The notes under the pieces are model-generated. The model searched no databases and was not told where the DNA came from. It saw only the letters and a program-made list of their open reading frames with translations. Positions 1 to 64,000 of a DNA stretch of 64,000 nucleotides are shown piece by piece; positions within the stretch are counted from its first letter, which is position 1, and each line of letters opens with the position of its first letter. This DNA is from Candidatus Poribacteria bacterium (GTDB lineage: Bacteria > Poribacteria > WGA-4E > PCPOR2b): assembly GCA_965116925.1 (NCBI GenBank), contig OZ220744.1, forward strand, positions 2,592,001 to 2,656,000, given 5' to 3'. The position numbers were made by a program, and so were the translations under genes.

Positions 1-264
1 GAGCGTAGACTCACCAATCATCCCGATAAGGACTGGAATCCCGTATGGTCCCCTGATAGTAAGCGCGTTGCCTTCGTGTCGAATAGAACTAGAATTTGGC
101 ACCCTGACATCTACGTAATGGACGCCGATGGCGGTAAGCTAGAAAACCTCACCGATCATCCCGATGATGACGAAGATCCTGCATGGATTGATCCTGCGTT
201 TGCAGTTTCTCCGGCAAGTAAGATATTCACGATATGGGGTTGGCTTAAACGGGTTGACCGATGA
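1..264 (+). CDS. 3' end of a TolB-like (PD40) beta-propeller protein, truncated by the window edge
   Basis: Frame 1 is open from base 1: ERRLTNHPDKDWNPVWSPDSKRVAFVSNR...IYVMDADGG...PAW...AVSPASKIFTIWGWLKRVDR*, with the same repeats and tail as the array. Confidence 0.9.
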   Translation, partial: ERRLTNHPDKDWNPVWSPDSKRVAFVSNRTRIWHPDIYVMDADGGKLENLTDHPDDDEDPAWIDPAFAVSPASKIFTIWGWLKRVDR

Positions 265-571
265 GGAATAATACGTAATGCGTGATACGTGATGATAAGC
301 AGAACGAAGATCCCCGTTCCCTACGAAATGTCTGTGTTGATGCAGGTTTGGGGGCGGGCAAGTTGAGCATAAGCGGAATCCCGATCTTATCGGGGCTGCC
401 CGATGCCGTTCCGAGAGTCTTCGACCTACGGATACTTGACGGGCGGGGCGACCCCGCCCCTACGAGTAAGCCCAGGATTTGGAGGAAGGGAACCGAGTTT
501 TGAACAAAAACTCGGTTTTTTTATGAGCGATGGTAGGTTGCGTTAAGATACCGGTTCAATGGTGTGGATTG

Positions 572-2179
572 CTAACCGGCCTGGTGACGTTCCACCGTGA
601 CTTGGCTCATGTTTTGAATCAGATCGATTAGGTCGGTAAGGTTATCGTCGAACTGGATTTCTAACGGGGAGAGTGAATAGTGAAAGTCGGGTGCCAATAG
701 GATCACCGCGAAATCCTCCTGTACGAGGGACAATATCTGCCGCCCAATTCTTCTTCTTGCCCCTAAGTCCCCTATACTGTTGAGTTGAGAGAGCATCTCG
801 TCAACTTGGGGATTGGAGTAGCCGAAAAAGTTATCTTCTCCGTCGGAATGGAAGAATCGTGATAGGTTATGGTATTCCAGACCAAAAACGGGTTGCGTTA
901 AAAAAGCGTCCGCCTCTTCCCGCATTTCTCCTTTGACAGAGATAGGATTCACGCCAGAAGAACCTATTGACTTGCCAATGAGGTGAACCAAATCGCGAAA
1001 AACGCTGCCCGAGCTGTAGATCCGAATGTCAAGAGGAGGATGAGGAAGTGGTGAAAGGTTTTCTTCCTCAGCAACCTGGCCCATGCGCAGATAGAGGTTA
1101 ATAGCCCGGTAATCGATCGCTTCTTTAAGTATCCTACAGTTCCTTTCATCCGATAGGGGTCTGTGATGCCGGTTGAGGAATAGGGCGTAGTAGCTATCTC
1201 CAAAAAAGGGCCACTGCTGCCAAGGCACCGTCGTTGGGAATTGGTAGAGGGACTGCATTGAATGGAGATGGATAGCAAGCAGATCCAGTGTGCCGTTCTC
1301 AACCGCCTTAACCGCATTGGCGGGGTGTGCGAAACGCCGCAAGGTTAACCCGTCAATGCTGCTGTCCCCTCCACGGTAGTAATCCGGATTCTGCTCAAAG
1401 CGAAAGGTCATGGCATCCGGGCGAAAATACTTCACTCGATAGGGGCCGGAGATCACACGGTAGGGTCGGGACGAATGGGAGGGGCGTGGGCAGACACCGC
1501 GCAGATGGAATGGGAATAACGGTTCTTCTTGAGAAAGTTGGACCCGAAGTTGGGTTTTGCCATCCGGTCTAATCTCTTCAATAACCGGTGCGATGCGGCT
1601 CTCAGAAAACGCTGCGATAACCTCTTCGAGGGTGATCGGCTTTCCATTGCTCCAACGGAGATCCTTTCTCAACATCACCTGCCACTGAGAGTTTCCTTTT
1701 ACCGCCTCGCAACCGGTTGCAAGGCGCCCTTCGATTTCTCCGTTTCGGCGGGACATCAGGAGGGGATCATAGCATAAGTGGTGCATCCAGTAACTCAGGA
1801 TCGGATCCGGACGCTCTGAGGATCCCATTTCGACGGCGGAGCTCAACTCCCCGATTTCAAGCCAGCTCAAAGGCACCTGCTCATCGGGCTGCTTGATGCG
1901 AAGGGTTCCGGTGTAGGAAATCCCAATATGTTCTTGAAGTTGTTGGGCGATCTCTTTGTGATCGGGGTCACGTCGGTTCAGCAGTGATAGCAGAAGTTGG
2001 ATCTGCTCCGGTTGCAGGACTGGTTCAGCCAACTGGTGTTTTAGAAGGTTCACCTCTTTTTCGCACCGCCTGACATGTCGCGAAGAAAGTCCAATCCCTT
2101 GGGCGATCTCTTCGTAGCCTGCGTGGGGGTGTTGCTGTTGATAAGCAATCAATTTGAGGAGCGTATCGACTTTGGGCAT
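572..2179 (-). CDS. SgrR-like regulator: N-terminal HTH fused to a family-5 solute-binding domain
   Basis: HTH-like YEEIAQGIGLSSRHVRRC; SBP5 motifs LRKDLRWSNGKPITLEEV, SGPYRV, NPDYY, NFFGYSNPQVDEML; no signal peptide; ATG at 2179 preferred over TTG at 2194. Confidence 0.75.
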   Translation of the reverse strand: MPKVDTLLKLIAYQQQHPHAGYEEIAQGIGLSSRHVRRCEKEVNLLKHQLAEPVLQPEQIQLLLSLLNRRDPDHKEIAQQLQEHIGISYTGTLRIKQPDEQVPLSWLEIGELSSAVEMGSSERPDPILSYWMHHLCYDPLLMSRRNGEIEGRLATGCEAVKGNSQWQVMLRKDLRWSNGKPITLEEVIAAFSESRIAPVIEEIRPDGKTQLRVQLSQEEPLFPFHLRGVCPRPSHSSRPYRVISGPYRVKYFRPDAMTFRFEQNPDYYRGGDSSIDGLTLRRFAHPANAVKAVENGTLDLLAIHLHSMQSLYQFPTTVPWQQWPFFGDSYYALFLNRHHRPLSDERNCRILKEAIDYRAINLYLRMGQVAEEENLSPLPHPPLDIRIYSSGSVFRDLVHLIGKSIGSSGVNPISVKGEMREEADAFLTQPVFGLEYHNLSRFFHSDGEDNFFGYSNPQVDEMLSQLNSIGDLGARRRIGRQILSLVQEDFAVILLAPDFHYSLSPLEIQFDDNLTDLIDLIQNMSQVTVERHQAG

Positions 2180-2268
2180 TTGTGCACCTGCCAATTCAGA
2201 TCCATCTTTGAAAGCGGAATCCCTAAAGATAACCTAAGTTGCTAGGTTCTGTTGACATTTAACGATCC

Positions 2269-2369
2269 GTAGGTTGGGTTGAACGGTTAAACGGCAATCC
2301 CTATCAAGTACAGTAAAGGCTCAGTTGTCCAACAACACCCGCTTATGGACAGATAGAGTGAAACCCAAC
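2269..2369 (+). repeat. 101-nt GTAG-headed element (long form of the GTAGGTTGGGTTGA...GAAACCCAAC repeat)
   Basis: Same ends and length as copies at 55268-55368 and 63024-63124. Confidence 0.8.
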
Positions 2370-2446
2370 TCCGTAACAATATACAGTATAAACCGCCTTG
2401 CCTTCAATTTGCAACCAGTTTTTTAATGATATATGGTAGATTTTTG

Positions 2447-2477
2447 AAGGGTTTGGACATATTAAGTCCAAACCCTT
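2447..2477. promoter_or_regulatory. Perfect 12-bp inverted repeat, candidate operator
   Basis: AAGGGTTTGGAC-ATATTAA-GTCCAAACCCTT between the divergent regulator and the array. Confidence 0.45.
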
Positions 2478-2566
2478 AAAAGTGACTGGATTTTTTATGT
2501 TGTGAGTTGGTATTCTTATTATTACAATTGGGAGTAAGATGATTGATACACGGGATTATGACTATT

Positions 2567-2698
2567 GGCTCATGTAAAAAGAAAGTGCAAAACACGAAGC
2601 GAAATCGTAGGGGCGGGGAAACCCCGCCCGCCGTAAGGGTTGGGGGACCCAACCCCTACGAATATTCGGTTTCTTTGCATTAAATCTTAACATGAGCG
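2567..2698. mobile_element. MITE family A (GGCTCATG...CATGAGC ends) with REP cargo
   Basis: Terminal inverted repeats; 9-bp direct repeat ATGACTATT at 2558-2566 and 2699-2707. Confidence 0.8.
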
Positions 2699-2856
2699 AT
2701 GACTATTTAATCCGAGTTGCTACTTTACTTGAGAACTTCTAGTAGGAATTTGTGTCTATATTATAACTATAATTGTAAAGGGGTTGCCAACACTAGCGGA
2801 CCTCTATCAACTCCAAAGGATAAGAGATCGATTTGAGAACATAGGAGGAAAGGCAG

Positions 2857-3828
2857 ATGCACCGAGGGAGCAATTTCACACCTTTGATTTTAGCTGGCGT
2901 TGTGGTCTTGGGTCTGACGCTGTTGGTGGTATGCGTTGACGCACAGGCACAGATTGCCTTCATGTCTGATAGGGATTGGGATGTTCTACAATTTGAGATC
3001 TACGTGATGGATACCGATGGCGGTAATCTGCGAAACCTGACTAATACCCCTGGTGATGACGAGTATCCCTCATGGTCTCCTGACGGCGAACAGATTGTCT
3101 TTACGGCTGATAGGAGTGGTAAGGATTGGAACCGGCAAATCTACGTGATGGACGCCGACGGGGCGAATCAACGAAACCTATCTGACAATGACTTTGATGA
3201 CTGGGACCCCGCATGGTCACCCGATGGCAAACGGATTGCCTTCGTATCTAGTAGGGATGGGGGCAGTGAAATCTACGTGATGAACGCTGATGGTAGCAAA
3301 CCCAGAAACCTCACCAATAATGGTGCTCCTGACTATGGGCCGTCCTGGTCCCCGGACGGTAGGCGCATTGTCTTTTATGCTTGGGGGGCTGGGAACATGG
3401 AAATCTACGTGATGAACGCCAATGGGGGCAACCCCAAAAACCTCACCAATAATGCAAGGTCTGATAGGAACCCCTCATGGTCTCCTGATGGTGAGCACAT
3501 TGCCTTTGAGTCATGGAGGGATAAGAACGGTGAAATTTATGTGATGGACGCCGATGGGGGTAATCCGCGTAATCTCACCAATCATCCCTTTAAGGATACG
3601 GAGCCCTCATGGTCCCCTGACGGGAGGCGGATTGTCTTCGTGTCTGATAGAGAGGCGGATGGGAACCCCGATATTTTTGTGATGAACGCCGATGGGAGTA
3701 ACCCTAAAAATCTCACCAACCATCCCGAGGATGACCTTACGCCTGCATGGTTTGGTTCGGCTTTTTCGGTTGCTCCCGCCGGTAAGACCCTCACACTATG
3801 GGGACGGGTCAAACAGGCAGACCGCTAA
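2857..3828 (+). CDS. Secreted six-bladed TolB-like/PD40 propeller, array gene 1
   Basis: SD AGGAGG; signal peptide ending AQA; 5x PxWSPDG plus terminal PAW; tail [16 protein letters not shown]. Confidence 0.92.
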   Translation: MHRGSNFTPLILAGVVVLGLTLLVVCVDAQAQIAFMSDRDWDVLQFEIYVMDTDGGNLRNLTNTPGDDEYPSWSPDGEQIVFTADRSGKDWNRQIYVMDADGANQRNLSDNDFDDWDPAWSPDGKRIAFVSSRDGGSEIYVMNADGSKPRNLTNNGAPDYGPSWSPDGRRIVFYAWGAGNMEIYVMNANGGNPKNLTNNARSDRNPSWSPDGEHIAFESWRDKNGEIYVMDADGGNPRNLTNHPFKDTEPSWSPDGRRIVFVSDREADGNPDIFVMNADGSNPKNLTNHPEDDLTPAWFGSAFSVAPAGKTLTLWGRVKQADR

Positions 3829-3895
3829 CTACCACTGTTGAGAGAACCGTGTTTAAGGATAAAAAACCGATTTGAAACGATAGGAGGTATAGCAA

Positions 3896-4906
3896 ATGCA
3901 TCGAAGACATAGTCTCGCACCTTTGATTTTAGCTAGCGTTGTGGCATTAAGTCTGGCACCGATGATGGTAGCCATTGATGCACAGGCACAGATTGCCTTC
4001 TCGTCTGATAGGGATGGAGACAATGAAATCTACGTTATGGACCCTGATGGGGGCAATCTACGAAAACTCACCAATAATTCCGATGGCGATCGGGATCCCG
4101 TATGGTCGCCCGACGGCAAACGGATAGCCTTCAAGTCCGATAGGGACGGGCACGTTGACAGACACGGTCGGCCCACTCATGACATCTACGTGATGGACGC
4201 CGATGGAAGCAATCAGCAGAACCTGACTAACAATCCCGCTGATGACTGGGATCCTTCATGGTCGCCGGACGGTAAACGGATTGTTTTTACCTCTTGGAGG
4301 GATGGTCCCTTTAACATTGAAGTCTACGTGATGGATGCTGATGGAAGCAATCTTCAAAACCTGACTAACAATCCTCGTGATGACCGGAATCCCTTTTGGT
4401 CACCCTACGGTGCACACATTGTCTTCAGTGCGCGGAGGAAAGGGCACTTTGAAAACAAGTTTTCAATCACCCATGAAGTCTACGTGATGGATGCCGATGG
4501 GGGAAATCAACGAAGACTCACTGAAAATCGGAGTAATGACTGGGATCCCTCATGGTCTCCTGACGGCAAACGGATCGCCTTCATGGCTGATAGGAAGGGT
4601 AACCTTGAAAAATTTAACATTTACGTGATGGATGCCGATGGTGGTAATCTTCAAAATCTCACCAATCATCGCGCTTGGGATGGGGCTCCATCATGGTCCC
4701 CCGACGCTCAACGGATTGTCTTCCATTCTGAACGAGATGGGAACTATGAAATCTATGTGATGGATGCCGATGGTGGTAATCTTCAAAATCTCACCAATCA
4801 TCCGCGTAGTGACTCTAGTCCTGCATGGTATACTCCTCCCTTTGCAGTTGCTCCCGCAGGCAAACAGTTTACAATGTGGGGTTGGCTCAAACAGGTTGAC
4901 CGATAA
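3896..4906 (+). CDS. Secreted TolB-like/PD40 propeller, array gene 2
   Basis: Same architecture; tail AVAPAGKQFTMWGWLK. Confidence 0.92.
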   Translation: MHRRHSLAPLILASVVALSLAPMMVAIDAQAQIAFSSDRDGDNEIYVMDPDGGNLRKLTNNSDGDRDPVWSPDGKRIAFKSDRDGHVDRHGRPTHDIYVMDADGSNQQNLTNNPADDWDPSWSPDGKRIVFTSWRDGPFNIEVYVMDADGSNLQNLTNNPRDDRNPFWSPYGAHIVFSARRKGHFENKFSITHEVYVMDADGGNQRRLTENRSNDWDPSWSPDGKRIAFMADRKGNLEKFNIYVMDADGGNLQNLTNHRAWDGAPSWSPDAQRIVFHSERDGNYEIYVMDADGGNLQNLTNHPRSDSSPAWYTPPFAVAPAGKQFTMWGWLKQVDR

Positions 4907-4973
4907 CTGCCACTGTTGAAAGAATGGTGTTTAAGAATAAACAACCGCTTTGAAAACATAGGAGGAAAGGCAG

Positions 4974-5969
4974 ATGCAACGGAGATACAGTCTCGTACAG
5001 TTGATTTTAGCAATCGTAGCAGTCTTGGGGCTAATGCCGCTGATGGTAGGTGCCGATCCAGAGCCACAGATTGCTTTCACGTCTGAGAGAGATGGGCACC
5101 GGCAAATCTACGTGATGGACATTGACGGAAAGAATCAGCGAAGACTCACCAAAAATCTCTTTGATGAATGGGATCCTTCATGGTCACCGGATGGTGAACG
5201 CATTGCTTTTGCTTCTAGTGAAGACCGGCACACTGTGGTTGGGAGCCGTCACATCTACGTGATAGATGCCCATGGCGGAATTGCGCAAAGACTCTCCAAG
5301 AATCGCTTTTCTGAATGGCATCCTGTATGGTCTCCTGACGGTAAATGGATTGCCTTTACTACTAGTCGGGTTGAGGACGTTGCGGGTGGTCACTGGCAGA
5401 TCTATGTGATGGATGCGAACGGGCAGAATCCGCGCAGACTCTCTAACGATGGTGTGGATGATCAGCGTCCCTCTTGGTCACCGGATGGCAAACGGATTGC
5501 CTTTACTTCTAGTAGGGATGGTCAGTTGGAAGTCTATGTGATGGACGCGGATGGGAAGAATCAACAAAGACTCACCAACAGTCCTGACGTTCATATTCAT
5601 AATTTGCATCCTGCATGGTCGCCGGACGGTGAACACATTGCCTTTACTGCTGACTGGCAAATCCATGTGATGGATGCCGATGGTGGTAATCCGCGAAACC
5701 TCACCAATAATCGCGGTTCGCACTCGCATCCGTCATGGTTGCCGGACGGAGAACGAATTGTCTTTGCGTCTAAAAAGGATGATAATATGGAAATCTACCT
5801 GATGGATGCCGATGGGAAGAATCAACAAAGACTCACCGATAATCGCCATGATGATGTGGATCCTGCATGGTTTGACCCTGCTTTTGCGGTTGAAGTTGCT
5901 CCTTTTGCGGTTGCTCCGGTAGATAAAAGACTCACGATATGGGGTTGGCTCAAACAGGTTGACCGCTAA
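4974..5969 (+). CDS. Secreted TolB-like/PD40 propeller, array gene 3
   Basis: Same architecture; tail AVAPVDKRLTIWGWLK. Confidence 0.92.
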   Translation: MQRRYSLVQLILAIVAVLGLMPLMVGADPEPQIAFTSERDGHRQIYVMDIDGKNQRRLTKNLFDEWDPSWSPDGERIAFASSEDRHTVVGSRHIYVIDAHGGIAQRLSKNRFSEWHPVWSPDGKWIAFTTSRVEDVAGGHWQIYVMDANGQNPRRLSNDGVDDQRPSWSPDGKRIAFTSSRDGQLEVYVMDADGKNQQRLTNSPDVHIHNLHPAWSPDGEHIAFTADWQIHVMDADGGNPRNLTNNRGSHSHPSWLPDGERIVFASKKDDNMEIYLMDADGKNQQRLTDNRHDDVDPAWFDPAFAVEVAPFAVAPVDKRLTIWGWLKQVDR

Positions 5970-6032
5970 CTGCCATTGTTGAGAGAATGGTGTTTAGGAA
6001 AAAACGATTTGACTACAAAGGAGGAAAGACAG

Positions 6033-7007
6033 ATGCGACGAAGGGACAATTTCACACACTTGATTTTAGCGATCGTAGTAGTCTTGGGTCTAATGCCGCT
6101 GCTGGTATGTGTTGACGCACAGGCACGGATTGCCTTTGAGTCTGATAGGGATTGGGACGTTCTAAAGTTTGAAATCTATGTGATGGACACCGATGGTGGT
6201 AATCAGCGAAACCTCACTAACAATCCTGGTGATGATAGGGACCCCTCATGGTTGCCGGACGGCCAACGAATTGCCTTCTCGTCTGATAGGAATGATATGG
6301 GTGGGAACCGGCAAATCTACGTGATGGACACCGATGGTGGTAATCAGCGAAATCTTTCTAACAATGACTTTGATGACTGGGATCCCGCATGGTCTCCTGA
6401 CGGTCAACGGATAGCCTTTGTGTCTAATAGGAAGGGAGCTCGTGAAATCTACGTGATGGACGCCGATGGGGGCAACCCTGAAAATCTCTCTAACAATCCC
6501 TTTCCTGACTATTCACCCTCATGGTCTCCTGACGGTAAACGGATTGTCTTTGTTTCCGTTAGGGGTGGGAAACCAGACATCTACGTGATGGACGACGATG
6601 GGGGCAAGCCTAAAAACCTCTCCAATAATGATCGTACTGACGAAGATCCCTCATGGTCTCCTGACGGTAAACGCATTGCTTTTACTTCCTTGAGGAATAT
6701 GGGAAACCGGGACATCTATGTGATGGACGCGGATGGAGGTAATCAGCAAAACCTCACCAATCATCCCGATAAGGACTTCCACCCCTCATGGTCACCCGAT
6801 GGTAAAAGCATTGCCTTCGTGTCGAATAGGAATAGGGATTTGAATCGGGACATCTATGTGATGGACGGCGATGGGGGTAATCTACGAAACCTCACCAATC
6901 ACCCTGATGATGACGAAGTTCCTGCATGGCTTAACGCTGTTCTTTCAGTTTCTCCCACCGGCAAAAAGTTTACAATGTGGGGGCGACTCAAACAGGGCGA
7001 CCGATAG
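6033..7007 (+). CDS. Secreted TolB-like/PD40 propeller, array gene 4
   Basis: Start moved to ATG 6033 after SD AGGAGG (MRRRDNF...); tail SVSPTGKKFTMWGRLK. Confidence 0.92.
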   Translation: MRRRDNFTHLILAIVVVLGLMPLLVCVDAQARIAFESDRDWDVLKFEIYVMDTDGGNQRNLTNNPGDDRDPSWLPDGQRIAFSSDRNDMGGNRQIYVMDTDGGNQRNLSNNDFDDWDPAWSPDGQRIAFVSNRKGAREIYVMDADGGNPENLSNNPFPDYSPSWSPDGKRIVFVSVRGGKPDIYVMDDDGGKPKNLSNNDRTDEDPSWSPDGKRIAFTSLRNMGNRDIYVMDADGGNQQNLTNHPDKDFHPSWSPDGKSIAFVSNRNRDLNRDIYVMDGDGGNLRNLTNHPDDDEVPAWLNAVLSVSPTGKKFTMWGRLKQGDR

Positions 7008-7073
7008 CTGTCATTATTGAGAGAACAGTGGTTAAGAATAAAAACCACTTTGAAAACAGGGGAGGAAAGACAG

Positions 7074-8090
7074 ATGCAACGAAGGGGCAAACTCAAATAT
7101 ATGATTTTAGCGAGCGTTGTTGTGTTAGGTCTAGTGCTGCTGATGGTAAACGTTGATGCACAGGCACGGATTGCCTTTGTGTCTACTAGGGATGGGAACG
7201 CTGAAATCTACGTGATGGACGACGATGGGGGTAATCAACAAAGGCTCACCAATAATCGCCATGGTGACGCTTCACCCTCATGGTCTCCAGACGGTAAACG
7301 GATTGCCTTCATTTCCGATAGGGATGGGCACGTTAATATACGCGATTCTCCTAATTATGAAATTTACGTGATGGATGCCGATGGACGAAATCAGCAAAAC
7401 CTCACTAACGATCCCCATAATGATAGGTCTCCCTCGTGGTCCCCCGACGGAAAACGCATCGTATTTTCGTCTGATAGGGATAATAATAGGGATCATAACA
7501 TTGAAATCTACGTGATGGACGCCGATGGAAGCAATCAGGAAAGACTCACTAACAATCTCACAGAGGACCAGTATCCCTCGTGGTCTCCCGACGGTAAACG
7601 GATTGCCTTCAGTGCCCGCAGGGATGGGCACTTTGAAAACGACTTTGGGATCACTTATGAAATTTACGTGATGGACACCGATGGGAAGAACGAACAAAGA
7701 CTCACTGAAAATCGCAATAATGACTGGAATCCCTCATGGTCACCTGATGGTAAACGAATTGCCTTCATGTCTGATAGGAAGGGAGACGTTGTAAACTGGG
7801 ACATCTACGTGATTGACGTCGATGGGGGGAATCCTCAAAACCTCACTGAAAATCGCGTTTATGAATCTTCACCCTCATGGTCTCCCGATGGCAAACGGAT
7901 TGCCTTCATGTCTTACAGGGATGAGAACGCTGAAATTTACGTTATGGACGCCGATGGTGGAAATCAGCAGAACCTCACCAATAATCGCCATGATGACTTT
8001 AGTCCTGCATGGTTGAACTCTCCTTTTGCAGTTACTCCCGCAGGCAAACAGTTTACAATGTGGGGTTGGCTTAAACAGGTTGACCGATAA
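7074..8090 (+). CDS. Secreted TolB-like/PD40 propeller, array gene 5
   Basis: Start ATG 7074 after GGAGG; tail AVTPAGKQFTMWGWLK. Confidence 0.92.
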   Translation: MQRRGKLKYMILASVVVLGLVLLMVNVDAQARIAFVSTRDGNAEIYVMDDDGGNQQRLTNNRHGDASPSWSPDGKRIAFISDRDGHVNIRDSPNYEIYVMDADGRNQQNLTNDPHNDRSPSWSPDGKRIVFSSDRDNNRDHNIEIYVMDADGSNQERLTNNLTEDQYPSWSPDGKRIAFSARRDGHFENDFGITYEIYVMDTDGKNEQRLTENRNNDWNPSWSPDGKRIAFMSDRKGDVVNWDIYVIDVDGGNPQNLTENRVYESSPSWSPDGKRIAFMSYRDENAEIYVMDADGGNQQNLTNNRHDDFSPAWLNSPFAVTPAGKQFTMWGWLKQVDR

Positions 8091-8160
8091 CTGCCATTGT
8101 TAGGAGAACGGTATTTAAGAATAAAAAACCGATTTAAGACCAGAAGAAGAGGAATAGCAG

Positions 8161-9150
8161 ATGCAATGGAGAACCAATCTGACACATTTGATTTTAGCTA
8201 GCGTTGTCGTGCTAGGGCTAACGCTGCTGATGGTAGCCGTTGACGCACAGGCGCAGATTGCCTTCATGTCTCATAGAGGTGGGAACTGGGACATCTACGT
8301 GATGGACGCCGATGGGGGTAATCAGCGAAATCTCACTAACAATCCTGATGATGATCAGTACCCCTCCTGGTCTCCTGACGGCAAACGGCTTGCCTTCGTG
8401 TTTGATAGGAAAGATAGGGATTGGAACCGGCAAATCTACGTGATGGACGCCGATGGTGATAATCAGCGAAACCTTTCTAACAATGACTCTGATGAATGGG
8501 GACCCTCCTGGTCTCCTGACGGCAAACGGCTTGCATTTGCGTCTTATAGAGAGGCGGAGTGGCCAAACTATGACATCTACGTGATGGATACCGATGGTGG
8601 TGATCCGCGTAAACTCACCAAGAATCGCCAGATTGATAAATCCCCCTCCTGGTCTCCTGACGGTAAACGGATTGCCTTCGTGTCTAATAGGGATGGAAAC
8701 TTTGAAATCTACGTGATGGATGCCAATGGGCGTAATCAGCGAAACCTCACCAATGATCGCCATAATGACCTTTCACCTTCATGGTCTCCCGACGGTAAAC
8801 GGATTGCATTCACATCTGATAGGGATTGGCTCCTTGACAAAGACGGTTTTCCCACTTATGAAATCTATGTGATGGATGCCGATGGGAGGAATCAACAAAG
8901 ACTCACTGAAAATGGCGTTTATGACTGGGAACCCTCCTGGTCTCCTGACGGTAAATGGCTTGCCTTCGGGTCTGATAGGAATGGGAACGCTGAAATCTAC
9001 GTGATGGATGCCGATGGGGAGAATCCTCAAAACCTCACCAATAATCGCCATGGTGACTATGGTCCTGCATGGTTTAACTCCCCTTTTTCGGTTGCTCCCG
9101 CAGGCAAAAAGTTTACAATATGGGGACGGCTTAAACAGGTTGAACGCTAA
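8161..9150 (+). CDS. Secreted TolB-like/PD40 propeller, array gene 6
   Basis: Same architecture; tail SVAPAGKKFTIWGRLK. Confidence 0.92.
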   Translation: MQWRTNLTHLILASVVVLGLTLLMVAVDAQAQIAFMSHRGGNWDIYVMDADGGNQRNLTNNPDDDQYPSWSPDGKRLAFVFDRKDRDWNRQIYVMDADGDNQRNLSNNDSDEWGPSWSPDGKRLAFASYREAEWPNYDIYVMDTDGGDPRKLTKNRQIDKSPSWSPDGKRIAFVSNRDGNFEIYVMDANGRNQRNLTNDRHNDLSPSWSPDGKRIAFTSDRDWLLDKDGFPTYEIYVMDADGRNQQRLTENGVYDWEPSWSPDGKWLAFGSDRNGNAEIYVMDADGENPQNLTNNRHGDYGPAWFNSPFSVAPAGKKFTIWGRLKQVER

Positions 9151-9215
9151 TTGCCACTGTTGAGAGAACGGTGTTTGGGAAAAAAAACGATTTGACTACA
9201 AAGGAGGAAAGACAG

Positions 9216-10235
9216 ATGCACCGAAAAGACAGGATCGCCCATTTGATTTTAGCCAGCGTTATAGTTTTGGGTCTAATGCCGCTGATGGTATGCGTTGATG
9301 CACAGGCACGGATTGCTTTCATGTCCCATCGGGATGGGAACCCTGAAATCTATGTGATGGAGACCGATGGAGGGAATTTGCGTAGACTCACCAATAATTC
9401 CGATAAGGACTTGTCTCCCTCATGGTCACCGGACGGCAAACGGATTGCCTTCATATCTAATAGGGATGGGCATGTCCACGCTAGACACGGTTGGTCCACT
9501 TATGAAATCTATGTGATGAATGCCGATGGGAGCAATTCTCGAAACGTCACTAACAATCCCTTTAGTGACAGGTCTCCGTCATGGTCTCCTGACGGTCAAC
9601 GTATTGTCTTCACGTCTGCTAGAGATGAGGCTAATCCTCAGAACTCTGAGATCTACGTGATGGATGCCGATGGGAACAACCTTCAAAGGCTCACTGAGAA
9701 TGTCGGTGATGACAGGGATCCGTCGTGGTCTCCCGACGGTCAACGGATTGTCTTCAGTGCCGGTAGGGACGAGCACGTTGAAAACAAGTTTGGCATCACT
9801 GATGAAATCTACGTGATGGATGCCGATGGGGGGAATGAACAAAGACTCACTGAAAATCGGAATAATGACTGGGATCCGTCATGGTCACCGGACGGTCAAC
9901 GGATTGCCTTCGCGTCTGATAGAAAGGGGGACTTGGTAAGTTTTGATATCTACGTGATGGATGCCGATGGTGGGAATCAGCAAAAACTCCTCAATAATCG
10001 AGGTTGGGACAGTTCTCCCTCATGGTCTCCGAATGGTGAACGGATTGCGTTCACGTCTGAGAGGGATGGAAACTATGAAATCTACGTGGTGGATGCCGAT
10101 GGGGGGAATCAGCAAAACCTCACCAATAATCGCCATGGGGATGCCAATCCTGCATGGCTGAACTCTCCTTTTTCGGTTTCTCCCGCGGATAAGATATTCA
10201 CGAGGTGGGGTTGGCTCAAACAGGGTGGTCAATAA
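9216..10235 (+). CDS. Secreted TolB-like/PD40 propeller, array gene 7
   Basis: Start ATG 9216 after AGGAGG; tail SVSPADKIFTRWGWLK. Confidence 0.92.
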   Translation: MHRKDRIAHLILASVIVLGLMPLMVCVDAQARIAFMSHRDGNPEIYVMETDGGNLRRLTNNSDKDLSPSWSPDGKRIAFISNRDGHVHARHGWSTYEIYVMNADGSNSRNVTNNPFSDRSPSWSPDGQRIVFTSARDEANPQNSEIYVMDADGNNLQRLTENVGDDRDPSWSPDGQRIVFSAGRDEHVENKFGITDEIYVMDADGGNEQRLTENRNNDWDPSWSPDGQRIAFASDRKGDLVSFDIYVMDADGGNQQKLLNNRGWDSSPSWSPNGERIAFTSERDGNYEIYVVDADGGNQQNLTNNRHGDANPAWLNSPFSVSPADKIFTRWGWLKQGGQ

Positions 10236-10300
10236 CTGCTATTATTGAGGTAAGGGTGTTTGAGGAAAAAATCGGTTTGAAAATAGAGGAGTAAAGACAG

Positions 10301-11329
10301 ATGCAAGGGAGATACAATCTCGGACATTTGATTTTAGCTAGCGTTGTAGCGTTGGGTCTGACACTGCTGATGGTAGATGTTGACGCACAGGCACGGATTG
10401 CCTTTGTGTCTCATAGGGACGGAAACCCTGAAATCTACGTGATGGATGCTGATGGGGGTAATCCGCGTAGACTCACCAATCATCTCGCTGATGACCATTC
10501 ACCCTCATGGTCTCCTGACGGTAAACGGATTGCCTTCGTGTCTAAAGCTTTTGAGTCTGATAGAGATGGAGAGGTTCACTTTAGAGACGGTAGACCCACC
10601 TCTGAAATCTACGTGATGGGTGTCGATGGGGGCAATCCGCAAAACCTTACTCTGAACCCTGGTAGGGATTTCTCTCCCTCATGGTCCCCCGACGGTAAAC
10701 GTATTGCCTTCTCGTCTAATAGGGAGGGGCACTTTAACTATGAAATCTACGTGATGGGTGCCGATGGGGGCAATCCTCAAAGACTAACTAACGATCCTCA
10801 TGCCGACATCCAGCCCTCATGGTCGCCCGACGGTAGACGGATTGTCTTCAGTGCCCGTAGGGCTGGGCACTTTGAAACCAAGTTTTCGATTACTAACGAA
10901 ATCTATGTGATGGATGCCGATGGAAGTAATCAACAAAGACTCACTGAGAATCATAAGTATGACTGGGCTCCTGTATGGTCACCGGACGGCAAACGAATTG
11001 CCTTCCAGTCTGATAGGAAGGGGGACCTTCAAAATTTTGCAATCTATGTGATGGCTGCGGATGGGGGGAATGAACAAAGACTCACCAATCATCTCGTTTA
11101 TGATGGGTCTCCCTCATGGTCTCCCGACAGCAGACGTATTGCCTTCGTGTCTGATAGGGATGGGAACTATGAAATCTACGTGATGGACGCCGATGGGGGG
11201 AATCAGCGAAACATCACTAAGCATGGCAGTTGGGACCTTTCTCCTGCATGGTATACCCCCGCTCTTGCAGTTGCACCCGCAGGTAAGACACTCACAATGT
11301 GGGGGAGGCTCAAACAGGTTGACCGATAA
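10301..11329 (+). CDS. Secreted TolB-like/PD40 propeller, array gene 8
   Basis: Same architecture; tail [16 protein letters not shown]. Confidence 0.92.
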   Translation: MQGRYNLGHLILASVVALGLTLLMVDVDAQARIAFVSHRDGNPEIYVMDADGGNPRRLTNHLADDHSPSWSPDGKRIAFVSKAFESDRDGEVHFRDGRPTSEIYVMGVDGGNPQNLTLNPGRDFSPSWSPDGKRIAFSSNREGHFNYEIYVMGADGGNPQRLTNDPHADIQPSWSPDGRRIVFSARRAGHFETKFSITNEIYVMDADGSNQQRLTENHKYDWAPVWSPDGKRIAFQSDRKGDLQNFAIYVMAADGGNEQRLTNHLVYDGSPSWSPDSRRIAFVSDRDGNYEIYVMDADGGNQRNITKHGSWDLSPAWYTPALAVAPAGKTLTMWGRLKQVDR

Positions 11330-11391
11330 CTGCCATTATTGAGAGAATGGTGGTTAAAAAAAACGATTTGAAAACAGAGGAGGCAGGACAG

Positions 11392-12363
11392 GTGCAACGA
11401 AGAACCAATCTTGGACGTATGATTTTATCCATCGTTATGGTTTTAGTGCTGACATCGCTGATGGTGGTCGTTGACACACAGGCACAGATTGCCTTCGTGT
11501 CTAATAGGGATGGAAACTTTGAAATCTACGTGATGAACATCAATGGGAAGAATCAGCGAAGACTTACCAAGAACCGCGTCGGTGACTGGTCACCGTCATG
11601 GTCACCCGATGGTAAACAGATTGCCTTTGAGTCTGAGAGGGATGGGAACCGTGAAATCTATGTGATGGATGCAGCTGGGAAGAATCAGCGCAGACTCACT
11701 GACCATGACCCTAATGACTTGTTAGGATCATGGTCACCTGATGGTGGACACATCGTCTTTTCTTCGCTTGGCGAAATCTATGTGATGGACGCCGATGGTG
11801 GGAATCAACACAGACTCACCCAAAATGACCAGAATGACGCGAAGGACTATGCACCGTCATGGTCACCCGATGGTAATCGGATGGTCTTTTCGTCTGAGAG
11901 GGATGGGCACTTTAGAGAAGACGATGGAAACACGACTACTGAGATCTACGTGATGGACGCGGATGGGAAGAACCCTCAAAGACTCACTGACAATCGCGTT
12001 GATGACTGGTCACCGTCATGGTCACCCGATGGTAATCGGATTGTCTTCCAGTCTAAGAAGGATGGGAACTGGGAAATCTATGTGATGGACGCGGCTGGGA
12101 AGAATCAGCGCAGACTCACCAAGAGCCGCCTTGATGACTGTTGTCCCTCATGGTCTCCTGATGGCAAGCGTATTGCCTTTAATTCCTTTAGGGGTGGGAC
12201 CAGTGACATCTACGTGATGGATGCCGATGGGGATAATCAGCGAAACCTCACTAAACATGACAGTTGGGACCTTTATCCTGCATGGTATACCCCTCCTCTT
12301 GCGGTTGCACCCGCAGGAAAGAAGCTCACAATCTGGGGGTGGCTCAAGCAGGTTGACCGATAG
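11392..12363 (+). CDS. Secreted TolB-like/PD40 propeller, array gene 9
   Basis: GTG start at 11392 after AGGAGG, aligned with paralog starts; tail AVAPAGKKLTIWGWLK. Confidence 0.9.
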   Translation: MQRRTNLGRMILSIVMVLVLTSLMVVVDTQAQIAFVSNRDGNFEIYVMNINGKNQRRLTKNRVGDWSPSWSPDGKQIAFESERDGNREIYVMDAAGKNQRRLTDHDPNDLLGSWSPDGGHIVFSSLGEIYVMDADGGNQHRLTQNDQNDAKDYAPSWSPDGNRMVFSSERDGHFREDDGNTTTEIYVMDADGKNPQRLTDNRVDDWSPSWSPDGNRIVFQSKKDGNWEIYVMDAAGKNQRRLTKSRLDDCCPSWSPDGKRIAFNSFRGGTSDIYVMDADGDNQRNLTKHDSWDLYPAWYTPPLAVAPAGKKLTIWGWLKQVDR

Positions 12364-12430
12364 CTTCCATTATTGAGAGAACGGTGTTTAAGGATAAAAA
12401 ACTGATCTGAAAACAGAGGAGGGAAGACAG

Positions 12431-13399
12431 ATGAAACGACGAGACAATCTCGCATATTTCCTTTTGGCTGGCGTGTTAGTCTTGGGTCTGACACCGCTGA
12501 TGGTAGTGGTTGATGCGCAGGCACAAATTGCCTTCACATCGAATAGGGATGGAAACTTTGAAATCTACGTGATGAGCATCAATGGGAAGAATCAGCGAAG
12601 ACTCACCAAAAACCGCGGCGACGACTGGTCACCGTCATGGTCCCCCGATGGCAAGCGCATTGTTTTTAGTTCGGGACAAGATGGGAACCGTGAAATCTAT
12701 GTGATGGATGCCGATGGAGGGAATCAACTAAACCTCACTAACAGTCCCCAGGGTGACTATTCGCCGTCATGGTCACCCGATGGTCAACGCATTGTCTTTT
12801 CTTCCGCCCGTGAAATCTATGTGATGGACGCCGATGGGGGGAATCAACAGCGCCTCACCCAAGATGACCATAAGGGTTATTCACCGTCATGGTCACCCGA
12901 TGGTAAGCGGATCGTCTTCTCGTCTCAGAGGCAGGGACACTTTATAGATGACCTTGGAAACGTCACTAATGAAATCTATGTGATGGACGCCGACGGAGGT
13001 AATGAACAAAGGCTGACTGAAAATCGTGATGAGGACGGGTCACCGTCATGGTCACCCGACGGTCAACGGATTGCCTTCTCGTCTTGGAAGCCTAGGAGCT
13101 GGAACAGCCTTGAAATCTACGTGATGGATACCGATGGGAAGAATAAGCGTAGACTCACCAAGAATAACCATCCTGACGATTCGCCGTCATGGTCCCCTGA
13201 TGGTGAACGTATTGTCTTTGATTCCAGTAGGGATGGGAACACTGAAATCTATATGATGGACGCCGATGGGGGTAAGCAGCGAAGACGCACTCAACATGGT
13301 AGTTATGACGGTGCTCCTGCATGGTTTCGTCCTGCGCTTGCAGTCGCTCCTGTAGGTAGAAAAATCACGATGTGGGGTTGGTTCAAGGTTGACCGATAA
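12431..13399 (+). CDS. Secreted TolB-like/PD40 propeller, array gene 10
   Basis: Same architecture; tail [16 protein letters not shown]. Confidence 0.92.
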
Positions 13400-13464
13400 C
13401 TGCCATTATTGAGAGAACGGTATTGAAGGAAAAAACCGATTTGAAAACAGAGGAGGCAGGACAG

Positions 13465-14412
13465 GTGCAACGAAGAACCAATCTTGGACGTATGATTTTA
13501 TCCATCGTTATGGTTTTAGTGCTGACATCGCTGATGGTGGTCGTTGAGGTACAGGCACAGATTGCCTTCGTGTCTAATAGGGATGGAAACTTTGAAATCT
13601 ACGTGATGAACATCAATGGGAAGAATCAGCGAAGACTTACCGATAATCCCGCTGGGGACTATGAACCGTCATGGTCCCCCGATGGTAAACAGATTGCCTT
13701 CGTGTCTACTATGCATGGGATCCATGAAATCTATGTGATGGACGCGGATGGGAAGAATCCTCAGAGACTCACCAAAAACCGCCTTGATGACCAGTCACCC
13801 TCATGGTCTCCTGATGGCAAGCGTATTGCCTTTACTTCCTTTAGAGATGGAACCAGTGACATCTACGTGATGGACGCCGATGGGGAGAATCAACATAGAC
13901 TTACTGACAATCGCGTTGATGACCAGGCACCGTCATGGTCACCCGCTGGTAATCGAATTGTCTTCCAGTCTGAGAGGAACGGAAGGTGGGAAATCTATGT
14001 GATGGACGCGGATGGGAAGAATCCTCAGAGACTCACCAAAAACCGCCTTGATGACCAGTCACCCTCATGGTCTCCTGATGGCAAGCGTATTGCCTTCACT
14101 TCCTTTAGGGGTGGGACCAATGACATCTACGTGATGGACGCCGATGGGGGCAACCAACTAAATCTCACTAACAATCCCAATCATGACCAGTCACCCTCAT
14201 GGTCTCCTGATGGCAAGCGTATTGCCTTTACTTCCTTTAGGGATGGAACCAGTGACATCTACGTGATGGACGCTGATGGGGATAATCAGCGAAATCTCAC
14301 TAAACATGGTGGTCATGACCGTGCTCCTGCATGGTATACCCCTGCGCTTGCAGTTGCACCCGCAGGTAAGACACTCACAACGTGGGGTTGGCTCAAACAG
14401 GTTGACCGATAG
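13465..14412 (+). CDS. Secreted TolB-like/PD40 propeller, array gene 11
   Basis: GTG start at 13465 after AGGAGG; tail [16 protein letters not shown]. Confidence 0.9.
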
Positions 14413-14479
14413 CTTCCATTATTGAGAAAACGGTGTTCAACGACAAAAAACCGATTTGAGAACAGTGGAGGAAAGACAG

Positions 14480-15427
14480 ATGCAGCGGAGAACCAATCTG
14501 ACACCTTTGATTTTAGCTGTCGTTGTAGCGTTGGGTCTGACACCACTGATGGCAGTCGTTGAAGTACAGGCACAGATTGTCTTCGTGTCTAATAGGGATG
14601 GGAACCCTGAAATCTACGTGATGGATACCGATGGTGGTAATCAGCGTAGACTCACTAATAATCCCCAGTATGATGGGTCTCCCTCATGGTCGCCGGACGG
14701 TAAACGCATTGCCTTCACGTCTGAGAGGAATGGGAACCAAGAAATCTACGTGATGGACGCCGATGGAGGGAATCTACGAAAACTCACTAAAAATCCCAAA
14801 CATGACTGGTCTCCCTCATGGTCACCCGACGGCAAACGGATTGCCTTCGTGTCTCTTAGAGGCGGGCTCCCTGAAATCTACGTGATGGACGCCGACGGGG
14901 GTAATGAACAAAGACTTACTCAAAATCTCTCTGATGATCAGTACCCCTCATGGTCTCCTGACGGTAAACAGGTTGCCTTCTCGTCTAATAGGGATGGGAA
15001 CTATGAAATTTACGTGATGGACGCCGATGGGGGAAATCAACAAAGACTTACGAAAAGTATAAAGAATGACCTGTCTCCCTCATGGTCTCCTGACGGCAAA
15101 CGGATTGCCTTCAGTTCCCGTAGGGATGGGAACAGTGACATCTACGTGATGGACGCCGATGGAGGGAATCTACGAAAACTCACTAAAAATCCCGTTGATG
15201 GTCGGTCTCCCTCATGGTCACCCGACGGTGAACGGATTGCCTTCGTGTCTGAGAGGCTTGGGAACAGTGACATCTACGTGATGGACGCTGACGGGGGGAA
15301 TCTACGAAGACTCACCAATAATCGCCATGATGATACTAATTCTGCATGGCTGAACTCTGCGTTTTCGATTTCTCCCGCCGGCAAAAAGTTTATAATGTGG
15401 GGGCGACTCAAGGAGGTCAACCGATAA
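14480..15427 (+). CDS. Secreted TolB-like/PD40 propeller, array gene 12
   Basis: Start ATG 14480 after GGAGG; tail SISPAGKKFIMWGRLK. Confidence 0.92.
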   Translation: MQRRTNLTPLILAVVVALGLTPLMAVVEVQAQIVFVSNRDGNPEIYVMDTDGGNQRRLTNNPQYDGSPSWSPDGKRIAFTSERNGNQEIYVMDADGGNLRKLTKNPKHDWSPSWSPDGKRIAFVSLRGGLPEIYVMDADGGNEQRLTQNLSDDQYPSWSPDGKQVAFSSNRDGNYEIYVMDADGGNQQRLTKSIKNDLSPSWSPDGKRIAFSSRRDGNSDIYVMDADGGNLRKLTKNPVDGRSPSWSPDGERIAFVSERLGNSDIYVMDADGGNLRRLTNNRHDDTNSAWLNSAFSISPAGKKFIMWGRLKEVNR

Positions 15428-15463
15428 CTGCCACTGTTGAGAGGACAGCGTTTGTTGAGTCAA

Positions 15464-15564
15464 CTGTAGGTCGAGATTCATATCTCGACATCTTCCTGCC
15501 ATGGTCATCCCGATATATCGGGATGACCACGAAAGACTGTCGATTTTGGAAAATCGACCTACAG
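15464..15564. repeat. REPIN-like inverted REP pair enclosing a 28-nt perfect palindrome; possible bidirectional terminator
   Basis: CTGTAGGTCGA...TCGACCTACAG around TGGTCATCCCGATA/TATCGGGATGACCA (15502-15529), between convergent genes. Confidence 0.7.
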
Positions 15565-15582
15565 AAATCTATGTAACCGTCC

Positions 15583-16632
15583 TTAAAGAGGTAGCTCTAC
15601 CCTCCGTCCTTCTTGGCTCGATTTGTAGATGGCGAGGATAATCTCGACCGCTTTGCGCCCCTCACGTCCATCAACGAGATGGGGCGTCCCGTTTTCGATG
15701 GCGTTGATGAAGTTTTGCATCTGTAGACGATGATTCTCATGACTGATGGCGCGAGGATCTGCAGCACCGCCCCCGCCTGACCGCGTCTCTGCGAATTGCT
15801 CACGGATTTCGGCATCTTCGGGCAGATCTGGATCAAACTCCCACCGGATAATGTCTTCATCTTCGAGGGTAACAGTGCCTTTATTGCCGGAGATTTCGAG
15901 TTTCTTTAAGAGACCGGGGTAGACGGTTGTGGTGCCTTCGATCACGCCCAACGCACCATTCTCAAAACGGAGTGCTGCAACGGCGACATCTTCGACCTCT
16001 ATACGTTCGTGGGTCATTGTGTCGGTAAAGGCTTGGACGGCTTTTACGGGGCCCATGAAGTATTGGAGGAGATCAATGGCGTGGATCGACTGGTTCATTA
16101 ACGCGCCGCCGCCGTCGAGTGCCCATGTGCCGCGCCACCCGCCACTGTCGTAATACTCCTGTGTGCGAAACCATTTGATATAGGCATCGCCCAAGGTAAG
16201 TACGCCGAAACGACCGCTCTCGATGGTTTTCTTGACCAGTTGGCTGCCTTCTGTGAACCGCGAGTTGAAGATTGCACATAGACGCACGTCTGACTCGTCG
16301 CACGCTTGGATGATGTCGTCGCAGCGGTCAAGGGTGATTTCGAGCGGTTTTTCGACGATGACATGCTTCCCTGCTCTTGCCGCAGCGACCGCTGGATCTC
16401 GATGTGCGCCGCTTGGCGTGCAGATGGAAACGACATCCAGATCGGGACGTTTTAGCATCTCATTGTAGTCGGGATACGAGTCCACATTGTAGCGATCCGC
16501 CACCCGTCTTGCGTTTTCTTCGTTCCTTGAGCTGACAGCGACCAATTTTCCACCCTCAAGTTCTGCAATCGCCGCTGAGTGAAAATCGGAGATCATGCCG
16601 CAGCCGATAATTCCAAATCCGTAAGTTTTCAT
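15583..16632 (-). CDS. Gfo/Idh/MocA family oxidoreductase
   Basis: GIIGCGMI Rossmann motif, VEKP, GGGALMNQSIHAID. Confidence 0.93.
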   Translation of the reverse strand: MKTYGFGIIGCGMISDFHSAAIAELEGGKLVAVSSRNEENARRVADRYNVDSYPDYNEMLKRPDLDVVSICTPSGAHRDPAVAAARAGKHVIVEKPLEITLDRCDDIIQACDESDVRLCAIFNSRFTEGSQLVKKTIESGRFGVLTLGDAYIKWFRTQEYYDSGGWRGTWALDGGGALMNQSIHAIDLLQYFMGPVKAVQAFTDTMTHERIEVEDVAVAALRFENGALGVIEGTTTVYPGLLKKLEISGNKGTVTLEDEDIIRWEFDPDLPEDAEIREQFAETRSGGGGAADPRAISHENHRLQMQNFINAIENGTPHLVDGREGRKAVEIILAIYKSSQEGRRVELPL

Positions 16633-16678
16633 AAGGTAGTAACGCCTCCCTCCGATAATGTTGAATTATGACGACGCC

Positions 16679-16707
16679 ATTATATATCCGCATTAGGTGT
16701 GTGTCAA
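16679..16707 (-). promoter_or_regulatory. Sigma70 promoter
   Basis: TTGACA-N17-TATAAT on the minus strand upstream of the Gfo gene. Confidence 0.85.
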
Positions 16708-16892
16708 GTTCAAAGCTGCCCCATAGGAACGCGCAATGAATTGCGCTACTACAAACGGGGAGGCAACATGCCCCGCCTACGGATTTGATCCATCCCGAAA
16801 TCTGTCAAAACGCGAAAAACTAAATGGTCATACTACATTGTCATATAAATGTAGCGCAAACTGTTAGTTTGCGGGTTTGGCTCACAATCTAA

Positions 16893-17009
16893 ATGAAGAT
16901 TAAAAAAATAATTCGGTAATTTGCTAGCGACACCGGCGCGGTTGAAAACCGCGCCTACCGTGTGTTTGGAGGCAAATCGGGATTACCGATTTAAATACTT
17001 AAACTTCAT
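16893..17009. mobile_element. MITE-like element with ~27-bp imperfect TIRs around a REP core
   Basis: ATGAAGATTAA...TCGGTAAT / ATTACCGA...TTAAACTTCAT enclosing GGCGCGGTTGAAAACCGCGCCTAC. Confidence 0.6.
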
Positions 17010-17211
17010 ACAGATTGTGGTACAAAAGCCTCCTTTAGATACTTCCCCCACAAACCGACTTGGCTATGGCTATCCAAGCCAAGCGATGAGTGCCTTATCA
17101 TGATTTATTTGACGGAGCACTACCTTCCTCATTTTTTGATAGTATTCCCCATCCGATTTGTGATAAAATTCTTTTCGCATATTTGATATAACAGATTGTT
17201 GGAGAATATAC

Positions 17212-18432
17212 ATGAACGAAGCGATTCAACACGCCCGCGAAGTGGCGTTGGGCATTTTGAAACCGAGTCCGCGTGATATAGAACACGGTATGGAGCTCCA
17301 CCAGAACTCGATTGTCTGTGATTCGTACGGGTTTGCACCCCGTGCGGCTGTTGATGGGGAGGCTGTGGCAGCGGCTATCGAAGCCGGTGCGTCGGAGGTC
17401 GAGGTTCGGGACATGATGGAGGATATGTCGATGACCCGATTTGTCATCGACGAGCGGGAGCGGAAGGAGTTTATGGCGGCGTGGGCAGCCGCGGGGGTGA
17501 CCTGTATTGTGCAGAACGCGGGGGAGGAGGGGCAATCAGCACTCCGTCTTGTCAAACGTTTGGCGCGTTTCACTTACACTACAGACATGATGCGTGACTT
17601 TATCCAGAAAGCGGTTACGCCAGATGATATTGTCGCTGCGAAGGAGCAAAATAGGCACTGCCTCTATTTCAGCGGAAATGGTGTTCCCTTGCCTCAAGAC
17701 TGGGTATCGGTCGAGGAGGAGATGCGGTATATCCGAATCTTTTTCCAACTCGGTATCCGTATCATGCACCTTACTTACAATCGGCGTAACATGATTGGTG
17801 ATGGCTGTGCGGAACCGGCGAACGGGGGGTTAAGTGACTTCGGTAGGGCGGTTGTTGCGGAGATGAATCGGGTCGGTGTGATTGTGGATGTGGCGCATTC
17901 TGGTTGGCAAACGAGTCTTGAAGCGGCACAGGTGTCGGCGCGTCCGATGGTAGCGAGTCATTCTGGGGCTTGTGCGGTGAACGTGCATGATCGGTGTAAG
18001 CCGGACGAGGTGATCCGTGCGATTGCCGACACCGGCGGTTATATTGGGATCTGTGCGATTCCTGCGTTTTTGGGCGGCAGCGGTGACATCAGCGCGTTGC
18101 TAGCGCATGTCGATTATGTTGCCAAGACTTTTGGTGTAGACCATGTTGCGATTGGAACGGATGTGGCTTATATCTCCTCTGCAAGCCGAGAAGCGCAGCG
18201 ACACATTCCGAAACGGGGTGCAGGGCGCAAGCGGTGGGAGTATTTCTGGAACCCCAACGATCCGATGTTTTCGCCGCAGTTCCAGCAGCCGAATCAGAAA
18301 CAGAGTTTGGCATGGACGAATTGGCCCCTTTTTACGATCGGGCTTGTTCAGCGTGGGTATTCGGATAGCGACATCCAGAAAATTCTTAGCGGGAATGTGC
18401 TTCGGGTTGCGCGTGCGGTGTTGGTTCATTAG
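17212..18432 (+). CDS. Membrane dipeptidase (M19) family amidohydrolase
   Basis: HLTYNRRNMIGDG, GLSDFG, MNRVGVIVDVAH, ASHS, GVDHVAIGTD, KILSGNVLRV. Confidence 0.9.
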   Translation: MNEAIQHAREVALGILKPSPRDIEHGMELHQNSIVCDSYGFAPRAAVDGEAVAAAIEAGASEVEVRDMMEDMSMTRFVIDERERKEFMAAWAAAGVTCIVQNAGEEGQSALRLVKRLARFTYTTDMMRDFIQKAVTPDDIVAAKEQNRHCLYFSGNGVPLPQDWVSVEEEMRYIRIFFQLGIRIMHLTYNRRNMIGDGCAEPANGGLSDFGRAVVAEMNRVGVIVDVAHSGWQTSLEAAQVSARPMVASHSGACAVNVHDRCKPDEVIRAIADTGGYIGICAIPAFLGGSGDISALLAHVDYVAKTFGVDHVAIGTDVAYISSASREAQRHIPKRGAGRKRWEYFWNPNDPMFSPQFQQPNQKQSLAWTNWPLFTIGLVQRGYSDSDIQKILSGNVLRVARAVLVH

Positions 18433-18500
18433 TTCATTGGTTCATGTGTGTTGGGTTTCACTATCGTTCAACCCAACCTACGATGCTAATGGGAGGTATA

Positions 18501-19565
18501 ATGAGGAAACCGATTCGTTTGGGGTTGATTGGCTGTGGCGGGATTGTCCAACTGGTACACGCCCGCGCGTATCTGTCCTTGCCAGATGCCGTTAAGGTGG
18601 TTGCGTTGGCGGATGTGCTTGAGGAGAATCGAGAGCAGGTCGGTCAAACCTTTGCTGTACCGCCCGATCAGCGGTATGCCGATTACCGGGAGATGTTGGC
18701 AAAAGCCGAAATTGATGCGGTGACGGTTGCCACGCCGCATTTTCTTCACGCCGAACATGCTATCGAAGCGGCATCGGCAGGAGTGGCGGTCATATCTGAA
18801 AAACCGATGGCGACCTCATTGGCGGAGGCAGATACAATTCTCCATGCTGTTGAGCGCAACAATGTGCCTTACGGCATTGTGCACAACTATCTCTACACAC
18901 TTGCGATGCAGGAGGGATTTGTTCAACGTGCTAAGTTGGGAGCGTCGATTTTTGGTCGGGCTGCAGGGATGGGACTTAAACCGGCGGATTTCTCAACTGA
19001 GCATTCAGACCCCGCCCAAGCGTGGCGCGCGAGTAAAGCGAAAGGCGGGGGATGTATCGGTGACTCCTCATATCACGAGATCTATTCGGTGAGCGCGCTG
19101 ATGGATTCCCCGGTGCGATATGTCGAAGCACGAGTCAAGACTTTGAGTATTGATGTCGATGTCGATGATATTGCGATGCTGCTCTGTGAACATGAAGACG
19201 GTGCGGTGTCTACGGTATCTAGCGCGTGGTGCGTTCCTGACCTTGATACCGGTTGGTGCGAGGTCCATGCGAGCGATGGTTCGCTCCGGATTAGGCATCG
19301 GAAGAATACTCCCGATTCACTGATGCGTTATACTAGAGAGGAAGACTGGCAACACCTCGAAATTCCCGGTCGGTCGGATCCGGGGTTTAACGATCCTTCT
19401 GGGCATGTCGGATTTTTTGCTGCGACGTTTGATGCGCTTGCGACCGGTTCGGAGTTGCCAATTTCAGGGGAAGATGGAAGACACAATCTGGCGATTATTG
19501 AAGCGGCGCGGCTGGCGACTGAACGAAGACAGGCAATTGATTTGGAATCCCTCAAGAGAGCTTGA
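18501..19565 (+). CDS. Gfo/Idh/MocA family oxidoreductase
   Basis: GLIGCGGI, ATPHFLH, SEKPMA; start ATG 18501 after GGAGG. Confidence 0.9.
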   Translation: MRKPIRLGLIGCGGIVQLVHARAYLSLPDAVKVVALADVLEENREQVGQTFAVPPDQRYADYREMLAKAEIDAVTVATPHFLHAEHAIEAASAGVAVISEKPMATSLAEADTILHAVERNNVPYGIVHNYLYTLAMQEGFVQRAKLGASIFGRAAGMGLKPADFSTEHSDPAQAWRASKAKGGGCIGDSSYHEIYSVSALMDSPVRYVEARVKTLSIDVDVDDIAMLLCEHEDGAVSTVSSAWCVPDLDTGWCEVHASDGSLRIRHRKNTPDSLMRYTREEDWQHLEIPGRSDPGFNDPSGHVGFFAATFDALATGSELPISGEDGRHNLAIIEAARLATERRQAIDLESLKRA

Positions 19566-19637
19566 TTGAACGGGGAGGCAGGTGCGGGCGGGGGAACCCC
19601 GCCCCTACGGTTTCTTTGGCGTGAGGGAGGGAGGAAT

Positions 19638-20483
19638 ATGCGACCTTACATTGATGTCCATTGTCATATCGGTATGAGCATAACGTATGACCCGATTGCG
19701 GGGCAGAGCACGGGGCTCTGTCTAGGACGGATGGCTTCAGCAGGGATCGCCGCTGCGATCATTGGACCGACTGCGGTGGGTAGCCCACAGGCGCGGGGGC
19801 TGCTTGATACACGGGATCAGAATGAGGTGATTTCCAGAGCGTGTCGTCAATTCCCGGATCGTTTCCCGATTGGGCTTGCGCTGATTGAGTTGCGCCATGG
19901 GAGTGCTGGCGTGGAAGCGTTGGAACAGGCACTGGCGGCAGGCGGTCTGACGGGGGTTATGTGGCATCCGGGCGGTGTATCACCCGAAAAGCGACTTTAC
20001 CCGTTTCTCGAAGTGGCAGCGATGTGGAAAGGGCTTTGTCTTTTACATGAAACGCCTGCGAGGACAGCGTCGTTAGCGCGTCGTTTTCCTGATCTGACCT
20101 TTATTCAACACGCTGGCACAGAAGCGACGGAACGTTGTGGTGCTTTAGAAAATGTCTGGTTTGAGGTTGTGCAGAGACCGAAAGGACAGGATTCCAACTG
20201 GGATTTCTCCCAATTGATTAACCAAGTGGGGGAGGAGCGGTTGATGTTCGGCGGGGATGCGCCCTACTATGATTATCGTGTGCTTCAAGCTGATTTGGAG
20301 GCGGCGGACATTGACGAGGGAAGCCGTGATCGGATTGCTTATCAAAATGCTGTGACTTTGATTCAGCGGTTCCGCCCGGATTGGGAGCTGCCGACGGAGA
20401 GACTCTCGCCGCCGCAGATTTATACGGGGGCGGAACTCTGGACAGCCGAAAATGAGAGGTTATGTTTAGTAGATACTGTTTGA
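19638..20483 (+). CDS. Amidohydrolase_2 family metal-dependent hydrolase
   Basis: IDVHCH, MFGGDAP, IAYQNA; start ATG 19638 after GAGG. Confidence 0.85.
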   Translation: MRPYIDVHCHIGMSITYDPIAGQSTGLCLGRMASAGIAAAIIGPTAVGSPQARGLLDTRDQNEVISRACRQFPDRFPIGLALIELRHGSAGVEALEQALAAGGLTGVMWHPGGVSPEKRLYPFLEVAAMWKGLCLLHETPARTASLARRFPDLTFIQHAGTEATERCGALENVWFEVVQRPKGQDSNWDFSQLINQVGEERLMFGGDAPYYDYRVLQADLEAADIDEGSRDRIAYQNAVTLIQRFRPDWELPTERLSPPQIYTGAELWTAENERLCLVDTV

Positions 20484-20500
20484 CGGAGATGTGATTAGTT

Positions 20501-20842
20501 ATGTTCGGAAGAGGACCTAAGTCATTTCGACTTTTTCGTTTTCTTTATCACCTGCCAAATTTCGTAAGGCTGGCGTGGCGGTTATTTTGGGATCCGCGTG
20601 TCCCGATTTACCGGAAAGCAATTCTCGTCATCTTTGAGGCGCTTGCGATCGCATTCGCAATAGGCTACTTCCTGTTTTTGCGCTTGGATTTTCTTCCCGA
20701 TATTTTTCCGATTCTCGGATATACCGACGATCTAATTATTGGGTTATTCCTGATACTGGTGCCCGGCGCGTGGCTGTTCATCAAATTTGCGCCGCAAGAT
20801 ATTGTGCAGGAGCATGTTGATCGGATTTCGCAGGGCAATTAA
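20501..20842 (+). CDS. YkvA/DUF1232 family small membrane protein
   Basis: DPRVP...K, DFLPDIFPILGYTDD motif. Confidence 0.85.
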   Translation: MFGRGPKSFRLFRFLYHLPNFVRLAWRLFWDPRVPIYRKAILVIFEALAIAFAIGYFLFLRLDFLPDIFPILGYTDDLIIGLFLILVPGAWLFIKFAPQDIVQEHVDRISQGN

Positions 20843-20846
20843 CCTG

Positions 20847-21542
20847 TTAGCCATCAACGGTTCGGGCATTTTCCATCAGTTGCTCTAGCTTACCCCGATC
20901 ACGAATCCCTTTCGACGCTTCCACCCCCGAACAGAGATCTACCCCGTAGGGACGGACGGTTTCGATCGCCCTCCGGACGTTCTCAGGACGGATGCCGCCG
21001 GACAGGAACGCTGGCACCTTACAGGTTTGGATAAGCTGTGCGCTCAGATTCCAATCGCTCTGCTTGCCGGTGCCGCCGAACCGGGCTTTTCCGTCGGTGA
21101 ATTCTGCGGTGTCGAACAGCAGGGCGTCTGCACCTGCGTTGATGTGTGCTTCTATCTGTGCGGAGATGGCTTGGACATCTGCTGCGGGATCGTTTTCAGT
21201 GGGCAGAAACAGCGACTTCCAAACCTCACAGGATAGAGATCCCTTGAGTTCAGCTACTTGGGTGGGGGGCTCATGTCCAAGCAGCTGAACTGCAAACGGT
21301 TTAATTTGCGCCACCGCTTCTTTGACCCAATCTGTTGGGCGGTCAAACACAAGGATAACCGTCAAGATGGGTGTCTGGCGTGCGATGTCTGCGGCGGAAT
21401 TGATGGGGACGGATCGCTCAGAGAAGGGCACTTCGACGACCACACCTGAATAATCTGCGCCGGCGTCTGCTGCCATTCGCGCATCGGCTATGCTTGCTGT
21501 ACCGCAGATCTTGATCTTGCATCGGTTGGAAGTCATAGGCAT
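20847..21542 (-). CDS. trpF: Phosphoribosylanthranilate isomerase
   Basis: KIKICG, LLFDT, FGGTGK..DW, LSGGIRPENV, GVDLCSGVE; exact start uncertain (21542 or 21536). Confidence 0.85.
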   Translation of the reverse strand: MPMTSNRCKIKICGTASIADARMAADAGADYSGVVVEVPFSERSVPINSAADIARQTPILTVILVFDRPTDWVKEAVAQIKPFAVQLLGHEPPTQVAELKGSLSCEVWKSLFLPTENDPAADVQAISAQIEAHINAGADALLFDTAEFTDGKARFGGTGKQSDWNLSAQLIQTCKVPAFLSGGIRPENVRRAIETVRPYGVDLCSGVEASKGIRDRGKLEQLMENARTVDG

Positions 21543-21638
21543 CTGTCCTAAAGTAGTAGGTACATGGCTTTGCATCCCGATTCATCGGGGCACCGTGTGC
21601 CGTAACTCCGCGAACATGAATCGAAATAAGAATCTTCG

Positions 21639-22007
21639 CTATTCGTCCTCGACGAAGACGGTTTGCCTATCGCCGGTGGAGTAGCAGATAATCATCATAA
21701 CAGGCTGCCAGCCGGTGTTGACCGCGTTGTGTTCGACGCCCTGCGGTATTCGCAGCATGCTTCCTTCTGTCAAGGGGATAACATCGTCACCCAGTTGGTG
21801 GTCGCATTGTCCCGAAAGGACGTAAATCAGTTCTTCGCAGTTCGGGTGGTAGTGGAGGGGATTGCCCTCGCCGGCGTTGAGGTACACGAGTCCGAATGTC
21901 ATTTCTGCGTCCGGATCAATCTGGTCGTTGCAGAGCCATTTGATCGCACCCCAAGGGAATTGAAGGGCTTCGCCTTCGTTGGCGTTGGTAACCGTTGCTG
22001 AGCTCAT
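21639..22007 (-). CDS. Cupin domain protein
   Basis: HYHPNCEELIYVLSG and IPQGVEH cupin motifs; start 22007 after AGGAG. Confidence 0.88.
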   Translation of the reverse strand: MSSATVTNANEGEALQFPWGAIKWLCNDQIDPDAEMTFGLVYLNAGEGNPLHYHPNCEELIYVLSGQCDHQLGDDVIPLTEGSMLRIPQGVEHNAVNTGWQPVMMIICYSTGDRQTVFVEDE

Positions 22008-22075
22008 GGTGTTCTCCTTAATTGGTTCATTTGTGTTGGGTTTCACTGTCGTTCAACCCAACCTACGATACTTAC

Positions 22076-22314
22076 TAGTAGATTTTAGAATTAATAGGAC
22101 ACACCAAACCGGTGCGGTTACAAACCGCACCTACCGTTCTTCTATTTGGTAGGCGCTGTTTCTAACTGCGCCGATGCAGTACCGGTGCGGTTAGGAAAAT
22201 GAAACTACCGTTCTTCTGTTTGGTAGGCGCTGTTTCTAACTGCGCCGATGCGGTGCGGTTACAAACCGCACCTACCGGGGGGCGCAAGTGTTTCTTTATT
22301 TTTTGAATTCACTA
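22076..22314. mobile_element. MITE family B (TAGTGAATTC/TAGTRGAT ends), compound copy with several REP units
   Basis: 27-bp imperfect TIRs shared with 23108-23211, 39686-39850, from 57745, 62200-62296 and 62901-62999. Confidence 0.75.
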
Positions 22315-22323
22315 TAATTGGTA

Positions 22324-23073
22324 TTAGATTCCTAGGGTGTTACGCATGTATTGACAGCTCATGGTGGCACTTTCTTTTGGTGTTTTGTCCGTCCTATCTT
22401 GTTCGACCGTCAACCACTCTGCGTCGATTTCGCTGACCGCTTCCATTATAGCTGCCCAATCGAGGATCCCGTGTCCGACTTCTCCGAAGGAGCCATCGGG
22501 GTTCATGTCCTTGAAGTGGAGATAGGCAACCCTATCGGCGTATTGCTTCAGGAAGGCGGCGGGATCTTCACCACCGTGCTGGACCCAATAGGTGTCCACG
22601 CAGGCGTGAACGAGTTTCGGATCTGTTGAGTCATAGAGCGTAACGAGTCCGTTCGTTCCGCCGAAGTCTTTGAATTCCCAACTGTGGTTGTGGTAGCAGA
22701 ACTTGATTCCTGCGTCGTTACAACGACGCCCAACATCGTTAAAGACGTCCGCTGAACGTTGGTAATCTTCGAGCGTATCTTGTCCACCGACGCCGGAGAC
22801 CATCAAGTAGTCGGATCCCATCGTTTCGGTGAATCGAATGGTTTCCTCAAACTGCTCGATGCTGCCGTAGCCTGTATGGACGCCTGCCAGTTCCAAGTTG
22901 TGCGATGCTAGCAGTGCTTTTGTCTCTTCAGGGGTGCGGCTGCCGTCATTAAGATTGCCGGCTTCTATTCCGTCATAGCCTGCCGCTGCCAGTTCGGTGA
23001 GGACGCCGGGGAGATCGGTATTCTGGCGAGAGCCGTAGATAATCAAGCCGCAGCCGATTTTGTATTTGCTCAT
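22324..23073 (-). CDS. Sugar phosphate isomerase/epimerase (xylose isomerase-like TIM barrel)
   Basis: GYDGIE, CYHNHSWEF, DTYW, LHFKD, VEQD; start 23073 after GGAG. Confidence 0.88.
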   Translation of the reverse strand: MSKYKIGCGLIIYGSRQNTDLPGVLTELAAAGYDGIEAGNLNDGSRTPEETKALLASHNLELAGVHTGYGSIEQFEETIRFTETMGSDYLMVSGVGGQDTLEDYQRSADVFNDVGRRCNDAGIKFCYHNHSWEFKDFGGTNGLVTLYDSTDPKLVHACVDTYWVQHGGEDPAAFLKQYADRVAYLHFKDMNPDGSFGEVGHGILDWAAIMEAVSEIDAEWLTVEQDRTDKTPKESATMSCQYMRNTLGI

Positions 23074-23107
23074 GGTTAATCTCCGGAGTTGGTTCATTGG
23101 TTGATTA

Positions 23108-23211
23108 TAGTGGACATCAGAATTAATGAGACGCTCCAAATCGGCGCAGTTGAAAACAGCACCTACCAAATATGGAGAGCGAAGGTGTTCATTTATTTTT
23201 TGAATTCACTA
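23108..23211. mobile_element. MITE family B copy
   Basis: Same TIRs and GTAGGTGC..TT..AAC..GC core. Confidence 0.75.
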
Positions 23212-23215
23212 TAGT

Positions 23216-24823
23216 TTATGGGTTCATCACCGTTACTTCTTCGCCATCTTTGAGGGTGTGCTGCCCGGCGATGACCACTTGTTCCCCTTCAGAAATACCG
23301 TTGGTAATCTCCACGCGGCTGCCTTCAGCCAACCCCATCTCGACCTGCCGGCGTTTGCTACGGCCATCGGCAACCACGAACACAATTTGGGTGTTTCTGA
23401 TGCTATCTTCAATCACCGCAGAACGTGGGAGTAGAATGGCGTTTTCGTGAATTTCTACCGGAATCTTGACCTTCGCGAACATGCCGGGCTTCAAACGCAG
23501 ATCTGCGTTGTCTATCGCAATTTCGACCTTTGCCGATCGACTTGCCTGATCGAGGGTGGGGCTGATAAGGGAGATTTTTCCGGTGACATGGTGTGTCAAC
23601 GCATCGACCTCGATCCACGCCTCCTGATTTTCGGGATCGAGTTTACTCAGATCCGCTTCGATGACGCTGACCGCCGCTTTCACGGTATCCATATCGACGA
23701 TCTCGAATATCGGGGCAGCGGGAGATGCCAGCCCACCCAGATCCAGATAACGCATGGACAGGATGCCGGCAATCGGTGCTGTGATTGTTGCGTCGCTGAG
23801 CCGTTCTTGTGCGAGATCGAGCGCGATCTTTGCTTGCTGCATTGCGGTTTCAGCGGCAATGATTTCTGCTTCCCAACTTTTGGCGGCTGCTAACGCTTCA
23901 GCAGCGTTGAGGGTTGCATGTGCTCCCTCTACTTGGGACTGCGCCAATGCTTTATCTTTTTCCCATGTTTTCGTGTCCGCTTGCGCGTAAGCGAGTTTCA
24001 GGGTAGCTTCAGCCTGCGCCACTTGTGCCTCCATTGCTTGGATGTCTTCTTCCCGTGCGCCGTTTTGGATAAGTGCGCTTTGTTCGTTAGCAACCTCATA
24101 TTGCGAGTTGGCGATATCGAGTTGGGTTTTTGCGGATTCAAAGGATTGTTTGCTGATTGCGCCGTTCTCAAAGAGCTGTTTCATGCGTTTATGGTTGTTC
24201 TGTGCGTTGGTGAGGCTTGCCTTTGCTCCAGCCAACGCGGCTTCTGCCTGCCTGAGATCTTCATCTCGCGCGCCGCGCCTAATCTTTTCTAAATTTGCCT
24301 TGAGGGATTCCAAGCCAGCCCGTGCCTGTTCGACCTGTGAGGTGGTGCGGGTTTGCGATAGATCTTCCACCTGCTGTAGAGCAACGACAGCAGATCTCAG
24401 CTGCGCGCTTGCCTGATCGATTTGGGATTGGACACGAATTTTGGCTAACTTCTGTGCTTGATCAAAAGCGGTTTGGGCAGCCCGATGTGCTGCTTCGGCT
24501 TGACGCACTTGAAGCGCTAATTCCGCATGTTCAATGACTGCGAGGGTTTGTCCTTTTGTGACTCGTGCTCCTTCGTCAACGCCCATTTTGATAATTTTGC
24601 CGGGGACTTCGGGAAAGACGGTCACCCGTGAGTTTGCTTCAATCGTGCCAGACAGTTGCAGCTCGGATCGGATTTCGCCGCGAGGTGCTTTTAGGATCTC
24701 GACTGCTTTGATTGTTGCAGCGACTGCTTCAGTATCACTGCTTTGTTGCCTAGTGGCAGATCTGATGAAAATCGCTGCGAGAGCGATTATGATTATTAGT
24801 ATGATAATCCCGATTTTTTTCAC
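23216..24823 (-). CDS. RND efflux periplasmic adaptor (MFP) with long coiled coil
   Basis: N-terminal anchor, lipoyl half-motifs, ITAPIAG, LKPGMFAKV, ILLPRSAV. Confidence 0.92.
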   Translation of the reverse strand: MKKIGIIILIIIIALAAIFIRSATRQQSSDTEAVAATIKAVEILKAPRGEIRSELQLSGTIEANSRVTVFPEVPGKIIKMGVDEGARVTKGQTLAVIEHAELALQVRQAEAAHRAAQTAFDQAQKLAKIRVQSQIDQASAQLRSAVVALQQVEDLSQTRTTSQVEQARAGLESLKANLEKIRRGARDEDLRQAEAALAGAKASLTNAQNNHKRMKQLFENGAISKQSFESAKTQLDIANSQYEVANEQSALIQNGAREEDIQAMEAQVAQAEATLKLAYAQADTKTWEKDKALAQSQVEGAHATLNAAEALAAAKSWEAEIIAAETAMQQAKIALDLAQERLSDATITAPIAGILSMRYLDLGGLASPAAPIFEIVDMDTVKAAVSVIEADLSKLDPENQEAWIEVDALTHHVTGKISLISPTLDQASRSAKVEIAIDNADLRLKPGMFAKVKIPVEIHENAILLPRSAVIEDSIRNTQIVFVVADGRSKRRQVEMGLAEGSRVEITNGISEGEQVVIAGQHTLKDGEEVTVMNP

Positions 24824-24971
24824 TTTCTAGCCTCCGTGCTAGTTCATTAGTTCATTTGTGTTGGGTTTCACGATTACCGTTCAACCCAACCTACAATACT
24901 AGTCATTAGTTCATTAGTTCATTTGTGTTGGGTTTCACTATCGTTCAACCCAACCTACAATATTCTATGTT

Positions 24972-25046
24972 GGCTCATAGCATGAAGAGAAACCGAGTTT
25001 TTTCTTGAAAACTCGGTTTCTGTTGCACGATTTCTTTACATGAGCC
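24972..25046. mobile_element. MITE family A copy
   Basis: GGCTCAT...CATGAGCC, flanks TCTATGTT/TCTATGCT; cargo AACCGAGTTTT..AAAACTCGGTT. Confidence 0.7.
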
Positions 25047-25053
25047 TCTATGC

Positions 25054-26280
25054 TTATTGGGTAGTTTGGTGGGACATATCTGAGATAAGGGCTTGGACCT
25101 CTGTTTCCAATTCCAGCGTGATGTCCTGTACCGTCTGCTTTTTGTCCTGTTTGTAGGTTTCATAGCGGTCAAGCAGGTTCTTGGGCGTCCCAAAACGCAT
25201 TAACGCTATCCGGGGGCCCCTCGGCTTTGAATCCCCAAAAACTTCTCTCTCGATCCGGGTGATGACCTCCAAGAACCGTTCTGGCGATTGCGTTTCACCG
25301 ACGTAACCGTCGTAGATGGCGATAAAATTGAACAGGCGGTTTAGGTCCGGATAGAATTCCTGAAATTTTTCCAATCGCTGTTCGTGTATCTGCCTTTCGT
25401 AAGTAGAGAGTTCTTCGGTTTCCCTGTAAATCTCTGCATCAATTATGTTTTTCAAGGAGCGGACTCGCGTCATGGGGAGGACGGTTGGTTGTGGGGTAAC
25501 TCCCATAAACTCCTCCATCTGTGAGAGAATATGTTCGCGCAACTGTTCAATCCGCTCGTTCAATAACCTGTTTTCATCAGCTTTAAATTTGTATTCTCGT
25601 TCCAGTATTGACACTATGGCAGCACCAATCGTCCGCAGTCGTCCGTACAGATCTTCAGCGGTGGCTGCCCCTTGCGGCAGAATCTCTCGCTCCAATCTGG
25701 CGAGTGCCGCCTCAATTTCGCCCCACATCTCCTCGTCGTAGATATACTTGATTCCAACTGGCACAGCATATAGGGGTTTGACCGCGTCTGCTTTTACCAT
25801 GTCGTCCAATGCCCAGAAGCAGAGTTGGACAACGCCGCTTTCAAACGGTAACACCGTATCGTTCTGGCGTGAGATTTCGCCTTCGGCAAAGATGACCAAC
25901 GGGTGTTTTCCGTCTGTCAGAAGACTGCGTGTCGTCCGAAACGCTTCTCGATCGATACTACCGCGTACCACGGAGTATACCCCAAACCGCTGCATGAGAT
26001 AACTTCTGATTCGACCTTTGAATGTTTCCCGCGCACACATATAGTGAAACTGATCTCCCAACCGTTTCGATAGTGCGAACATGATGGAAGCATCAGCGTA
26101 GTCGGCGTGGTTGGGGACCAAGACCATCGGGTGATTTGCGATGGATCTTAACTGTTCCAGCGTTTCAGGGTCGATAACGAATTTAGAGATCTTTAGCGGA
26201 CCTCGCAGGACAAGAGGCACTAGCCATTGAGCGACCCTGATGAGAAGCGCGTTTGGTTTGGGCGGCTTGAAGTCTAGCAT
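25054..26280 (-). CDS. PlsC-like lysophospholipid acyltransferase, long form
   Basis: NHADYAD (HxxxxD) and IFAEGE motifs. Confidence 0.88.
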   Translation of the reverse strand: MLDFKPPKPNALLIRVAQWLVPLVLRGPLKISKFVIDPETLEQLRSIANHPMVLVPNHADYADASIMFALSKRLGDQFHYMCARETFKGRIRSYLMQRFGVYSVVRGSIDREAFRTTRSLLTDGKHPLVIFAEGEISRQNDTVLPFESGVVQLCFWALDDMVKADAVKPLYAVPVGIKYIYDEEMWGEIEAALARLEREILPQGAATAEDLYGRLRTIGAAIVSILEREYKFKADENRLLNERIEQLREHILSQMEEFMGVTPQPTVLPMTRVRSLKNIIDAEIYRETEELSTYERQIHEQRLEKFQEFYPDLNRLFNFIAIYDGYVGETQSPERFLEVITRIEREVFGDSKPRGPRIALMRFGTPKNLLDRYETYKQDKKQTVQDITLELETEVQALISDMSHQTTQ

Positions 26281-26298
26281 TTTGATTGGTTCGTTGGT

Positions 26299-27726
26299 TC
26301 AATTGTCTATTGGCATTTTTTGACCGATTGCTTTTTCCAATCGGGCGAGACCCACGGCGTAGTCGTGCAAGGATTGGAGGCGATTCACCTCCGCTTGTGA
26401 AAGTGCGAGTTGTGCGTCGGTCAGTTCAACACTGGTGATCATCCCGTTTTCGTAGCGCAAGTTTGCGATTCGTACGCTCTCTTGGGCTTGCTCAACCGTT
26501 TCGCGCTGGACATCAATTAGTGTTTTTGCCTCAAGCAGATTGAGATACGCAGATCTAACCTCTAGCTCGATGGCATCGGTCATTTGCTGCTTCCCAAGCT
26601 GTGTCTGTTTCAGACTGGATTCAGCCTGTTTCACGGCAGCCCGTGTCGCCAAACCGTCGAAGATCGGGACATTGAGTGCGAACCCGACATTCCAAATCCG
26701 GTTCATCTCTATGAGCCTTTCGTTGTGGTCGAGTTGATAATTGCTAAAAAAGGAGAGAGCGGGACGGCTGCGGGTCTTGGCGACATCAACCTGTTTTTTG
26801 GCGGCACCCTCGGTGAATTGCAACTGATGGAGTTCCGGTCGTTTGTCCATCGCCTGTTGGATGAGCTGTGCAAGGTCAAATTCGAGTATCGGCTGCTCCA
26901 AGTTACCTTGTACCTCAATCGGGTCGCTGAGATCGATGTTCAGTACATTTTTATAGACATCCATAGCGACCCGTTCACCATTCTTGGCGCGGATCAGGTT
27001 GGATCTGGCGTTGGCTAATAACACCTCTGCACGCAGGATATCAAAATTAGTAGACGCACCCGCCTCAAAGAGGTTTTGGGCAATCTTTAACTGTTTCTCG
27101 ACAAGCTCAACGGCCTGTTCGGAAACCTGAACAAATTCAAGTGACAGAAGGACGCGGTAGAAAGCCTCTGAAACATCAAGCACTAACTGGTTGTAAGCTG
27201 CATCTAACTCCTTGTGCGCTGCTTCCAAGCTAAGTTTTGCGCTTTGATAGTTTTTGTAGTAACGTCCCCAAGCAAAGATCGGTTGGTTTAGGGTCAGGTC
27301 CGCTTGGAAGTTGTGGTGCGCCCCAAATTCCAGTTCAATGACACTTTCACTGTCATCACCCACGCTAGGGAAGGGGGACATCTCTCCCCCTGCGCCGGGC
27401 GGTCCAAATGCACCGCCCGCTTCAAGGACGGATTTTGGGAGAGCTCCGGCGTATCTATAGGTGCTGTTGATTGAGACATTCGGCAGCAATCCCGCATGTG
27501 CAGCACGGACCTGTGCTTCCGCAGATTTCACGCGCTCCTGAGTCGTTTGGATCGACAGATTGGTTTGTCGGGCGATTTGGATGCTATCTTCAAGCGTCAA
27601 GGTTTTTGACGCTTGTGCGGATACAGTGCTGGTCAATAGCAGTATTAATACAGATATTCCGATGAAAAAATGTTGTTGGAGCAGTCGTGAAACGTGATGC
27701 GTGAAACGTGAAGGGCGTTCCCCCAT
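26299..27726 (-). CDS. TolC family outer membrane efflux protein
   Basis: LTLEDSIQIA, two OEP repeats, RYENG...ELTDAQ, ARLEKAIG. Confidence 0.92.
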   Translation of the reverse strand: MGERPSRFTHHVSRLLQQHFFIGISVLILLLTSTVSAQASKTLTLEDSIQIARQTNLSIQTTQERVKSAEAQVRAAHAGLLPNVSINSTYRYAGALPKSVLEAGGAFGPPGAGGEMSPFPSVGDDSESVIELEFGAHHNFQADLTLNQPIFAWGRYYKNYQSAKLSLEAAHKELDAAYNQLVLDVSEAFYRVLLSLEFVQVSEQAVELVEKQLKIAQNLFEAGASTNFDILRAEVLLANARSNLIRAKNGERVAMDVYKNVLNIDLSDPIEVQGNLEQPILEFDLAQLIQQAMDKRPELHQLQFTEGAAKKQVDVAKTRSRPALSFFSNYQLDHNERLIEMNRIWNVGFALNVPIFDGLATRAAVKQAESSLKQTQLGKQQMTDAIELEVRSAYLNLLEAKTLIDVQRETVEQAQESVRIANLRYENGMITSVELTDAQLALSQAEVNRLQSLHDYAVGLARLEKAIGQKMPIDN

Positions 27727-27820
27727 TCTTTTCTCCTCTGTTCAATTTTCAGTGTGCTCAGTAGATTTCAATCAGACGTTTCAATTGTATTAGATGGCAC
27801 ACAAATTACGTGATTTTTGT

Positions 27821-27975
27821 TTACAATAATCTGTCCACTTCCTCAGCATCGTGGGGATTATTCACAATTCCGATAACAATCGCATAAACGAAGGTGTAAT
27901 ACGCCCGCATCAGGTGGGCAAATGCCTGTTCATCTCCAGATTAGCATGAGAAATGAGTATTTTGTCGTTAGCCAC
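27821..27975 (-). pseudogene. Frameshifted, truncated ECF sigma factor remnant
   Basis: GGAGG then GTG: (M)ANDKILISHA / frameshift / SGDEQAFAHLMRAYYTFVYAIVIGIVNNPHDAEEV, then early stop. Confidence 0.75.
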
Positions 27976-28061
27976 TGTTGTGATGCCTCCCTTGCACTTT
28001 ATCAAAACACCGTTCTGTGATTTTTTCTAGCACTTTTCTCCTGAAAAGGGTTGGCACTCAA

Positions 28062-29405
28062 CTACTCAAGCCGTGCCTCGATCCGTTTGATGATATCTTC
28101 TTTTGTGAGGGATTGCTCTAAGTTCATCACATAGACACCAAGGTTTTCGGAGCTGTCGCTTTGCCCAACAAATACAATTCGTGTGCCATCGGGAGTAAAG
28201 ATTGGATCAGTATTGATGAGTTCATTGTTAGTAAGTTGCCTCTGATTTTTACCATCTGTATCCATCATGATAATTTCGGTATCGCCATCTCTGTAGGAGT
28301 CAAAAATTATCTGTGTGCCGTCGGGAGAAAAGGCAGGATGTGCATTAATCGCTGGATCATCGGTTAATTTTGTGAAGTTGCTCCCATCACTGTCAATCAT
28401 ACAGATTTGGCTGGAAATGCCGAGGGGCCCACCTACGGCATAGGCGGCAAATGCGATCCGCGCTCCGTCCGGCGAGAATGCTGGACCGTGATTATTGGTT
28501 CGGGTCTGGGTTAATTGCTTTTGATTCGCGCCGTCTGCGTCCATGATAAAGATCTCGCTATTTATGCCAGTTCTGTTCGATTCAAAGGCGATTTTGCTGC
28601 CGTCGGGCGAAAAGGTCGGATTGCTATCCGTGGCGGTATTGGCTGTCAATCGCTCATTTGATTTTGTGTCAATATCTATGACGAAAATTTCGTCGTTGGG
28701 GTTGTGCCAACGGATAAAAGAAACATAGGCGACTTTCTTGCCATCAGGGGACAGAGCGGGGTTGTAATCGGCGGTGTCGTTGAAGGTCAGCCTCTGCCTG
28801 TTTTCGCCATTAATATCGGCGATGTTCATGACATAGATTTCGTTGTTGTCGTCAACGTATGCGGTGAAAGCAAGCGTGTCGGCAGCGGTTGAGACATCAT
28901 GGATTTGGACATAGTTGGGGGTCAAGCGGATGCTTGGGTGGGAATCGCCGGTGAGTCTGCCAATTTTTTGGATCCAATCTTCCTGTTGTGAATTCTGTAA
29001 AATGTTCAAAAACGCACGCAGCGCAAATCGCTCGTGTCCGGCCGCCATGTATGCTTCTCCCAACGCGAGTTGGATATCCATGCGTTTCGGTGCGGCCCTC
29101 GCAGCGGTTCTCAGGGATTCGATTGCCTCGGTGTGTTGGTCTAGCTGCAGATATGCCAGTCCCAGTTGATAATGGGCTTCTGGGTTATCGGGTGCTTCTT
29201 CTAACAACCGTTGAAAATATGCTGCCGCTCCCGAATAATCGCCGGCTGCGATGAATCCTTTGCCTTTTTTGATGGCTGCGTCTTCTCCACAGCCGACTAC
29301 CAACGACAAAAGGATGAGGCATAGGGAAATCGTGAAACGTGATGCGTGAAACGTGATGCGTGATAGATAAGTTGGAGTGCCGGGGTTATGTTGGTTCATT
29401 GGCAT
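28062..29405 (-). CDS. Lipoprotein with TPR repeats and a TolB-like propeller
   Basis: Lipobox LVVGC; TPRs (PDNPEAHYQLGLAY); FSPDG repeats. Confidence 0.88.
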   Translation of the reverse strand: MPMNQHNPGTPTYLSRITFHASRFTISLCLILLSLVVGCGEDAAIKKGKGFIAAGDYSGAAAYFQRLLEEAPDNPEAHYQLGLAYLQLDQHTEAIESLRTAARAAPKRMDIQLALGEAYMAAGHERFALRAFLNILQNSQQEDWIQKIGRLTGDSHPSIRLTPNYVQIHDVSTAADTLAFTAYVDDNNEIYVMNIADINGENRQRLTFNDTADYNPALSPDGKKVAYVSFIRWHNPNDEIFVIDIDTKSNERLTANTATDSNPTFSPDGSKIAFESNRTGINSEIFIMDADGANQKQLTQTRTNNHGPAFSPDGARIAFAAYAVGGPLGISSQICMIDSDGSNFTKLTDDPAINAHPAFSPDGTQIIFDSYRDGDTEIIMMDTDGKNQRQLTNNELINTDPIFTPDGTRIVFVGQSDSSENLGVYVMNLEQSLTKEDIIKRIEARLE

Positions 29406-29593
29406 ATTAGTTCATTGGTTCATTGAATAGGTGAACCCTTGTCTGAATCAGGATATTTAGGATTTAAGGATTTACAGGATAGGGAGCGTGAAACGTAATG
29501 CGTAATAGGTAAGAAAAAACGGAACGCAGATCTGCGTTCCCTACGAATTACATTTATTACACTAAACCACCTGATAAGTATATCGGCTGCTTC

Positions 29594-30619
29594 TTACTGT
29601 TCGGTTGTGAGTTCGTTCTGCCCGATAACGCAGCGGAATCCTGCTATATAAGAGAGGTGATCCTCTGTACCGATGTCACGCGAGGAAGTTCGCGCTCCGA
29701 TCGGTCCGAGGTTGTCGTAATAGTACCATGAGCCACCGCGCAGGACGCGGTATTTTTGCCCAAATTCTTCCGCTGTGAAAGTGCTCCCCGGATACGCGTC
29801 GTACCAGCTGCTCGTCCACTCCCATACGTTTCCGCCCATATCGTAAACACCGTAAGGACTGATCCCTTGTGGATAGCTTCCGACAGGTTTGGAGCCCGAC
29901 CCGTCCCACGATTCGACATTTAATTTTGTTATATCAAACACGTTTCCCCAGGGCCAGATTCTGGCGTCAGTACCTCTGGCGGCTTTTTCCCATTCAATCT
30001 CTGTTGGAAGCCGTTTTCCCGCCCATTGACAATATGCGTTGGCATCCCTCCAATTGACGTATACGATAGGCAGGTTATCTTCTCCATCGCGGTATTTTCG
30101 GTTCTCCCAATGTCTTGGCGCAGCATATCCGGTGGCATCGATGAATTTTTGGTAGTCGGCGTTGGTCACTTCAAACTTGTCGATGTAGAAGGATTCAACA
30201 TGAACCGCCTGTTGCGGTTTTTCCGACTTAAACCACCGAGGATGTTCCACAAGTTCGCCCCCTCCCAGTTGATGGATGACCAGTTGTTCTTCTTCATCAC
30301 TAGTTCCCATGGTGAATTCACCCGCGGGGATTAAAATCATATCTGATAGGCTAATTTTTTTTAGTGGGAAGGAGCGCACGAGTTTTTCGTTTTTGTACTT
30401 CAGTTCTGCTGTTGCTGTGTGATAGCCTCGTTTACTAACAGACACTCGGTATGGCGTTTCCGGAGTCACTTCTCTTTTATAGGGCGTAGTCCCAACTTCT
30501 ACACCGTCTATAAAAACTGTTGCAGCAGACGGGATTGAAGTGATTTCGATTATTGGAATCCTTTCACAACCTGTGTGCATAAGCACAGCAATGAACAGAA
30601 AAATGGCAAAGAGACGCAT
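29594..30619 (-). CDS. Lipoprotein with PEGA and FGE-sulfatase (SUMF1/C-lectin fold) domains
   Basis: HTGC lipobox-like; SIPSAATVFIDG..GTTP; IPAGEFTMG, KRLPTEIEWEKAARG, GNVWEW, RGGSW, GFRC. Confidence 0.9.
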   Translation of the reverse strand: MRLFAIFLFIAVLMHTGCERIPIIEITSIPSAATVFIDGVEVGTTPYKREVTPETPYRVSVSKRGYHTATAELKYKNEKLVRSFPLKKISLSDMILIPAGEFTMGTSDEEEQLVIHQLGGGELVEHPRWFKSEKPQQAVHVESFYIDKFEVTNADYQKFIDATGYAAPRHWENRKYRDGEDNLPIVYVNWRDANAYCQWAGKRLPTEIEWEKAARGTDARIWPWGNVFDITKLNVESWDGSGSKPVGSYPQGISPYGVYDMGGNVWEWTSSWYDAYPGSTFTAEEFGQKYRVLRGGSWYYYDNLGPIGARTSSRDIGTEDHLSYIAGFRCVIGQNELTTEQ

Positions 30620-30743
30620 TAATGTCGTTTATCTCCTTGAGGGTGGAGGGCTTGAAATTGCCCCCTGCACAGTTCGTTCGCACTATCCCTACTGCTGCGA
30701 TTGAAAAGATGCCGGGGTTAGGGCGAGAAAATGAGGGTGGTTT

Positions 30744-30796
30744 GGGTTGTGAGCCGTCAGATAGGAGAAATGGGTGGGATGACGGACTCACAACCC
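30744..30796. terminator. Long hairpin just downstream of the YCF48-like gene
   Basis: GGGTTGTGAG-CCGTCA pairs with TGACGG-A-CTCACAACCC; no clear U-tract. Confidence 0.45.
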
Positions 30797-30806
30797 GAAT
30801 TACGGT

Positions 30807-32705
30807 TTAATATTTTAAGATAGAACCCCATTCGCCAACAACCCAGAGGGTGCCGTCTGCAGATTGGGTGATGTCGCTGAGGTTAGTGCGGGTGGGACTC
30901 TGCTGATCAAGCCATGTTACGCCTCCGTCAGTGGTATGCAGGATAGTTCCACCTTCGCCAACAGCCCATCCCTCGTTAGCGTTGATGAAGCATATTCCCT
31001 GCAAGGTGTCGTCGGTTGGTGTAACCTGTTGATTCCACATCGTCCCTCCATCTGTAGTGGCATAAATCGCGCCTCCGGATCCAACAGTCCAGGCTGTATT
31101 GGCATCAATCGCGTATATCGATCTTAGCTCATCGGGTCCTATGATTTTTGCTTCCCATGTTTGACCGGCATCCATAGTTTTTATAACGGTCCCACTCGCT
31201 CCGACTGCCCAACCGGTGTTGCCATCAACGAAATAGGTGCCGTATAGGTTGTTGAAAGCAACCATCATGTCTCCAGAGTCCTGACCGTTCCACGTTTGAC
31301 CGCCGTCGTTTGTATGTGCGATTTTACCGACTTCACCGACCCCCCAGCCGTGTTGTGGGGTGGAGAAGTGGAGGTCATAGTAGCCAAGGGCACTTTTCCA
31401 GCTAGTTGCTGGATCGGAAAAGACGATCCGTTGTGCCGTGCCGTGTCCTTCGTCTGATGGGTCGCTGACGCTGTGCCATTTTACCCCACTGTCGAGTCCC
31501 TCAAGTAGGGTTGCATTGCTGCCGACGATGTAACCTCTATTTGGGTCAACGAAATGGATCCCGAAAAGTTCAAAGACATTTCCGCTATATTGGGCTTGCC
31601 ATGTCTGACCACCGTCGTTGGTGTGCAAAACGGTTCCCGATAAACCCACTGCCCAACCCAATTTATCATCGTAGAAATGGACTTTGGTTAGATGGTTACT
31701 CATTGAGATGTTTTCCCACGATGCGCCGCCATCGGTACTGTGCAGAACGGTTGCAAATTCACCGACCGCCCAAACCTCCTGATCGGTGACGTATTGGACA
31801 GTATAGAGTCGGTTCGGTGCGGGTCTGGGTTCGAGCGGTGTCCATGTCTTGCCGCCATCCGAGGTTCTCAGAATGACGCCGAACTCTGCTGCACACAGCC
31901 CGTTGTTCGCATCGGTGAAATGAATGCCCCAGATCGGTTCGGGCATACCGTTGGAGTGAGGCACATTGCTCTCTTGGGTCTCCCAAGTCTCGCCGGCATT
32001 GGTTGTATGGATCAGCGCACCATTACCGCCGACCGCCCACCCCATCTGATCGGTGAGCATATACATTCCATCAAGACTGGCAGCAACGCCGCCCTGTTGG
32101 GCTACCCACGTCATGCCCCCATCTGTGGTGCCAATCACAGTACCGGCATCGCCGACCGCCCACCCCGCTTGGGGGGTGGCGAATTGAACGCTCCGGATCG
32201 CGTTATTAGTTCCCGTTTCCTGCCTCGTCCATGTCATACCGCCATCTGTGGAGTGAATGACGAGGCCCCCGTCGCCGCCTGCCCAACCGTGTCGGTCATC
32301 GACGAAAAAGATGGTTGATAGGGATGCCCGCGTGCCGGTGGAAAGTTTCATCCATGTTGCGCCCCCGTCAACCGTTTTCAACACAGTTCCCTCTTCGCCT
32401 GCAATCCAGCCGATTTGTGGGGTGATAAACCGGACTTTGTGGAATTCGTTTTTGAACGGGAGGGGTTGACTCGGTTGGTTGACCCAGGTTTCGCCTCCAT
32501 CGCTCGTATGCAGAATTGTAGACTGCGCCCCGACAATCCAGCCGTGCTGTTGATCTACAAAGAAAATATCTATCAACGCTCCTTGCCATTTTGACTCACG
32601 GATAGTGGTCCATGCCTTCTCTGACGCGAAGGTATTTGCCATAGAGATGAGTAACAACCCTATAGCGACCAACGTCGTGATATGCCACTGTTTGTTAATT
32701 TTCAT
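30807..32705 (-). CDS. Secreted YCF48/BNR-repeat double beta-propeller protein
   Basis: About 14 repeats of FvdxxxGWavGxxGtilhTxDGGxTW; signal peptide; start 32705 after GGAGG and downstream of a promoter. Confidence 0.9.
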   Translation of the reverse strand: MKINKQWHITTLVAIGLLLISMANTFASEKAWTTIRESKWQGALIDIFFVDQQHGWIVGAQSTILHTSDGGETWVNQPSQPLPFKNEFHKVRFITPQIGWIAGEEGTVLKTVDGGATWMKLSTGTRASLSTIFFVDDRHGWAGGDGGLVIHSTDGGMTWTRQETGTNNAIRSVQFATPQAGWAVGDAGTVIGTTDGGMTWVAQQGGVAASLDGMYMLTDQMGWAVGGNGALIHTTNAGETWETQESNVPHSNGMPEPIWGIHFTDANNGLCAAEFGVILRTSDGGKTWTPLEPRPAPNRLYTVQYVTDQEVWAVGEFATVLHSTDGGASWENISMSNHLTKVHFYDDKLGWAVGLSGTVLHTNDGGQTWQAQYSGNVFELFGIHFVDPNRGYIVGSNATLLEGLDSGVKWHSVSDPSDEGHGTAQRIVFSDPATSWKSALGYYDLHFSTPQHGWGVGEVGKIAHTNDGGQTWNGQDSGDMMVAFNNLYGTYFVDGNTGWAVGASGTVIKTMDAGQTWEAKIIGPDELRSIYAIDANTAWTVGSGGAIYATTDGGTMWNQQVTPTDDTLQGICFINANEGWAVGEGGTILHTTDGGVTWLDQQSPTRTNLSDITQSADGTLWVVGEWGSILKY

Positions 32706-32756
32706 TTTTTTGGTTCCTCCCATTGTGATTTCGTTGGCTGTTGTAAACACAAATAT

Positions 32757-32785
32757 ATTATACAACGATGGATTAATGCCGTCAA
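32757..32785 (-). promoter_or_regulatory. Sigma70 promoter for the YCF48-like gene cluster
   Basis: TTGACG-N17-TATAAT. Confidence 0.8.
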
Positions 32786-32821
32786 GCAGTTCTTTGCGGT
32801 TTGTGGGTCTCAAATCCCGCC

Positions 32822-32850
32822 TTGACAGTCTGCTATAGTGGTGATATGAT
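32822..32850 (+). promoter_or_regulatory. Sigma70 promoter for recD2 (divergent)
   Basis: TTGACA-N17-TATGAT with TGn extension. Confidence 0.8.
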
Positions 32851-32997
32851 AACGGACTGATGGCTGAAGACGGGAAAACGAGAAAACGGGAAGACCAGAT
32901 CTCATTGAGGGGTGCTCATATAGCTCAAGCGTTCAATGAACTAATGATTTTCACGTTTCACGCATCACGTTTCAACAATTGGCATTAGGTTAATGAT

Positions 32998-35169
32998 ATG
33001 GAAAAACTTGTAGGTATCCTTGAACGGATTGTTTTTGAAAACGCGGAAACGGGCTATACCATCGCTCGATTGACTTCGCGTGATTACCCGACCGAACTGA
33101 TCACCGTTGTGGGGAATCTTGCTACCGCAAGTGCAGGTGAAAGTCTCGCTCTCACCGGGGTGTGGGTCAATAACCCGCAATATGGCAGACAGTTCAAGAT
33201 CGAGGGATATGAGACGGTGCTGCCCGCAACTGTCGTTGGGTTGCGGAAATATCTCGGTTCGGGGATGATCAAAGGGGTCGGTCCGGTGATGGCGGCGCGG
33301 ATTGTCAATAAGTTCGGGATGGACACGATGGATGTGATTGAGCAGACTCCCAACAAACTGCGGGAGGTCCAAGGAGTCGGCAAAAAGCGGGTCGATATGA
33401 TTAAGGAGGCGTGGGCAGCGCAACGCGAAATCAAGAACGTAATGCTTTTTCTGCAATCCAACAATGTCAGCACCGCCCATGCGGTCAAAATCTATAAGAC
33501 CTACGAAAGCGATGCGATCCCAATTGTCCGTGAAAATCCGTATCGCCTCGCCGATGACATTTACGGGATAGGCTTCAAAACAGCGGATACCATTTCGCAG
33601 AACCTCGGTATCGCGCCTGAGTCCCCGCACCGAGTGATGGCGGGGATCAAATATGTGCTAAGTCATAAAGCGGATGACGGTCACGTTTTCCTGTATCAGG
33701 AGGAATTGCTCACCGCGTGTGAGGAGATCTTAGAGCTACCGCCCGATCTGATTGAGGAGGGAATCGCGGAATTAATCGCGAAGGAGGAGATTATTTTTGA
33801 AAACACACCGGAGGGTGAGGCGATCTACCTCGCGCCATTTTACTATGCGGAGATCGGTGTAACCAATACGGTGTCAAAGTTATTGCAAACCCCTGCTAAT
33901 CCTATTGCGGTCGGTTTCGTTGACGGATCGATTGATCGGCTTGAAAAGCAGATGGGGATCCATTTTGCTGCCAATCAGCGGGAGGCGGTTAAGACCGCGT
34001 TGACCGCTAAGGTGATGCTCTTGACCGGTGGACCGGGGACGGGAAAAACGACGACAACGATCGGTATGCTCCATCTCTTTGAAGCCCTTGAAAAGCGGGT
34101 ACTGTTAGCAGCACCCACTGGACGGGCGGCGAAACGTATCAGCGAGACCACCGGACGTGAAGCCAAGACTATCCACCGCTTGTTAGAGTTCTCGCCGCAG
34201 GATAACGGTTTCAAACGGAATCAGGAGAATCCGTTGGAGGCGGATGTGGTGATTATTGATGAGATGTCGATGGTTGATCTCATCCTGATGAACAACCTGA
34301 TGAAGGCGATACCGCCAAACGCGACTTTGATTATGATCGGTGATGTGGATCAACTGCCATCCGTGGGCGCGGGGAATGTGCTGACAGACCTCATTGCTTC
34401 GGGGCAGGTCACGGTTGTTACGTTGACGGAGATTTTCCGTCAAGCGCAGGAGAGTTATATCGTCACCAACGCGCACCGCATCAATCGTGGCGACTTTCCG
34501 CAGACGACCGGTCCCGCTGATCGCAACTTCTTCTTTATCGAGGAGGAGGATCCGGATCGGGCGGCTGACCTGATATGTGATCTTGTGGGGAAGCGTCTGC
34601 CTAAGCATTACGGCTACCACCCGATGGACGATATTCAGGTGCTCTGCCCGATGCGACGGGGCACGGTTGGCTCTGAAAATTTCAACAAACGTTTGCAGGA
34701 AATTCTCAACGATTCGTCGGAGGAGGCGATTCGGGGCGGTCGAAACTTTCGGGTCGGGGATAAGGTGATGCAGGTTCGGAATAACTACGACTATGAGGTT
34801 TTTAACGGGGATATTGGGCGTATCACCGATGTGGATCTTGTCGATAAGTTAGTCACGATCCAATTCCCTGAAAAGCATGTTGCTTTTGATATGGCGGATC
34901 TGAATGAGTTAGTGTTGGCTTACGGTATCACGGTCCACAAAGCGCAGGGTAGTGAGTATCCCGCTGTTGTTATACCGTTGATGACGCAGCACTATCTGAT
35001 GCTGCAACGGAATCTACTCTATACCGGCATTACGCGGGCGAAGGAGTTGGTTGTCCTCGTTGGAACGAAGAAGGCACTCGGTATGGCGATTCGGAATAAT
35101 AAGGTGGTTGAGCGGAATAGTTTTCTTGCGGAGCGGCTTCGAGGCGGTGTCAGTTCATTGGTTCATTAA
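32998..35169 (+). CDS. recD2: ATP-dependent RecD-like DNA helicase
   Basis: YGRQF, HhH GVGPV/GVGKK, GGPGTGKTT, APTGRAAKR, IDEMSM, GDVDQLPSVGAG, TVHKAQGSE. Confidence 0.95.
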   Translation: MEKLVGILERIVFENAETGYTIARLTSRDYPTELITVVGNLATASAGESLALTGVWVNNPQYGRQFKIEGYETVLPATVVGLRKYLGSGMIKGVGPVMAARIVNKFGMDTMDVIEQTPNKLREVQGVGKKRVDMIKEAWAAQREIKNVMLFLQSNNVSTAHAVKIYKTYESDAIPIVRENPYRLADDIYGIGFKTADTISQNLGIAPESPHRVMAGIKYVLSHKADDGHVFLYQEELLTACEEILELPPDLIEEGIAELIAKEEIIFENTPEGEAIYLAPFYYAEIGVTNTVSKLLQTPANPIAVGFVDGSIDRLEKQMGIHFAANQREAVKTALTAKVMLLTGGPGTGKTTTTIGMLHLFEALEKRVLLAAPTGRAAKRISETTGREAKTIHRLLEFSPQDNGFKRNQENPLEADVVIIDEMSMVDLILMNNLMKAIPPNATLIMIGDVDQLPSVGAGNVLTDLIASGQVTVVTLTEIFRQAQESYIVTNAHRINRGDFPQTTGPADRNFFFIEEEDPDRAADLICDLVGKRLPKHYGYHPMDDIQVLCPMRRGTVGSENFNKRLQEILNDSSEEAIRGGRNFRVGDKVMQVRNNYDYEVFNGDIGRITDVDLVDKLVTIQFPEKHVAFDMADLNELVLAYGITVHKAQGSEYPAVVIPLMTQHYLMLQRNLLYTGITRAKELVVLVGTKKALGMAIRNNKVVERNSFLAERLRGGVSSLVH

Positions 35170-35219
35170 TTCATTGGTTCATTTTCACACTGGGGGACAT
35201 GGAACTAGTACAAATAGTT

Positions 35220-35519
35220 TCATAGCTCGATTGTTACTGGTCGGAAATGTGGTTCGGGTTCATCGTCAATGAATACATCTGGATTTAACTCAAGCATTTC
35301 TGGTAATTCTGCTTTAAGTGAATCCAGAAGTTTTTTCTTAGTTCTTTCCATGCAATTAACTCCTCCGACCCCTTGTACCCAACCGATCCACCAATTTCCT
35401 TCCTTGGCTATGTATGCTGTGAAGATTCGTTTGTGACCATTCAAGTCGGCCATGTCTTGGCTCCATGACTGCTTACCAAGTGCCTTTAGATTCTCCTCTG
35501 AATAATCTAATACTTTCAT
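35220..35519 (-). CDS. HicB-like antitoxin
   Basis: FTAYIAKEGNWWIGWVQGVGGVNCMERTKKKLLDSL resembles the HicB N-domain. Confidence 0.65.
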   Translation of the reverse strand: MKVLDYSEENLKALGKQSWSQDMADLNGHKRIFTAYIAKEGNWWIGWVQGVGGVNCMERTKKKLLDSLKAELPEMLELNPDVFIDDEPEPHFRPVTIEL

Positions 35520-35561
35520 TGTTGATCCTCCATCGTAGATTACTCCTGTTTGTATTGGTGT

Positions 35562-35792
35562 TCATTCATTCCAGACATCCGCGTGGCTGAACCACCTCAA
35601 CTGATTCGTTTTTTCTCGTTCAAAAATATCTTCGAGATCTTCATAAAGCGGAGAGTCTTTATTGAGATCAAAGAACTCTTGTGTGGTAAACTCCATCAAT
35701 TCTTCACGTACCACCTTCCGAATGATTTGTTCCAACTGCTCAACAGTCAGGGTGACTGTCGTTTCCTCTGTTTTGGTCACGTTGTCGCTCAT
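35562..35792 (-). CDS. Small acidic hypothetical protein, antitoxin-like
   Basis: LTVEQLEQIIRKVVREEL...FSHADVW; extended -10 TGcTATAAT at 35840-35848. Confidence 0.55.
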   Translation of the reverse strand: MSDNVTKTEETTVTLTVEQLEQIIRKVVREELMEFTTQEFFDLNKDSPLYEDLEDIFEREKTNQLRWFSHADVWNE

Positions 35793-35878
35793 CTTGATTG
35801 TCCTTCTGTTTTTTGGTTTCTGCTGAAAAATTATCGAGCATTATAGCATACGATAATGGACAATACCAAGTCCTTATT

Positions 35879-38800
35879 TTACGTTGTTACTCTTTTCTCT
35901 ATGTCCGTGGTTTCGACGCGGACGCCTCGCCATTGACGAATATCGTCACTGATTGCGTAGAAAGCTGGAATTACGAACAGTGTCAAAAGGGTAGCCACCG
36001 ACAATCCCCAAACAATGGTGCTCGCCATCGGCATCCATATCGCAGACTTCCCACCGACTCCCAACGCCATCGGTAAAAGACCGCTCACAGTCGTAATTGA
36101 GGTGAGTAGGATTGGGCGTAGGCGTGTGCGTCCTGCGTTGATAATTGCTTGCCATTTTCCTGTCCCCGCCGTCCGTTGACGATTGATAAACTCAACCAGC
36201 ACTATCGAGTCGTTAACGACGATACCAGCCAGCGCAACAAGCCCGTATGTCGAAGCGACGCTCAAGGGGTTTCCAGAGGTGATCAGCCCTACCATTGCGC
36301 CGATGAATGCGAAGGGGACGGTCATCAGAATAATTAGCGGTTGGAGGAAGGATCTGAACTGCGTTCCCAGTATGAAATAGACCAGCATAATCCCGAAAGC
36401 GAAGAAGATGGGGATGTCCCTAAAAACCTGCCGAAACTCGGCAAATTCACCGCCTGATTCAAGTGTGTAGCCCGGATAGCGTGGACTAATCTTATCGAAA
36501 CGGGCACGGAGTCTCTGATTCACGTTCACCCCAGAAACTACTTCTTCATCCACATTGGCAGTGATTGTGATGGCTCTCTCCCCTTTATAGCGATGAATGG
36601 TTGAGTAACCTTGTGCTACACTCAGTTGGGCAACATCTCGGAGTGGCACTGGCACCCCCATTGCACCCATCAATTTTAGATTCTCCACATCTTGGAGCGT
36701 CGTGCGCGCGGATTCACTGAATTTGACGACGACATCAATCTCCTCATCGCCCTCACGGAATACAGTTGCCTTCGCGCCTTCAAACGCATTGCGTGCGGTG
36801 AAGGCGATCTGCTGGAGCGTCAGTCCATATTCGTTAGCCTTGTCCTCATCAATGTGAAGTTTAATCTCCTCTTGGCCAAGCGCGTAGTTGTCTTTGATGT
36901 CAATAACTCCGGGCATTTTCGCAAGTTCTGCTTTCAGTTGGTCTGTGATAGCTTCCAGTTCGTCAAAGTATTTTCCTTTTACTATGACTTCGACATCTGT
37001 GCCGGTGGGAGGTCCCTCTTCCCTTGTCTGAAATTCAATTCGCTCGGGACCCGTGATACGACTGTATCTCTGGCGGAGTTCTGCAATAATTTCATCAAGT
37101 GTTCGTTCACGATCTTTGGCTTCGGCGACTTCAATATGGAGCATTCCTACGTAGCTGTTACGCTCAGCGCGTTCGTTGTCCACTAGGCGAATGCCCGTTC
37201 TCGCGATGACTGCCTTGATTTCAGATTTGGTCATCGCGAGCGTAACTGCCTCAAATTCGCGCATTACATCATCTGTCGTTTCCAAGCGGGTGCCCACAGG
37301 CATTGTGACATAGGCAAAAATCATCGGATACTCGTCACCGTGGAACATGTCGACCTCCACTAGTCCAAAGCGGATTGGGAGAAAGCTCAGGAGTAGGCAA
37401 AGGAGAATACCACCCAGTATCCAGTATCGACGGCGCAGTGTGAAACTCAAGAATCTGGTGTAGGGCTTTAGGAGGTGGCGCATCAGTCTGTCTTGGGATT
37501 TGGGACGCCCAACTTTGCCCCAATCTGCGATGTGGGACGGTAAGATGAAGAAACATTCAAACAGGGAGGCGGCGAGCGTCAAGGCGACGATGATTGGGAT
37601 AATCTTCATGAATTTACCGACAATTCCCGGCAATAGTGCGAGTGGGAGGAAGATGGCAGCTGTTGTTAGGGAAGCGGTTATCACGGGACCTGCGACTTCA
37701 TGCGCTCCGTTGATAGCGGCTTGGATCGGCGATTCCCCCTCCTGCATCCGACGATAGACATTTTCCATTACAATAATAGCATCGTCCACAATGATGCCGA
37801 GCACCAACACCAATCCGAACAACGACATGGTGTTGATAGATTCGTTGGCAGCGCCCATGAGACCAAAGGTGATCAGGAGTGTCAACGGGATGCCGATAGC
37901 GACAAAAATTGCGTTCCTCAGTCCCATGAATATGTATAAGACAAGGAGGACGAGCAGTACCCCGAAAAGTGCGTTATATTGCAGCTTGCCGAGCGAATTA
38001 CGAATTTGGATTGAGCTGTCGTTCACTAATATGATTTCCGCACCTTCCGGCAGTCGATTTGTCCGATATTTCTCCGCTATGGTTCGGACTGTATCGACGA
38101 TCTGGATCGTACTCCCCTCGCCCCGTTTTGCCACTGAGAGTGTAATTGCGGGTTTGCCGTTCAAACGGGGGATTACGGTCGCTTCTTCATAGGTATCTCG
38201 AACCTGTGCAACGTCCCTGATGCGAATCTTGCCGCCGCCCGGAATCTGTTGCACTATCACATTTTGGATCTGGTCAATCGAATCGAACTCACCGACGGTG
38301 CGCAGCAGGTATTCCAACTGTCCAATCTTCAGTTCTCCAGCAGGGACGTTCATATTCTTGGCTGCCAACGCGCCGACAACTTGTTGCAGCGTCAATGAAT
38401 ACCGATCGAGGTGGTCGGGATTTATCTCGACCCAGATCTGGCGGTCACGAATCCCATAGACTGAAACCTCCAAGACATCCTCAACCGCTGCGATTTCATC
38501 TTGGAGTTCTTCTGCTAGTTTTTGTCTCTCCTTTTCTGGGAGGTCCCCCGCTATAATGACATCGACTACCGGTGTTAGTGTATTTGACTCTAGCTTGAAT
38601 ATAACAGGATCCTCCGCATCTTCAGGCAGATTTTGGACTTTGTCTAGCTCTGTGCGGAGGTCTTGATACAGTTTGTCAAACTCGTCACGTGAAATATTCT
38701 GATCAAATTTGACACTGATGCCGGTGGATCCTTCAGCGGCGGTTGAGGTGATAGACTCAATTTTATTTACGTCAGCGATTTCGTCCTCAATCGGCTTAGT

Positions 38801-38992
38801 GATCAGTTTTTCAATCTCTTCGGGCGAAACGCCGGGATACGCCACCCAAATAATTACCCAATTGAAGGACATATCGCGTTCGAGTTCGCGTGGCATATTG
38901 ATGAGCATATATGATCCCAAAACAATTGTCGCAATGGTGATCATGTGAACTAGGACTGGGTTGTTGACAGATAGTCTAAATACGGATTTCAT
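35879..38992 (-). CDS. AcrB/AcrD/AcrF family RND permease
   Basis: YPGVSPEEIE, GIIVDDAIIVMEN, GIVVNDSI, RLRPILLTS. Confidence 0.95.
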   Translation of the reverse strand: MKSVFRLSVNNPVLVHMITIATIVLGSYMLINMPRELERDMSFNWVIIWVAYPGVSPEEIEKLITKPIEDEIADVNKIESITSTAAEGSTGISVKFDQNISRDEFDKLYQDLRTELDKVQNLPEDAEDPVIFKLESNTLTPVVDVIIAGDLPEKERQKLAEELQDEIAAVEDVLEVSVYGIRDRQIWVEINPDHLDRYSLTLQQVVGALAAKNMNVPAGELKIGQLEYLLRTVGEFDSIDQIQNVIVQQIPGGGKIRIRDVAQVRDTYEEATVIPRLNGKPAITLSVAKRGEGSTIQIVDTVRTIAEKYRTNRLPEGAEIILVNDSSIQIRNSLGKLQYNALFGVLLVLLVLYIFMGLRNAIFVAIGIPLTLLITFGLMGAANESINTMSLFGLVLVLGIIVDDAIIVMENVYRRMQEGESPIQAAINGAHEVAGPVITASLTTAAIFLPLALLPGIVGKFMKIIPIIVALTLAASLFECFFILPSHIADWGKVGRPKSQDRLMRHLLKPYTRFLSFTLRRRYWILGGILLCLLLSFLPIRFGLVEVDMFHGDEYPMIFAYVTMPVGTRLETTDDVMREFEAVTLAMTKSEIKAVIARTGIRLVDNERAERNSYVGMLHIEVAEAKDRERTLDEIIAELRQRYSRITGPERIEFQTREEGPPTGTDVEVIVKGKYFDELEAITDQLKAELAKMPGVIDIKDNYALGQEEIKLHIDEDKANEYGLTLQQIAFTARNAFEGAKATVFREGDEEIDVVVKFSESARTTLQDVENLKLMGAMGVPVPLRDVAQLSVAQGYSTIHRYKGERAITITANVDEEVVSGVNVNQRLRARFDKISPRYPGYTLESGGEFAEFRQVFRDIPIFFAFGIMLVYFILGTQFRSFLQPLIILMTVPFAFIGAMVGLITSGNPLSVASTYGLVALAGIVVNDSIVLVEFINRQRTAGTGKWQAIINAGRTRLRPILLTSITTVSGLLPMALGVGGKSAIWMPMASTIVWGLSVATLLTLFVIPAFYAISDDIRQWRGVRVETTDIEKRVTT

Positions 38993-39168
38993 TATGGGGT
39001 CTTCCTAGTCGATTGCGTTATGTTATAGATTATTGCATACTTCTGGGCTTGACGTTATAGACGTTTTCGGGTATTCTTTCGTTGAAACAAGCGGCAAGGG
39101 ACACGGCATTTTAATTAAACGATAATAAGCGTCAGTGGCGTTGACCACATAGGGGGCAAATTTGAATT

Positions 39169-39594
39169 ATGGGCTGGATTAAATACGCAATTGTCACGGC
39201 ATGTGCGTTGGCTGCTGCAGATATGTGTGTGAAGTTGGCAGCGAACAGGATTTCTAGCAGTCTGTTGATGTTGATATACGGCTGCTGTACATTCTCGACT
39301 GGACTGACTTGGGTGCTGTGGCAATGGGCACGTGGCATACCGCAACATGCCCAGCTCTCAGGTGCTTTAGCGAGTATGGGTATGGGATTCGCGTTCAGCG
39401 GCGTGACTATAGGATTGTATGTTACCTTTAGCGCGGGGGCACCAATCTCTCTCGGCTCACCCGTTATCCGGTTCGGCGGGATATTACTGACAAGTATCGC
39501 TGGCATGATATTTTTACGGGAACCGCTCACCCTTCGATATGTTATCGGCGTACTGCTCGTCTGTAGTGGTATGTATTTGATTATTACGAGATAG
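39169..39594 (+). CDS. EamA/DMT family small membrane protein
   Basis: Five hydrophobic segments, FLREPLT motif; TTGACG-N17-TATTCT promoter at 39049. Confidence 0.8.
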   Translation: MGWIKYAIVTACALAAADMCVKLAANRISSSLLMLIYGCCTFSTGLTWVLWQWARGIPQHAQLSGALASMGMGFAFSGVTIGLYVTFSAGAPISLGSPVIRFGGILLTSIAGMIFLREPLTLRYVIGVLLVCSGMYLIITR

Positions 39595-39685
39595 GAAATC
39601 AGTGAAACGTGATACGTAAAAATCATTTATTGAGGTGTTAGGTTAAGTCTACCGCAGAGACGCGGAGAACGCAGAGAAGAATTTA

Positions 39686-39850
39686 TAGTGAATTCAAAAA
39701 ATAAATAGACACTTGCGCCACCCGGTAGGTGCGGTTTGTAACCGCACTGCATCGGCGCAGTTAGAAACAGCGCCTACCAAACGGTAGAACGGTATCTTCG
39801 TTTTCCTACCCCCCCGATTTGGAGTGTCTAAGTAATTCTAAGATCTACCA
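39686..39850. mobile_element. MITE family B copy
   Basis: TAGTGAATTCAAAAAATAAATAGACAC...GTGTCTAAGTAATTCTAAGATCTACCA. Confidence 0.75.
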
Positions 39851-39854
39851 TAGT

Positions 39855-40670
39855 TTACGCTGACAACATAATTCCCGCCCCGAATCTGCCCGTCCTTCCT
39901 TTTTGATATCGTTCAGAGAAAAACAGATGTGCATTGCAATAGGTGCATATCTGAGCGACCTCTATGTTTTGCGCTGGGATACCTGCCTCTATGACCTGCT
40001 GCTTGTTCGCTTCCCACAGGTTAAAATACCCTTTGCCATCGGGGGTTTCGTTGTTAATATAGCCGTCGGTGCTACCGAAGGTATCTTGTACTTGTGAGAT
40101 GACTTCGGGACCGACTTCGTAGTGACAGGGACCGATGGAGGGACCGATCCCTACGAGCATGTCGGTCGGATTGCAGTTGAATTCTTGCTTTAAGGTTTCT
40201 GCCGTTTTTTGCGCTGCCAATTTGACCGTGCCGCGCCATCCGGCATGTACAGCGGCTATCACCCGCTTTTGAGGATCGAAGAAAAGAACGAGCACACAGT
40301 CCGCCGCAAGAACCGTTAGGTACAGGCGAGGCACATCGGTTATCATTGCATCTGTCGCTTCGACTGCCGTATCAAGATCGGCTGCACCGCAGCCCCTCAT
40401 TTCTTCTGTTACGATTGTCACTGTGCCGCTATGCACCTGTTTTGGAATTGTAAAATCGGAGAGGGGGATCCCGACATTGGCTGCCAGACATTCGCGATTT
40501 TGCAGGACAGTCTTAGCGTTGTCTTCGACGTGAAACCCCAGATTGAGGGATTCGTAGGGCGAGGGACTTAAACCGCCGATGCGGGTCGAAACAAAGTGGT
40601 CTATCCCACTCTGTTTCGACAGGTTCTGGAACCGGAATGTGGACAGTGATTGAAGGCGGGTTTCTAACAT
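39855..40670 (-). CDS. pgeF: YfiH/PgeF family protein
   Basis: SLNLG, QVHSG, ADCV, HAGWRG, GPSIGPCHYEV, CTYC..FFSER..TGR; start ~40670. Confidence 0.9.
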   Translation of the reverse strand: MLETRLQSLSTFRFQNLSKQSGIDHFVSTRIGGLSPSPYESLNLGFHVEDNAKTVLQNRECLAANVGIPLSDFTIPKQVHSGTVTIVTEEMRGCGAADLDTAVEATDAMITDVPRLYLTVLAADCVLVLFFDPQKRVIAAVHAGWRGTVKLAAQKTAETLKQEFNCNPTDMLVGIGPSIGPCHYEVGPEVISQVQDTFGSTDGYINNETPDGKGYFNLWEANKQQVIEAGIPAQNIEVAQICTYCNAHLFFSERYQKGRTGRFGAGIMLSA

Positions 40671-40674
40671 AGCA

Positions 40675-41670
40675 CTAGGCATTGCTTTCGAGTGCCTGGA
40701 GCAACCCACGCATGTGCCCCACGCAGTAGGCGATGTACTCCCTGCCTTCTGGGCCGTCTGTGGTGAGTCGCATGATGTGATCGTAGTCGATGACCGCGTC
40801 GTAGCCCACATCGTGCAGTGCCTTAGCAACACGGTACATGTCCATGTCCCCAGCGTCGGGGATTACCTCCTCGTACCCCTTCTTTTCAGGAATCTTTCCA
40901 CGCACGTTGCGGAAATGGACGTGGAAGATTTTGCCCTGTCCCCCGAAGTGGCGAATGCCCTCAAAAACGTCTTCGCCCGATTCGTAACGGGTGCCGACGC
41001 AGAAGGTCATGCCGTTGTTCGGGGACGGGACTTCGGAAAACAGATGGTCGAAGGCGGCGAAGTTGTAAAGAACCTGTGGTACACCGTAGAGGCTGGGAAC
41101 GGGTGGGTCATTGCCGTGCATGGCAACCTTGACGCCTGCACTCTCTGCTACAGGCACAACGCTCCTAAAGATTTTCAGGGTGCGCTCCCAGATCTCATCG
41201 TGGGTCGGTGCGCCTTCTGGTGCGGGTTGATCGAGGGCTTCGCTCAGATCTACTTTCAGGTGCTGGTATCCGCCTCTGCCTTCAATGAAGCTGTGCATAG
41301 ATTCGGGGAAATGACCGAATTGCCCCGCCTGAAAACATTGGATCCCCATCACCGGCAGGTCAAATTCGCCGCAGAGTTCGGCGTTGACAATCAGATTGTC
41401 GATTTCTTCTTCGGAGCCGGGCTGACCGAGAAAGGTTTTGATGCAGTTGCTGTTAGCGGTGTTGGCACGTTCGATCTTTAAGCCTGCTTTGTCTATTACC
41501 TCTACAACTTGTTCTAATCCCTCGCGGTTTGCACGACCACCGGCGTCTGAATAGCCGGGACAGATGTCCAAGGTGATGTCCACGCAGTCAACGCCGATCT
41601 GTTTGAGAAAGGCGAGGTCGTTGGGACGGTTTAACCAGTCAGGGCTGATGCGGGTGCCAATTTTCATCAT
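40675..41670 (-). CDS. Mannonate dehydratase (UxuA)-like protein
   Basis: VPVAESAGVKVAMHGNDPP, SPNNGMTFCVG, HVHFRNV, GDMDM, DYDH. Confidence 0.82.
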   Translation of the reverse strand: MMKIGTRISPDWLNRPNDLAFLKQIGVDCVDITLDICPGYSDAGGRANREGLEQVVEVIDKAGLKIERANTANSNCIKTFLGQPGSEEEIDNLIVNAELCGEFDLPVMGIQCFQAGQFGHFPESMHSFIEGRGGYQHLKVDLSEALDQPAPEGAPTHDEIWERTLKIFRSVVPVAESAGVKVAMHGNDPPVPSLYGVPQVLYNFAAFDHLFSEVPSPNNGMTFCVGTRYESGEDVFEGIRHFGGQGKIFHVHFRNVRGKIPEKKGYEEVIPDAGDMDMYRVAKALHDVGYDAVIDYDHIMRLTTDGPEGREYIAYCVGHMRGLLQALESNA

Positions 41671-41706
41671 TGTTTGTGCTCCTTGTTAATATAGGTGATT
41701 TGTGAG

Positions 41707-42648
41707 TTACCGGTAAACTGCTTGAATCATTGATCGGATGTAACCGACAGCGAAAGCGCGTCCTGCCCATTGGGCATTTTCTTGGGGAAAACTGGGGGTG
41801 TGATCCATCATGAAGGGGCCTTCAAAACCGACTTCCCGATAGGTTTGCATGGCTTGATACATATCCACATCTCCCTCATCCACGAAAACTTCTTGAAACC
41901 TGTCTGGGGTGCCCCGCAGGTTACGGAAATGAACGGCAGCAATTTTGTTTTGAGCACCGATTCGCCGGATAGCGGTTGGCACATCTTCTCCCATTTCACG
42001 GACGCAGCCCTGACAAAACAGCATAGCGTTCACGTGGCTGGGAACCTCCTTGAACATGCGCTCAAAATCGTCGAGGGTCGATAGGATGCGGGCTGCACCG
42101 CCGAGCGGATCCGGGCGCGGCGGGTCGTCCGGGTGCATGGTGAGCTGCACCTCCGCTTCTTCAGCCACGGGTACGATGTGCTCAAGGAAATGCTTTAGAT
42201 TCGCTCGGAGTTTCTCCTCAGAGATGTGGTGATCGGGGTAATCGGGCGGTTCTTTCATGAACTCGTCGTAATCGAATGTGCTGTAACTTGCCCCGCCTCT
42301 ACCGATGGTTCGCGCTGTCCGAAAATTCCCGATGCCTCGGAAGTTGTAGCACAGTGTCGGGACACCGGCTTCCCCCATATTCCTGATCAGGGTGCACCAG
42401 CCCTCAACATGTTCGTCTCTGCCCAGTTTGCCGAGCGTGATTTCTTTCGCGGGTCTGAGGCCGACGTTGTTGAACATCATCCCGTGGGATTCGACCTTTT
42501 TACGTACATCTTTCCAGATATCGGCACGGTCGCCCGGCTTGGGAGGCGGTGGGTGCATCACCGCAACGTAATCCACACCGATTGCCTTGAAAATGCTAAG
42601 ATTCTCGTCGTTGATTCCCTCTAGGGAAAGGTGGTCTTGTATTGTCAT
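41707..42648 (-). CDS. Mannonate dehydratase (UxuA)-like protein
   Basis: CYNF, VPVAEEAEVQLTMHPDDPP, FCQG, VHFRN, GDVDM, MDHTP, AFAVGY. Confidence 0.87.
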   Translation of the reverse strand: MTIQDHLSLEGINDENLSIFKAIGVDYVAVMHPPPPKPGDRADIWKDVRKKVESHGMMFNNVGLRPAKEITLGKLGRDEHVEGWCTLIRNMGEAGVPTLCYNFRGIGNFRTARTIGRGGASYSTFDYDEFMKEPPDYPDHHISEEKLRANLKHFLEHIVPVAEEAEVQLTMHPDDPPRPDPLGGAARILSTLDDFERMFKEVPSHVNAMLFCQGCVREMGEDVPTAIRRIGAQNKIAAVHFRNLRGTPDRFQEVFVDEGDVDMYQAMQTYREVGFEGPFMMDHTPSFPQENAQWAGRAFAVGYIRSMIQAVYR

Positions 42649-42741
42649 GATGGGGATCTCCGATTTGTATAACCTAGTACAAGCACGTAGGTTGGGTTGA
42701 GCGTAGTGAAACCCAACCTACGATAGGACGATGTTATTCTT

Positions 42742-43884
42742 CTAATGGACGTGTCCGCGGGCGGCGATGTCCCATTGATCGCTGATTTGTCCATTTTTTA
42801 GGACAGTGTAGGTATCTAATAGGTTTGCGACAACGCATGAGTGGTTTGGTACGAGTCGAACTTTGGAACCTATCGCCAGATCGAAATCTCCGCGTACTAC
42901 AACCCCATGCTCTTCCGAAAGTCTGGTGACAATCATCTCGTAATCTGTATCCTCGAAGTGATCTAGTGGGTATGCAAGTCCGAATCCTTCCATCCCCGGC
43001 ATTCCGTGCGCGCCTTGATCGGAGCTCAAGGTTTTGGATCCTGAGTCGATAATAAAGTAATCCGCGTTTTTGCTCACCACCGTTGCTAACACTGAGAGTG
43101 CGATCTGGTCTAGCTCGATCACCTTGAGACGCAGGGGCATTCTATCCATAAAGATGTAATTGCCCGGTCTAATTTCGGTGATACCGTCGTAGCTATCACT
43201 CACAAGGGTGCCGGGTGTGGATCCAACGGAGACTTCCGAAACTTCAATGCCGTTGCTTTCCAGTCTTTTCCGCACGCGGTTCATAGTCCCGCACTCTTCT
43301 TGGGCGATTTTTCGCGCTGCTTGGGCATCATCTGCGCCGTAAGTATGCCCGGCGTGGGATAGCAGCCCGACAAAATTCAGATTGGGTTCTCGGATAATTT
43401 TTTGTACTAATTCCACCATGCCGGGATCGTCTTCCTGAAGTCCACAACGGTGTAGCCCCACATCTATCTTCAGAAAGATGCTGATCTGTTTTTGGTGCCT
43501 CCCTGCAACTTGAGCGATTGCACCTACTCCTGCGGGACTATCAACGATGAGGCGGAGGTCAACGTCATGAGCCTTTGCAGCGGCGATGAGGCGATCGAGT
43601 TTTGAATCAACGACTAGGGGGTATGCTACAGTGACGGAACGGATCCCGTTGTTGATAAAAACGAGTGCCTCGTCTACCTTTGAGGAGGTAATTCCGACCG
43701 CACCGGCACCTATCTGTTGCCGGGCGAGTTCAATACACTTGTGGGTCTTGATGTGTGGGCGGACATTGACACCGCGCATATTGCCGATGTCCTGAATCAG
43801 TTGGATGTTGGCTTGTATCCTCTCCTGATCCAACAGGATGTGAGGGGTTTCTAGTTCTATAAGTGATTGGTCTATCTGTCCCAT
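42742..43884 (-). CDS. Fold-type III PLP enzyme, D-threonine aldolase/D-serine dehydratase (DSD1) family
   Basis: RPHIKTHK, LSHAGH, GSTP, EIRPGNYIF, LSEEHG, PNHSC. Confidence 0.9.
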   Translation of the reverse strand: MGQIDQSLIELETPHILLDQERIQANIQLIQDIGNMRGVNVRPHIKTHKCIELARQQIGAGAVGITSSKVDEALVFINNGIRSVTVAYPLVVDSKLDRLIAAAKAHDVDLRLIVDSPAGVGAIAQVAGRHQKQISIFLKIDVGLHRCGLQEDDPGMVELVQKIIREPNLNFVGLLSHAGHTYGADDAQAARKIAQEECGTMNRVRKRLESNGIEVSEVSVGSTPGTLVSDSYDGITEIRPGNYIFMDRMPLRLKVIELDQIALSVLATVVSKNADYFIIDSGSKTLSSDQGAHGMPGMEGFGLAYPLDHFEDTDYEMIVTRLSEEHGVVVRGDFDLAIGSKVRLVPNHSCVVANLLDTYTVLKNGQISDQWDIAARGHVH

Positions 43885-43936
43885 GTGTTTGCCTCCAAGT
43901 GTGGGCGGGATAACCCCGCCCCTACGGTTAAATGAG

Positions 43937-46096
43937 TTATATTGTTACATAGATGGGGCTTGCCCATGCCTTTGCTCCATCTGTTTGCAGCACTCGAATC
44001 CAATACGGGTGACAACCTGCTGGCAACGCTGCCTCCTTAAACCTAAACGCTACCTCCTTACCAATACCGAGCGGCAGTTGTTCAAACACAACTTTCATAT
44101 CAATCCCACCGGCATCCACGACAATCGGTGAATCACTGATCTCCTGAAGCGAGACGGTCTGATTCAGTACCGGTGTCTTAAAATCGAGGGTTGTCTCAGG
44201 GGAGGCGTCGAGTTTTAGAATCACGCCATCGGCGTCTCCGGTTGTTACGGATTTCCAAGAGACGGTTCGCTTGGTGACTGCCTCGATTCCTTCCGCCGGG
44301 GTATCGAAGGCGTAACCTTCTGCCCCCAGAATCCGTCCCCTATCTATCTCAAGGCTACCGTCCCATCGCACCAGCCGATTTCGCGCTCGGATGCGCTGCC
44401 CCGACCACGCCACACGGATCTGATCCTCCGCTCGTTCAGTGGTCGTGGGGAAGGTATAAATCTGTTCCAAGCCTCTGAAGATGTCCACCCGTTCGATGGG
44501 AGCAGTGCCGACCACGTTCACGGAGATCTCCGGCGGTTGGTTCGTCTGATACGCTGACCCCATCGGTTGACCGTCTGCGGTTACGTCAAGCAGGATGCGC
44601 TGCCCGGTTGTTCCGTAACATCGACGGGCTTTCAGAGCTTCCCACAATCCTTCGCGTGTCAGTTCTGACGCATAGATGCAGGTCAATCCGCCGTACACAC
44701 CGAATGAACCGCTGCCCGGTGGAGCGGCACCGGGGCGTCCCTTGTGGTCGTCACTCCCGGCGGTGAAACCGACTTGATAGCCTTTCTCCAATGCTTCCCG
44801 TAGAAACCACTCGAACTCCCCCCATTCGGAGTAGACCTCAATGAGCGGCTCCAGTTCGGGGTTGTGCCAGTTGAGGTTGGCGTAGCGTCCACCGACATGG
44901 GGTAGCAGCAGGACATCTTCTCCTCGCAGTGTGTCGTAGAGCTCCGTGACATGGGTGCAGTCGGTATCGATGTCCGATTTATCGGGGATCAGCACATGAC
45001 TGGAGCGGTGCAGCGGACCATCGTTCCCCGGATAGTAGACGTTGTGGTCGCCTCCGAGCGGTGTATTTGCCGACCATTCATACCCAACAAAGGTGACAAA
45101 TCTGCCGGGATCGTATTGGGTGTTCGCCTGCGTTTTAATCTCCTTCCAGACCGCTTCAGTGATTTGGAAGTCATTCCCCTGATGCCCGGCGAAGTCAACA
45201 AGTGCTGCCTCGCGGGCAAAGCGAAAATAGGAGGAGACCGGGTTTGTGCCGACGGTTTCTTCGCTCTGACCGTGGAGGTCGCCCCAGAAGGGTTGGTGGG
45301 TGCCACGATTCTCCACACACCGAAGCGGGTTTCCTTCTGCTTCCAATCCATGCTCTGAATCGGTTGCACTCACCCGATAAATTCCCGTTTTTGGGGTTTT
45401 CACACCTTCAAAACGGTGGACACCTCGGTCTGTGGGTTGGAATTGATACGCCTCTGGCAAACCGCTCAATCCCTCAGCGTTGATTTGGACGGTTCCGGTG
45501 TATCCGGTGCTCGGATTGCCCCAGAGGTCTTCAGCTTTGATCCCGATCCATGTTTCTTCATCGAGGGTGGTTTCCGAGGGGGCTAATACCACCAACTTGT
45601 GCGGGGAACCGCTGATAATTGGGAGCTTTGGTGATGGCACTTCCGTGTAAACCCACGTTCCACACCAATCGACAGCGACGCGAAATTCAAACGCCTCTTT
45701 GCAGAAGGTCTGCGCTCGACTGCCCGGACTCCCGCCTGAAGTCTCTCCGAGTGTTAGGGTGATAGTGTCCCCCTCGGAAAGTGAATCGTCGAAGACATCA
45801 ACGGTCACACAGAGCCGCCAAGGCCGGATGTAGCGTTGCTTTTCAAACCGCGCTCTCAGGGATGCGGGACCTGTCGTGGAGACGGTGGCATATTCCGGTG
45901 CGGAGGGGTTTTCAAATTGGGGTGCCGCCCAGTCGCTGACATCTCGCCAAGCAAATTTAATGACACCGCCATCATCGACCCCGTAGCGACCAGCGTGGTA
46001 GGTGATACGCCATGTGCCGACCGATCCCGCTACAATCGGGGCAGCCGGATCAATCTCTGCCCAACCGTATAAGGCGCGAATTTCTGATTCCGTCAT
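43937..46096 (-). CDS. DUF3604-type PHP-like metallo-domain protein
   Basis: WGDLHGQS, FVGYEWS..GDHNV, PHVGGR, GSDDHKGRPG, LKARRCYGTTG. Confidence 0.8.
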   Translation of the reverse strand: MTESEIRALYGWAEIDPAAPIVAGSVGTWRITYHAGRYGVDDGGVIKFAWRDVSDWAAPQFENPSAPEYATVSTTGPASLRARFEKQRYIRPWRLCVTVDVFDDSLSEGDTITLTLGETSGGSPGSRAQTFCKEAFEFRVAVDWCGTWVYTEVPSPKLPIISGSPHKLVVLAPSETTLDEETWIGIKAEDLWGNPSTGYTGTVQINAEGLSGLPEAYQFQPTDRGVHRFEGVKTPKTGIYRVSATDSEHGLEAEGNPLRCVENRGTHQPFWGDLHGQSEETVGTNPVSSYFRFAREAALVDFAGHQGNDFQITEAVWKEIKTQANTQYDPGRFVTFVGYEWSANTPLGGDHNVYYPGNDGPLHRSSHVLIPDKSDIDTDCTHVTELYDTLRGEDVLLLPHVGGRYANLNWHNPELEPLIEVYSEWGEFEWFLREALEKGYQVGFTAGSDDHKGRPGAAPPGSGSFGVYGGLTCIYASELTREGLWEALKARRCYGTTGQRILLDVTADGQPMGSAYQTNQPPEISVNVVGTAPIERVDIFRGLEQIYTFPTTTERAEDQIRVAWSGQRIRARNRLVRWDGSLEIDRGRILGAEGYAFDTPAEGIEAVTKRTVSWKSVTTGDADGVILKLDASPETTLDFKTPVLNQTVSLQEISDSPIVVDAGGIDMKVVFEQLPLGIGKEVAFRFKEAALPAGCHPYWIRVLQTDGAKAWASPIYVTI

Positions 46097-46126
46097 AGGT
46101 TATTTCTCCGCATCATGCGCGAGATA

Positions 46127-47092
46127 TTAGTACCACCCTGCTTTGTTGACCACATTGCGTAACGGTTCGCCGACGGCAAACCGACGTGCGTTTTCGAGGA
46201 GAACCCCGAATCGGCGTTCCGGGAGGTTTTCGGCGTCCTTCACCGCGATATGGGGTGTGAGCAGCACGTTGGGCAGATTCCACAAGCGGTGATCCGATGG
46301 CAGCGGCTCTACTTCAAATACATCGAGACCGCATCCCGCGATTACGCCGTTTTCGACCGCGTCTGCGAGGTCGTCGATTTTCATTGTTTTGCCGCGACCG
46401 ATGTTGATAAAGTAAGCGGAGTTCTTCATCAGGCGGAAACGTTCGGCGTTCCATATCCCATCGGTTTCGGGTGTGTGCGGCGTTGTCGCTATCACGAAAT
46501 CTGCGCGCGGCAGCTGATCATCCAGATCCGCAGGCGGGTACAGCTTGACGAAAGGAAGGTCATATTCGGGTCTCGGTTCTATACCGATTACCGACATACC
46601 AAACTCCACACATAGCCTCGCTGTCTCATGACCGATGCCGCCCACGCCGAAGATTAGCGCGGTGGATTCTGCGAGATCGACATAGCCATGCTTACGAGCA
46701 TTGGGGTCCCATCTCCGCTCTCGTTGTGCTTCGACGTAGTAGGGCAGCCCGCGTGAGAGTCCGAGTAAGAACATCATGATATGGTGGCTGATGTGATCAT
46801 AGTAGATACCGCGTGGGTTACCGATCACCACGGGATGCTCAATCAGTTCCTTGTAGTAGTAGCCCGGAAAGGGACCTGCATCGGGATTTTGCAGCCACCG
46901 CAATTTTGTTGCGACCTTCAGCGCATCGGGCGGTATCCAACCGTATGCTGCATCAGCATCGACAATTTCACGGCGTGCCTCTTCGTCAGTTTCGGGGACA
47001 GCGACGCGATACTCCGGGAGATATTCCTCCAAACGCGGGGCAAACTCGCGCTTGAGTTCGTCCAACGGCGGCATCATGACAAGTTTGATCAT
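46127..47092 (-). CDS. D-2-hydroxyacid dehydrogenase
   Basis: GVGGIG, INIGRG, LDVFEVEPL, LTPHIA. Confidence 0.92.
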   Translation of the reverse strand: MIKLVMMPPLDELKREFAPRLEEYLPEYRVAVPETDEEARREIVDADAAYGWIPPDALKVATKLRWLQNPDAGPFPGYYYKELIEHPVVIGNPRGIYYDHISHHIMMFLLGLSRGLPYYVEAQRERRWDPNARKHGYVDLAESTALIFGVGGIGHETARLCVEFGMSVIGIEPRPEYDLPFVKLYPPADLDDQLPRADFVIATTPHTPETDGIWNAERFRLMKNSAYFINIGRGKTMKIDDLADAVENGVIAGCGLDVFEVEPLPSDHRLWNLPNVLLTPHIAVKDAENLPERRFGVLLENARRFAVGEPLRNVVNKAGWY

Positions 47093-47126
47093 CGTGTATT
47101 CCTTTGAGATTACGAGTAAAGAAGGT

Positions 47127-47235
47127 GGTTCATGTTAAAAGTAAAGCGCAAGGTCCAAAAAACGTGAAACGTGATGCGTGAAACGTGAAAAATGACTGAA
47201 TCGATTTCTGTTGCACTGCTTTTTTAACATGAGCC
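47127..47235. mobile_element. MITE family A copy
   Basis: GGTTCATGTTAAAA...TTTTAACATGAGCC; degenerate flanks AAGAAGGT/ACGAAAGT; cargo CGTGA tandem repeat. Confidence 0.65.
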
Positions 47236-47268
47236 ACGAAAGTTAGGATTAATTCTGGTGTGCAGGAT

Positions 47269-48909
47269 CTAGCTGAAGCGCGATCGACGGGATTCCATGT
47301 TGGTGTGCACATCGAGCAGTACCGTACGACCCTCCGCATTCAGTTGCTGCGCTTGCTCAAGAGCGGAAACCATTTCGCTCGGCTTAATCACGGTGATACC
47401 GACCGCTCCCATACCCTCGGCAATCTTGGCGTAATCGCCCGTCATTTCCGTTGTGCCAAACTGCTCGCGGGCTGTTGGATAACCCCCTGGGTAGGTCGAC
47501 ATGCCGCCGTTATTGAGAACAACGGTCGTGATAGGTGCCTCAGCGCGAACAGCGGTTTCGATGTCTAAGCCGGACATGCCGAAAGCACCATCGCCCATGA
47601 AGTTCAAGCAGAACTTGTCAGGTTTTGCGATCTTCGCCCCGATCATCAACGGTATGCCGAAACCGAGATGGGTGGTCTTGCCCCAACCGATGTAGCTGTG
47701 TGGCACGGTGCCGGGGTAGAACGGCATGATTGAATCACGGGGGGCACCGGCATCGTGGGTGACAATACTATTCTCCAGATCCATCGCCTTGACCATATCG
47801 CCGATGACGCGGTAGGTGTTGATCGGTTCTTCGTCCGAGTTGAGCAGGGGTGACCATTCATCCATCCACGTTTTCTTGAGTATGGCAATATCTGTGGCGA
47901 CTTGCGTTTCGCCCTTTCTCCCACTTTCGCCGAGTTGGGCTTTGGCTTCCTCGATCATCGCCTCAAGCGTCAGTTTGGCATCGCCGGGTAGCCCAATGTC
48001 AACGGAGAAATCTTTGTTGATATCCTCAATGCTTTCGGCGTTATGGATGATGACCTTGCCATCCGGAATCGGTTGACCGTAATGCGTGTGGGTCAGACTT
48101 GAACCGATGGCGAGTAGCACATCTGATTCCTGCAACCACGTTCGTGCGGGGAGAGTTGTCGCACCGCTGCCGGAGCCAACAGAAAGGGGATGGCGCTCGT
48201 CGAAGGAGGATTTACCGGGCATGGTGCAGTAGACCGGTATCTCGGTCAATTCAGCAAATTCTGTGAGTGCTTCGGTCGCTCCGGAGAGCAGCACACCCAT
48301 CCCCGACCAGATGACGGGTTTCCTCGCGTTCAGTAGTTCCGTAACGGCGTCTTTGATATCGCTGGGGGAAGGAAGCTGAAGTGCTCGCTTGGGTGACTTG
48401 TAGTTAAGGGCACCTTCTGGGACTTCCTGCAATCCGACATCGCTCGGCGTTTCGACAATCACGGGGCCGGGGCGGCCATTCCGGAGGTGGTGGAAAGCCC
48501 GTCGCATGACAGTTGCAACTTGATCCGGTTTTGTAATGACTTCACCGTATTTCGACACCGTTTGGTATGTTCGGACGGGTGAGAAGGAGGGACGTACCGC
48601 GTATTCGCTAATGGAGGGACCGCCCGGCAGGTACAGAATCGGAACATTGTCAGCGAAAGCCTGTGCAATACCGCCCATAGAGTTTTCAGCACCGGGTCCA
48701 CCCTGTGTGATGATGACGCCGAACTTGTTACGGTTGTTGACGCGACTATACCCGTCTGCTGCCATCACGGCACCACGCTCGTGCCGGAACATGACGGTCC
48801 TAATGCCTTCTTGGGCGACCGCTTCGATGAGTTGGTTGGAGGGAAAACAGGATATCCATTCAACACCTTCCATTTTCAAAATCCGTGCTACAGCTTGTGT
48901 TGTGTCCAT
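47269..48909 (-). CDS. Thiamine diphosphate-dependent enzyme (acetolactate synthase superfamily)
   Basis: RHERGAVMAADGY, GPGAEN, GRPGPV, GDGAFGM...LNN. Confidence 0.92.
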   Translation of the reverse strand: MDTTQAVARILKMEGVEWISCFPSNQLIEAVAQEGIRTVMFRHERGAVMAADGYSRVNNRNKFGVIITQGGPGAENSMGGIAQAFADNVPILYLPGGPSISEYAVRPSFSPVRTYQTVSKYGEVITKPDQVATVMRRAFHHLRNGRPGPVIVETPSDVGLQEVPEGALNYKSPKRALQLPSPSDIKDAVTELLNARKPVIWSGMGVLLSGATEALTEFAELTEIPVYCTMPGKSSFDERHPLSVGSGSGATTLPARTWLQESDVLLAIGSSLTHTHYGQPIPDGKVIIHNAESIEDINKDFSVDIGLPGDAKLTLEAMIEEAKAQLGESGRKGETQVATDIAILKKTWMDEWSPLLNSDEEPINTYRVIGDMVKAMDLENSIVTHDAGAPRDSIMPFYPGTVPHSYIGWGKTTHLGFGIPLMIGAKIAKPDKFCLNFMGDGAFGMSGLDIETAVRAEAPITTVVLNNGGMSTYPGGYPTAREQFGTTEMTGDYAKIAEGMGAVGITVIKPSEMVSALEQAQQLNAEGRTVLLDVHTNMESRRSRFS

Positions 48910-49120
48910 CTATAGGATTCTCCTTTAGTTTTGCTTCAATAGTTCATTGGTGGATTAGTTCATTGGTTGATTAACCTGATGAAGGCTATACATTGTGCTC
49001 TGTCGTGCCGTATGCACAGGGGTTACGGCATACGGAGTATGCCTACTACTTTATGGCAGCTTGGGTTATTATAACGGATTCGCTATACTTTCGCAAGCAT
49101 TAGATTTCGGTTATGCCTGC

Positions 49121-49149
49121 TTGACAACCCATGGCAAACTGGATAAAAT
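49121..49149 (+). promoter_or_regulatory. Sigma70 promoter
   Basis: TTGACA-N17-TAAAAT upstream of the ECF sigma gene. Confidence 0.7.
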
Positions 49150-49301
49150 AGACTGGATATACAGTTGTCCGGTTATGCCTACAATTTGATGATAGTTGCT
49201 ACTGACTTCTCTATGTTTTCCTAAGAAACAGTGTGTAATATTGACACTTCCCTTCTTACATATTACTCATTACGCATCATTCTTCCGTCTGGCTGATAAA
49301 A

Positions 49302-49889
49302 TTGAACGACCAACAAGTTCCTAGCGAAACGCGACCCGATGACATCAGTGACCATGAGCTCGTCCGCCGGTGTCAAGACGGTGATAAGCGAGCCATGGAA
49401 ACCCTTATGCGTCAGTACCAGCAGTGGGTGTATAATATCGCTTACGGGATGCTCGCAAGTCCTGAAGATGCCAGCGATGTGGCACAGGACGTATTTCTTT
49501 GGCTTTGGGAAAATATTGGGCAGTTTCGATTCAAATCTCAGTTTTCGACGTGGCTTTACCGGATTGTTACTAACAGATGTCTCAATTTGAAGGATCAGCG
49601 ACAGCGACGTAAAACCGATCCGATGGAAATTGACGACTCGCAGCCGTGGGTGCCGCTCGACACGACGACTCCAGAAAGCACGGTCTTACAAGCAGAACAG
49701 CGTGAGATTTTGCAGCAGGCGCTCGCTAGTCTTAAAGATGATTACCGAAAGATACTGATCCTCCGTGAAATGCAGGACCTGTCTTATGAGGAATTGGCGG
49801 AGGTGCTCGGCTGTTCTATTGGGCGTGTGAGATCGCGACTCCATGAAGCGCGACAGGCGTTGCGAAAAGCGATACAGCGGCTTGAGTGA
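49302..49889 (+). CDS. ECF (sigma24/RpoE-like) sigma factor
   Basis: DASDVAQDVF, FSTWLYRIVTN, LSYEELAEVLG..IGRVRSRLHEAR. Confidence 0.93.
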   Translation: MNDQQVPSETRPDDISDHELVRRCQDGDKRAMETLMRQYQQWVYNIAYGMLASPEDASDVAQDVFLWLWENIGQFRFKSQFSTWLYRIVTNRCLNLKDQRQRRKTDPMEIDDSQPWVPLDTTTPESTVLQAEQREILQQALASLKDDYRKILILREMQDLSYEELAEVLGCSIGRVRSRLHEARQALRKAIQRLE

Positions 49890-49988
49890 AACGTGATGCG
49901 TGAAACGTGAGAAGCAAATGTTTGGATAGCGTATGGATTGCATATGAGTATTTTTTATTGTTAACACCAACCTGAAAGGATCTTTGTT

Positions 49989-50744
49989 ATGTCATTTCCA
50001 CTTGCCTACAGTGCCCTCCGTTGGGAAAACCCCAATCTAGAACAAACACTTGTGCAGCTCCGAGAGGCTGGCTGGGACGGTTGGGAAGCCCGTCAGTCGC
50101 TCGATTGGCTCGGTTCGGCGCGTCGCGTTACTCAGATCTGTGACGCTGTCGGTATACAGGTCGCTGCCATTTGTGGTCCCAATGTGACGCTCGATGTAAC
50201 GCATCCTACCCATGAGATTAACAAACGGCGGATTGAATTCGCCTCCGACCTTGAGGTGCCTACCTTCATGACCAAAGGTCCGGGACGGCTTGAGAGTGAA
50301 ACGACAGATCTCGATCTGGATCGCATGGCGGCAGTCTATGATGACCTTGCTGCCTACGGCGAACCGCTCGGCGTTACTGTTACCTTCCACCCCCATACGG
50401 GACATGTAGTGGACAGTGCCGATGAGTGGAAACGATTCATGACGCGCCTCCACCGATGCCGCCTCTGCCTCGATATGTCTCATGCTGTCCATTGGGGTTA
50501 CGATCCGATTCAAGCGGTTTACGATTATCGGGATCGCATCTCCTATGTCCATCTTCACGACCACAAAGATGGCGGCAATGTCGAGCTAGGTGAGGGGCTC
50601 ATGTGCGACTATCCCGCCTTTTTGAAGGCGTTGGAGGAGATTGGCTACAGCGATTGGATAACCGCCTGTCCGGGAGCGACGGAGCGTACCGACGCAGCGA
50701 AGATGCGAATCAATCGTGCTTACTTGAAAAGTATCGGATATTGA
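49989..50744 (+). CDS. Sugar phosphate isomerase/epimerase (IolE-like TIM barrel)
   Basis: FHPHTG, LCLDMSH, YVHLHD, ELGEG. Confidence 0.82.
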   Translation: MSFPLAYSALRWENPNLEQTLVQLREAGWDGWEARQSLDWLGSARRVTQICDAVGIQVAAICGPNVTLDVTHPTHEINKRRIEFASDLEVPTFMTKGPGRLESETTDLDLDRMAAVYDDLAAYGEPLGVTVTFHPHTGHVVDSADEWKRFMTRLHRCRLCLDMSHAVHWGYDPIQAVYDYRDRISYVHLHDHKDGGNVELGEGLMCDYPAFLKALEEIGYSDWITACPGATERTDAAKMRINRAYLKSIGY

Positions 50745-50895
50745 TGTTGGTTCATTAGTGCATTGGTACATTAGTTCATTGGTTCATTGAACGGATACGG
50801 GCTACACATTGCATTTCGCAGTTCCGTAGTAGACACAAGGGTTACGGCACGCGGAGCGTGCCTACTACTTTACTCGCTTGTCTCCATTTCTTTTT

Positions 50896-51027
50896 GGCTC
50901 ATGTTAAGAAAGCGGGCAACAGCAACCGAGTTTTCGTAGGGTTTGGGTCACCCAACCCTTACTGAGGGCGGGGAAACCCCGCCCCTACGATTTCGTTTAT
51001 ATTTTGCACTTTCTTTTTATATGAGCC
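50896..51027. mobile_element. MITE family A copy
   Basis: GGCTCATGTTAAGAAAG...CTTTCTTTTTATATGAGCC; the REP cargo mirrors that of 2567-2698. Confidence 0.72.
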
Positions 51028-51070
51028 TCTTTTTTTTGTCTAAATCAGTATAACGGAGGAACGCAGCCAC

Positions 51071-53542
51071 GTGCCTCGACCGGCTCTCCGCACACTCGTT
51101 CCCTATCTACTCGGCGTTCTTATCGCAGGGTTCCTGCCTATCCCGCTCTTTTGGATCTGGTTGATTGGGCTGATCTGCCTTATCGGTGGTGTTGGATTCG
51201 CCTATCTGTGGAAGACGGCTGGGCGTACAGCGAGGATAGGGTGGGTGTTCTTGCTGGGGGCGATCTGTGCGTGTGGTATGCTCCGTTTGAAGGTGGTGCT
51301 GACTTCACCCATTCCCCCGGACTTTTATGATCAGCGGGTGTATTTCTCAGGGGAGATGGCGTATCAGCCAGAGCGTGGGGAGCGATGGGAGGCGGGTTAT
51401 GCAAACGGGACAATTCGACCGGTAGAAAACCCAGATCTGGCGGTGGACGCGAAGCTCCTGATCCGATTCCGTGAGCCGATCCCTTTGCGGTACGGCGACC
51501 GGATCGAGGTCCAAGGGGTGTTACGTCAGCCAAACGAGCAACGGAATCCGGGTGGCTTCAATTACCGTTTCTATCTCGCTCGTCGGGGGGTCTTTGGGAT
51601 TCTGTATCCGCAGTGGGATCAGGAGATTGTTCCGACAGATCGATCCGGCTTTCCTCTATTGCGTTGGACGGAGAAGTTGCGTCGGCGGGTTGAGGCTGTT
51701 ATTGATACGGTGTATCGCGAGAATCGGATTCACGCTCAGGTTCTCAAGGGGATGTTCCTTGGGCTGCGAAGCGAGCTTTCGCCCGATATCCTCGACGGAT
51801 TCCGTAATAGTGGAAGCATACATATCCTTGCTGTGTCGGGATTGCACGTTGGGCTGATTGCGACTGTCTGCTTTTTCGGTCTTTCGCTTTTGCGCCTGCC
51901 TCGAAAAGCCACCGACCTATTGACAATTGCCGCTGTGGTTCTCTACGCCTGCCTTGTCGGTTTTCGCCCATCTGTTTTCCGTGCGTCGCTGATGGCGGTT
52001 ATCTACCTGATCGCAAGGCTTATAGATCGAGATAAAGACCTGTTCAACCTGCTTGCGTTGGCTGCGTTGGTACTGCTATTGATTAACCCTGTACAACTGT
52101 GGGACATCGGTTTCCAACTCTCCTTTGCTGCTGTGGCGTCGATTGTTTATCTCGCGCCCAAGTGGGAGAGTTTTATCGCTCGCATCTTCGGATTGGACCG
52201 AACCGACTCAACAGTAAATCCCGATAGCGTGAAGCACCCTCGCTCTGTCTGGGGTAGGACAGCTTGGTGGTTGGCGATGGGGTTTGGGGTGACGCTATCC
52301 GCGCAAGTAGGTACGACGCTAATCAGCGCATGGCACTTCCATCGGGTTTACCCTATCGGACTCGTCGCGGGACTTTTTACCGTCGGACTCTCCGCACTTT
52401 TGGTCAATATTACATTGGTCTCGGTCTTACTCGGGTTAATCTGGCTACCCCTTGCCATACCGTTCGCGTATGCCAACCATCTGATTCTCTGGATTTTTCT
52501 GGGGTTGGTTGAGTTTTTTGGTCAATCGTGGACGGTCTTGAAGACGCCAACGCCAAGTTTCGGTTTTATCGTCCTTTATATCGCAGGCTGTTTCGCGGTT
52601 GTGCATTGGGTGTGGGTGTGGATGCGCCGCAAAAAGGCTATGGTGATTGGGTTAATGGTGCTGGCGATCTGGGTTTGGGACACCGCTTGGCGCGAGCGGG
52701 GCAGGCTGTTGGAGGTTACGTTCCTTGATGTCGGGCAGGGGGATGCGGCATTCGTCCGATTCCCTGACGGAAAGACGATGTTAGTCGATGGGGGGCTCAA
52801 TTCATCAAGGATTGAGGTAAATGAGGACGGAGTTGCGAGGCGGGTAGGTTATGACCATGGTGAGCGGACGCTTAATCCGTTCTTGTGCCACGAAGGTGTT
52901 TTTAGGCTCGACCTTCTCCTGTTGAGCCATCCGGATAATGACCACGGCGGTGGGTTTGCACACATTTTGGGTGAGTTTGGTGTCGAGCGGGTGCTAGGGA
53001 TACCGCATCAGGATTTGTCGAAGTCGACCCATCAGATTCTGCATGAGATTGTCGATGCGAAGGGTATTCCTCATGCACTCGGTTACGCCGGGTCAATTGA
53101 CCTGACCTCTACGGCGCGGTTGGAGTTGCTGCACCCGTTTGATGCAGCGTCAACAGATCTGCACGATGAAGATATCAACAACGATTCGCTTGTTCTGAAG
53201 TTGACGTATGGTAATGTGCGAATCTTGTTCACAGGGGATATCGGGCGGAAGGTTGAATTGCAACTGGTCGAATCGGGAAAGGATCTACAGTCAGAGATTG
53301 TTAAGGTGCCACATCACGGGAGCAAAACATCTAGCAGCGCGGAGTTCCTCGATGCCGTGCGCCCACAGTACGCAATCTTCTCGTTGGGGCAGCGGAATCG
53401 ATACCGCTTTCCATCTGCGGTAGTCCTCGAACGTTACCGTGAGCGGGGGTGTCATATATTGCGGACGGATCAACTTGGGGCGATTCGATTGCGGACTGAT
53501 GGACAGCGGTGTTGGGTTACACATCATGTGGAAGATTGGTGA
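51071..53542 (+). CDS. comEC: DNA internalisation competence protein ComEC/Rec2
   Basis: RNPGGFNY, HILAVSGLHVG, GFQLSF, FLDVGQGD, SHPDNDH, KVPHHGS, RTDQLGAI. Confidence 0.95.
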   Translation: MPRPALRTLVPYLLGVLIAGFLPIPLFWIWLIGLICLIGGVGFAYLWKTAGRTARIGWVFLLGAICACGMLRLKVVLTSPIPPDFYDQRVYFSGEMAYQPERGERWEAGYANGTIRPVENPDLAVDAKLLIRFREPIPLRYGDRIEVQGVLRQPNEQRNPGGFNYRFYLARRGVFGILYPQWDQEIVPTDRSGFPLLRWTEKLRRRVEAVIDTVYRENRIHAQVLKGMFLGLRSELSPDILDGFRNSGSIHILAVSGLHVGLIATVCFFGLSLLRLPRKATDLLTIAAVVLYACLVGFRPSVFRASLMAVIYLIARLIDRDKDLFNLLALAALVLLLINPVQLWDIGFQLSFAAVASIVYLAPKWESFIARIFGLDRTDSTVNPDSVKHPRSVWGRTAWWLAMGFGVTLSAQVGTTLISAWHFHRVYPIGLVAGLFTVGLSALLVNITLVSVLLGLIWLPLAIPFAYANHLILWIFLGLVEFFGQSWTVLKTPTPSFGFIVLYIAGCFAVVHWVWVWMRRKKAMVIGLMVLAIWVWDTAWRERGRLLEVTFLDVGQGDAAFVRFPDGKTMLVDGGLNSSRIEVNEDGVARRVGYDHGERTLNPFLCHEGVFRLDLLLLSHPDNDHGGGFAHILGEFGVERVLGIPHQDLSKSTHQILHEIVDAKGIPHALGYAGSIDLTSTARLELLHPFDAASTDLHDEDINNDSLVLKLTYGNVRILFTGDIGRKVELQLVESGKDLQSEIVKVPHHGSKTSSSAEFLDAVRPQYAIFSLGQRNRYRFPSAVVLERYRERGCHILRTDQLGAIRLRTDGQRCWVTHHVEDW

Positions 53543-53735
53543 GGATAGCAGTCCCAGAATCTCCTTGCAATACGGTGCGGTTTGTGATACTATCGCAGCT
53601 TGGTATTTGAAACCGAGTTTTTTCTTCAAAACTCGGTTTCTTTGCACTGTTTCTTAACATGTGTGCCCAACTTTATCGTCTCAAGGTAGTAGCGGTTATC
53701 GGTAACGATACGACGACGATTGTGGAGGTATCGGT

Positions 53736-55130
53736 ATGAGCCTGAAAATACGCTTAAAAAATCTTGGCATCCTAAAACATGCGGAATTTTCGCTCGGAGA
53801 TTTGACCCTTATCTGCGGCGAAAATAACACAGGCAAAACCTATGCAGCTTATGCACTACATGGCTTCTTGCAATTGTGGCGTGGGCTAATTGATTTTGGG
53901 GTAAGTGGTGCCCAAGTCCGAAGGTTACTAACAGATGGGCGCATCAAAATCGGATTGGCAGGATACGTCGAAAAGGCGGACCGGCTGCTCGCAGCGGCGT
54001 GTAAACTATATACCGAGCAACTCGACGATGTTTTTGCAGTAACTGAAGGTCGGTTTCGTAACAGCGAATTTCACCTCCAGACAGAAGCAAGTAATGTACG
54101 CGATAAAGAATTCACACACGAAATAGGAATCATCTTCGCGAAGTTTATGGCATATTCAAAGAAAAGGGGTAGTGAGGATGTCACAGTGAATTTGGTGATG
54201 GACAAAGAGATTGCACAACAAATCGATCCTGATTTTGTAAAGGGGACTATTAACTTTATTATCGGTCGCTCCATTTTTTACGACTCTTTTCCCCTCCCTT
54301 TTATTTCTGCAGCCGAACGCACTGGTGCTGCTGTTTTTCGCAGAGAACTCAATTTTGATGGGAACCGCCGGCTTGAGAGAATAGGGCTAGCCAACGAACA
54401 GACTGACCCTCAAGATCTACTGTTCGATTCTTACCAATTTTACCCGCTGCCAATAGAGGAGAATGTGGATTTTATACACCAGCTTGAAGATATTCAGCCA
54501 GGGAAAAGTTTCATAGCCAGAGAACACCCTGAGGTATTGAAAGACTTCGATGACATTATCGGTGGCAAGTGCACCATAACACAAGATGGCGAGCTCTGCT
54601 ATGTCCCCAAAGGGACGCGATTCAAATTGGCGATGGTTGAAAGTTCAAGTGCGGTGCGTTCACTTGTGGATCTCGGTTTTTATCTGCGCCATGTTGTCGA
54701 AAAAGGGAACCTGCTCATGGTAGATGCGCCAGAATTAAGCCTGCATCCGGCAAACCAGCGTCGTATTGCCAGGCTTTTTGCACGTCTGGTGAATTTGGGC
54801 GTTAAGGTCTTTATCACCACCCACAGCGATTACATCGTCAAAGAGTTAAACACCCTTATCATGCTCAATCACGATAAGCCACACCTGAAAAGAATCGCCG
54901 AAGAGAACGGCTATCAGCAATCTGAGTTAATCTGTTCAGATCAGGTCAAGGTCTATATGACTCAAGAGGAATTACTGCCGTTAGAGGAGGGACAAAAGAG
55001 ACGCAGAAGAGGACTCACACTTGTGGCGGCGGACGTTGATCCGGTGCTTGGCATTGAAGCGCCCAGCTTTGATGATACCATCAATGAGATGAACAGAATT
55101 CAAGCGGACATTGTGTGGGGTGCGGAGTGA
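53736..55130 (+). CDS. ABC/SMC-type AAA ATPase (AAA_15/AAA_21-like)
   Basis: Walker A GENNTGKT, SSAVRSL signature, Walker B LMVDAPE.SLHP, ITTHS. Confidence 0.85.
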   Translation: MSLKIRLKNLGILKHAEFSLGDLTLICGENNTGKTYAAYALHGFLQLWRGLIDFGVSGAQVRRLLTDGRIKIGLAGYVEKADRLLAAACKLYTEQLDDVFAVTEGRFRNSEFHLQTEASNVRDKEFTHEIGIIFAKFMAYSKKRGSEDVTVNLVMDKEIAQQIDPDFVKGTINFIIGRSIFYDSFPLPFISAAERTGAAVFRRELNFDGNRRLERIGLANEQTDPQDLLFDSYQFYPLPIEENVDFIHQLEDIQPGKSFIAREHPEVLKDFDDIIGGKCTITQDGELCYVPKGTRFKLAMVESSSAVRSLVDLGFYLRHVVEKGNLLMVDAPELSLHPANQRRIARLFARLVNLGVKVFITTHSDYIVKELNTLIMLNHDKPHLKRIAEENGYQQSELICSDQVKVYMTQEELLPLEEGQKRRRRGLTLVAADVDPVLGIEAPSFDDTINEMNRIQADIVWGAE

Positions 55131-55193
55131 GATATTGAGAGAAATGCTCGTCCGCTATACCCATTTTAGCAAATTTATTTAGAGGATATCCTA

Positions 55194-55271
55194 ATGGCAC
55201 TACACCCCAATTTTCCCGAATCACCGCACGAAATTATCGAGCCGTCAGTACGCTGGTTTCCAACGTCGTAG
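55194..55271 (+). pseudogene. 5' remnant resembling a type III restriction Res/DEAD helicase N-terminus
   Basis: GAGG then MALHPNFPESPHEIIEPSVRWFP; stop supplied by the GTAG of the 101-nt element; family assignment is from memory. Confidence 0.55.
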
Positions 55272-55368
55272 ATTGGGTTGAACGGTTGAAAGTACGCGGC
55301 TATTAACCATAGTAGCGTCTCTGCCTTTCAACACAACGTTTCTACAGATAGTGAAAGTGAAACCCAAC
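55268..55368 (+). repeat. 101-nt GTAG-headed element
   Basis: Same ends and length as 2269-2369. Confidence 0.8.
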
Positions 55369-55590
55369 ATTCACCTGTTACAACGCCGCAAAATGAGCTA
55401 AGCAACGCTAGGCTAACGCAAGCTAATGCCCCGTGGAAACCGGAAAAGGAGCACCGACAACTGAAATCTCAGGCAGCGAGCGCATTCAACGCCACGTATG
55501 CCAGTCTAGAACCAACAATTTTCTCCTTTAGGGAAAAAAACAGATTTCATCTGTTCCGAAAGCATCAGAACTTACGCACTTCAGCGTTTA

Positions 55591-55840
55591 GACCTGACAG
55601 GGCCCTGCCAAATCCCTGACATTTGGCTTGGTTATGGCGATATTTCAGCGAAAAACGGTTCATAAATAGTGCGTATTTGGCAGGTCAAAAAGCCGTCTAG
55701 GCGCCCCTTCTCTGGCGTGGTAAAAATCTACAAACGCTCTGAAGCTAGGCCCCATCAGGGTTCAGAGAGACATTGGCTAATGATGAACCCCCGATGTGAG
55801 GTTGAAATTTTTTTGGGACCTGCCAGGGCCCTGCCAAATC
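55591..55840. repeat. 24-bp direct repeat pair with an internal inverted partial copy
   Basis: GACCTG(A/C)CAGGGCCCTGCCAAATC at 55591-55614 and 55817-55840; ATTTGGCAGGTC at 55675-55686. Confidence 0.8.
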
Positions 55841-55954
55841 TGTGAATCGTACGGGTGTGGGGTGTAAATAGCCATACCGATTTTCTTCATTAGTGTTATG
55901 CTCATTTAGGGGTAATCCTGTTAATCCTTTAATCCAGAGAATCCTGATTCAGAC

Positions 55955-56429
55955 AGGCAGCACCACAACACGGGCGGAAGTCCCATCAACCTTTGAAGTA
56001 TTCGTTGATTACATTGAGCGAGGCAAACATATCACCGTAGGGGCGATTGAGATTTTAAGCCGTGCTAACCGAGACAGTTTTGTTGCCAAGTGCGAAAACC
56101 TGATAGCCAGAAATGTTTCATTGATTATTGTTGATGTCCTTGAACTGCCTTTTTTTAACCTGCACAATCAATTGCTTCGGGCGGTTAAAGCGACAGCAGG
56201 GTATATAGAGGAGAATCCAGAAAATCCACTTTATTGTGCTGCCTACCGAAAGCAGCCTCATGGCGAATCCAACTTGGGGATAGTGGACATCTGGCATAGC
56301 CCCTTAAAAATCGGAGATACGTTGCCGGAGCTGCCGTTGTATATTACCTCCGAAGTTGCAGTGCCTGTAAATTTTGAGGAATCCTATATGAAGGTTTGCA
56401 AAGTTTTCAGAATATTATCCACCCAATAA
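55955..56429 (+). pseudogene. N-terminally truncated DUF4058-like (PD-(D/E)XK-like) protein
   Basis: AIEILSRAN..FVAKC..L...VSLIIVDV, LYCAAYR, L.IGDTLPELPL...VPVNFEESY; the 5' part of the ORF is an AATCCTG repeat and there is no good start. Confidence 0.6.
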
Positions 56430-56448
56430 AAACAAAGCGGAGAAAATC

Positions 56449-57705
56449 ATGGCTCAATCGAGTTCAAAACTTATTTTGGCAGGTCTATTGGCAGACGGTC
56501 TTGGTGGGGAATCCATAGCGGATCAGGCGATTCTGGTGACAGGCGATCGTATCGCTGCGGTCGGACCGCGGCGGGAGATTCGACGGCAGGCACCGCGCGA
56601 TGCCGAACAGATCGACTTGAGTCGTACCTGTGTGACTCCCGGTCTGATTGATGGGCATACCCATCTGAGTCTGGCGGGGGATGGACGCAGTTATGTTGAG
56701 ATGTTCTCTGAAACCGATGAGATGATGGTGCTCACCGGGGCGATGAATCTACAGCGTCATCTCGCTGCCGGCATCACGACCATCCGAGAGCACGGTGCGC
56801 GAAATCGAGTGGGATTTACGATCAAGGAGGGACTGCAACGCGGGTATATTCCGGGACCACGTATGCTTGTGAGTGGACGCCCCATTACCTGTACCGGCGG
56901 ACATTTTCACATGTGCAATGAGGTCGCTGACGGCGAAGCAGAGGTGCGTCGTTCCGTCCGCCGCTTGGTGCATGAAGGCGCGGACTACATCAAGATTATG
57001 GCTTCCGGCGGCGGCACGGCAGGCACGATTCCCGGACGTGCAAGTTATACGGTTGAAGAGCTTCACGCCATTGTCCACGAGGCGCACCACTTTCATCGTT
57101 TGACGGCAGCACACTGTCGCGCGAAGGAATCAATGGTGCGAGCGGTTGAAGCGGGAATTGACCTGATGGAACATGCGGAATTTCTGGACCCAGATGACCA
57201 ACTGCGTTTCGATCCGAAGGTCGCTGAGATGATGGCGGAATCGGGTATCTGGATCAGTCCAACGCTTCAGGCGTGGACGGGGTATCCTGCGATTGTTAGG
57301 CTCACAGCGGAACGGGATGCGGGTACGATTACTCCTGAAGGTGAAGCGGAATTGGATCGACTTGAAGAGCGGGCGGAGGTGCGGTTAGATGTGATGCGGC
57401 GCATGTTGGACTACGGAATGCGGGATCGAATCGTGCCGGGGACGGACTCCGGGGTGGGGGATCTCGCTTTTGGACATCTGGATTACGATTTGCAGTTGTT
57501 GGTGCGTGTTGGGTTTACGCCTGCGGAGGCACTTGTTTCTGCCACCAGTATCTCTGCAGAGGCGATCGGCATGGGGGATGAAATCGGCGTTATTGCGCCG
57601 GGTAGGGTTGCGGATCTTGCTGCTTTCGATGGTGATCCAACGATTGATGTTTCAGCTTTCAGTCGTGTTGTGGCGGTGTTCCAGGGCGGTCAAAGGGTTC
57701 GTTAG
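56449..57705 (+). CDS. Metal-dependent amidohydrolase
   Basis: PGLIDGHTHL, GADYIKIMASGG, AAHC, EHAE, PGTDSG, PGRVADL. Confidence 0.92.
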   Translation: MAQSSSKLILAGLLADGLGGESIADQAILVTGDRIAAVGPRREIRRQAPRDAEQIDLSRTCVTPGLIDGHTHLSLAGDGRSYVEMFSETDEMMVLTGAMNLQRHLAAGITTIREHGARNRVGFTIKEGLQRGYIPGPRMLVSGRPITCTGGHFHMCNEVADGEAEVRRSVRRLVHEGADYIKIMASGGGTAGTIPGRASYTVEELHAIVHEAHHFHRLTAAHCRAKESMVRAVEAGIDLMEHAEFLDPDDQLRFDPKVAEMMAESGIWISPTLQAWTGYPAIVRLTAERDAGTITPEGEAELDRLEERAEVRLDVMRRMLDYGMRDRIVPGTDSGVGDLAFGHLDYDLQLLVRVGFTPAEALVSATSISAEAIGMGDEIGVIAPGRVADLAAFDGDPTIDVSAFSRVVAVFQGGQRVR

Positions 57706-57744
57706 AACCTTGGTTCACTAGTTCATTAGTTGATTGATTCATTA

Positions 57745-58016
57745 TAGTGAGTTCAAAAAATAAATAGACACTTTCGCCCCCTTGCTTGGTAGGCGCTGTT
57801 TCCAACTGCGCCGATTTGGCGTGTCTCATTAATTCTAAAATCTACTAGGACTTGCACAGTTGAACACTCAGATACCTGTAGTTCGGCGATTTATCGCCGC
57901 AAGACACTATCTCCAACGCCCGATGAATCGGGCAACTACAGCAGAGGCTCCATAAGGAGTCCGTAGGGAACGCAGATCTGCGTTCCCTACTGAAGTGCGT
58001 AACTCCTAATCTACTA
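57745..58016. mobile_element. MITE family B copy with a nested MITE family C (57846-58008)
   Basis: TAGGACTT...AACTCCTA inserted in the right TIR of B with ATCTAC duplicated (57840-57845, 58009-58014). Confidence 0.7.
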
Positions 58017-58166
58017 TAAATTGGCGAACACTATATATCGCACTCTTCATGCAGAGATTACGGCATACGGAGTATGCCTACTACCATAGAAATGGCGAAT
58101 ATCTTGCAATCTAATTCCATTGTTAAATCAGGCTTTGATTCTGGACGCATAAAACGATAGGAGAAA

Positions 58167-59333
58167 TTGGAGATGGCGAGTCAACCGATAGTCACGACTG
58201 AACAGTGGTTTACCGAGGGCTGGAAACTGTACAAACGGCATCCGGTCACCTTTTTCTTTGCGAGTTTGCTTGGCGCGTTAATTTGTATACCGCCGGCTTT
58301 TCTGTTTTTCGCTGCTCCGCTGTATGCCGGTTTGTATTATATGGCGTTGAAAGCGATGCGTGGAGAAAAAGCGCGGATTCGTGATATTTTTAAGGGATTT
58401 CGCCGATATTGGGGTGCGCTATTCCTATGGTGGTTATCCCTGATCGCATTTATTGTGCTGGCTACAACGGCGATTGGCATCTTGGTAACGCCACTGCTCT
58501 GGGCGATTTCAATGTTGGCATTTCCGTTGTTAATAGATGAACGGAAAGGTGTTGGTGCTGCCTTTGGTGCCGCGTTCAAAGCAGTGTTTACATGGAAGAA
58601 CTGCGCGCGATTCTGGCTATATGGATTGGTTGTGCCCCTTGTCTCATTTCTTGGCGTTTTGGGGTTCTTTTTCGGTCTGTTTATTACCGTTCCGCTTGCC
58701 GTTTGTGTTCAGGTGATTGCCTATCGCGATATATTCAAGCCGGAGGAAGCCTTCCAACAGGAAGTGCTTGAACCGTGGCAAGACTACCCCTTCAAACTCA
58801 AGGCGAGATATATTGGACCTGTCTCGCGAATTCGTGACATTCGCGACCAAATTTTTGAACAGATTCATTCCGCCGACGATAGTGTTAAATCGCTGCTGGA
58901 AGGTTCGATCGAGCATATCGACAATGTTTTTGAGAAAGCTGCCCATCTCAGTCACCGCCTACAACAGATTGACGACTACTTAGAAACAACGAATATGCAA
59001 ATACTGCATAATGAAAAAACAGAAATCACGAGAAAGTTAGCGGAATCGCCAAACGCTGCGGTGTATGCTCAGTATGAGGAGGCATTACAGACACTTGAAG
59101 AACAGATTGAAAATCATGGGCGGCTTGAGGAATTAAGGGAGCAGATCAATGCCCGGTTAATGACGATTCGTGTGTCGCTTGACAACGCCCATGCTAAAAT
59201 CATTCGGATCCGGACAACAGACATAAGTAATGCTCACCTTGAGAGTGATGACGTTTCTAGAGCCTTGAAGGACTTACAAATTGAGATGGATGCGTTATTG
59301 AAGAGCCTAGATGAGATGTCGGAGGCAGCTTGA
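58167..59333 (+). CDS. Hypothetical protein: multi-pass membrane domain plus C-terminal coiled coil
   Basis: Hydrophobic N-half (EGWKLYK, DIFKGF, AYRDIF), charged helical C-half; SD AGGAG. Confidence 0.8.
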   Translation: MEMASQPIVTTEQWFTEGWKLYKRHPVTFFFASLLGALICIPPAFLFFAAPLYAGLYYMALKAMRGEKARIRDIFKGFRRYWGALFLWWLSLIAFIVLATTAIGILVTPLLWAISMLAFPLLIDERKGVGAAFGAAFKAVFTWKNCARFWLYGLVVPLVSFLGVLGFFFGLFITVPLAVCVQVIAYRDIFKPEEAFQQEVLEPWQDYPFKLKARYIGPVSRIRDIRDQIFEQIHSADDSVKSLLEGSIEHIDNVFEKAAHLSHRLQQIDDYLETTNMQILHNEKTEITRKLAESPNAAVYAQYEEALQTLEEQIENHGRLEELREQINARLMTIRVSLDNAHAKIIRIRTTDISNAHLESDDVSRALKDLQIEMDALLKSLDEMSEAA

Positions 59334-59349
59334 CGGGATACTTCAATTA

Positions 59350-59661
59350 TAGTGAATTCAAAAAATATAGTAGACTCAACAATTAACAATACATACTATG
59401 GTGAATTCTACGGTGAATTCTAAAAACAAATAGACATTAATAGTAGTAGGCACACTCCGTGTGCCGTAACTCCGCGAACCCCAATCTATCAGGGCCCGTT
59501 CATAGTGTCTCGTTAATTCTAAGATCCACTATAAATAGACACTTTCGCCCCCCGGTAGGTGCGGTTTTTAACCGCACCGCATCGGCACAGTTGGAAACAG
59601 TGCCTACCAAACGGGAGCGGCAGATGGAGCGCTTGATGGGCGGGGATACCCCGCGCCTACG
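59350..59661. repeat. Compound cluster of MITE-B ends and REP palindromes
   Basis: Three GTGAATTC ends, GTAGTAGGCACACTCCGTGTGCC, GTAGGTGCGG..., GGGCGGGGATACCCCGCGCCTAC. Confidence 0.7.
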
Positions 59662-59717
59662 AGAAAACTGATGGATTTTTCATAGATGGCAACTTGGGCG
59701 ATATTAGGAGAGAAAGT

Positions 59718-61127
59718 GTGGAAAGGGAGAAGAACTATCGGATTGGAAAGGTTTGTCTGTTCATTTTCTGTGTGGCGTTCTTTTATGGGATAGCCATCAC
59801 GGCTAAATCCGCGCCGTCCCCAAGATTTAGTGGTACATTGCAGGGGGCAATTTTTCAACCAGTAACAACGCTTGATGCGGTCAACTATCTCAATTTTGCG
59901 GAGTTACAAGTCGCATCAAACCTGTACGAAGGATTGGTGAAACGGGATCGCTTCGGGCGGATTAGCCCTGCAATCGCGCAGAGTTGGAATCATTCTGAGG
60001 ACTACCGCATCTGGACATTTGCAATCGCGCAAGGGATAACGTTTCATAACGGTAAACCGGTGACAGCGACTGATGTGAAATTAGCGTGGGAGCGGTTTGT
60101 GCGAGAGGGGGTGTGGCTGGTTTCTCCGCAACCTCTATCTCAGATTCGCGGAGCCAAAGTCTATCGAAGCGGAGCGGTGACACAGATTGTGGGGATTCTC
60201 GTCCTTGATGATTTCCGCGTCCAAATTATACTGCGAGCCGGTGATCCGGACTTTCTGGAGAAACTGACCTCGCCGGCAGCGTGGGTGACGACGCGAGGCG
60301 ATTCGCAGCCGATTGGTACGGGACAGTTTCGCTTGGAGTCCTTCACTAGGACAGAGGTGCAATTGAGGGCGAATTCGGATTACCTTTGGGGCAGACCTTA
60401 TTTGGAGAAACTGACTTTCCGCTATTATGCAAATTTAGATGAGGCTCTGTTTGAGTTTGAATCGGGGGTCTTAGATGCTTTGCCACTTCCTATTACGGAG
60501 GTGGAAAGACGGCAACGTAAAGGGCTTGATGACATTTTAATCCGAACAGATGTGGCAGCACTCGTATATCTTCGCCTCCCTGAAAAGATCGAGATTTCCG
60601 AGTTATCGCAGAGCTCGCCTGTTCCGACCTGGCACAATGTGCTCCGATATGCAATTGACCCGGACGCGCTTTTGCGTTTACAATACGGTGAAACTCCTTC
60701 CAAAATGGTATGCGTTCCTTTTGCGTTTCCCCACGATCGGGTAAAGGCGCGCAGACGAATGAAGTATACGGACTGGCGTGGTCCGCTCAATCTGGTCTAT
60801 ACGCAGCTGCCGGACAACACGGGCAATGCGATTGCGACGTGGTTGGAACGCGACTCTCTTTCTCCGATTGGGTTGCAGGTAGAGATTAAAGCGGCCGATG
60901 CGGATAATTTGCGGGGAGAATTCAGTGAAGATACACCAACCCTTGCCCTGCTATCCATGCCGATTGCACCGGATAGCGATATTGCATCTTTGGACATCGG
61001 TCAATCTAGTTCTCTTATTCCGCTTTATCTTTTGCCTTCTAGTTTTCTGTGTCAGCCCAAAGTCCGTGGGCTGGAGATTGGGTCGGGGGGCGTTTTGGCA
61101 TTTGGGCGGACATGGTTGGCGGAGTGA
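59718..61127 (+). CDS. Family-5 ABC solute-binding protein
   Basis: Signal peptide; LYEGLV, PAIAQSW, FHNGKPVTATDV, PIGTGQF, GRPYLEKL; GTG start after AGGAG. Confidence 0.85.
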   Translation: MEREKNYRIGKVCLFIFCVAFFYGIAITAKSAPSPRFSGTLQGAIFQPVTTLDAVNYLNFAELQVASNLYEGLVKRDRFGRISPAIAQSWNHSEDYRIWTFAIAQGITFHNGKPVTATDVKLAWERFVREGVWLVSPQPLSQIRGAKVYRSGAVTQIVGILVLDDFRVQIILRAGDPDFLEKLTSPAAWVTTRGDSQPIGTGQFRLESFTRTEVQLRANSDYLWGRPYLEKLTFRYYANLDEALFEFESGVLDALPLPITEVERRQRKGLDDILIRTDVAALVYLRLPEKIEISELSQSSPVPTWHNVLRYAIDPDALLRLQYGETPSKMVCVPFAFPHDRVKARRRMKYTDWRGPLNLVYTQLPDNTGNAIATWLERDSLSPIGLQVEIKAADADNLRGEFSEDTPTLALLSMPIAPDSDIASLDIGQSSSLIPLYLLPSSFLCQPKVRGLEIGSGGVLAFGRTWLAE

Positions 61128-61329
61128 GGCATGAAACGTGCTCCCAAGCAATAAGTTGACCGTCAATAGAAACCGAGTTTTTTCTTGAAAACTCGGTTTC
61201 TCTTATCGTATTGCCTTTTCTTTTTCTATGAGCCCCATAGATCAGACACCAATTAACCAATGAACTAATGAACAAATGGTTTTTACGTTTCACGCATCAC
61301 GTTTCACGCTCTTACGGAGGATATACTTT

Positions 61330-62196
61330 ATGGGTGGATTAAATTCTGAACAGATTGCATTTTACAAGGATCAGGGCTATCTCCTGATGGAGGATGTGAT
61401 TCCTGTCGAGGACCTGCGGCAATTGATTTCGGAGTTAAACGAGACGGTGGATCAGAACGCTCGAAAAGCGCAAGCGAGAGGAGAGTTGTCTGAGCTATTT
61501 GAAGATGAGCCCTTTGAGCGGCGCTTAGCTCGGATTGTAGAGTCTATCGCCGATCCGTCTGATACCTCATTTACGGATACCTTATTCGAGGGATTGCACG
61601 GTAAGTTGAAGACAGAGGGGATGTTCGCCGTGCAGACACACCCGGCTATCTTGGACATTGTTGAATCGTTGATTGGTCCAGAAATTTTGGCACATCCGCA
61701 ATTCAATATCCGCCCGAAGCTGCCCAATCAAGATACCTCCGTGGTTCCTTGGCACCAAGACTTGGGTTACTTACAACCGGACGCCTCAGAGACTTTCATG
61801 GTCAACTTCTGGATTCCGCTTGTGGATGCAACGGTAGAGAATGGTTGCATGGAGGTGATTGCGGGTAGCCATAAAGTGCCACTGATTAACCATGTTCTAG
61901 GGCTGGGACCGGGACGCAATTTTAAGGGGATTGTCGATGAGGCGTTGCCCGATGGTGAGCAGGTACAGTGTCCGGTCCCGTTGGGCGGTGTGCTGCTCAT
62001 CCAGCACAAGACCATTCATCGCTCGGTCCCAAACCACTCCGATCACATCCGTTGGAGCATGGATATACGCTATAGCGATCCTCGAATGCCTACCGGACGC
62101 GATGGGGTGCCGGGATTTATCGCGAGAAGCAAAGCACAGCCGGCATCTGTGGCGAATAACCTTGGGGATTGGTTGAAGTTGTTCGAGTCGGTGTAA
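61330..62196 (+). CDS. Phytanoyl-CoA dioxygenase (PhyH) family Fe/2OG oxygenase
   Basis: FYKDQGYL, PWHQD, WIPLVDATVENGCM..IAGSH, HRS.PN....RWS.DIRY; start after GGAGG. Confidence 0.92.
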   Translation: MGGLNSEQIAFYKDQGYLLMEDVIPVEDLRQLISELNETVDQNARKAQARGELSELFEDEPFERRLARIVESIADPSDTSFTDTLFEGLHGKLKTEGMFAVQTHPAILDIVESLIGPEILAHPQFNIRPKLPNQDTSVVPWHQDLGYLQPDASETFMVNFWIPLVDATVENGCMEVIAGSHKVPLINHVLGLGPGRNFKGIVDEALPDGEQVQCPVPLGGVLLIQHKTIHRSVPNHSDHIRWSMDIRYSDPRMPTGRDGVPGFIARSKAQPASVANNLGDWLKLFESV

Positions 62197-62199
62197 CTA

Positions 62200-62296
62200 T
62201 GGTGAATACTAAAAATAAATAGCCCCTTTCGCCCCCGGTAGGTGCGGTTTGCAACCGCACCGGTTTGAAGTATCTCATTAATTTTAAGGTCCACTA
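62200..62296. mobile_element. MITE family B copy
   Basis: Fills the gap between the PhyH stop and the TPR gene start. Confidence 0.72.
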
Positions 62297-62869
62297 ATGA
62301 TAAGAAAAATAAGCATGACGTTTTGCCTCATCGTGACGGTTCTGTTCATTTGGGTTTGGCACCATCAGAGCCAGTTTAATGACCATTCGCGCAAAGGATT
62401 TTTTCATCTGAGGAATGGCGAATTAGACCAAGCGGTTGAAGCGTATACCAAAGCCATCAAGAACAAAGAGCGGACAATCTTTTTCGCTCAAGCACCCTCG
62501 GCGTATAATAACCTCGGTCAAGCCTACCTGCGTAAAGAGGAATACGCGCCTGCCATCGCCGCCTTCCGAAAAACGCTTGATATGAGTCCAAATGCGGTAG
62601 GGGCTTATATCAATCTAGCGACGGCTTATCTAAAACAGGACTTGCCGGATTCAGCGATTGAATCTTGTGAGACGGCAATTCAGATCTCTCCGGATGTCGC
62701 GCACCTCCATTACAACTTGGCTTGTGCATACGCTCTAAAGAAAGAGGATCAGAAATCAATTGATTCCCTTCAGAGAGCGATTGAGCTTGACGGGCGGATG
62801 CGGGTGCTTGCGCGGGAGGAAAATGTATTTAATCGTCTCCGTTCCCATCCCATTTTTTCTGCAGAGTAA
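62297..62869 (+). CDS. Membrane-anchored TPR protein
   Basis: N-terminal TM; AYNNLGQAY, AYINLATAY, HYNLACAYA. Confidence 0.88.
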   Translation: MIRKISMTFCLIVTVLFIWVWHHQSQFNDHSRKGFFHLRNGELDQAVEAYTKAIKNKERTIFFAQAPSAYNNLGQAYLRKEEYAPAIAAFRKTLDMSPNAVGAYINLATAYLKQDLPDSAIESCETAIQISPDVAHLHYNLACAYALKKEDQKSIDSLQRAIELDGRMRVLAREENVFNRLRSHPIFSAE

Positions 62870-62900
62870 ATAACGCAAGTTGCTAGTACTCTGTCATATA

Positions 62901-62999
62901 TGGTGAATTCAAAAAATAACTGGACACTTTCGACCCCCCGGTAGGTGCGGTTTGTAACCGCACTGGTTTGGCGTGTCTCATTAATTCTAAGATCCACTA
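62901..62999. mobile_element. MITE family B copy
   Basis: Same TIRs and core. Confidence 0.75.
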
Positions 63000-63023
63000 T
63001 AAATCGTGATAAATCAATAATTC

Positions 63024-63251
63024 GTAGGTTGGGTTGAGCGGTCCCATGCCAATCACTATTAACAATGATAGCGGTTCAATTTTTCAACAATACTGTTTTA
63101 TTGATAGATGTAGCGAAACCCAACACCCAAGCGACACAACGATCATCAAGAGTTGGGTTTCACTATATTTGTAAGATGTCAACTGAACAGTATCTTCAAT
63201 CAAAATGGAGTTATTCGGTATGTTTTATGAGTGCCGTTCAACCCAACCTAC
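63024..63251. repeat. Inverted pair of ~100-nt GTAG-headed elements
   Basis: 63024-63124 (+, 101 nt) and 63152-63251 (-, 100 nt). Confidence 0.8.
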
Positions 63252-63420
63252 ATACTGGAACGAGATCGGTTGCGCCAATCGTGTTGGATTTCACGGTTCC
63301 CGTTCAACCCAACCTACAACCTAGCGGGCGGGGGGACCCCGCCCCTACGGAAAATCGATGGATTTTCGGGAGGGGACAACTGGCGTTGAATGGGGAATTC
63401 TTACAGTTGTAAATTTCTGC

Positions 63421-63449
63421 TTGACAATTTGAAGGCTGGCATGTATAAT
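63421..63449 (+). promoter_or_regulatory. Consensus sigma70 promoter of the tRNA operon
   Basis: TTGACA-N17-TATAAT. Confidence 0.9.
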
Positions 63450-63463
63450 TCACCGTTGCGTTT

Positions 63464-63536
63464 GCTGGCGTAGCTCAGTTGGTAGAGCGAGTGATTTGTA
63501 ATCACTTAGTCGGGGGTTCAAGTCCTCTCGCCAGCT
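63464..63536 (+). tRNA. tRNA-Thr (UGU)
   Basis: Cloverleaf, anticodon arm AGTGA-TT-TGT-AA-TCACT, GTTCAAGTC T-arm. Confidence 0.95.
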
Positions 63537-63547
63537 TTCATTCAAGT

Positions 63548-63629
63548 GGGCGGATACCCAAGTGGTCAACGGGAGCAGACTGTAAATCTGTTGGCTAAGC
63601 CTGCGGAGGTTCAAATCCTTCTCCGCCCA
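63548..63629 (+). tRNA. tRNA-Tyr (GUA)
   Basis: GCAGA-CT-GTA-AA-TCTGT, long variable arm. Confidence 0.95.
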
Positions 63630-63677
63630 TCATACCAAAGCGTCGGAGACGTGTTCCTGTGGCGTCCCAAGCAAAAC

Positions 63678-63750
63678 GCGGGAGTAGCTCAGCTGGTAGA
63701 GCATTGGCCTTCCAAGCCAATTGTCGCGGGTTCAAGTCCCGTCTCCCGCT
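63678..63750 (+). tRNA. tRNA-Gly (UCC)
   Basis: TTGGC-CT-TCC-AA-GCCAA. Confidence 0.95.
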
Positions 63751-63787
63751 TTTCGGTTTTGCTGCCGATTGTGTGTTTCCGAGTTAT

Positions 63788-63863
<76 letters not shown>

Positions 63864-63909
63864 TCCCATTTTTTGAATTGTTGTAGCTAAACGAAATTGA
63901 GTGAATATT

Positions 63910-64000
63910 ATGCCAAGAGATATTGTGACGTTAGCGTGTGATGATTGCAAGCAGCGCAATTATGCGACGACCAGAAACAAAAGGACGCAGCAAGAGCGTT
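63910..64000 (+). CDS. rpmG: 50S ribosomal protein L33 (5' part, CxxC type)
   Basis: MPRDIVTLACDDCKQRNYATTRNKRTQQER; not in the ORF track, truncated by the window edge. Confidence 0.92.
   Translation, partial: MPRDIVTLACDDCKQRNYATTRNKRTQQER

Follow-up and report, generated by a model that had tools for sequence, protein, structure and literature searches.

A tandem array of predicted six-bladed PD40 propeller genes with copy-specific loops in a Poribacteria genome

A 64,000-nucleotide stretch of a Candidatus Poribacteria genome (GCA_965116925.1), referred to here as the window, carries a long row of similar genes for predicted beta-propellers with signal peptides, and this raises the question of what such a row is for and whether it forms a system of its own. 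Poribacteria are uncultured, and the records of relatives come largely from sponges; the close relatives of the source bacterium are sponge-associated Poribacteria. The PD40 family described here is a concrete, testable candidate for the means by which such symbionts recognise their host and stay attached to it. An earlier note on this DNA had read the row as a cassette-like array and as a candidate for an undescribed system. We conclude that it is a notable expanded gene family, not a new kind of system.

Architecture of the array and its regulator

Positions 2857-15427 of the window hold twelve intact, stop-free ORFs of 322-357 aa, arranged head to tail on the + strand. Every unit opens with a conserved leader that contains an SD and then encodes a signal peptide, a predicted six-blade PD40 propeller and, last, a tail of 25 residues; the units recur about every 1.06 kb, at a start-to-start spacing of 1015-1091 bp when the conserved ATG or GTG behind the SD is taken as the start. 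The twelve proteins aligned with copy 1 from end to end at 53-69% identity, and WSPDG and IYVMDxDG were invariant or almost so across the copies. These results bear out the twelve intact units of ~1.05 kb and the nearly invariant WSPDG and YVMDADG segments described in the earlier note. The 13th copy that it had placed across the regulator, at 1-264, is also real. Since this partial copy is real and a complete 14th copy lies just outside the window, the whole array comprises 14 PD40 genes, split by the regulator gene into 12 inside 2857-15427 and 2 upstream; all 14 are intact. In the genome under study (G000), these two upstream copies fall largely outside the window, the complete one at 2590260-2591219 and the second at G000:2591263-2592264. 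The features of the locus, in window positions, are as follows.

1..264, + strand: 3' end of a PD40 propeller gene, the array's second copy, with the same tail; translation ends ...SPASKIFTIWGWLKRVDR and stop
572..2194, - strand: SgrR-like regulator gene inside the array, with an N-terminal HTH-like region and SBP_bac_5 (profile matches)
2195..2856, no strand: intergenic region of 662 bp from regulator to gene 1, with two interspersed high-copy repeats and leader/SD
2857..3828, + strand: PD40 propeller gene 1, 323 aa (ORF, alignment, AlphaFold2 model)
3829..3895, + strand: example of the conserved inter-unit spacer, with stop, promoter-like stretch, CGATTTGA.AACAGAGGAGG SD and start
3896..4906, + strand: PD40 propeller gene 2, 336 aa (ORF, alignment, orthologs in relatives)
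4974..5969, + strand: PD40 propeller gene 3, 331 aa, with an internal 7-residue duplication in the tail
6033..7007, + strand: PD40 propeller gene 4, from the ATG behind the SD; longest ORF from 5976
7074..8090, + strand: PD40 propeller gene 5; longest ORF from 7017
8161..9150, + strand: PD40 propeller gene 6, 329 aa
9216..10235, + strand: PD40 propeller gene 7; longest ORF from 9171
10301..11329, + strand: PD40 propeller gene 8, 342 aa
11392..12363, + strand: PD40 propeller gene 9, probable GTG start behind the SD; longest ORF from 11347
12431..13399, + strand: PD40 propeller gene 10, 322 aa
13465..14412, + strand: PD40 propeller gene 11, probable GTG start; longest ORF from 13423
14480..15427, + strand: PD40 propeller gene 12; longest ORF from 14456
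15428..15582, no strand: intergenic array end with interspersed palindromic repeats, 54-57 genomic copies (blastn counts)

The spacers (63-71 nt) place the same element ahead of each of the 12 genes, with a mean column identity of 70% when aligned, and the last ~35 nt are kept ahead of most of 46 copies across the genome's arrays. Ahead of gene 1, the leader alignment located the conserved leader/SD at ~2787-2856, and blastn located the two repeats at ~2235-2375 and ~2555-2715, with 60-140 copies per genome. The earlier note had raised the possibility of an assembly artefact. Unitigs with 0 differences occur along the whole length of the array, and they come from two runs of two studies, one of which may be the source sample; the gene sequences are therefore not assembly artefacts, a statement that extends to sequence and not to gene order, which such short contigs cannot confirm. 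At 15428..15582 the unitig mapping showed joints and a high summed depth. The neighbours scanned, in the window and just upstream, were the regulator, oxidoreductases/dehydrogenases, a dipeptidase and an amidohydrolase; no tol/pal or recombinase genes were among them, and no phage or toxin genes were seen near the array.

The regulator gene matched SBP_bac_5 (E 3e-22) and, weakly, HTH_PafC (E 0.009). It shares with SgrR-type regulators the domain layout of an HTH and a family-5 solute-binding domain, but its sequence match to the SgrR model NF010149 is negligible (E 0.005; 15.6 bits against a cut-off of 476) and its target genes would be propeller arrays. Four of the six regulator paralogs in the genome lie <=5 kb from PD40 arrays, and all seven Poribacteria loci fetched with the regulator have PD40 genes with the tail <=10 kb away, although these counts overstate independence because the loci are kin (segmental copies and orthologs). 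We found no small-RNA-like complement to the arrays' leader near the six paralogs.

Propeller fold and C-terminal tail

All four array copies scanned against Pfam contained PD40 (PF07676; E 5e-54 to 5e-70, five scored stretches each), and matched PD40-type families only. AlphaFold2, given the 12-sequence alignment, modelled a six-bladed propeller of 24 strands (mean pLDDT 82.8) with N/C-terminal closure, whose strands begin at residue 32, directly after the signal helix; the six blades per unit that had been read from the letters agree with this model. The top Foldseek matches were TolB propellers (TMq 0.74-0.77, 24-26% identity), 1c5k being the best (0.77, 24%), and TIGR02800 matched the array copies scanned at E 1e-74 to 1e-110. 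What the array proteins have in common with TolB and its C-terminal propeller (TIGR02800; PDB 1C5K, 2HQS, 4R40) is a six-bladed PD40 propeller after a Sec signal peptide. They differ from it in lacking the N-terminal TolB domain, in having an extra conserved C-terminal tail, and in number, with 56 paralogs here against one. Three copies scored below the TIGR02800 cut-off of 343 bits (251, 248 and 263) and one above it (368; window 13423-14412). TolB_N (PF04052) had no match in the 99%-complete genome, and the E. coli and Caulobacter controls were positive. With no N-domain, three of four copies below the cut-off and no tol/pal genes among the neighbours scanned, we rejected the identification of the array proteins as TolB, in line with the earlier note.

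Blade identity was 0.67 within a protein, 0.66 between same-numbered blades of paralogs and 0.64 between different blades, and synonymous divergence from blade to blade was unsaturated (0.67-0.80). Highly repetitive beta-propellers amplified from single blades have been described (Pereira and Lupas 2022, PMC9218822); the accessible part of that paper lists DPPIV and peptidase S9, both related families, and does not name PD40/TolB or Poribacteria. The blades of the array propellers, at 67% identity inside one protein and with no closer match between same-numbered blades of paralogs, may be comparable to those described there, but here the six-blade plan is fixed, loop classes are blade-specific, and amplification at the level of the gene rather than the blade stands out.

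All family copies end in the tail, ~25 residues with the motif V.P.GK..T.WG.[LI]K followed by 2-5 residues. Genome-wide, 122 ORFs end in it, 74 PD40 and 48 non-PD40, and the exported proteins among them include LamG, Kelch and ConA-like ones; scanning 20 of the non-PD40 ORFs gave nine Laminin_G_3, four Kelch, one DUF3108-like, one 3-keto-disaccharide hydrolase and five with no family. Worldwide, the motif lay within 12 residues of the end in 123 of 150 top representatives, and 31 full-length representatives comprised 9 PD40, 8 Kelch, 9 LamG, 1 DUF3108-like, 1 3-keto-disaccharide hydrolase and 3 with no family. Tripartite sorting signals consist of a motif, then a hydrophobic helix, then a basic cluster. 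An LPXTG, PEP-CTERM or GlyGly-CTERM signal was rejected for the tail, as no hydrophobic stretch follows the motif and no NCBIfam sorting signal matched.

[quoted passage not shown] The genome contains 71 matches to this domain (TIGR04183 / PF18962), 70 of them above cut-off. PorU-like (310 bits), PorV-like (88 bits) and SprA-like ORFs all scored under the curated cut-offs, and GldL and GldM gave no match in the genome, nor did they in the controls. The array proteins resemble such cargo in the junction motif V.P..K..T.[WLF]G.[IV]K, which stands directly ahead of the sorting domain; in 13 of the genome's 56 CTD-bearing ORFs the tail motif directly precedes NxPNPF (2 by regex; 11, with L or F for W, judged by eye). 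The sorting domain itself is absent from the array proteins, as it had no match in the four copies scanned and the ORFs end 2-5 residues past the motif; without it, they may be confined to the periplasm. Five tandem PD40 paralogs (60-83% identity) include three with motif and CTD and two that end 5-6 residues past the motif, and such natural pairs, which differ in having the sorting domain or not, could directly show the function of the tag. The conserved tag ties the family to the phylum's unexplained T9SS-type sorting domains; the same domain was reported without machinery in the available part of Kamke et al. 2014 (PMC3909097).

Loop divergence and gene turnover

Strands in four-stranded blades run alternately up and down, an arrangement that brings the B-C loops and the D-A loops to one axial end. 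Per-column variability was uneven across structural classes: the B-C and D-A loops averaged 1.85 bits and the A-B and C-D turns 0.84 bits, a difference reached by 0 of 10000 permutations (B-C loops 2.03, D-A loops 1.69, A-B turns 0.51, C-D turns 1.06, strands ~1.0). Across 46 genomic copies, the length of the loop after F.S was between 4 and 22 residues, the strong length variation that the earlier note had remarked on, and the B-C loop length classes were blade-specific and common to subsets of paralogs. Judged from strand order and textbook blade topology rather than coordinates, the B-C and D-A loops would lie on one face of the propeller.

The scaffold is under strong purifying selection, and the B-C and D-A loops show near-neutral divergence between nearest paralogs, then conservation between orthologs. 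In ten disjoint nearest-paralog pairs, dN/dS was 0.22 for the scaffold, 1.13 (0.90-1.48) for B-C, 0.69 for D-A and 0.29 for the tail, the loop values being affected by uncertain loop alignments between paralogs; for loop values of ~1, relaxed constraint fits as well as positive selection. Orthologs from three related genomes (8, 5 and 4 pairs) gave 0.12-0.15 for the scaffold, 0.34-0.39 for B-C, 0.21-0.43 for D-A and 0.15-0.33 for the tail, against 0.06-0.08 for flanking genes. The bootstrap limits of the ortholog loops were <1, which indicates purifying selection, and each copy is thus conserved once formed. The proposal of a constant scaffold with a variable face is borne out: variation does concentrate in two loop classes at the same axial end, with paralog loops at 0.7-1.1 against 0.22 for the scaffold; between orthologs the same loops are constrained (0.21-0.43).

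Syntenic arrays in four genomes contained 14 (G000), 19 (G005), 24 (G009) and 12 (G017) PD40 genes by a motif filter, 69 in total, and that of G005 has one additional ORF with the tail only. The flanking genes are shared at 89-99% identity and the order of the array genes is rearranged, so both copy number and order differ in the comparison among relatives that had been proposed. Among the 69 genes there are just 12 single-copy orthogroup-like clades, and 10 of the 24 genes of G009 have sisters in that genome only. Gene 2 has orthologs in four related genomes (96, 86, 85 and 83% identity). The top matches of genes 3 and 8 in the closest relative, G005, are at 62% anywhere in the genome and at 70%, paralog level, respectively, and neither gene has an ortholog anywhere in it. 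The family evolves by tandem birth-and-death, and offers a clean bacterial case of this process in repeat proteins, with fast loop change after duplication and later conservation.

At >=350 bits against the family profile, the family numbers 56 ORFs, all with the tail (56/56). The genome holds 87 PD40 genes, 1.47% of the whole, in ~30 clusters, of which the array at 2857-15427 with its upstream copies is the largest, at 14 genes; as one cluster of such a family, within a wider class of 122 tail ORFs, it does not form an undescribed system that stands by itself. Expansion of TolB-like/WD40 repeats in sponge symbionts has been published at the domain level (PMC5735121, PMC3909097): sponge microbiomes show an enrichment of TolB-like and WD40 entries (PMC5735121), and Poribacteria WD40-type genes carrying TIGR04183 have been reported (PMC3909097). 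Our family resembles these eukaryote-like repeat proteins (WD40, TolB-like, LRR, TPR, ankyrin) in that exported repeat proteins have expanded greatly, and specifically to the lineage, in Poribacteria-type genomes, but the accessible parts of both papers count domains and do not describe the PD40 subfamily, tandem arrays, loop pattern, tail or regulator.

Possible roles of the propeller repertoire

On balance, the predicted propellers of the array, which bear signal peptides, have a common scaffold and vary chiefly in the loops on one face, where every copy has a loop set of its own; they are therefore probably a repertoire of binding modules of the cell envelope. The Sec pathway would export them, and the variable face could bind differing ligands, perhaps host-matrix or environmental glycans or peptides. 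The tail may serve as a tag for docking or anchoring, one that mimics the C-terminus of T9SS cargo after sorting-domain cleavage; as it is unstructured in the model (residues 303-323, pLDDT <50), it is conservation that argues for this role. The SgrR-like regulators might activate arrays when they sense a small ligand. The family offers dozens of small, soluble predicted propellers with copy-specific loops and dedicated regulators. A bolder version, which we consider doubtful, would make the tail a tag that docks to the envelope by itself and that descends from T9SS cargo. On small modules that never had the sorting domain, it would reproduce the C-terminus left once that domain is removed. 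PD40, Kelch and LamG modules would then fit the same receptor as an exchangeable coat, and the PD40 arrays, switched by ligand-sensing SgrR-like regulators, would be a species-specific repertoire for host or matrix ligands; some of the array loci also have a PMT_2 glycosyltransferase and a TylF-like methyltransferase.

The proteins might instead perform periplasmic TolB-type housekeeping, maintaining the envelope as Tol-Pal-like partners or as scaffolds of periplasmic enzymes, with the tail as a leftover linker that has no part in sorting. TolB propellers are the top structural matches, the TIGR02800 E values are low with one copy above the cut-off, and a Sec signal peptide on a protein that lacks the T9SS sorting domain points to the periplasm; moreover, since the genome yielded no canonical protein with the TolB N-domain, some PD40 protein might serve as TolB. 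For the array, however, we regard this as unlikely: there are 56 close copies, each with loops of its own and with gains and losses that differ between species, the N-domain is missing, three copies of four score under the cut-off, and the scanned neighbours are not tol/pal; moreover, a tail that is conserved (dN/dS 0.15-0.33) and common to unrelated folds is unlike a dead linker. The same fold, together with paralog diversification and gene turnover reminiscent of arms-race families, could also suit a defence against Tol-dependent bacteriocins or phages, in which a library of decoys or sensors intercepts TolB-box peptides. This is highly improbable, because the loops are conserved between orthologs, PADLOC gave no family match for two propellers and the regulator, phage or toxin genes were not seen nearby, and the presence of the same tail on lectin-type LamG and Kelch modules points to a general class of binding modules.

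Mostly neutral tandem amplification of a recombination-prone family, with undifferentiated functions and drifting loops, would account for the nearest-paralog loop dN/dS near 1, the equal blade identities and the copy number in congeners, which runs from few to >60 matches. We consider it distinctly unlikely, since all 14 copies are intact, ortholog loops have dN/dS of 0.2-0.4, B-C loop lengths fall into shared, blade-specific classes, and the family is retained at 1.47% of the genome. Programmed variation in the style of pilE/pilS or vlsE, with one expressed copy and silent recombining cassettes, would suit similar head-to-tail units with a constant frame and variable segments, and arrays whose order and content differ between relatives. 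Loci of the pilS/vls type have promoterless or startless cassettes, one expression site and long shared recombination tracts. Here, each of the 12 units comes with an SD, a start codon, a signal peptide and the conserved leader, the longest exact match between a pair of copies never exceeds 91 nt among 46 copies (median 26), orthologs persist across species under purifying selection, and the neighbours scanned include no recombinase gene. RNA-library contigs on the array, thin and possibly DNA carry-over, come from two libraries and fall on 8 of the 12 genes among the matches listed, a weak further argument. With no sign of cassette switching, and neither diversification machinery nor a silent-cassette layout seen, the description of the array as cassette-like falls away, and programmed variation is scarcely credible.

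Layout and predicted fold of the array

Twelve ORFs of 322–357 aa, uninterrupted by stops, form the tandem propeller array (genes 1–12). Measured from the conserved start behind each Shine–Dalgarno (SD) sequence, the units lie 1015–1091 bp apart from start to start, and their end-to-end alignment gives 53–69% identity with the first copy. The features of the window are as follows.

1–264, end of a further propeller gene copy
572–2194 (−), SgrR-like gene (the regulator)
2857–15427 (+), genes 1–12
2235–2375, 2555–2715, 15448–15580 and 16713–17030, short interspersed, partly palindromic repeats flanking the array, with about 50–140 blastn copies in the genome
28062–29405 (−), TPR + PD40 protein of 447 aa without the tail
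23216–27726 and 35879–38992, OEP outer-membrane efflux, HlyD-type and AcrB-type genes adjoining the TPR + PD40 gene
53736–55130 (+), AAA_15/AAA_21 ATPase of a type found in abortive-infection-type modules, unrelated to the array

Since a further copy sits immediately upstream of the window, in addition to the twelve and the copy ending at position 264, the full array comprises 14 genes, interrupted by the regulator. The N-terminus of each unit, probably a Sec signal peptide, is basic/hydrophobic, ends in ...DAQAQ/IAF and forms a helix at residues 8–24 of the structure model. The body consists of repeated blade-type sequence units followed by a closing ...PAW strand, and the conserved C-terminus of about 25 residues (the tail; V.P.GK..T.WG.[LI]K plus 2–5 residues) reads ...F[SA]V[AS]P.GK..T.WG.LKQVDR in the array. 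Pfam assigned PD40 to all four copies scanned, at E values of 5e-54 to 5e-70. The earlier note's description of twelve intact secreted propeller genes, with a thirteenth across the regulator, was sound and quantitatively strong. PADLOC matched no family to the three proteins submitted (two propellers and the regulator). Horizontal acquisition was considered and rejected, as the GC content of the array (0.47–0.50) falls inside the range of the window (0.46–0.56).

AlphaFold2, supplied with the 12-sequence alignment, predicted a six-bladed propeller (mean pLDDT 82.8, pTM 0.80, 192 residues at 90 or above), one blade of which combines N-terminal B, C and D strands with a C-terminal A strand; the tail (residues 303–323) had a pLDDT below 50. 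The best PDB matches in Foldseek were the TolB propellers 1c5k, 4r40 and 2hqs (TMq 0.74–0.77, 24–26% identity), followed by S9 peptidase propellers. Unlike TolB, the array proteins have no N-domain. PF04052, which represents this domain, had no match in the genome (99% complete) but was positive in the E. coli and Caulobacter controls, which bears out the earlier claim that these are not true TolB proteins; the TolB model TIGR02800 scored under its cut-off in three of four copies tested.

Loop variation, gene turnover and origin of the family

We classed the alignment columns of 46 close genomic copies by the strand order of the model and estimated dN/dS (w) by the Nei–Gojobori method with site bootstraps. 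The paralog set consisted of 10 disjoint nearest pairs, and the ortholog set of 8, 5 and 4 pairs against three related genomes.

Mean column entropy and w by region of the propeller protein
B–C loops: entropy 2.03 bits; nearest paralogs w 1.13 (0.90–1.48); orthologs 0.34–0.39
D–A loops: entropy 1.69 bits; nearest paralogs w 0.69 (0.50–0.91); orthologs 0.21–0.43
A–B turns: entropy 0.51 bits
C–D turns: entropy 1.06 bits
Strands: entropy about 1.0 bits
Scaffold: nearest paralogs w 0.22 (0.19–0.26); orthologs 0.12–0.15
Tail: nearest paralogs w 0.29; orthologs 0.15–0.33
Signal peptide: nearest paralogs w 0.55; orthologs 0.46–0.65

Mapped onto the predicted structure, variation was concentrated in the B–C and D–A loops rather than evenly spread, and none of 10,000 permutations matched the gap separating these loops from the A–B and C–D turns. 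In a four-stranded up-down blade, the B–C and D–A connections share one axial end, opposite the A–B and C–D turns. The proposal that a constant scaffold presents a single variable face therefore holds, on the basis of the entropy classes, the strand order of the model and textbook blade topology. The B–C loops are 4–22 residues long and fall into blade-specific length classes; that of the third repeat has 16–17 residues in 17 of 45 copies.

Loop w was 0.80 (B–C) and 0.72 (D–A) across all 23 disjoint paralog pairs, whereas every upper bootstrap limit was below 1 in the ortholog comparisons; flanking genes had w of 0.06–0.08 between genomes. The paralog and ortholog values together indicate that the loops change roughly neutrally after duplication and then stay conserved, a pattern that fits paralog differentiation and not continuing hypervariation. 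The paralog loop values, whose alignments are uncertain, would be compatible with positive selection or a relaxed phase alike.

We compared the syntenic arrays of this genome (G000) and three relatives (G005, G009 and G017), all bracketed by the same flanking genes (proteins 89–99% identical). As the earlier note had proposed to check, content and order differ among them: a motif filter counted 14, 19, 24 and 12 PD40 genes, respectively (69 in total, leaving out one G005 ORF that has the tail but too few PD40 motifs), and gene blocks are rearranged between the four arrays. A maximum-likelihood tree of the 69 genes contained 12 single-copy orthogroup-like clades (three with four genomes, five with three and four with two), which held 11 of the 14 G000 genes but only 8 of the 24 from G009; ten G009 genes had sisters exclusively in G009. 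Genes 3 and 8 had no ortholog anywhere in G005, their best matches (62% and 70%) being at paralog level; the flanks of G005 and this genome have a dS of 0.29. In a sample of the phylum, 58 of 101 genomes had family matches at E ≤1e-60; high counts (9 to at least 21, with the best 21 candidates scored per genome) were restricted to two genera (g1 and g5). Three runs labelled as sponge metagenomes contain 27–29% of the sampled words; runs with 8–13%, and array parts without RNA-library cover, were left out of the evidence. In unitig runs, summed depth is very high and false "joints" appear across the array, both caused by the interspersed repeats beside it.

Within the genome, 56 ORFs scored 350 bits or above against the family profile, all with the tail. 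The 87 PD40 genes (at least 150 bits) are spread over 30 clusters, of which the window's is the largest, and account for 1.47% of the genome. The earlier interpretation was thus right about the architecture and the differences among genomes, but its claim of a standalone system overreached: the array belongs to a large family of exported PD40 proteins that share a tag. Identity was 0.62 within and 0.61 between arrays, and of the 13 array members included among the 46 aligned copies, 9 have their nearest paralog in another array. Blades were 0.67 identical within a protein, and 0.66 (same-numbered) or 0.64 (different-numbered) between paralogs. Pooled synonymous divergence between blades (0.67, 0.79 and 0.80) was far below saturation, and codons differed at 30–34% of identical blade residues versus 57% expected. 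We infer that amplification of blades, then of genes, took place in a fairly brief burst, after which the copies diverged separately for a long time. In 1035 copy pairs, every shared exact tract was shorter than 100 nt (longest, 91 nt), giving no sign of recent gene conversion; the scaffold has possibly been homogenised by short tracts.

Regulator, leader and expression

The regulator has the domain layout of SgrR, an HTH-like N-terminus followed by an SBP_bac_5 domain (E 3e-22), although it shares no meaningful sequence match with SgrR itself. Six paralogs of it occur in the genome; four of them are no more than 5 kb from PD40 arrays, and two of these four are directly divergent from one. The sixth (G000:3586839–3588443), away from PD40 arrays, has one in-frame TGA, which may mark a pseudogene or a recoded codon. 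PD40 genes with the tail occurred within 10 kb of the regulator in all seven Poribacteria loci fetched; these loci are not independent, because they are orthologs and segmental copies. A conserved module, in the order SgrR-like regulator, PMT_2-type glycosyltransferase, TylF-like methyltransferase and PD40 array, was present at G000:4672076–4682496, G000:1890285–1898536 and three of the fetched loci (L067, L068 and L072). Its PMT_2 and TylF-like proteins are 89–93% identical across genomes. The glycosyltransferase (567–636 aa) has three genome paralogs, two within 1.3 kb of a tail-bearing gene, and the methyltransferase is single-copy. These neighbours hint that the PD40 proteins or their ligands are glycosylated.

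Array spacers are 63–71 nt long and 70% identical. Their last 35 nt or so, including the SD sequence CGATTTGA.AACAGAGGAGG, recur before most of the 46 PD40 copies genome-wide and may constitute a shared promoter or translational control element. The upstream 75 nt of the 46 genes (e.g. window 2787–2856) come in two variants, which distinguish genes inside an array from those that head one. Neither promoter-like sites (18 versus 20.7 expected) nor terminator-like sites (20 versus 14.6) exceeded chance. By analogy with SgrR–SgrS, we searched for a small RNA; no sequence complementary to the leader core was found within 1.5 kb of any of the six regulator paralogs.

Contigs of two metatranscriptome libraries, both from one study and, with 1–11 differences per piece, from a related strain, touch 8 of the 12 genes among the pieces listed at a depth of 3–7; a neighbouring oxidoreductase gene reached 39–47. 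Because contigs give no ranking of expression and DNA carry-over may contribute, this is a weak hint that several array copies are transcribed.

The tail and the type IX sorting-domain junction

An iterated profile found the tail at the end of 122 genome ORFs, 74 with PD40 and 48 without. The 20 non-PD40 ORFs scanned were all 233–366 aa long with signal-peptide-like starts, and comprised nine Laminin_G_3, four Kelch, one DUF3108-like, one 3-keto-disaccharide hydrolase and five family-less proteins. Only the W and K of the motif are fully conserved across families, with V and G almost constant. In the window copies and these 20 ORFs, the tail was covered by no Pfam or NCBIfam model.

Kamke et al. 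2014 (PMC3909097) described the sorting domain of type IX secretion (T9SS) on Poribacteria repeat proteins, with the machinery not found. The type A form of this domain had 71 matches in the present genome, 70 over the cut-off. The tail motif directly precedes it in 13 of the 56 ORFs whose domain starts with NxPNPF (two by regular expression and 11, with L or F for W, judged by eye). Three sorting-domain ORFs were reached by the tail profile itself, with 97–102 residues remaining after the match. In a tandem cluster of five PD40 paralogs, 60–83% identical (G000:1967695–1977451; loci L078 and L080–L083), the sequence ...VEP..K.FTTLG.IKRTSLMQNFPNPFNPETW... leads on to the sorting domain in three, and the other two terminate at ...FTTLGAVKRSALSKD, just past the junction motif. 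This cluster, with members of both kinds, identifies tail-only proteins as the sorting-domain-less form of one T9SS-type cargo class; judged by sequence, this form ends about where the sorting domain would begin. A second structure model, of a protein with PD40, motif and sorting domain (5-sequence alignment), folded the propeller; residues 364–475 had a pLDDT below 50, so that it does not inform the motif's shape. A tail-bearing Kelch protein adjoins the cluster.

Candidate machinery scored under the curated cut-offs: two PorU-like ORFs at 310 and 289 bits (cut-off 420), PorV-like ORFs at 88 bits (250) and one SprA-like ORF of 2187 aa at 62 bits (200). GldM and GldL had no match in the genome, a blank that carries no conclusion because the control genomes were silent as well.

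Text searches of the literature for the tail motif (TTWG, WGxIK and similar) returned nothing relevant among the papers listed, and those for Poribacteria with TolB, PD40, propeller or type IX found domain-count reports only. Relative to this literature, the PD40 subfamily itself, its birth-and-death dynamics, the paralog-versus-ortholog contrast in loop selection and the link of an SgrR-like regulator to PD40 arrays appear new, as does the single-genome demonstration that the tail corresponds to the pre-sorting-domain junction of T9SS-type cargo.

Searched against 1.84 billion representatives, the tail profile matched 429 proteins at E ≤0.001. The motif lay within 12 residues of the end in 123 of the top 150, of which 18 others were repeat proteins of unrelated kinds that lack the WG.[IL]K core. 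Thirty-one full-length proteins with the motif comprised nine PD40, eight Kelch, nine LamG, one DUF3108-like, one 3-keto-disaccharide hydrolase and three family-less proteins. A word-based search using the C-terminal 44 residues of one tail-bearing LamG protein yielded 38 close orthologs only. The profile also matches unrelated proteins with 5–11 internal PQVAVD..G.PTVVW-like repeats (P0040–P0043, P0065, P0076 and P0166), which raises the possibility that the tail resembles a single hairpin of a different beta-repeat family.
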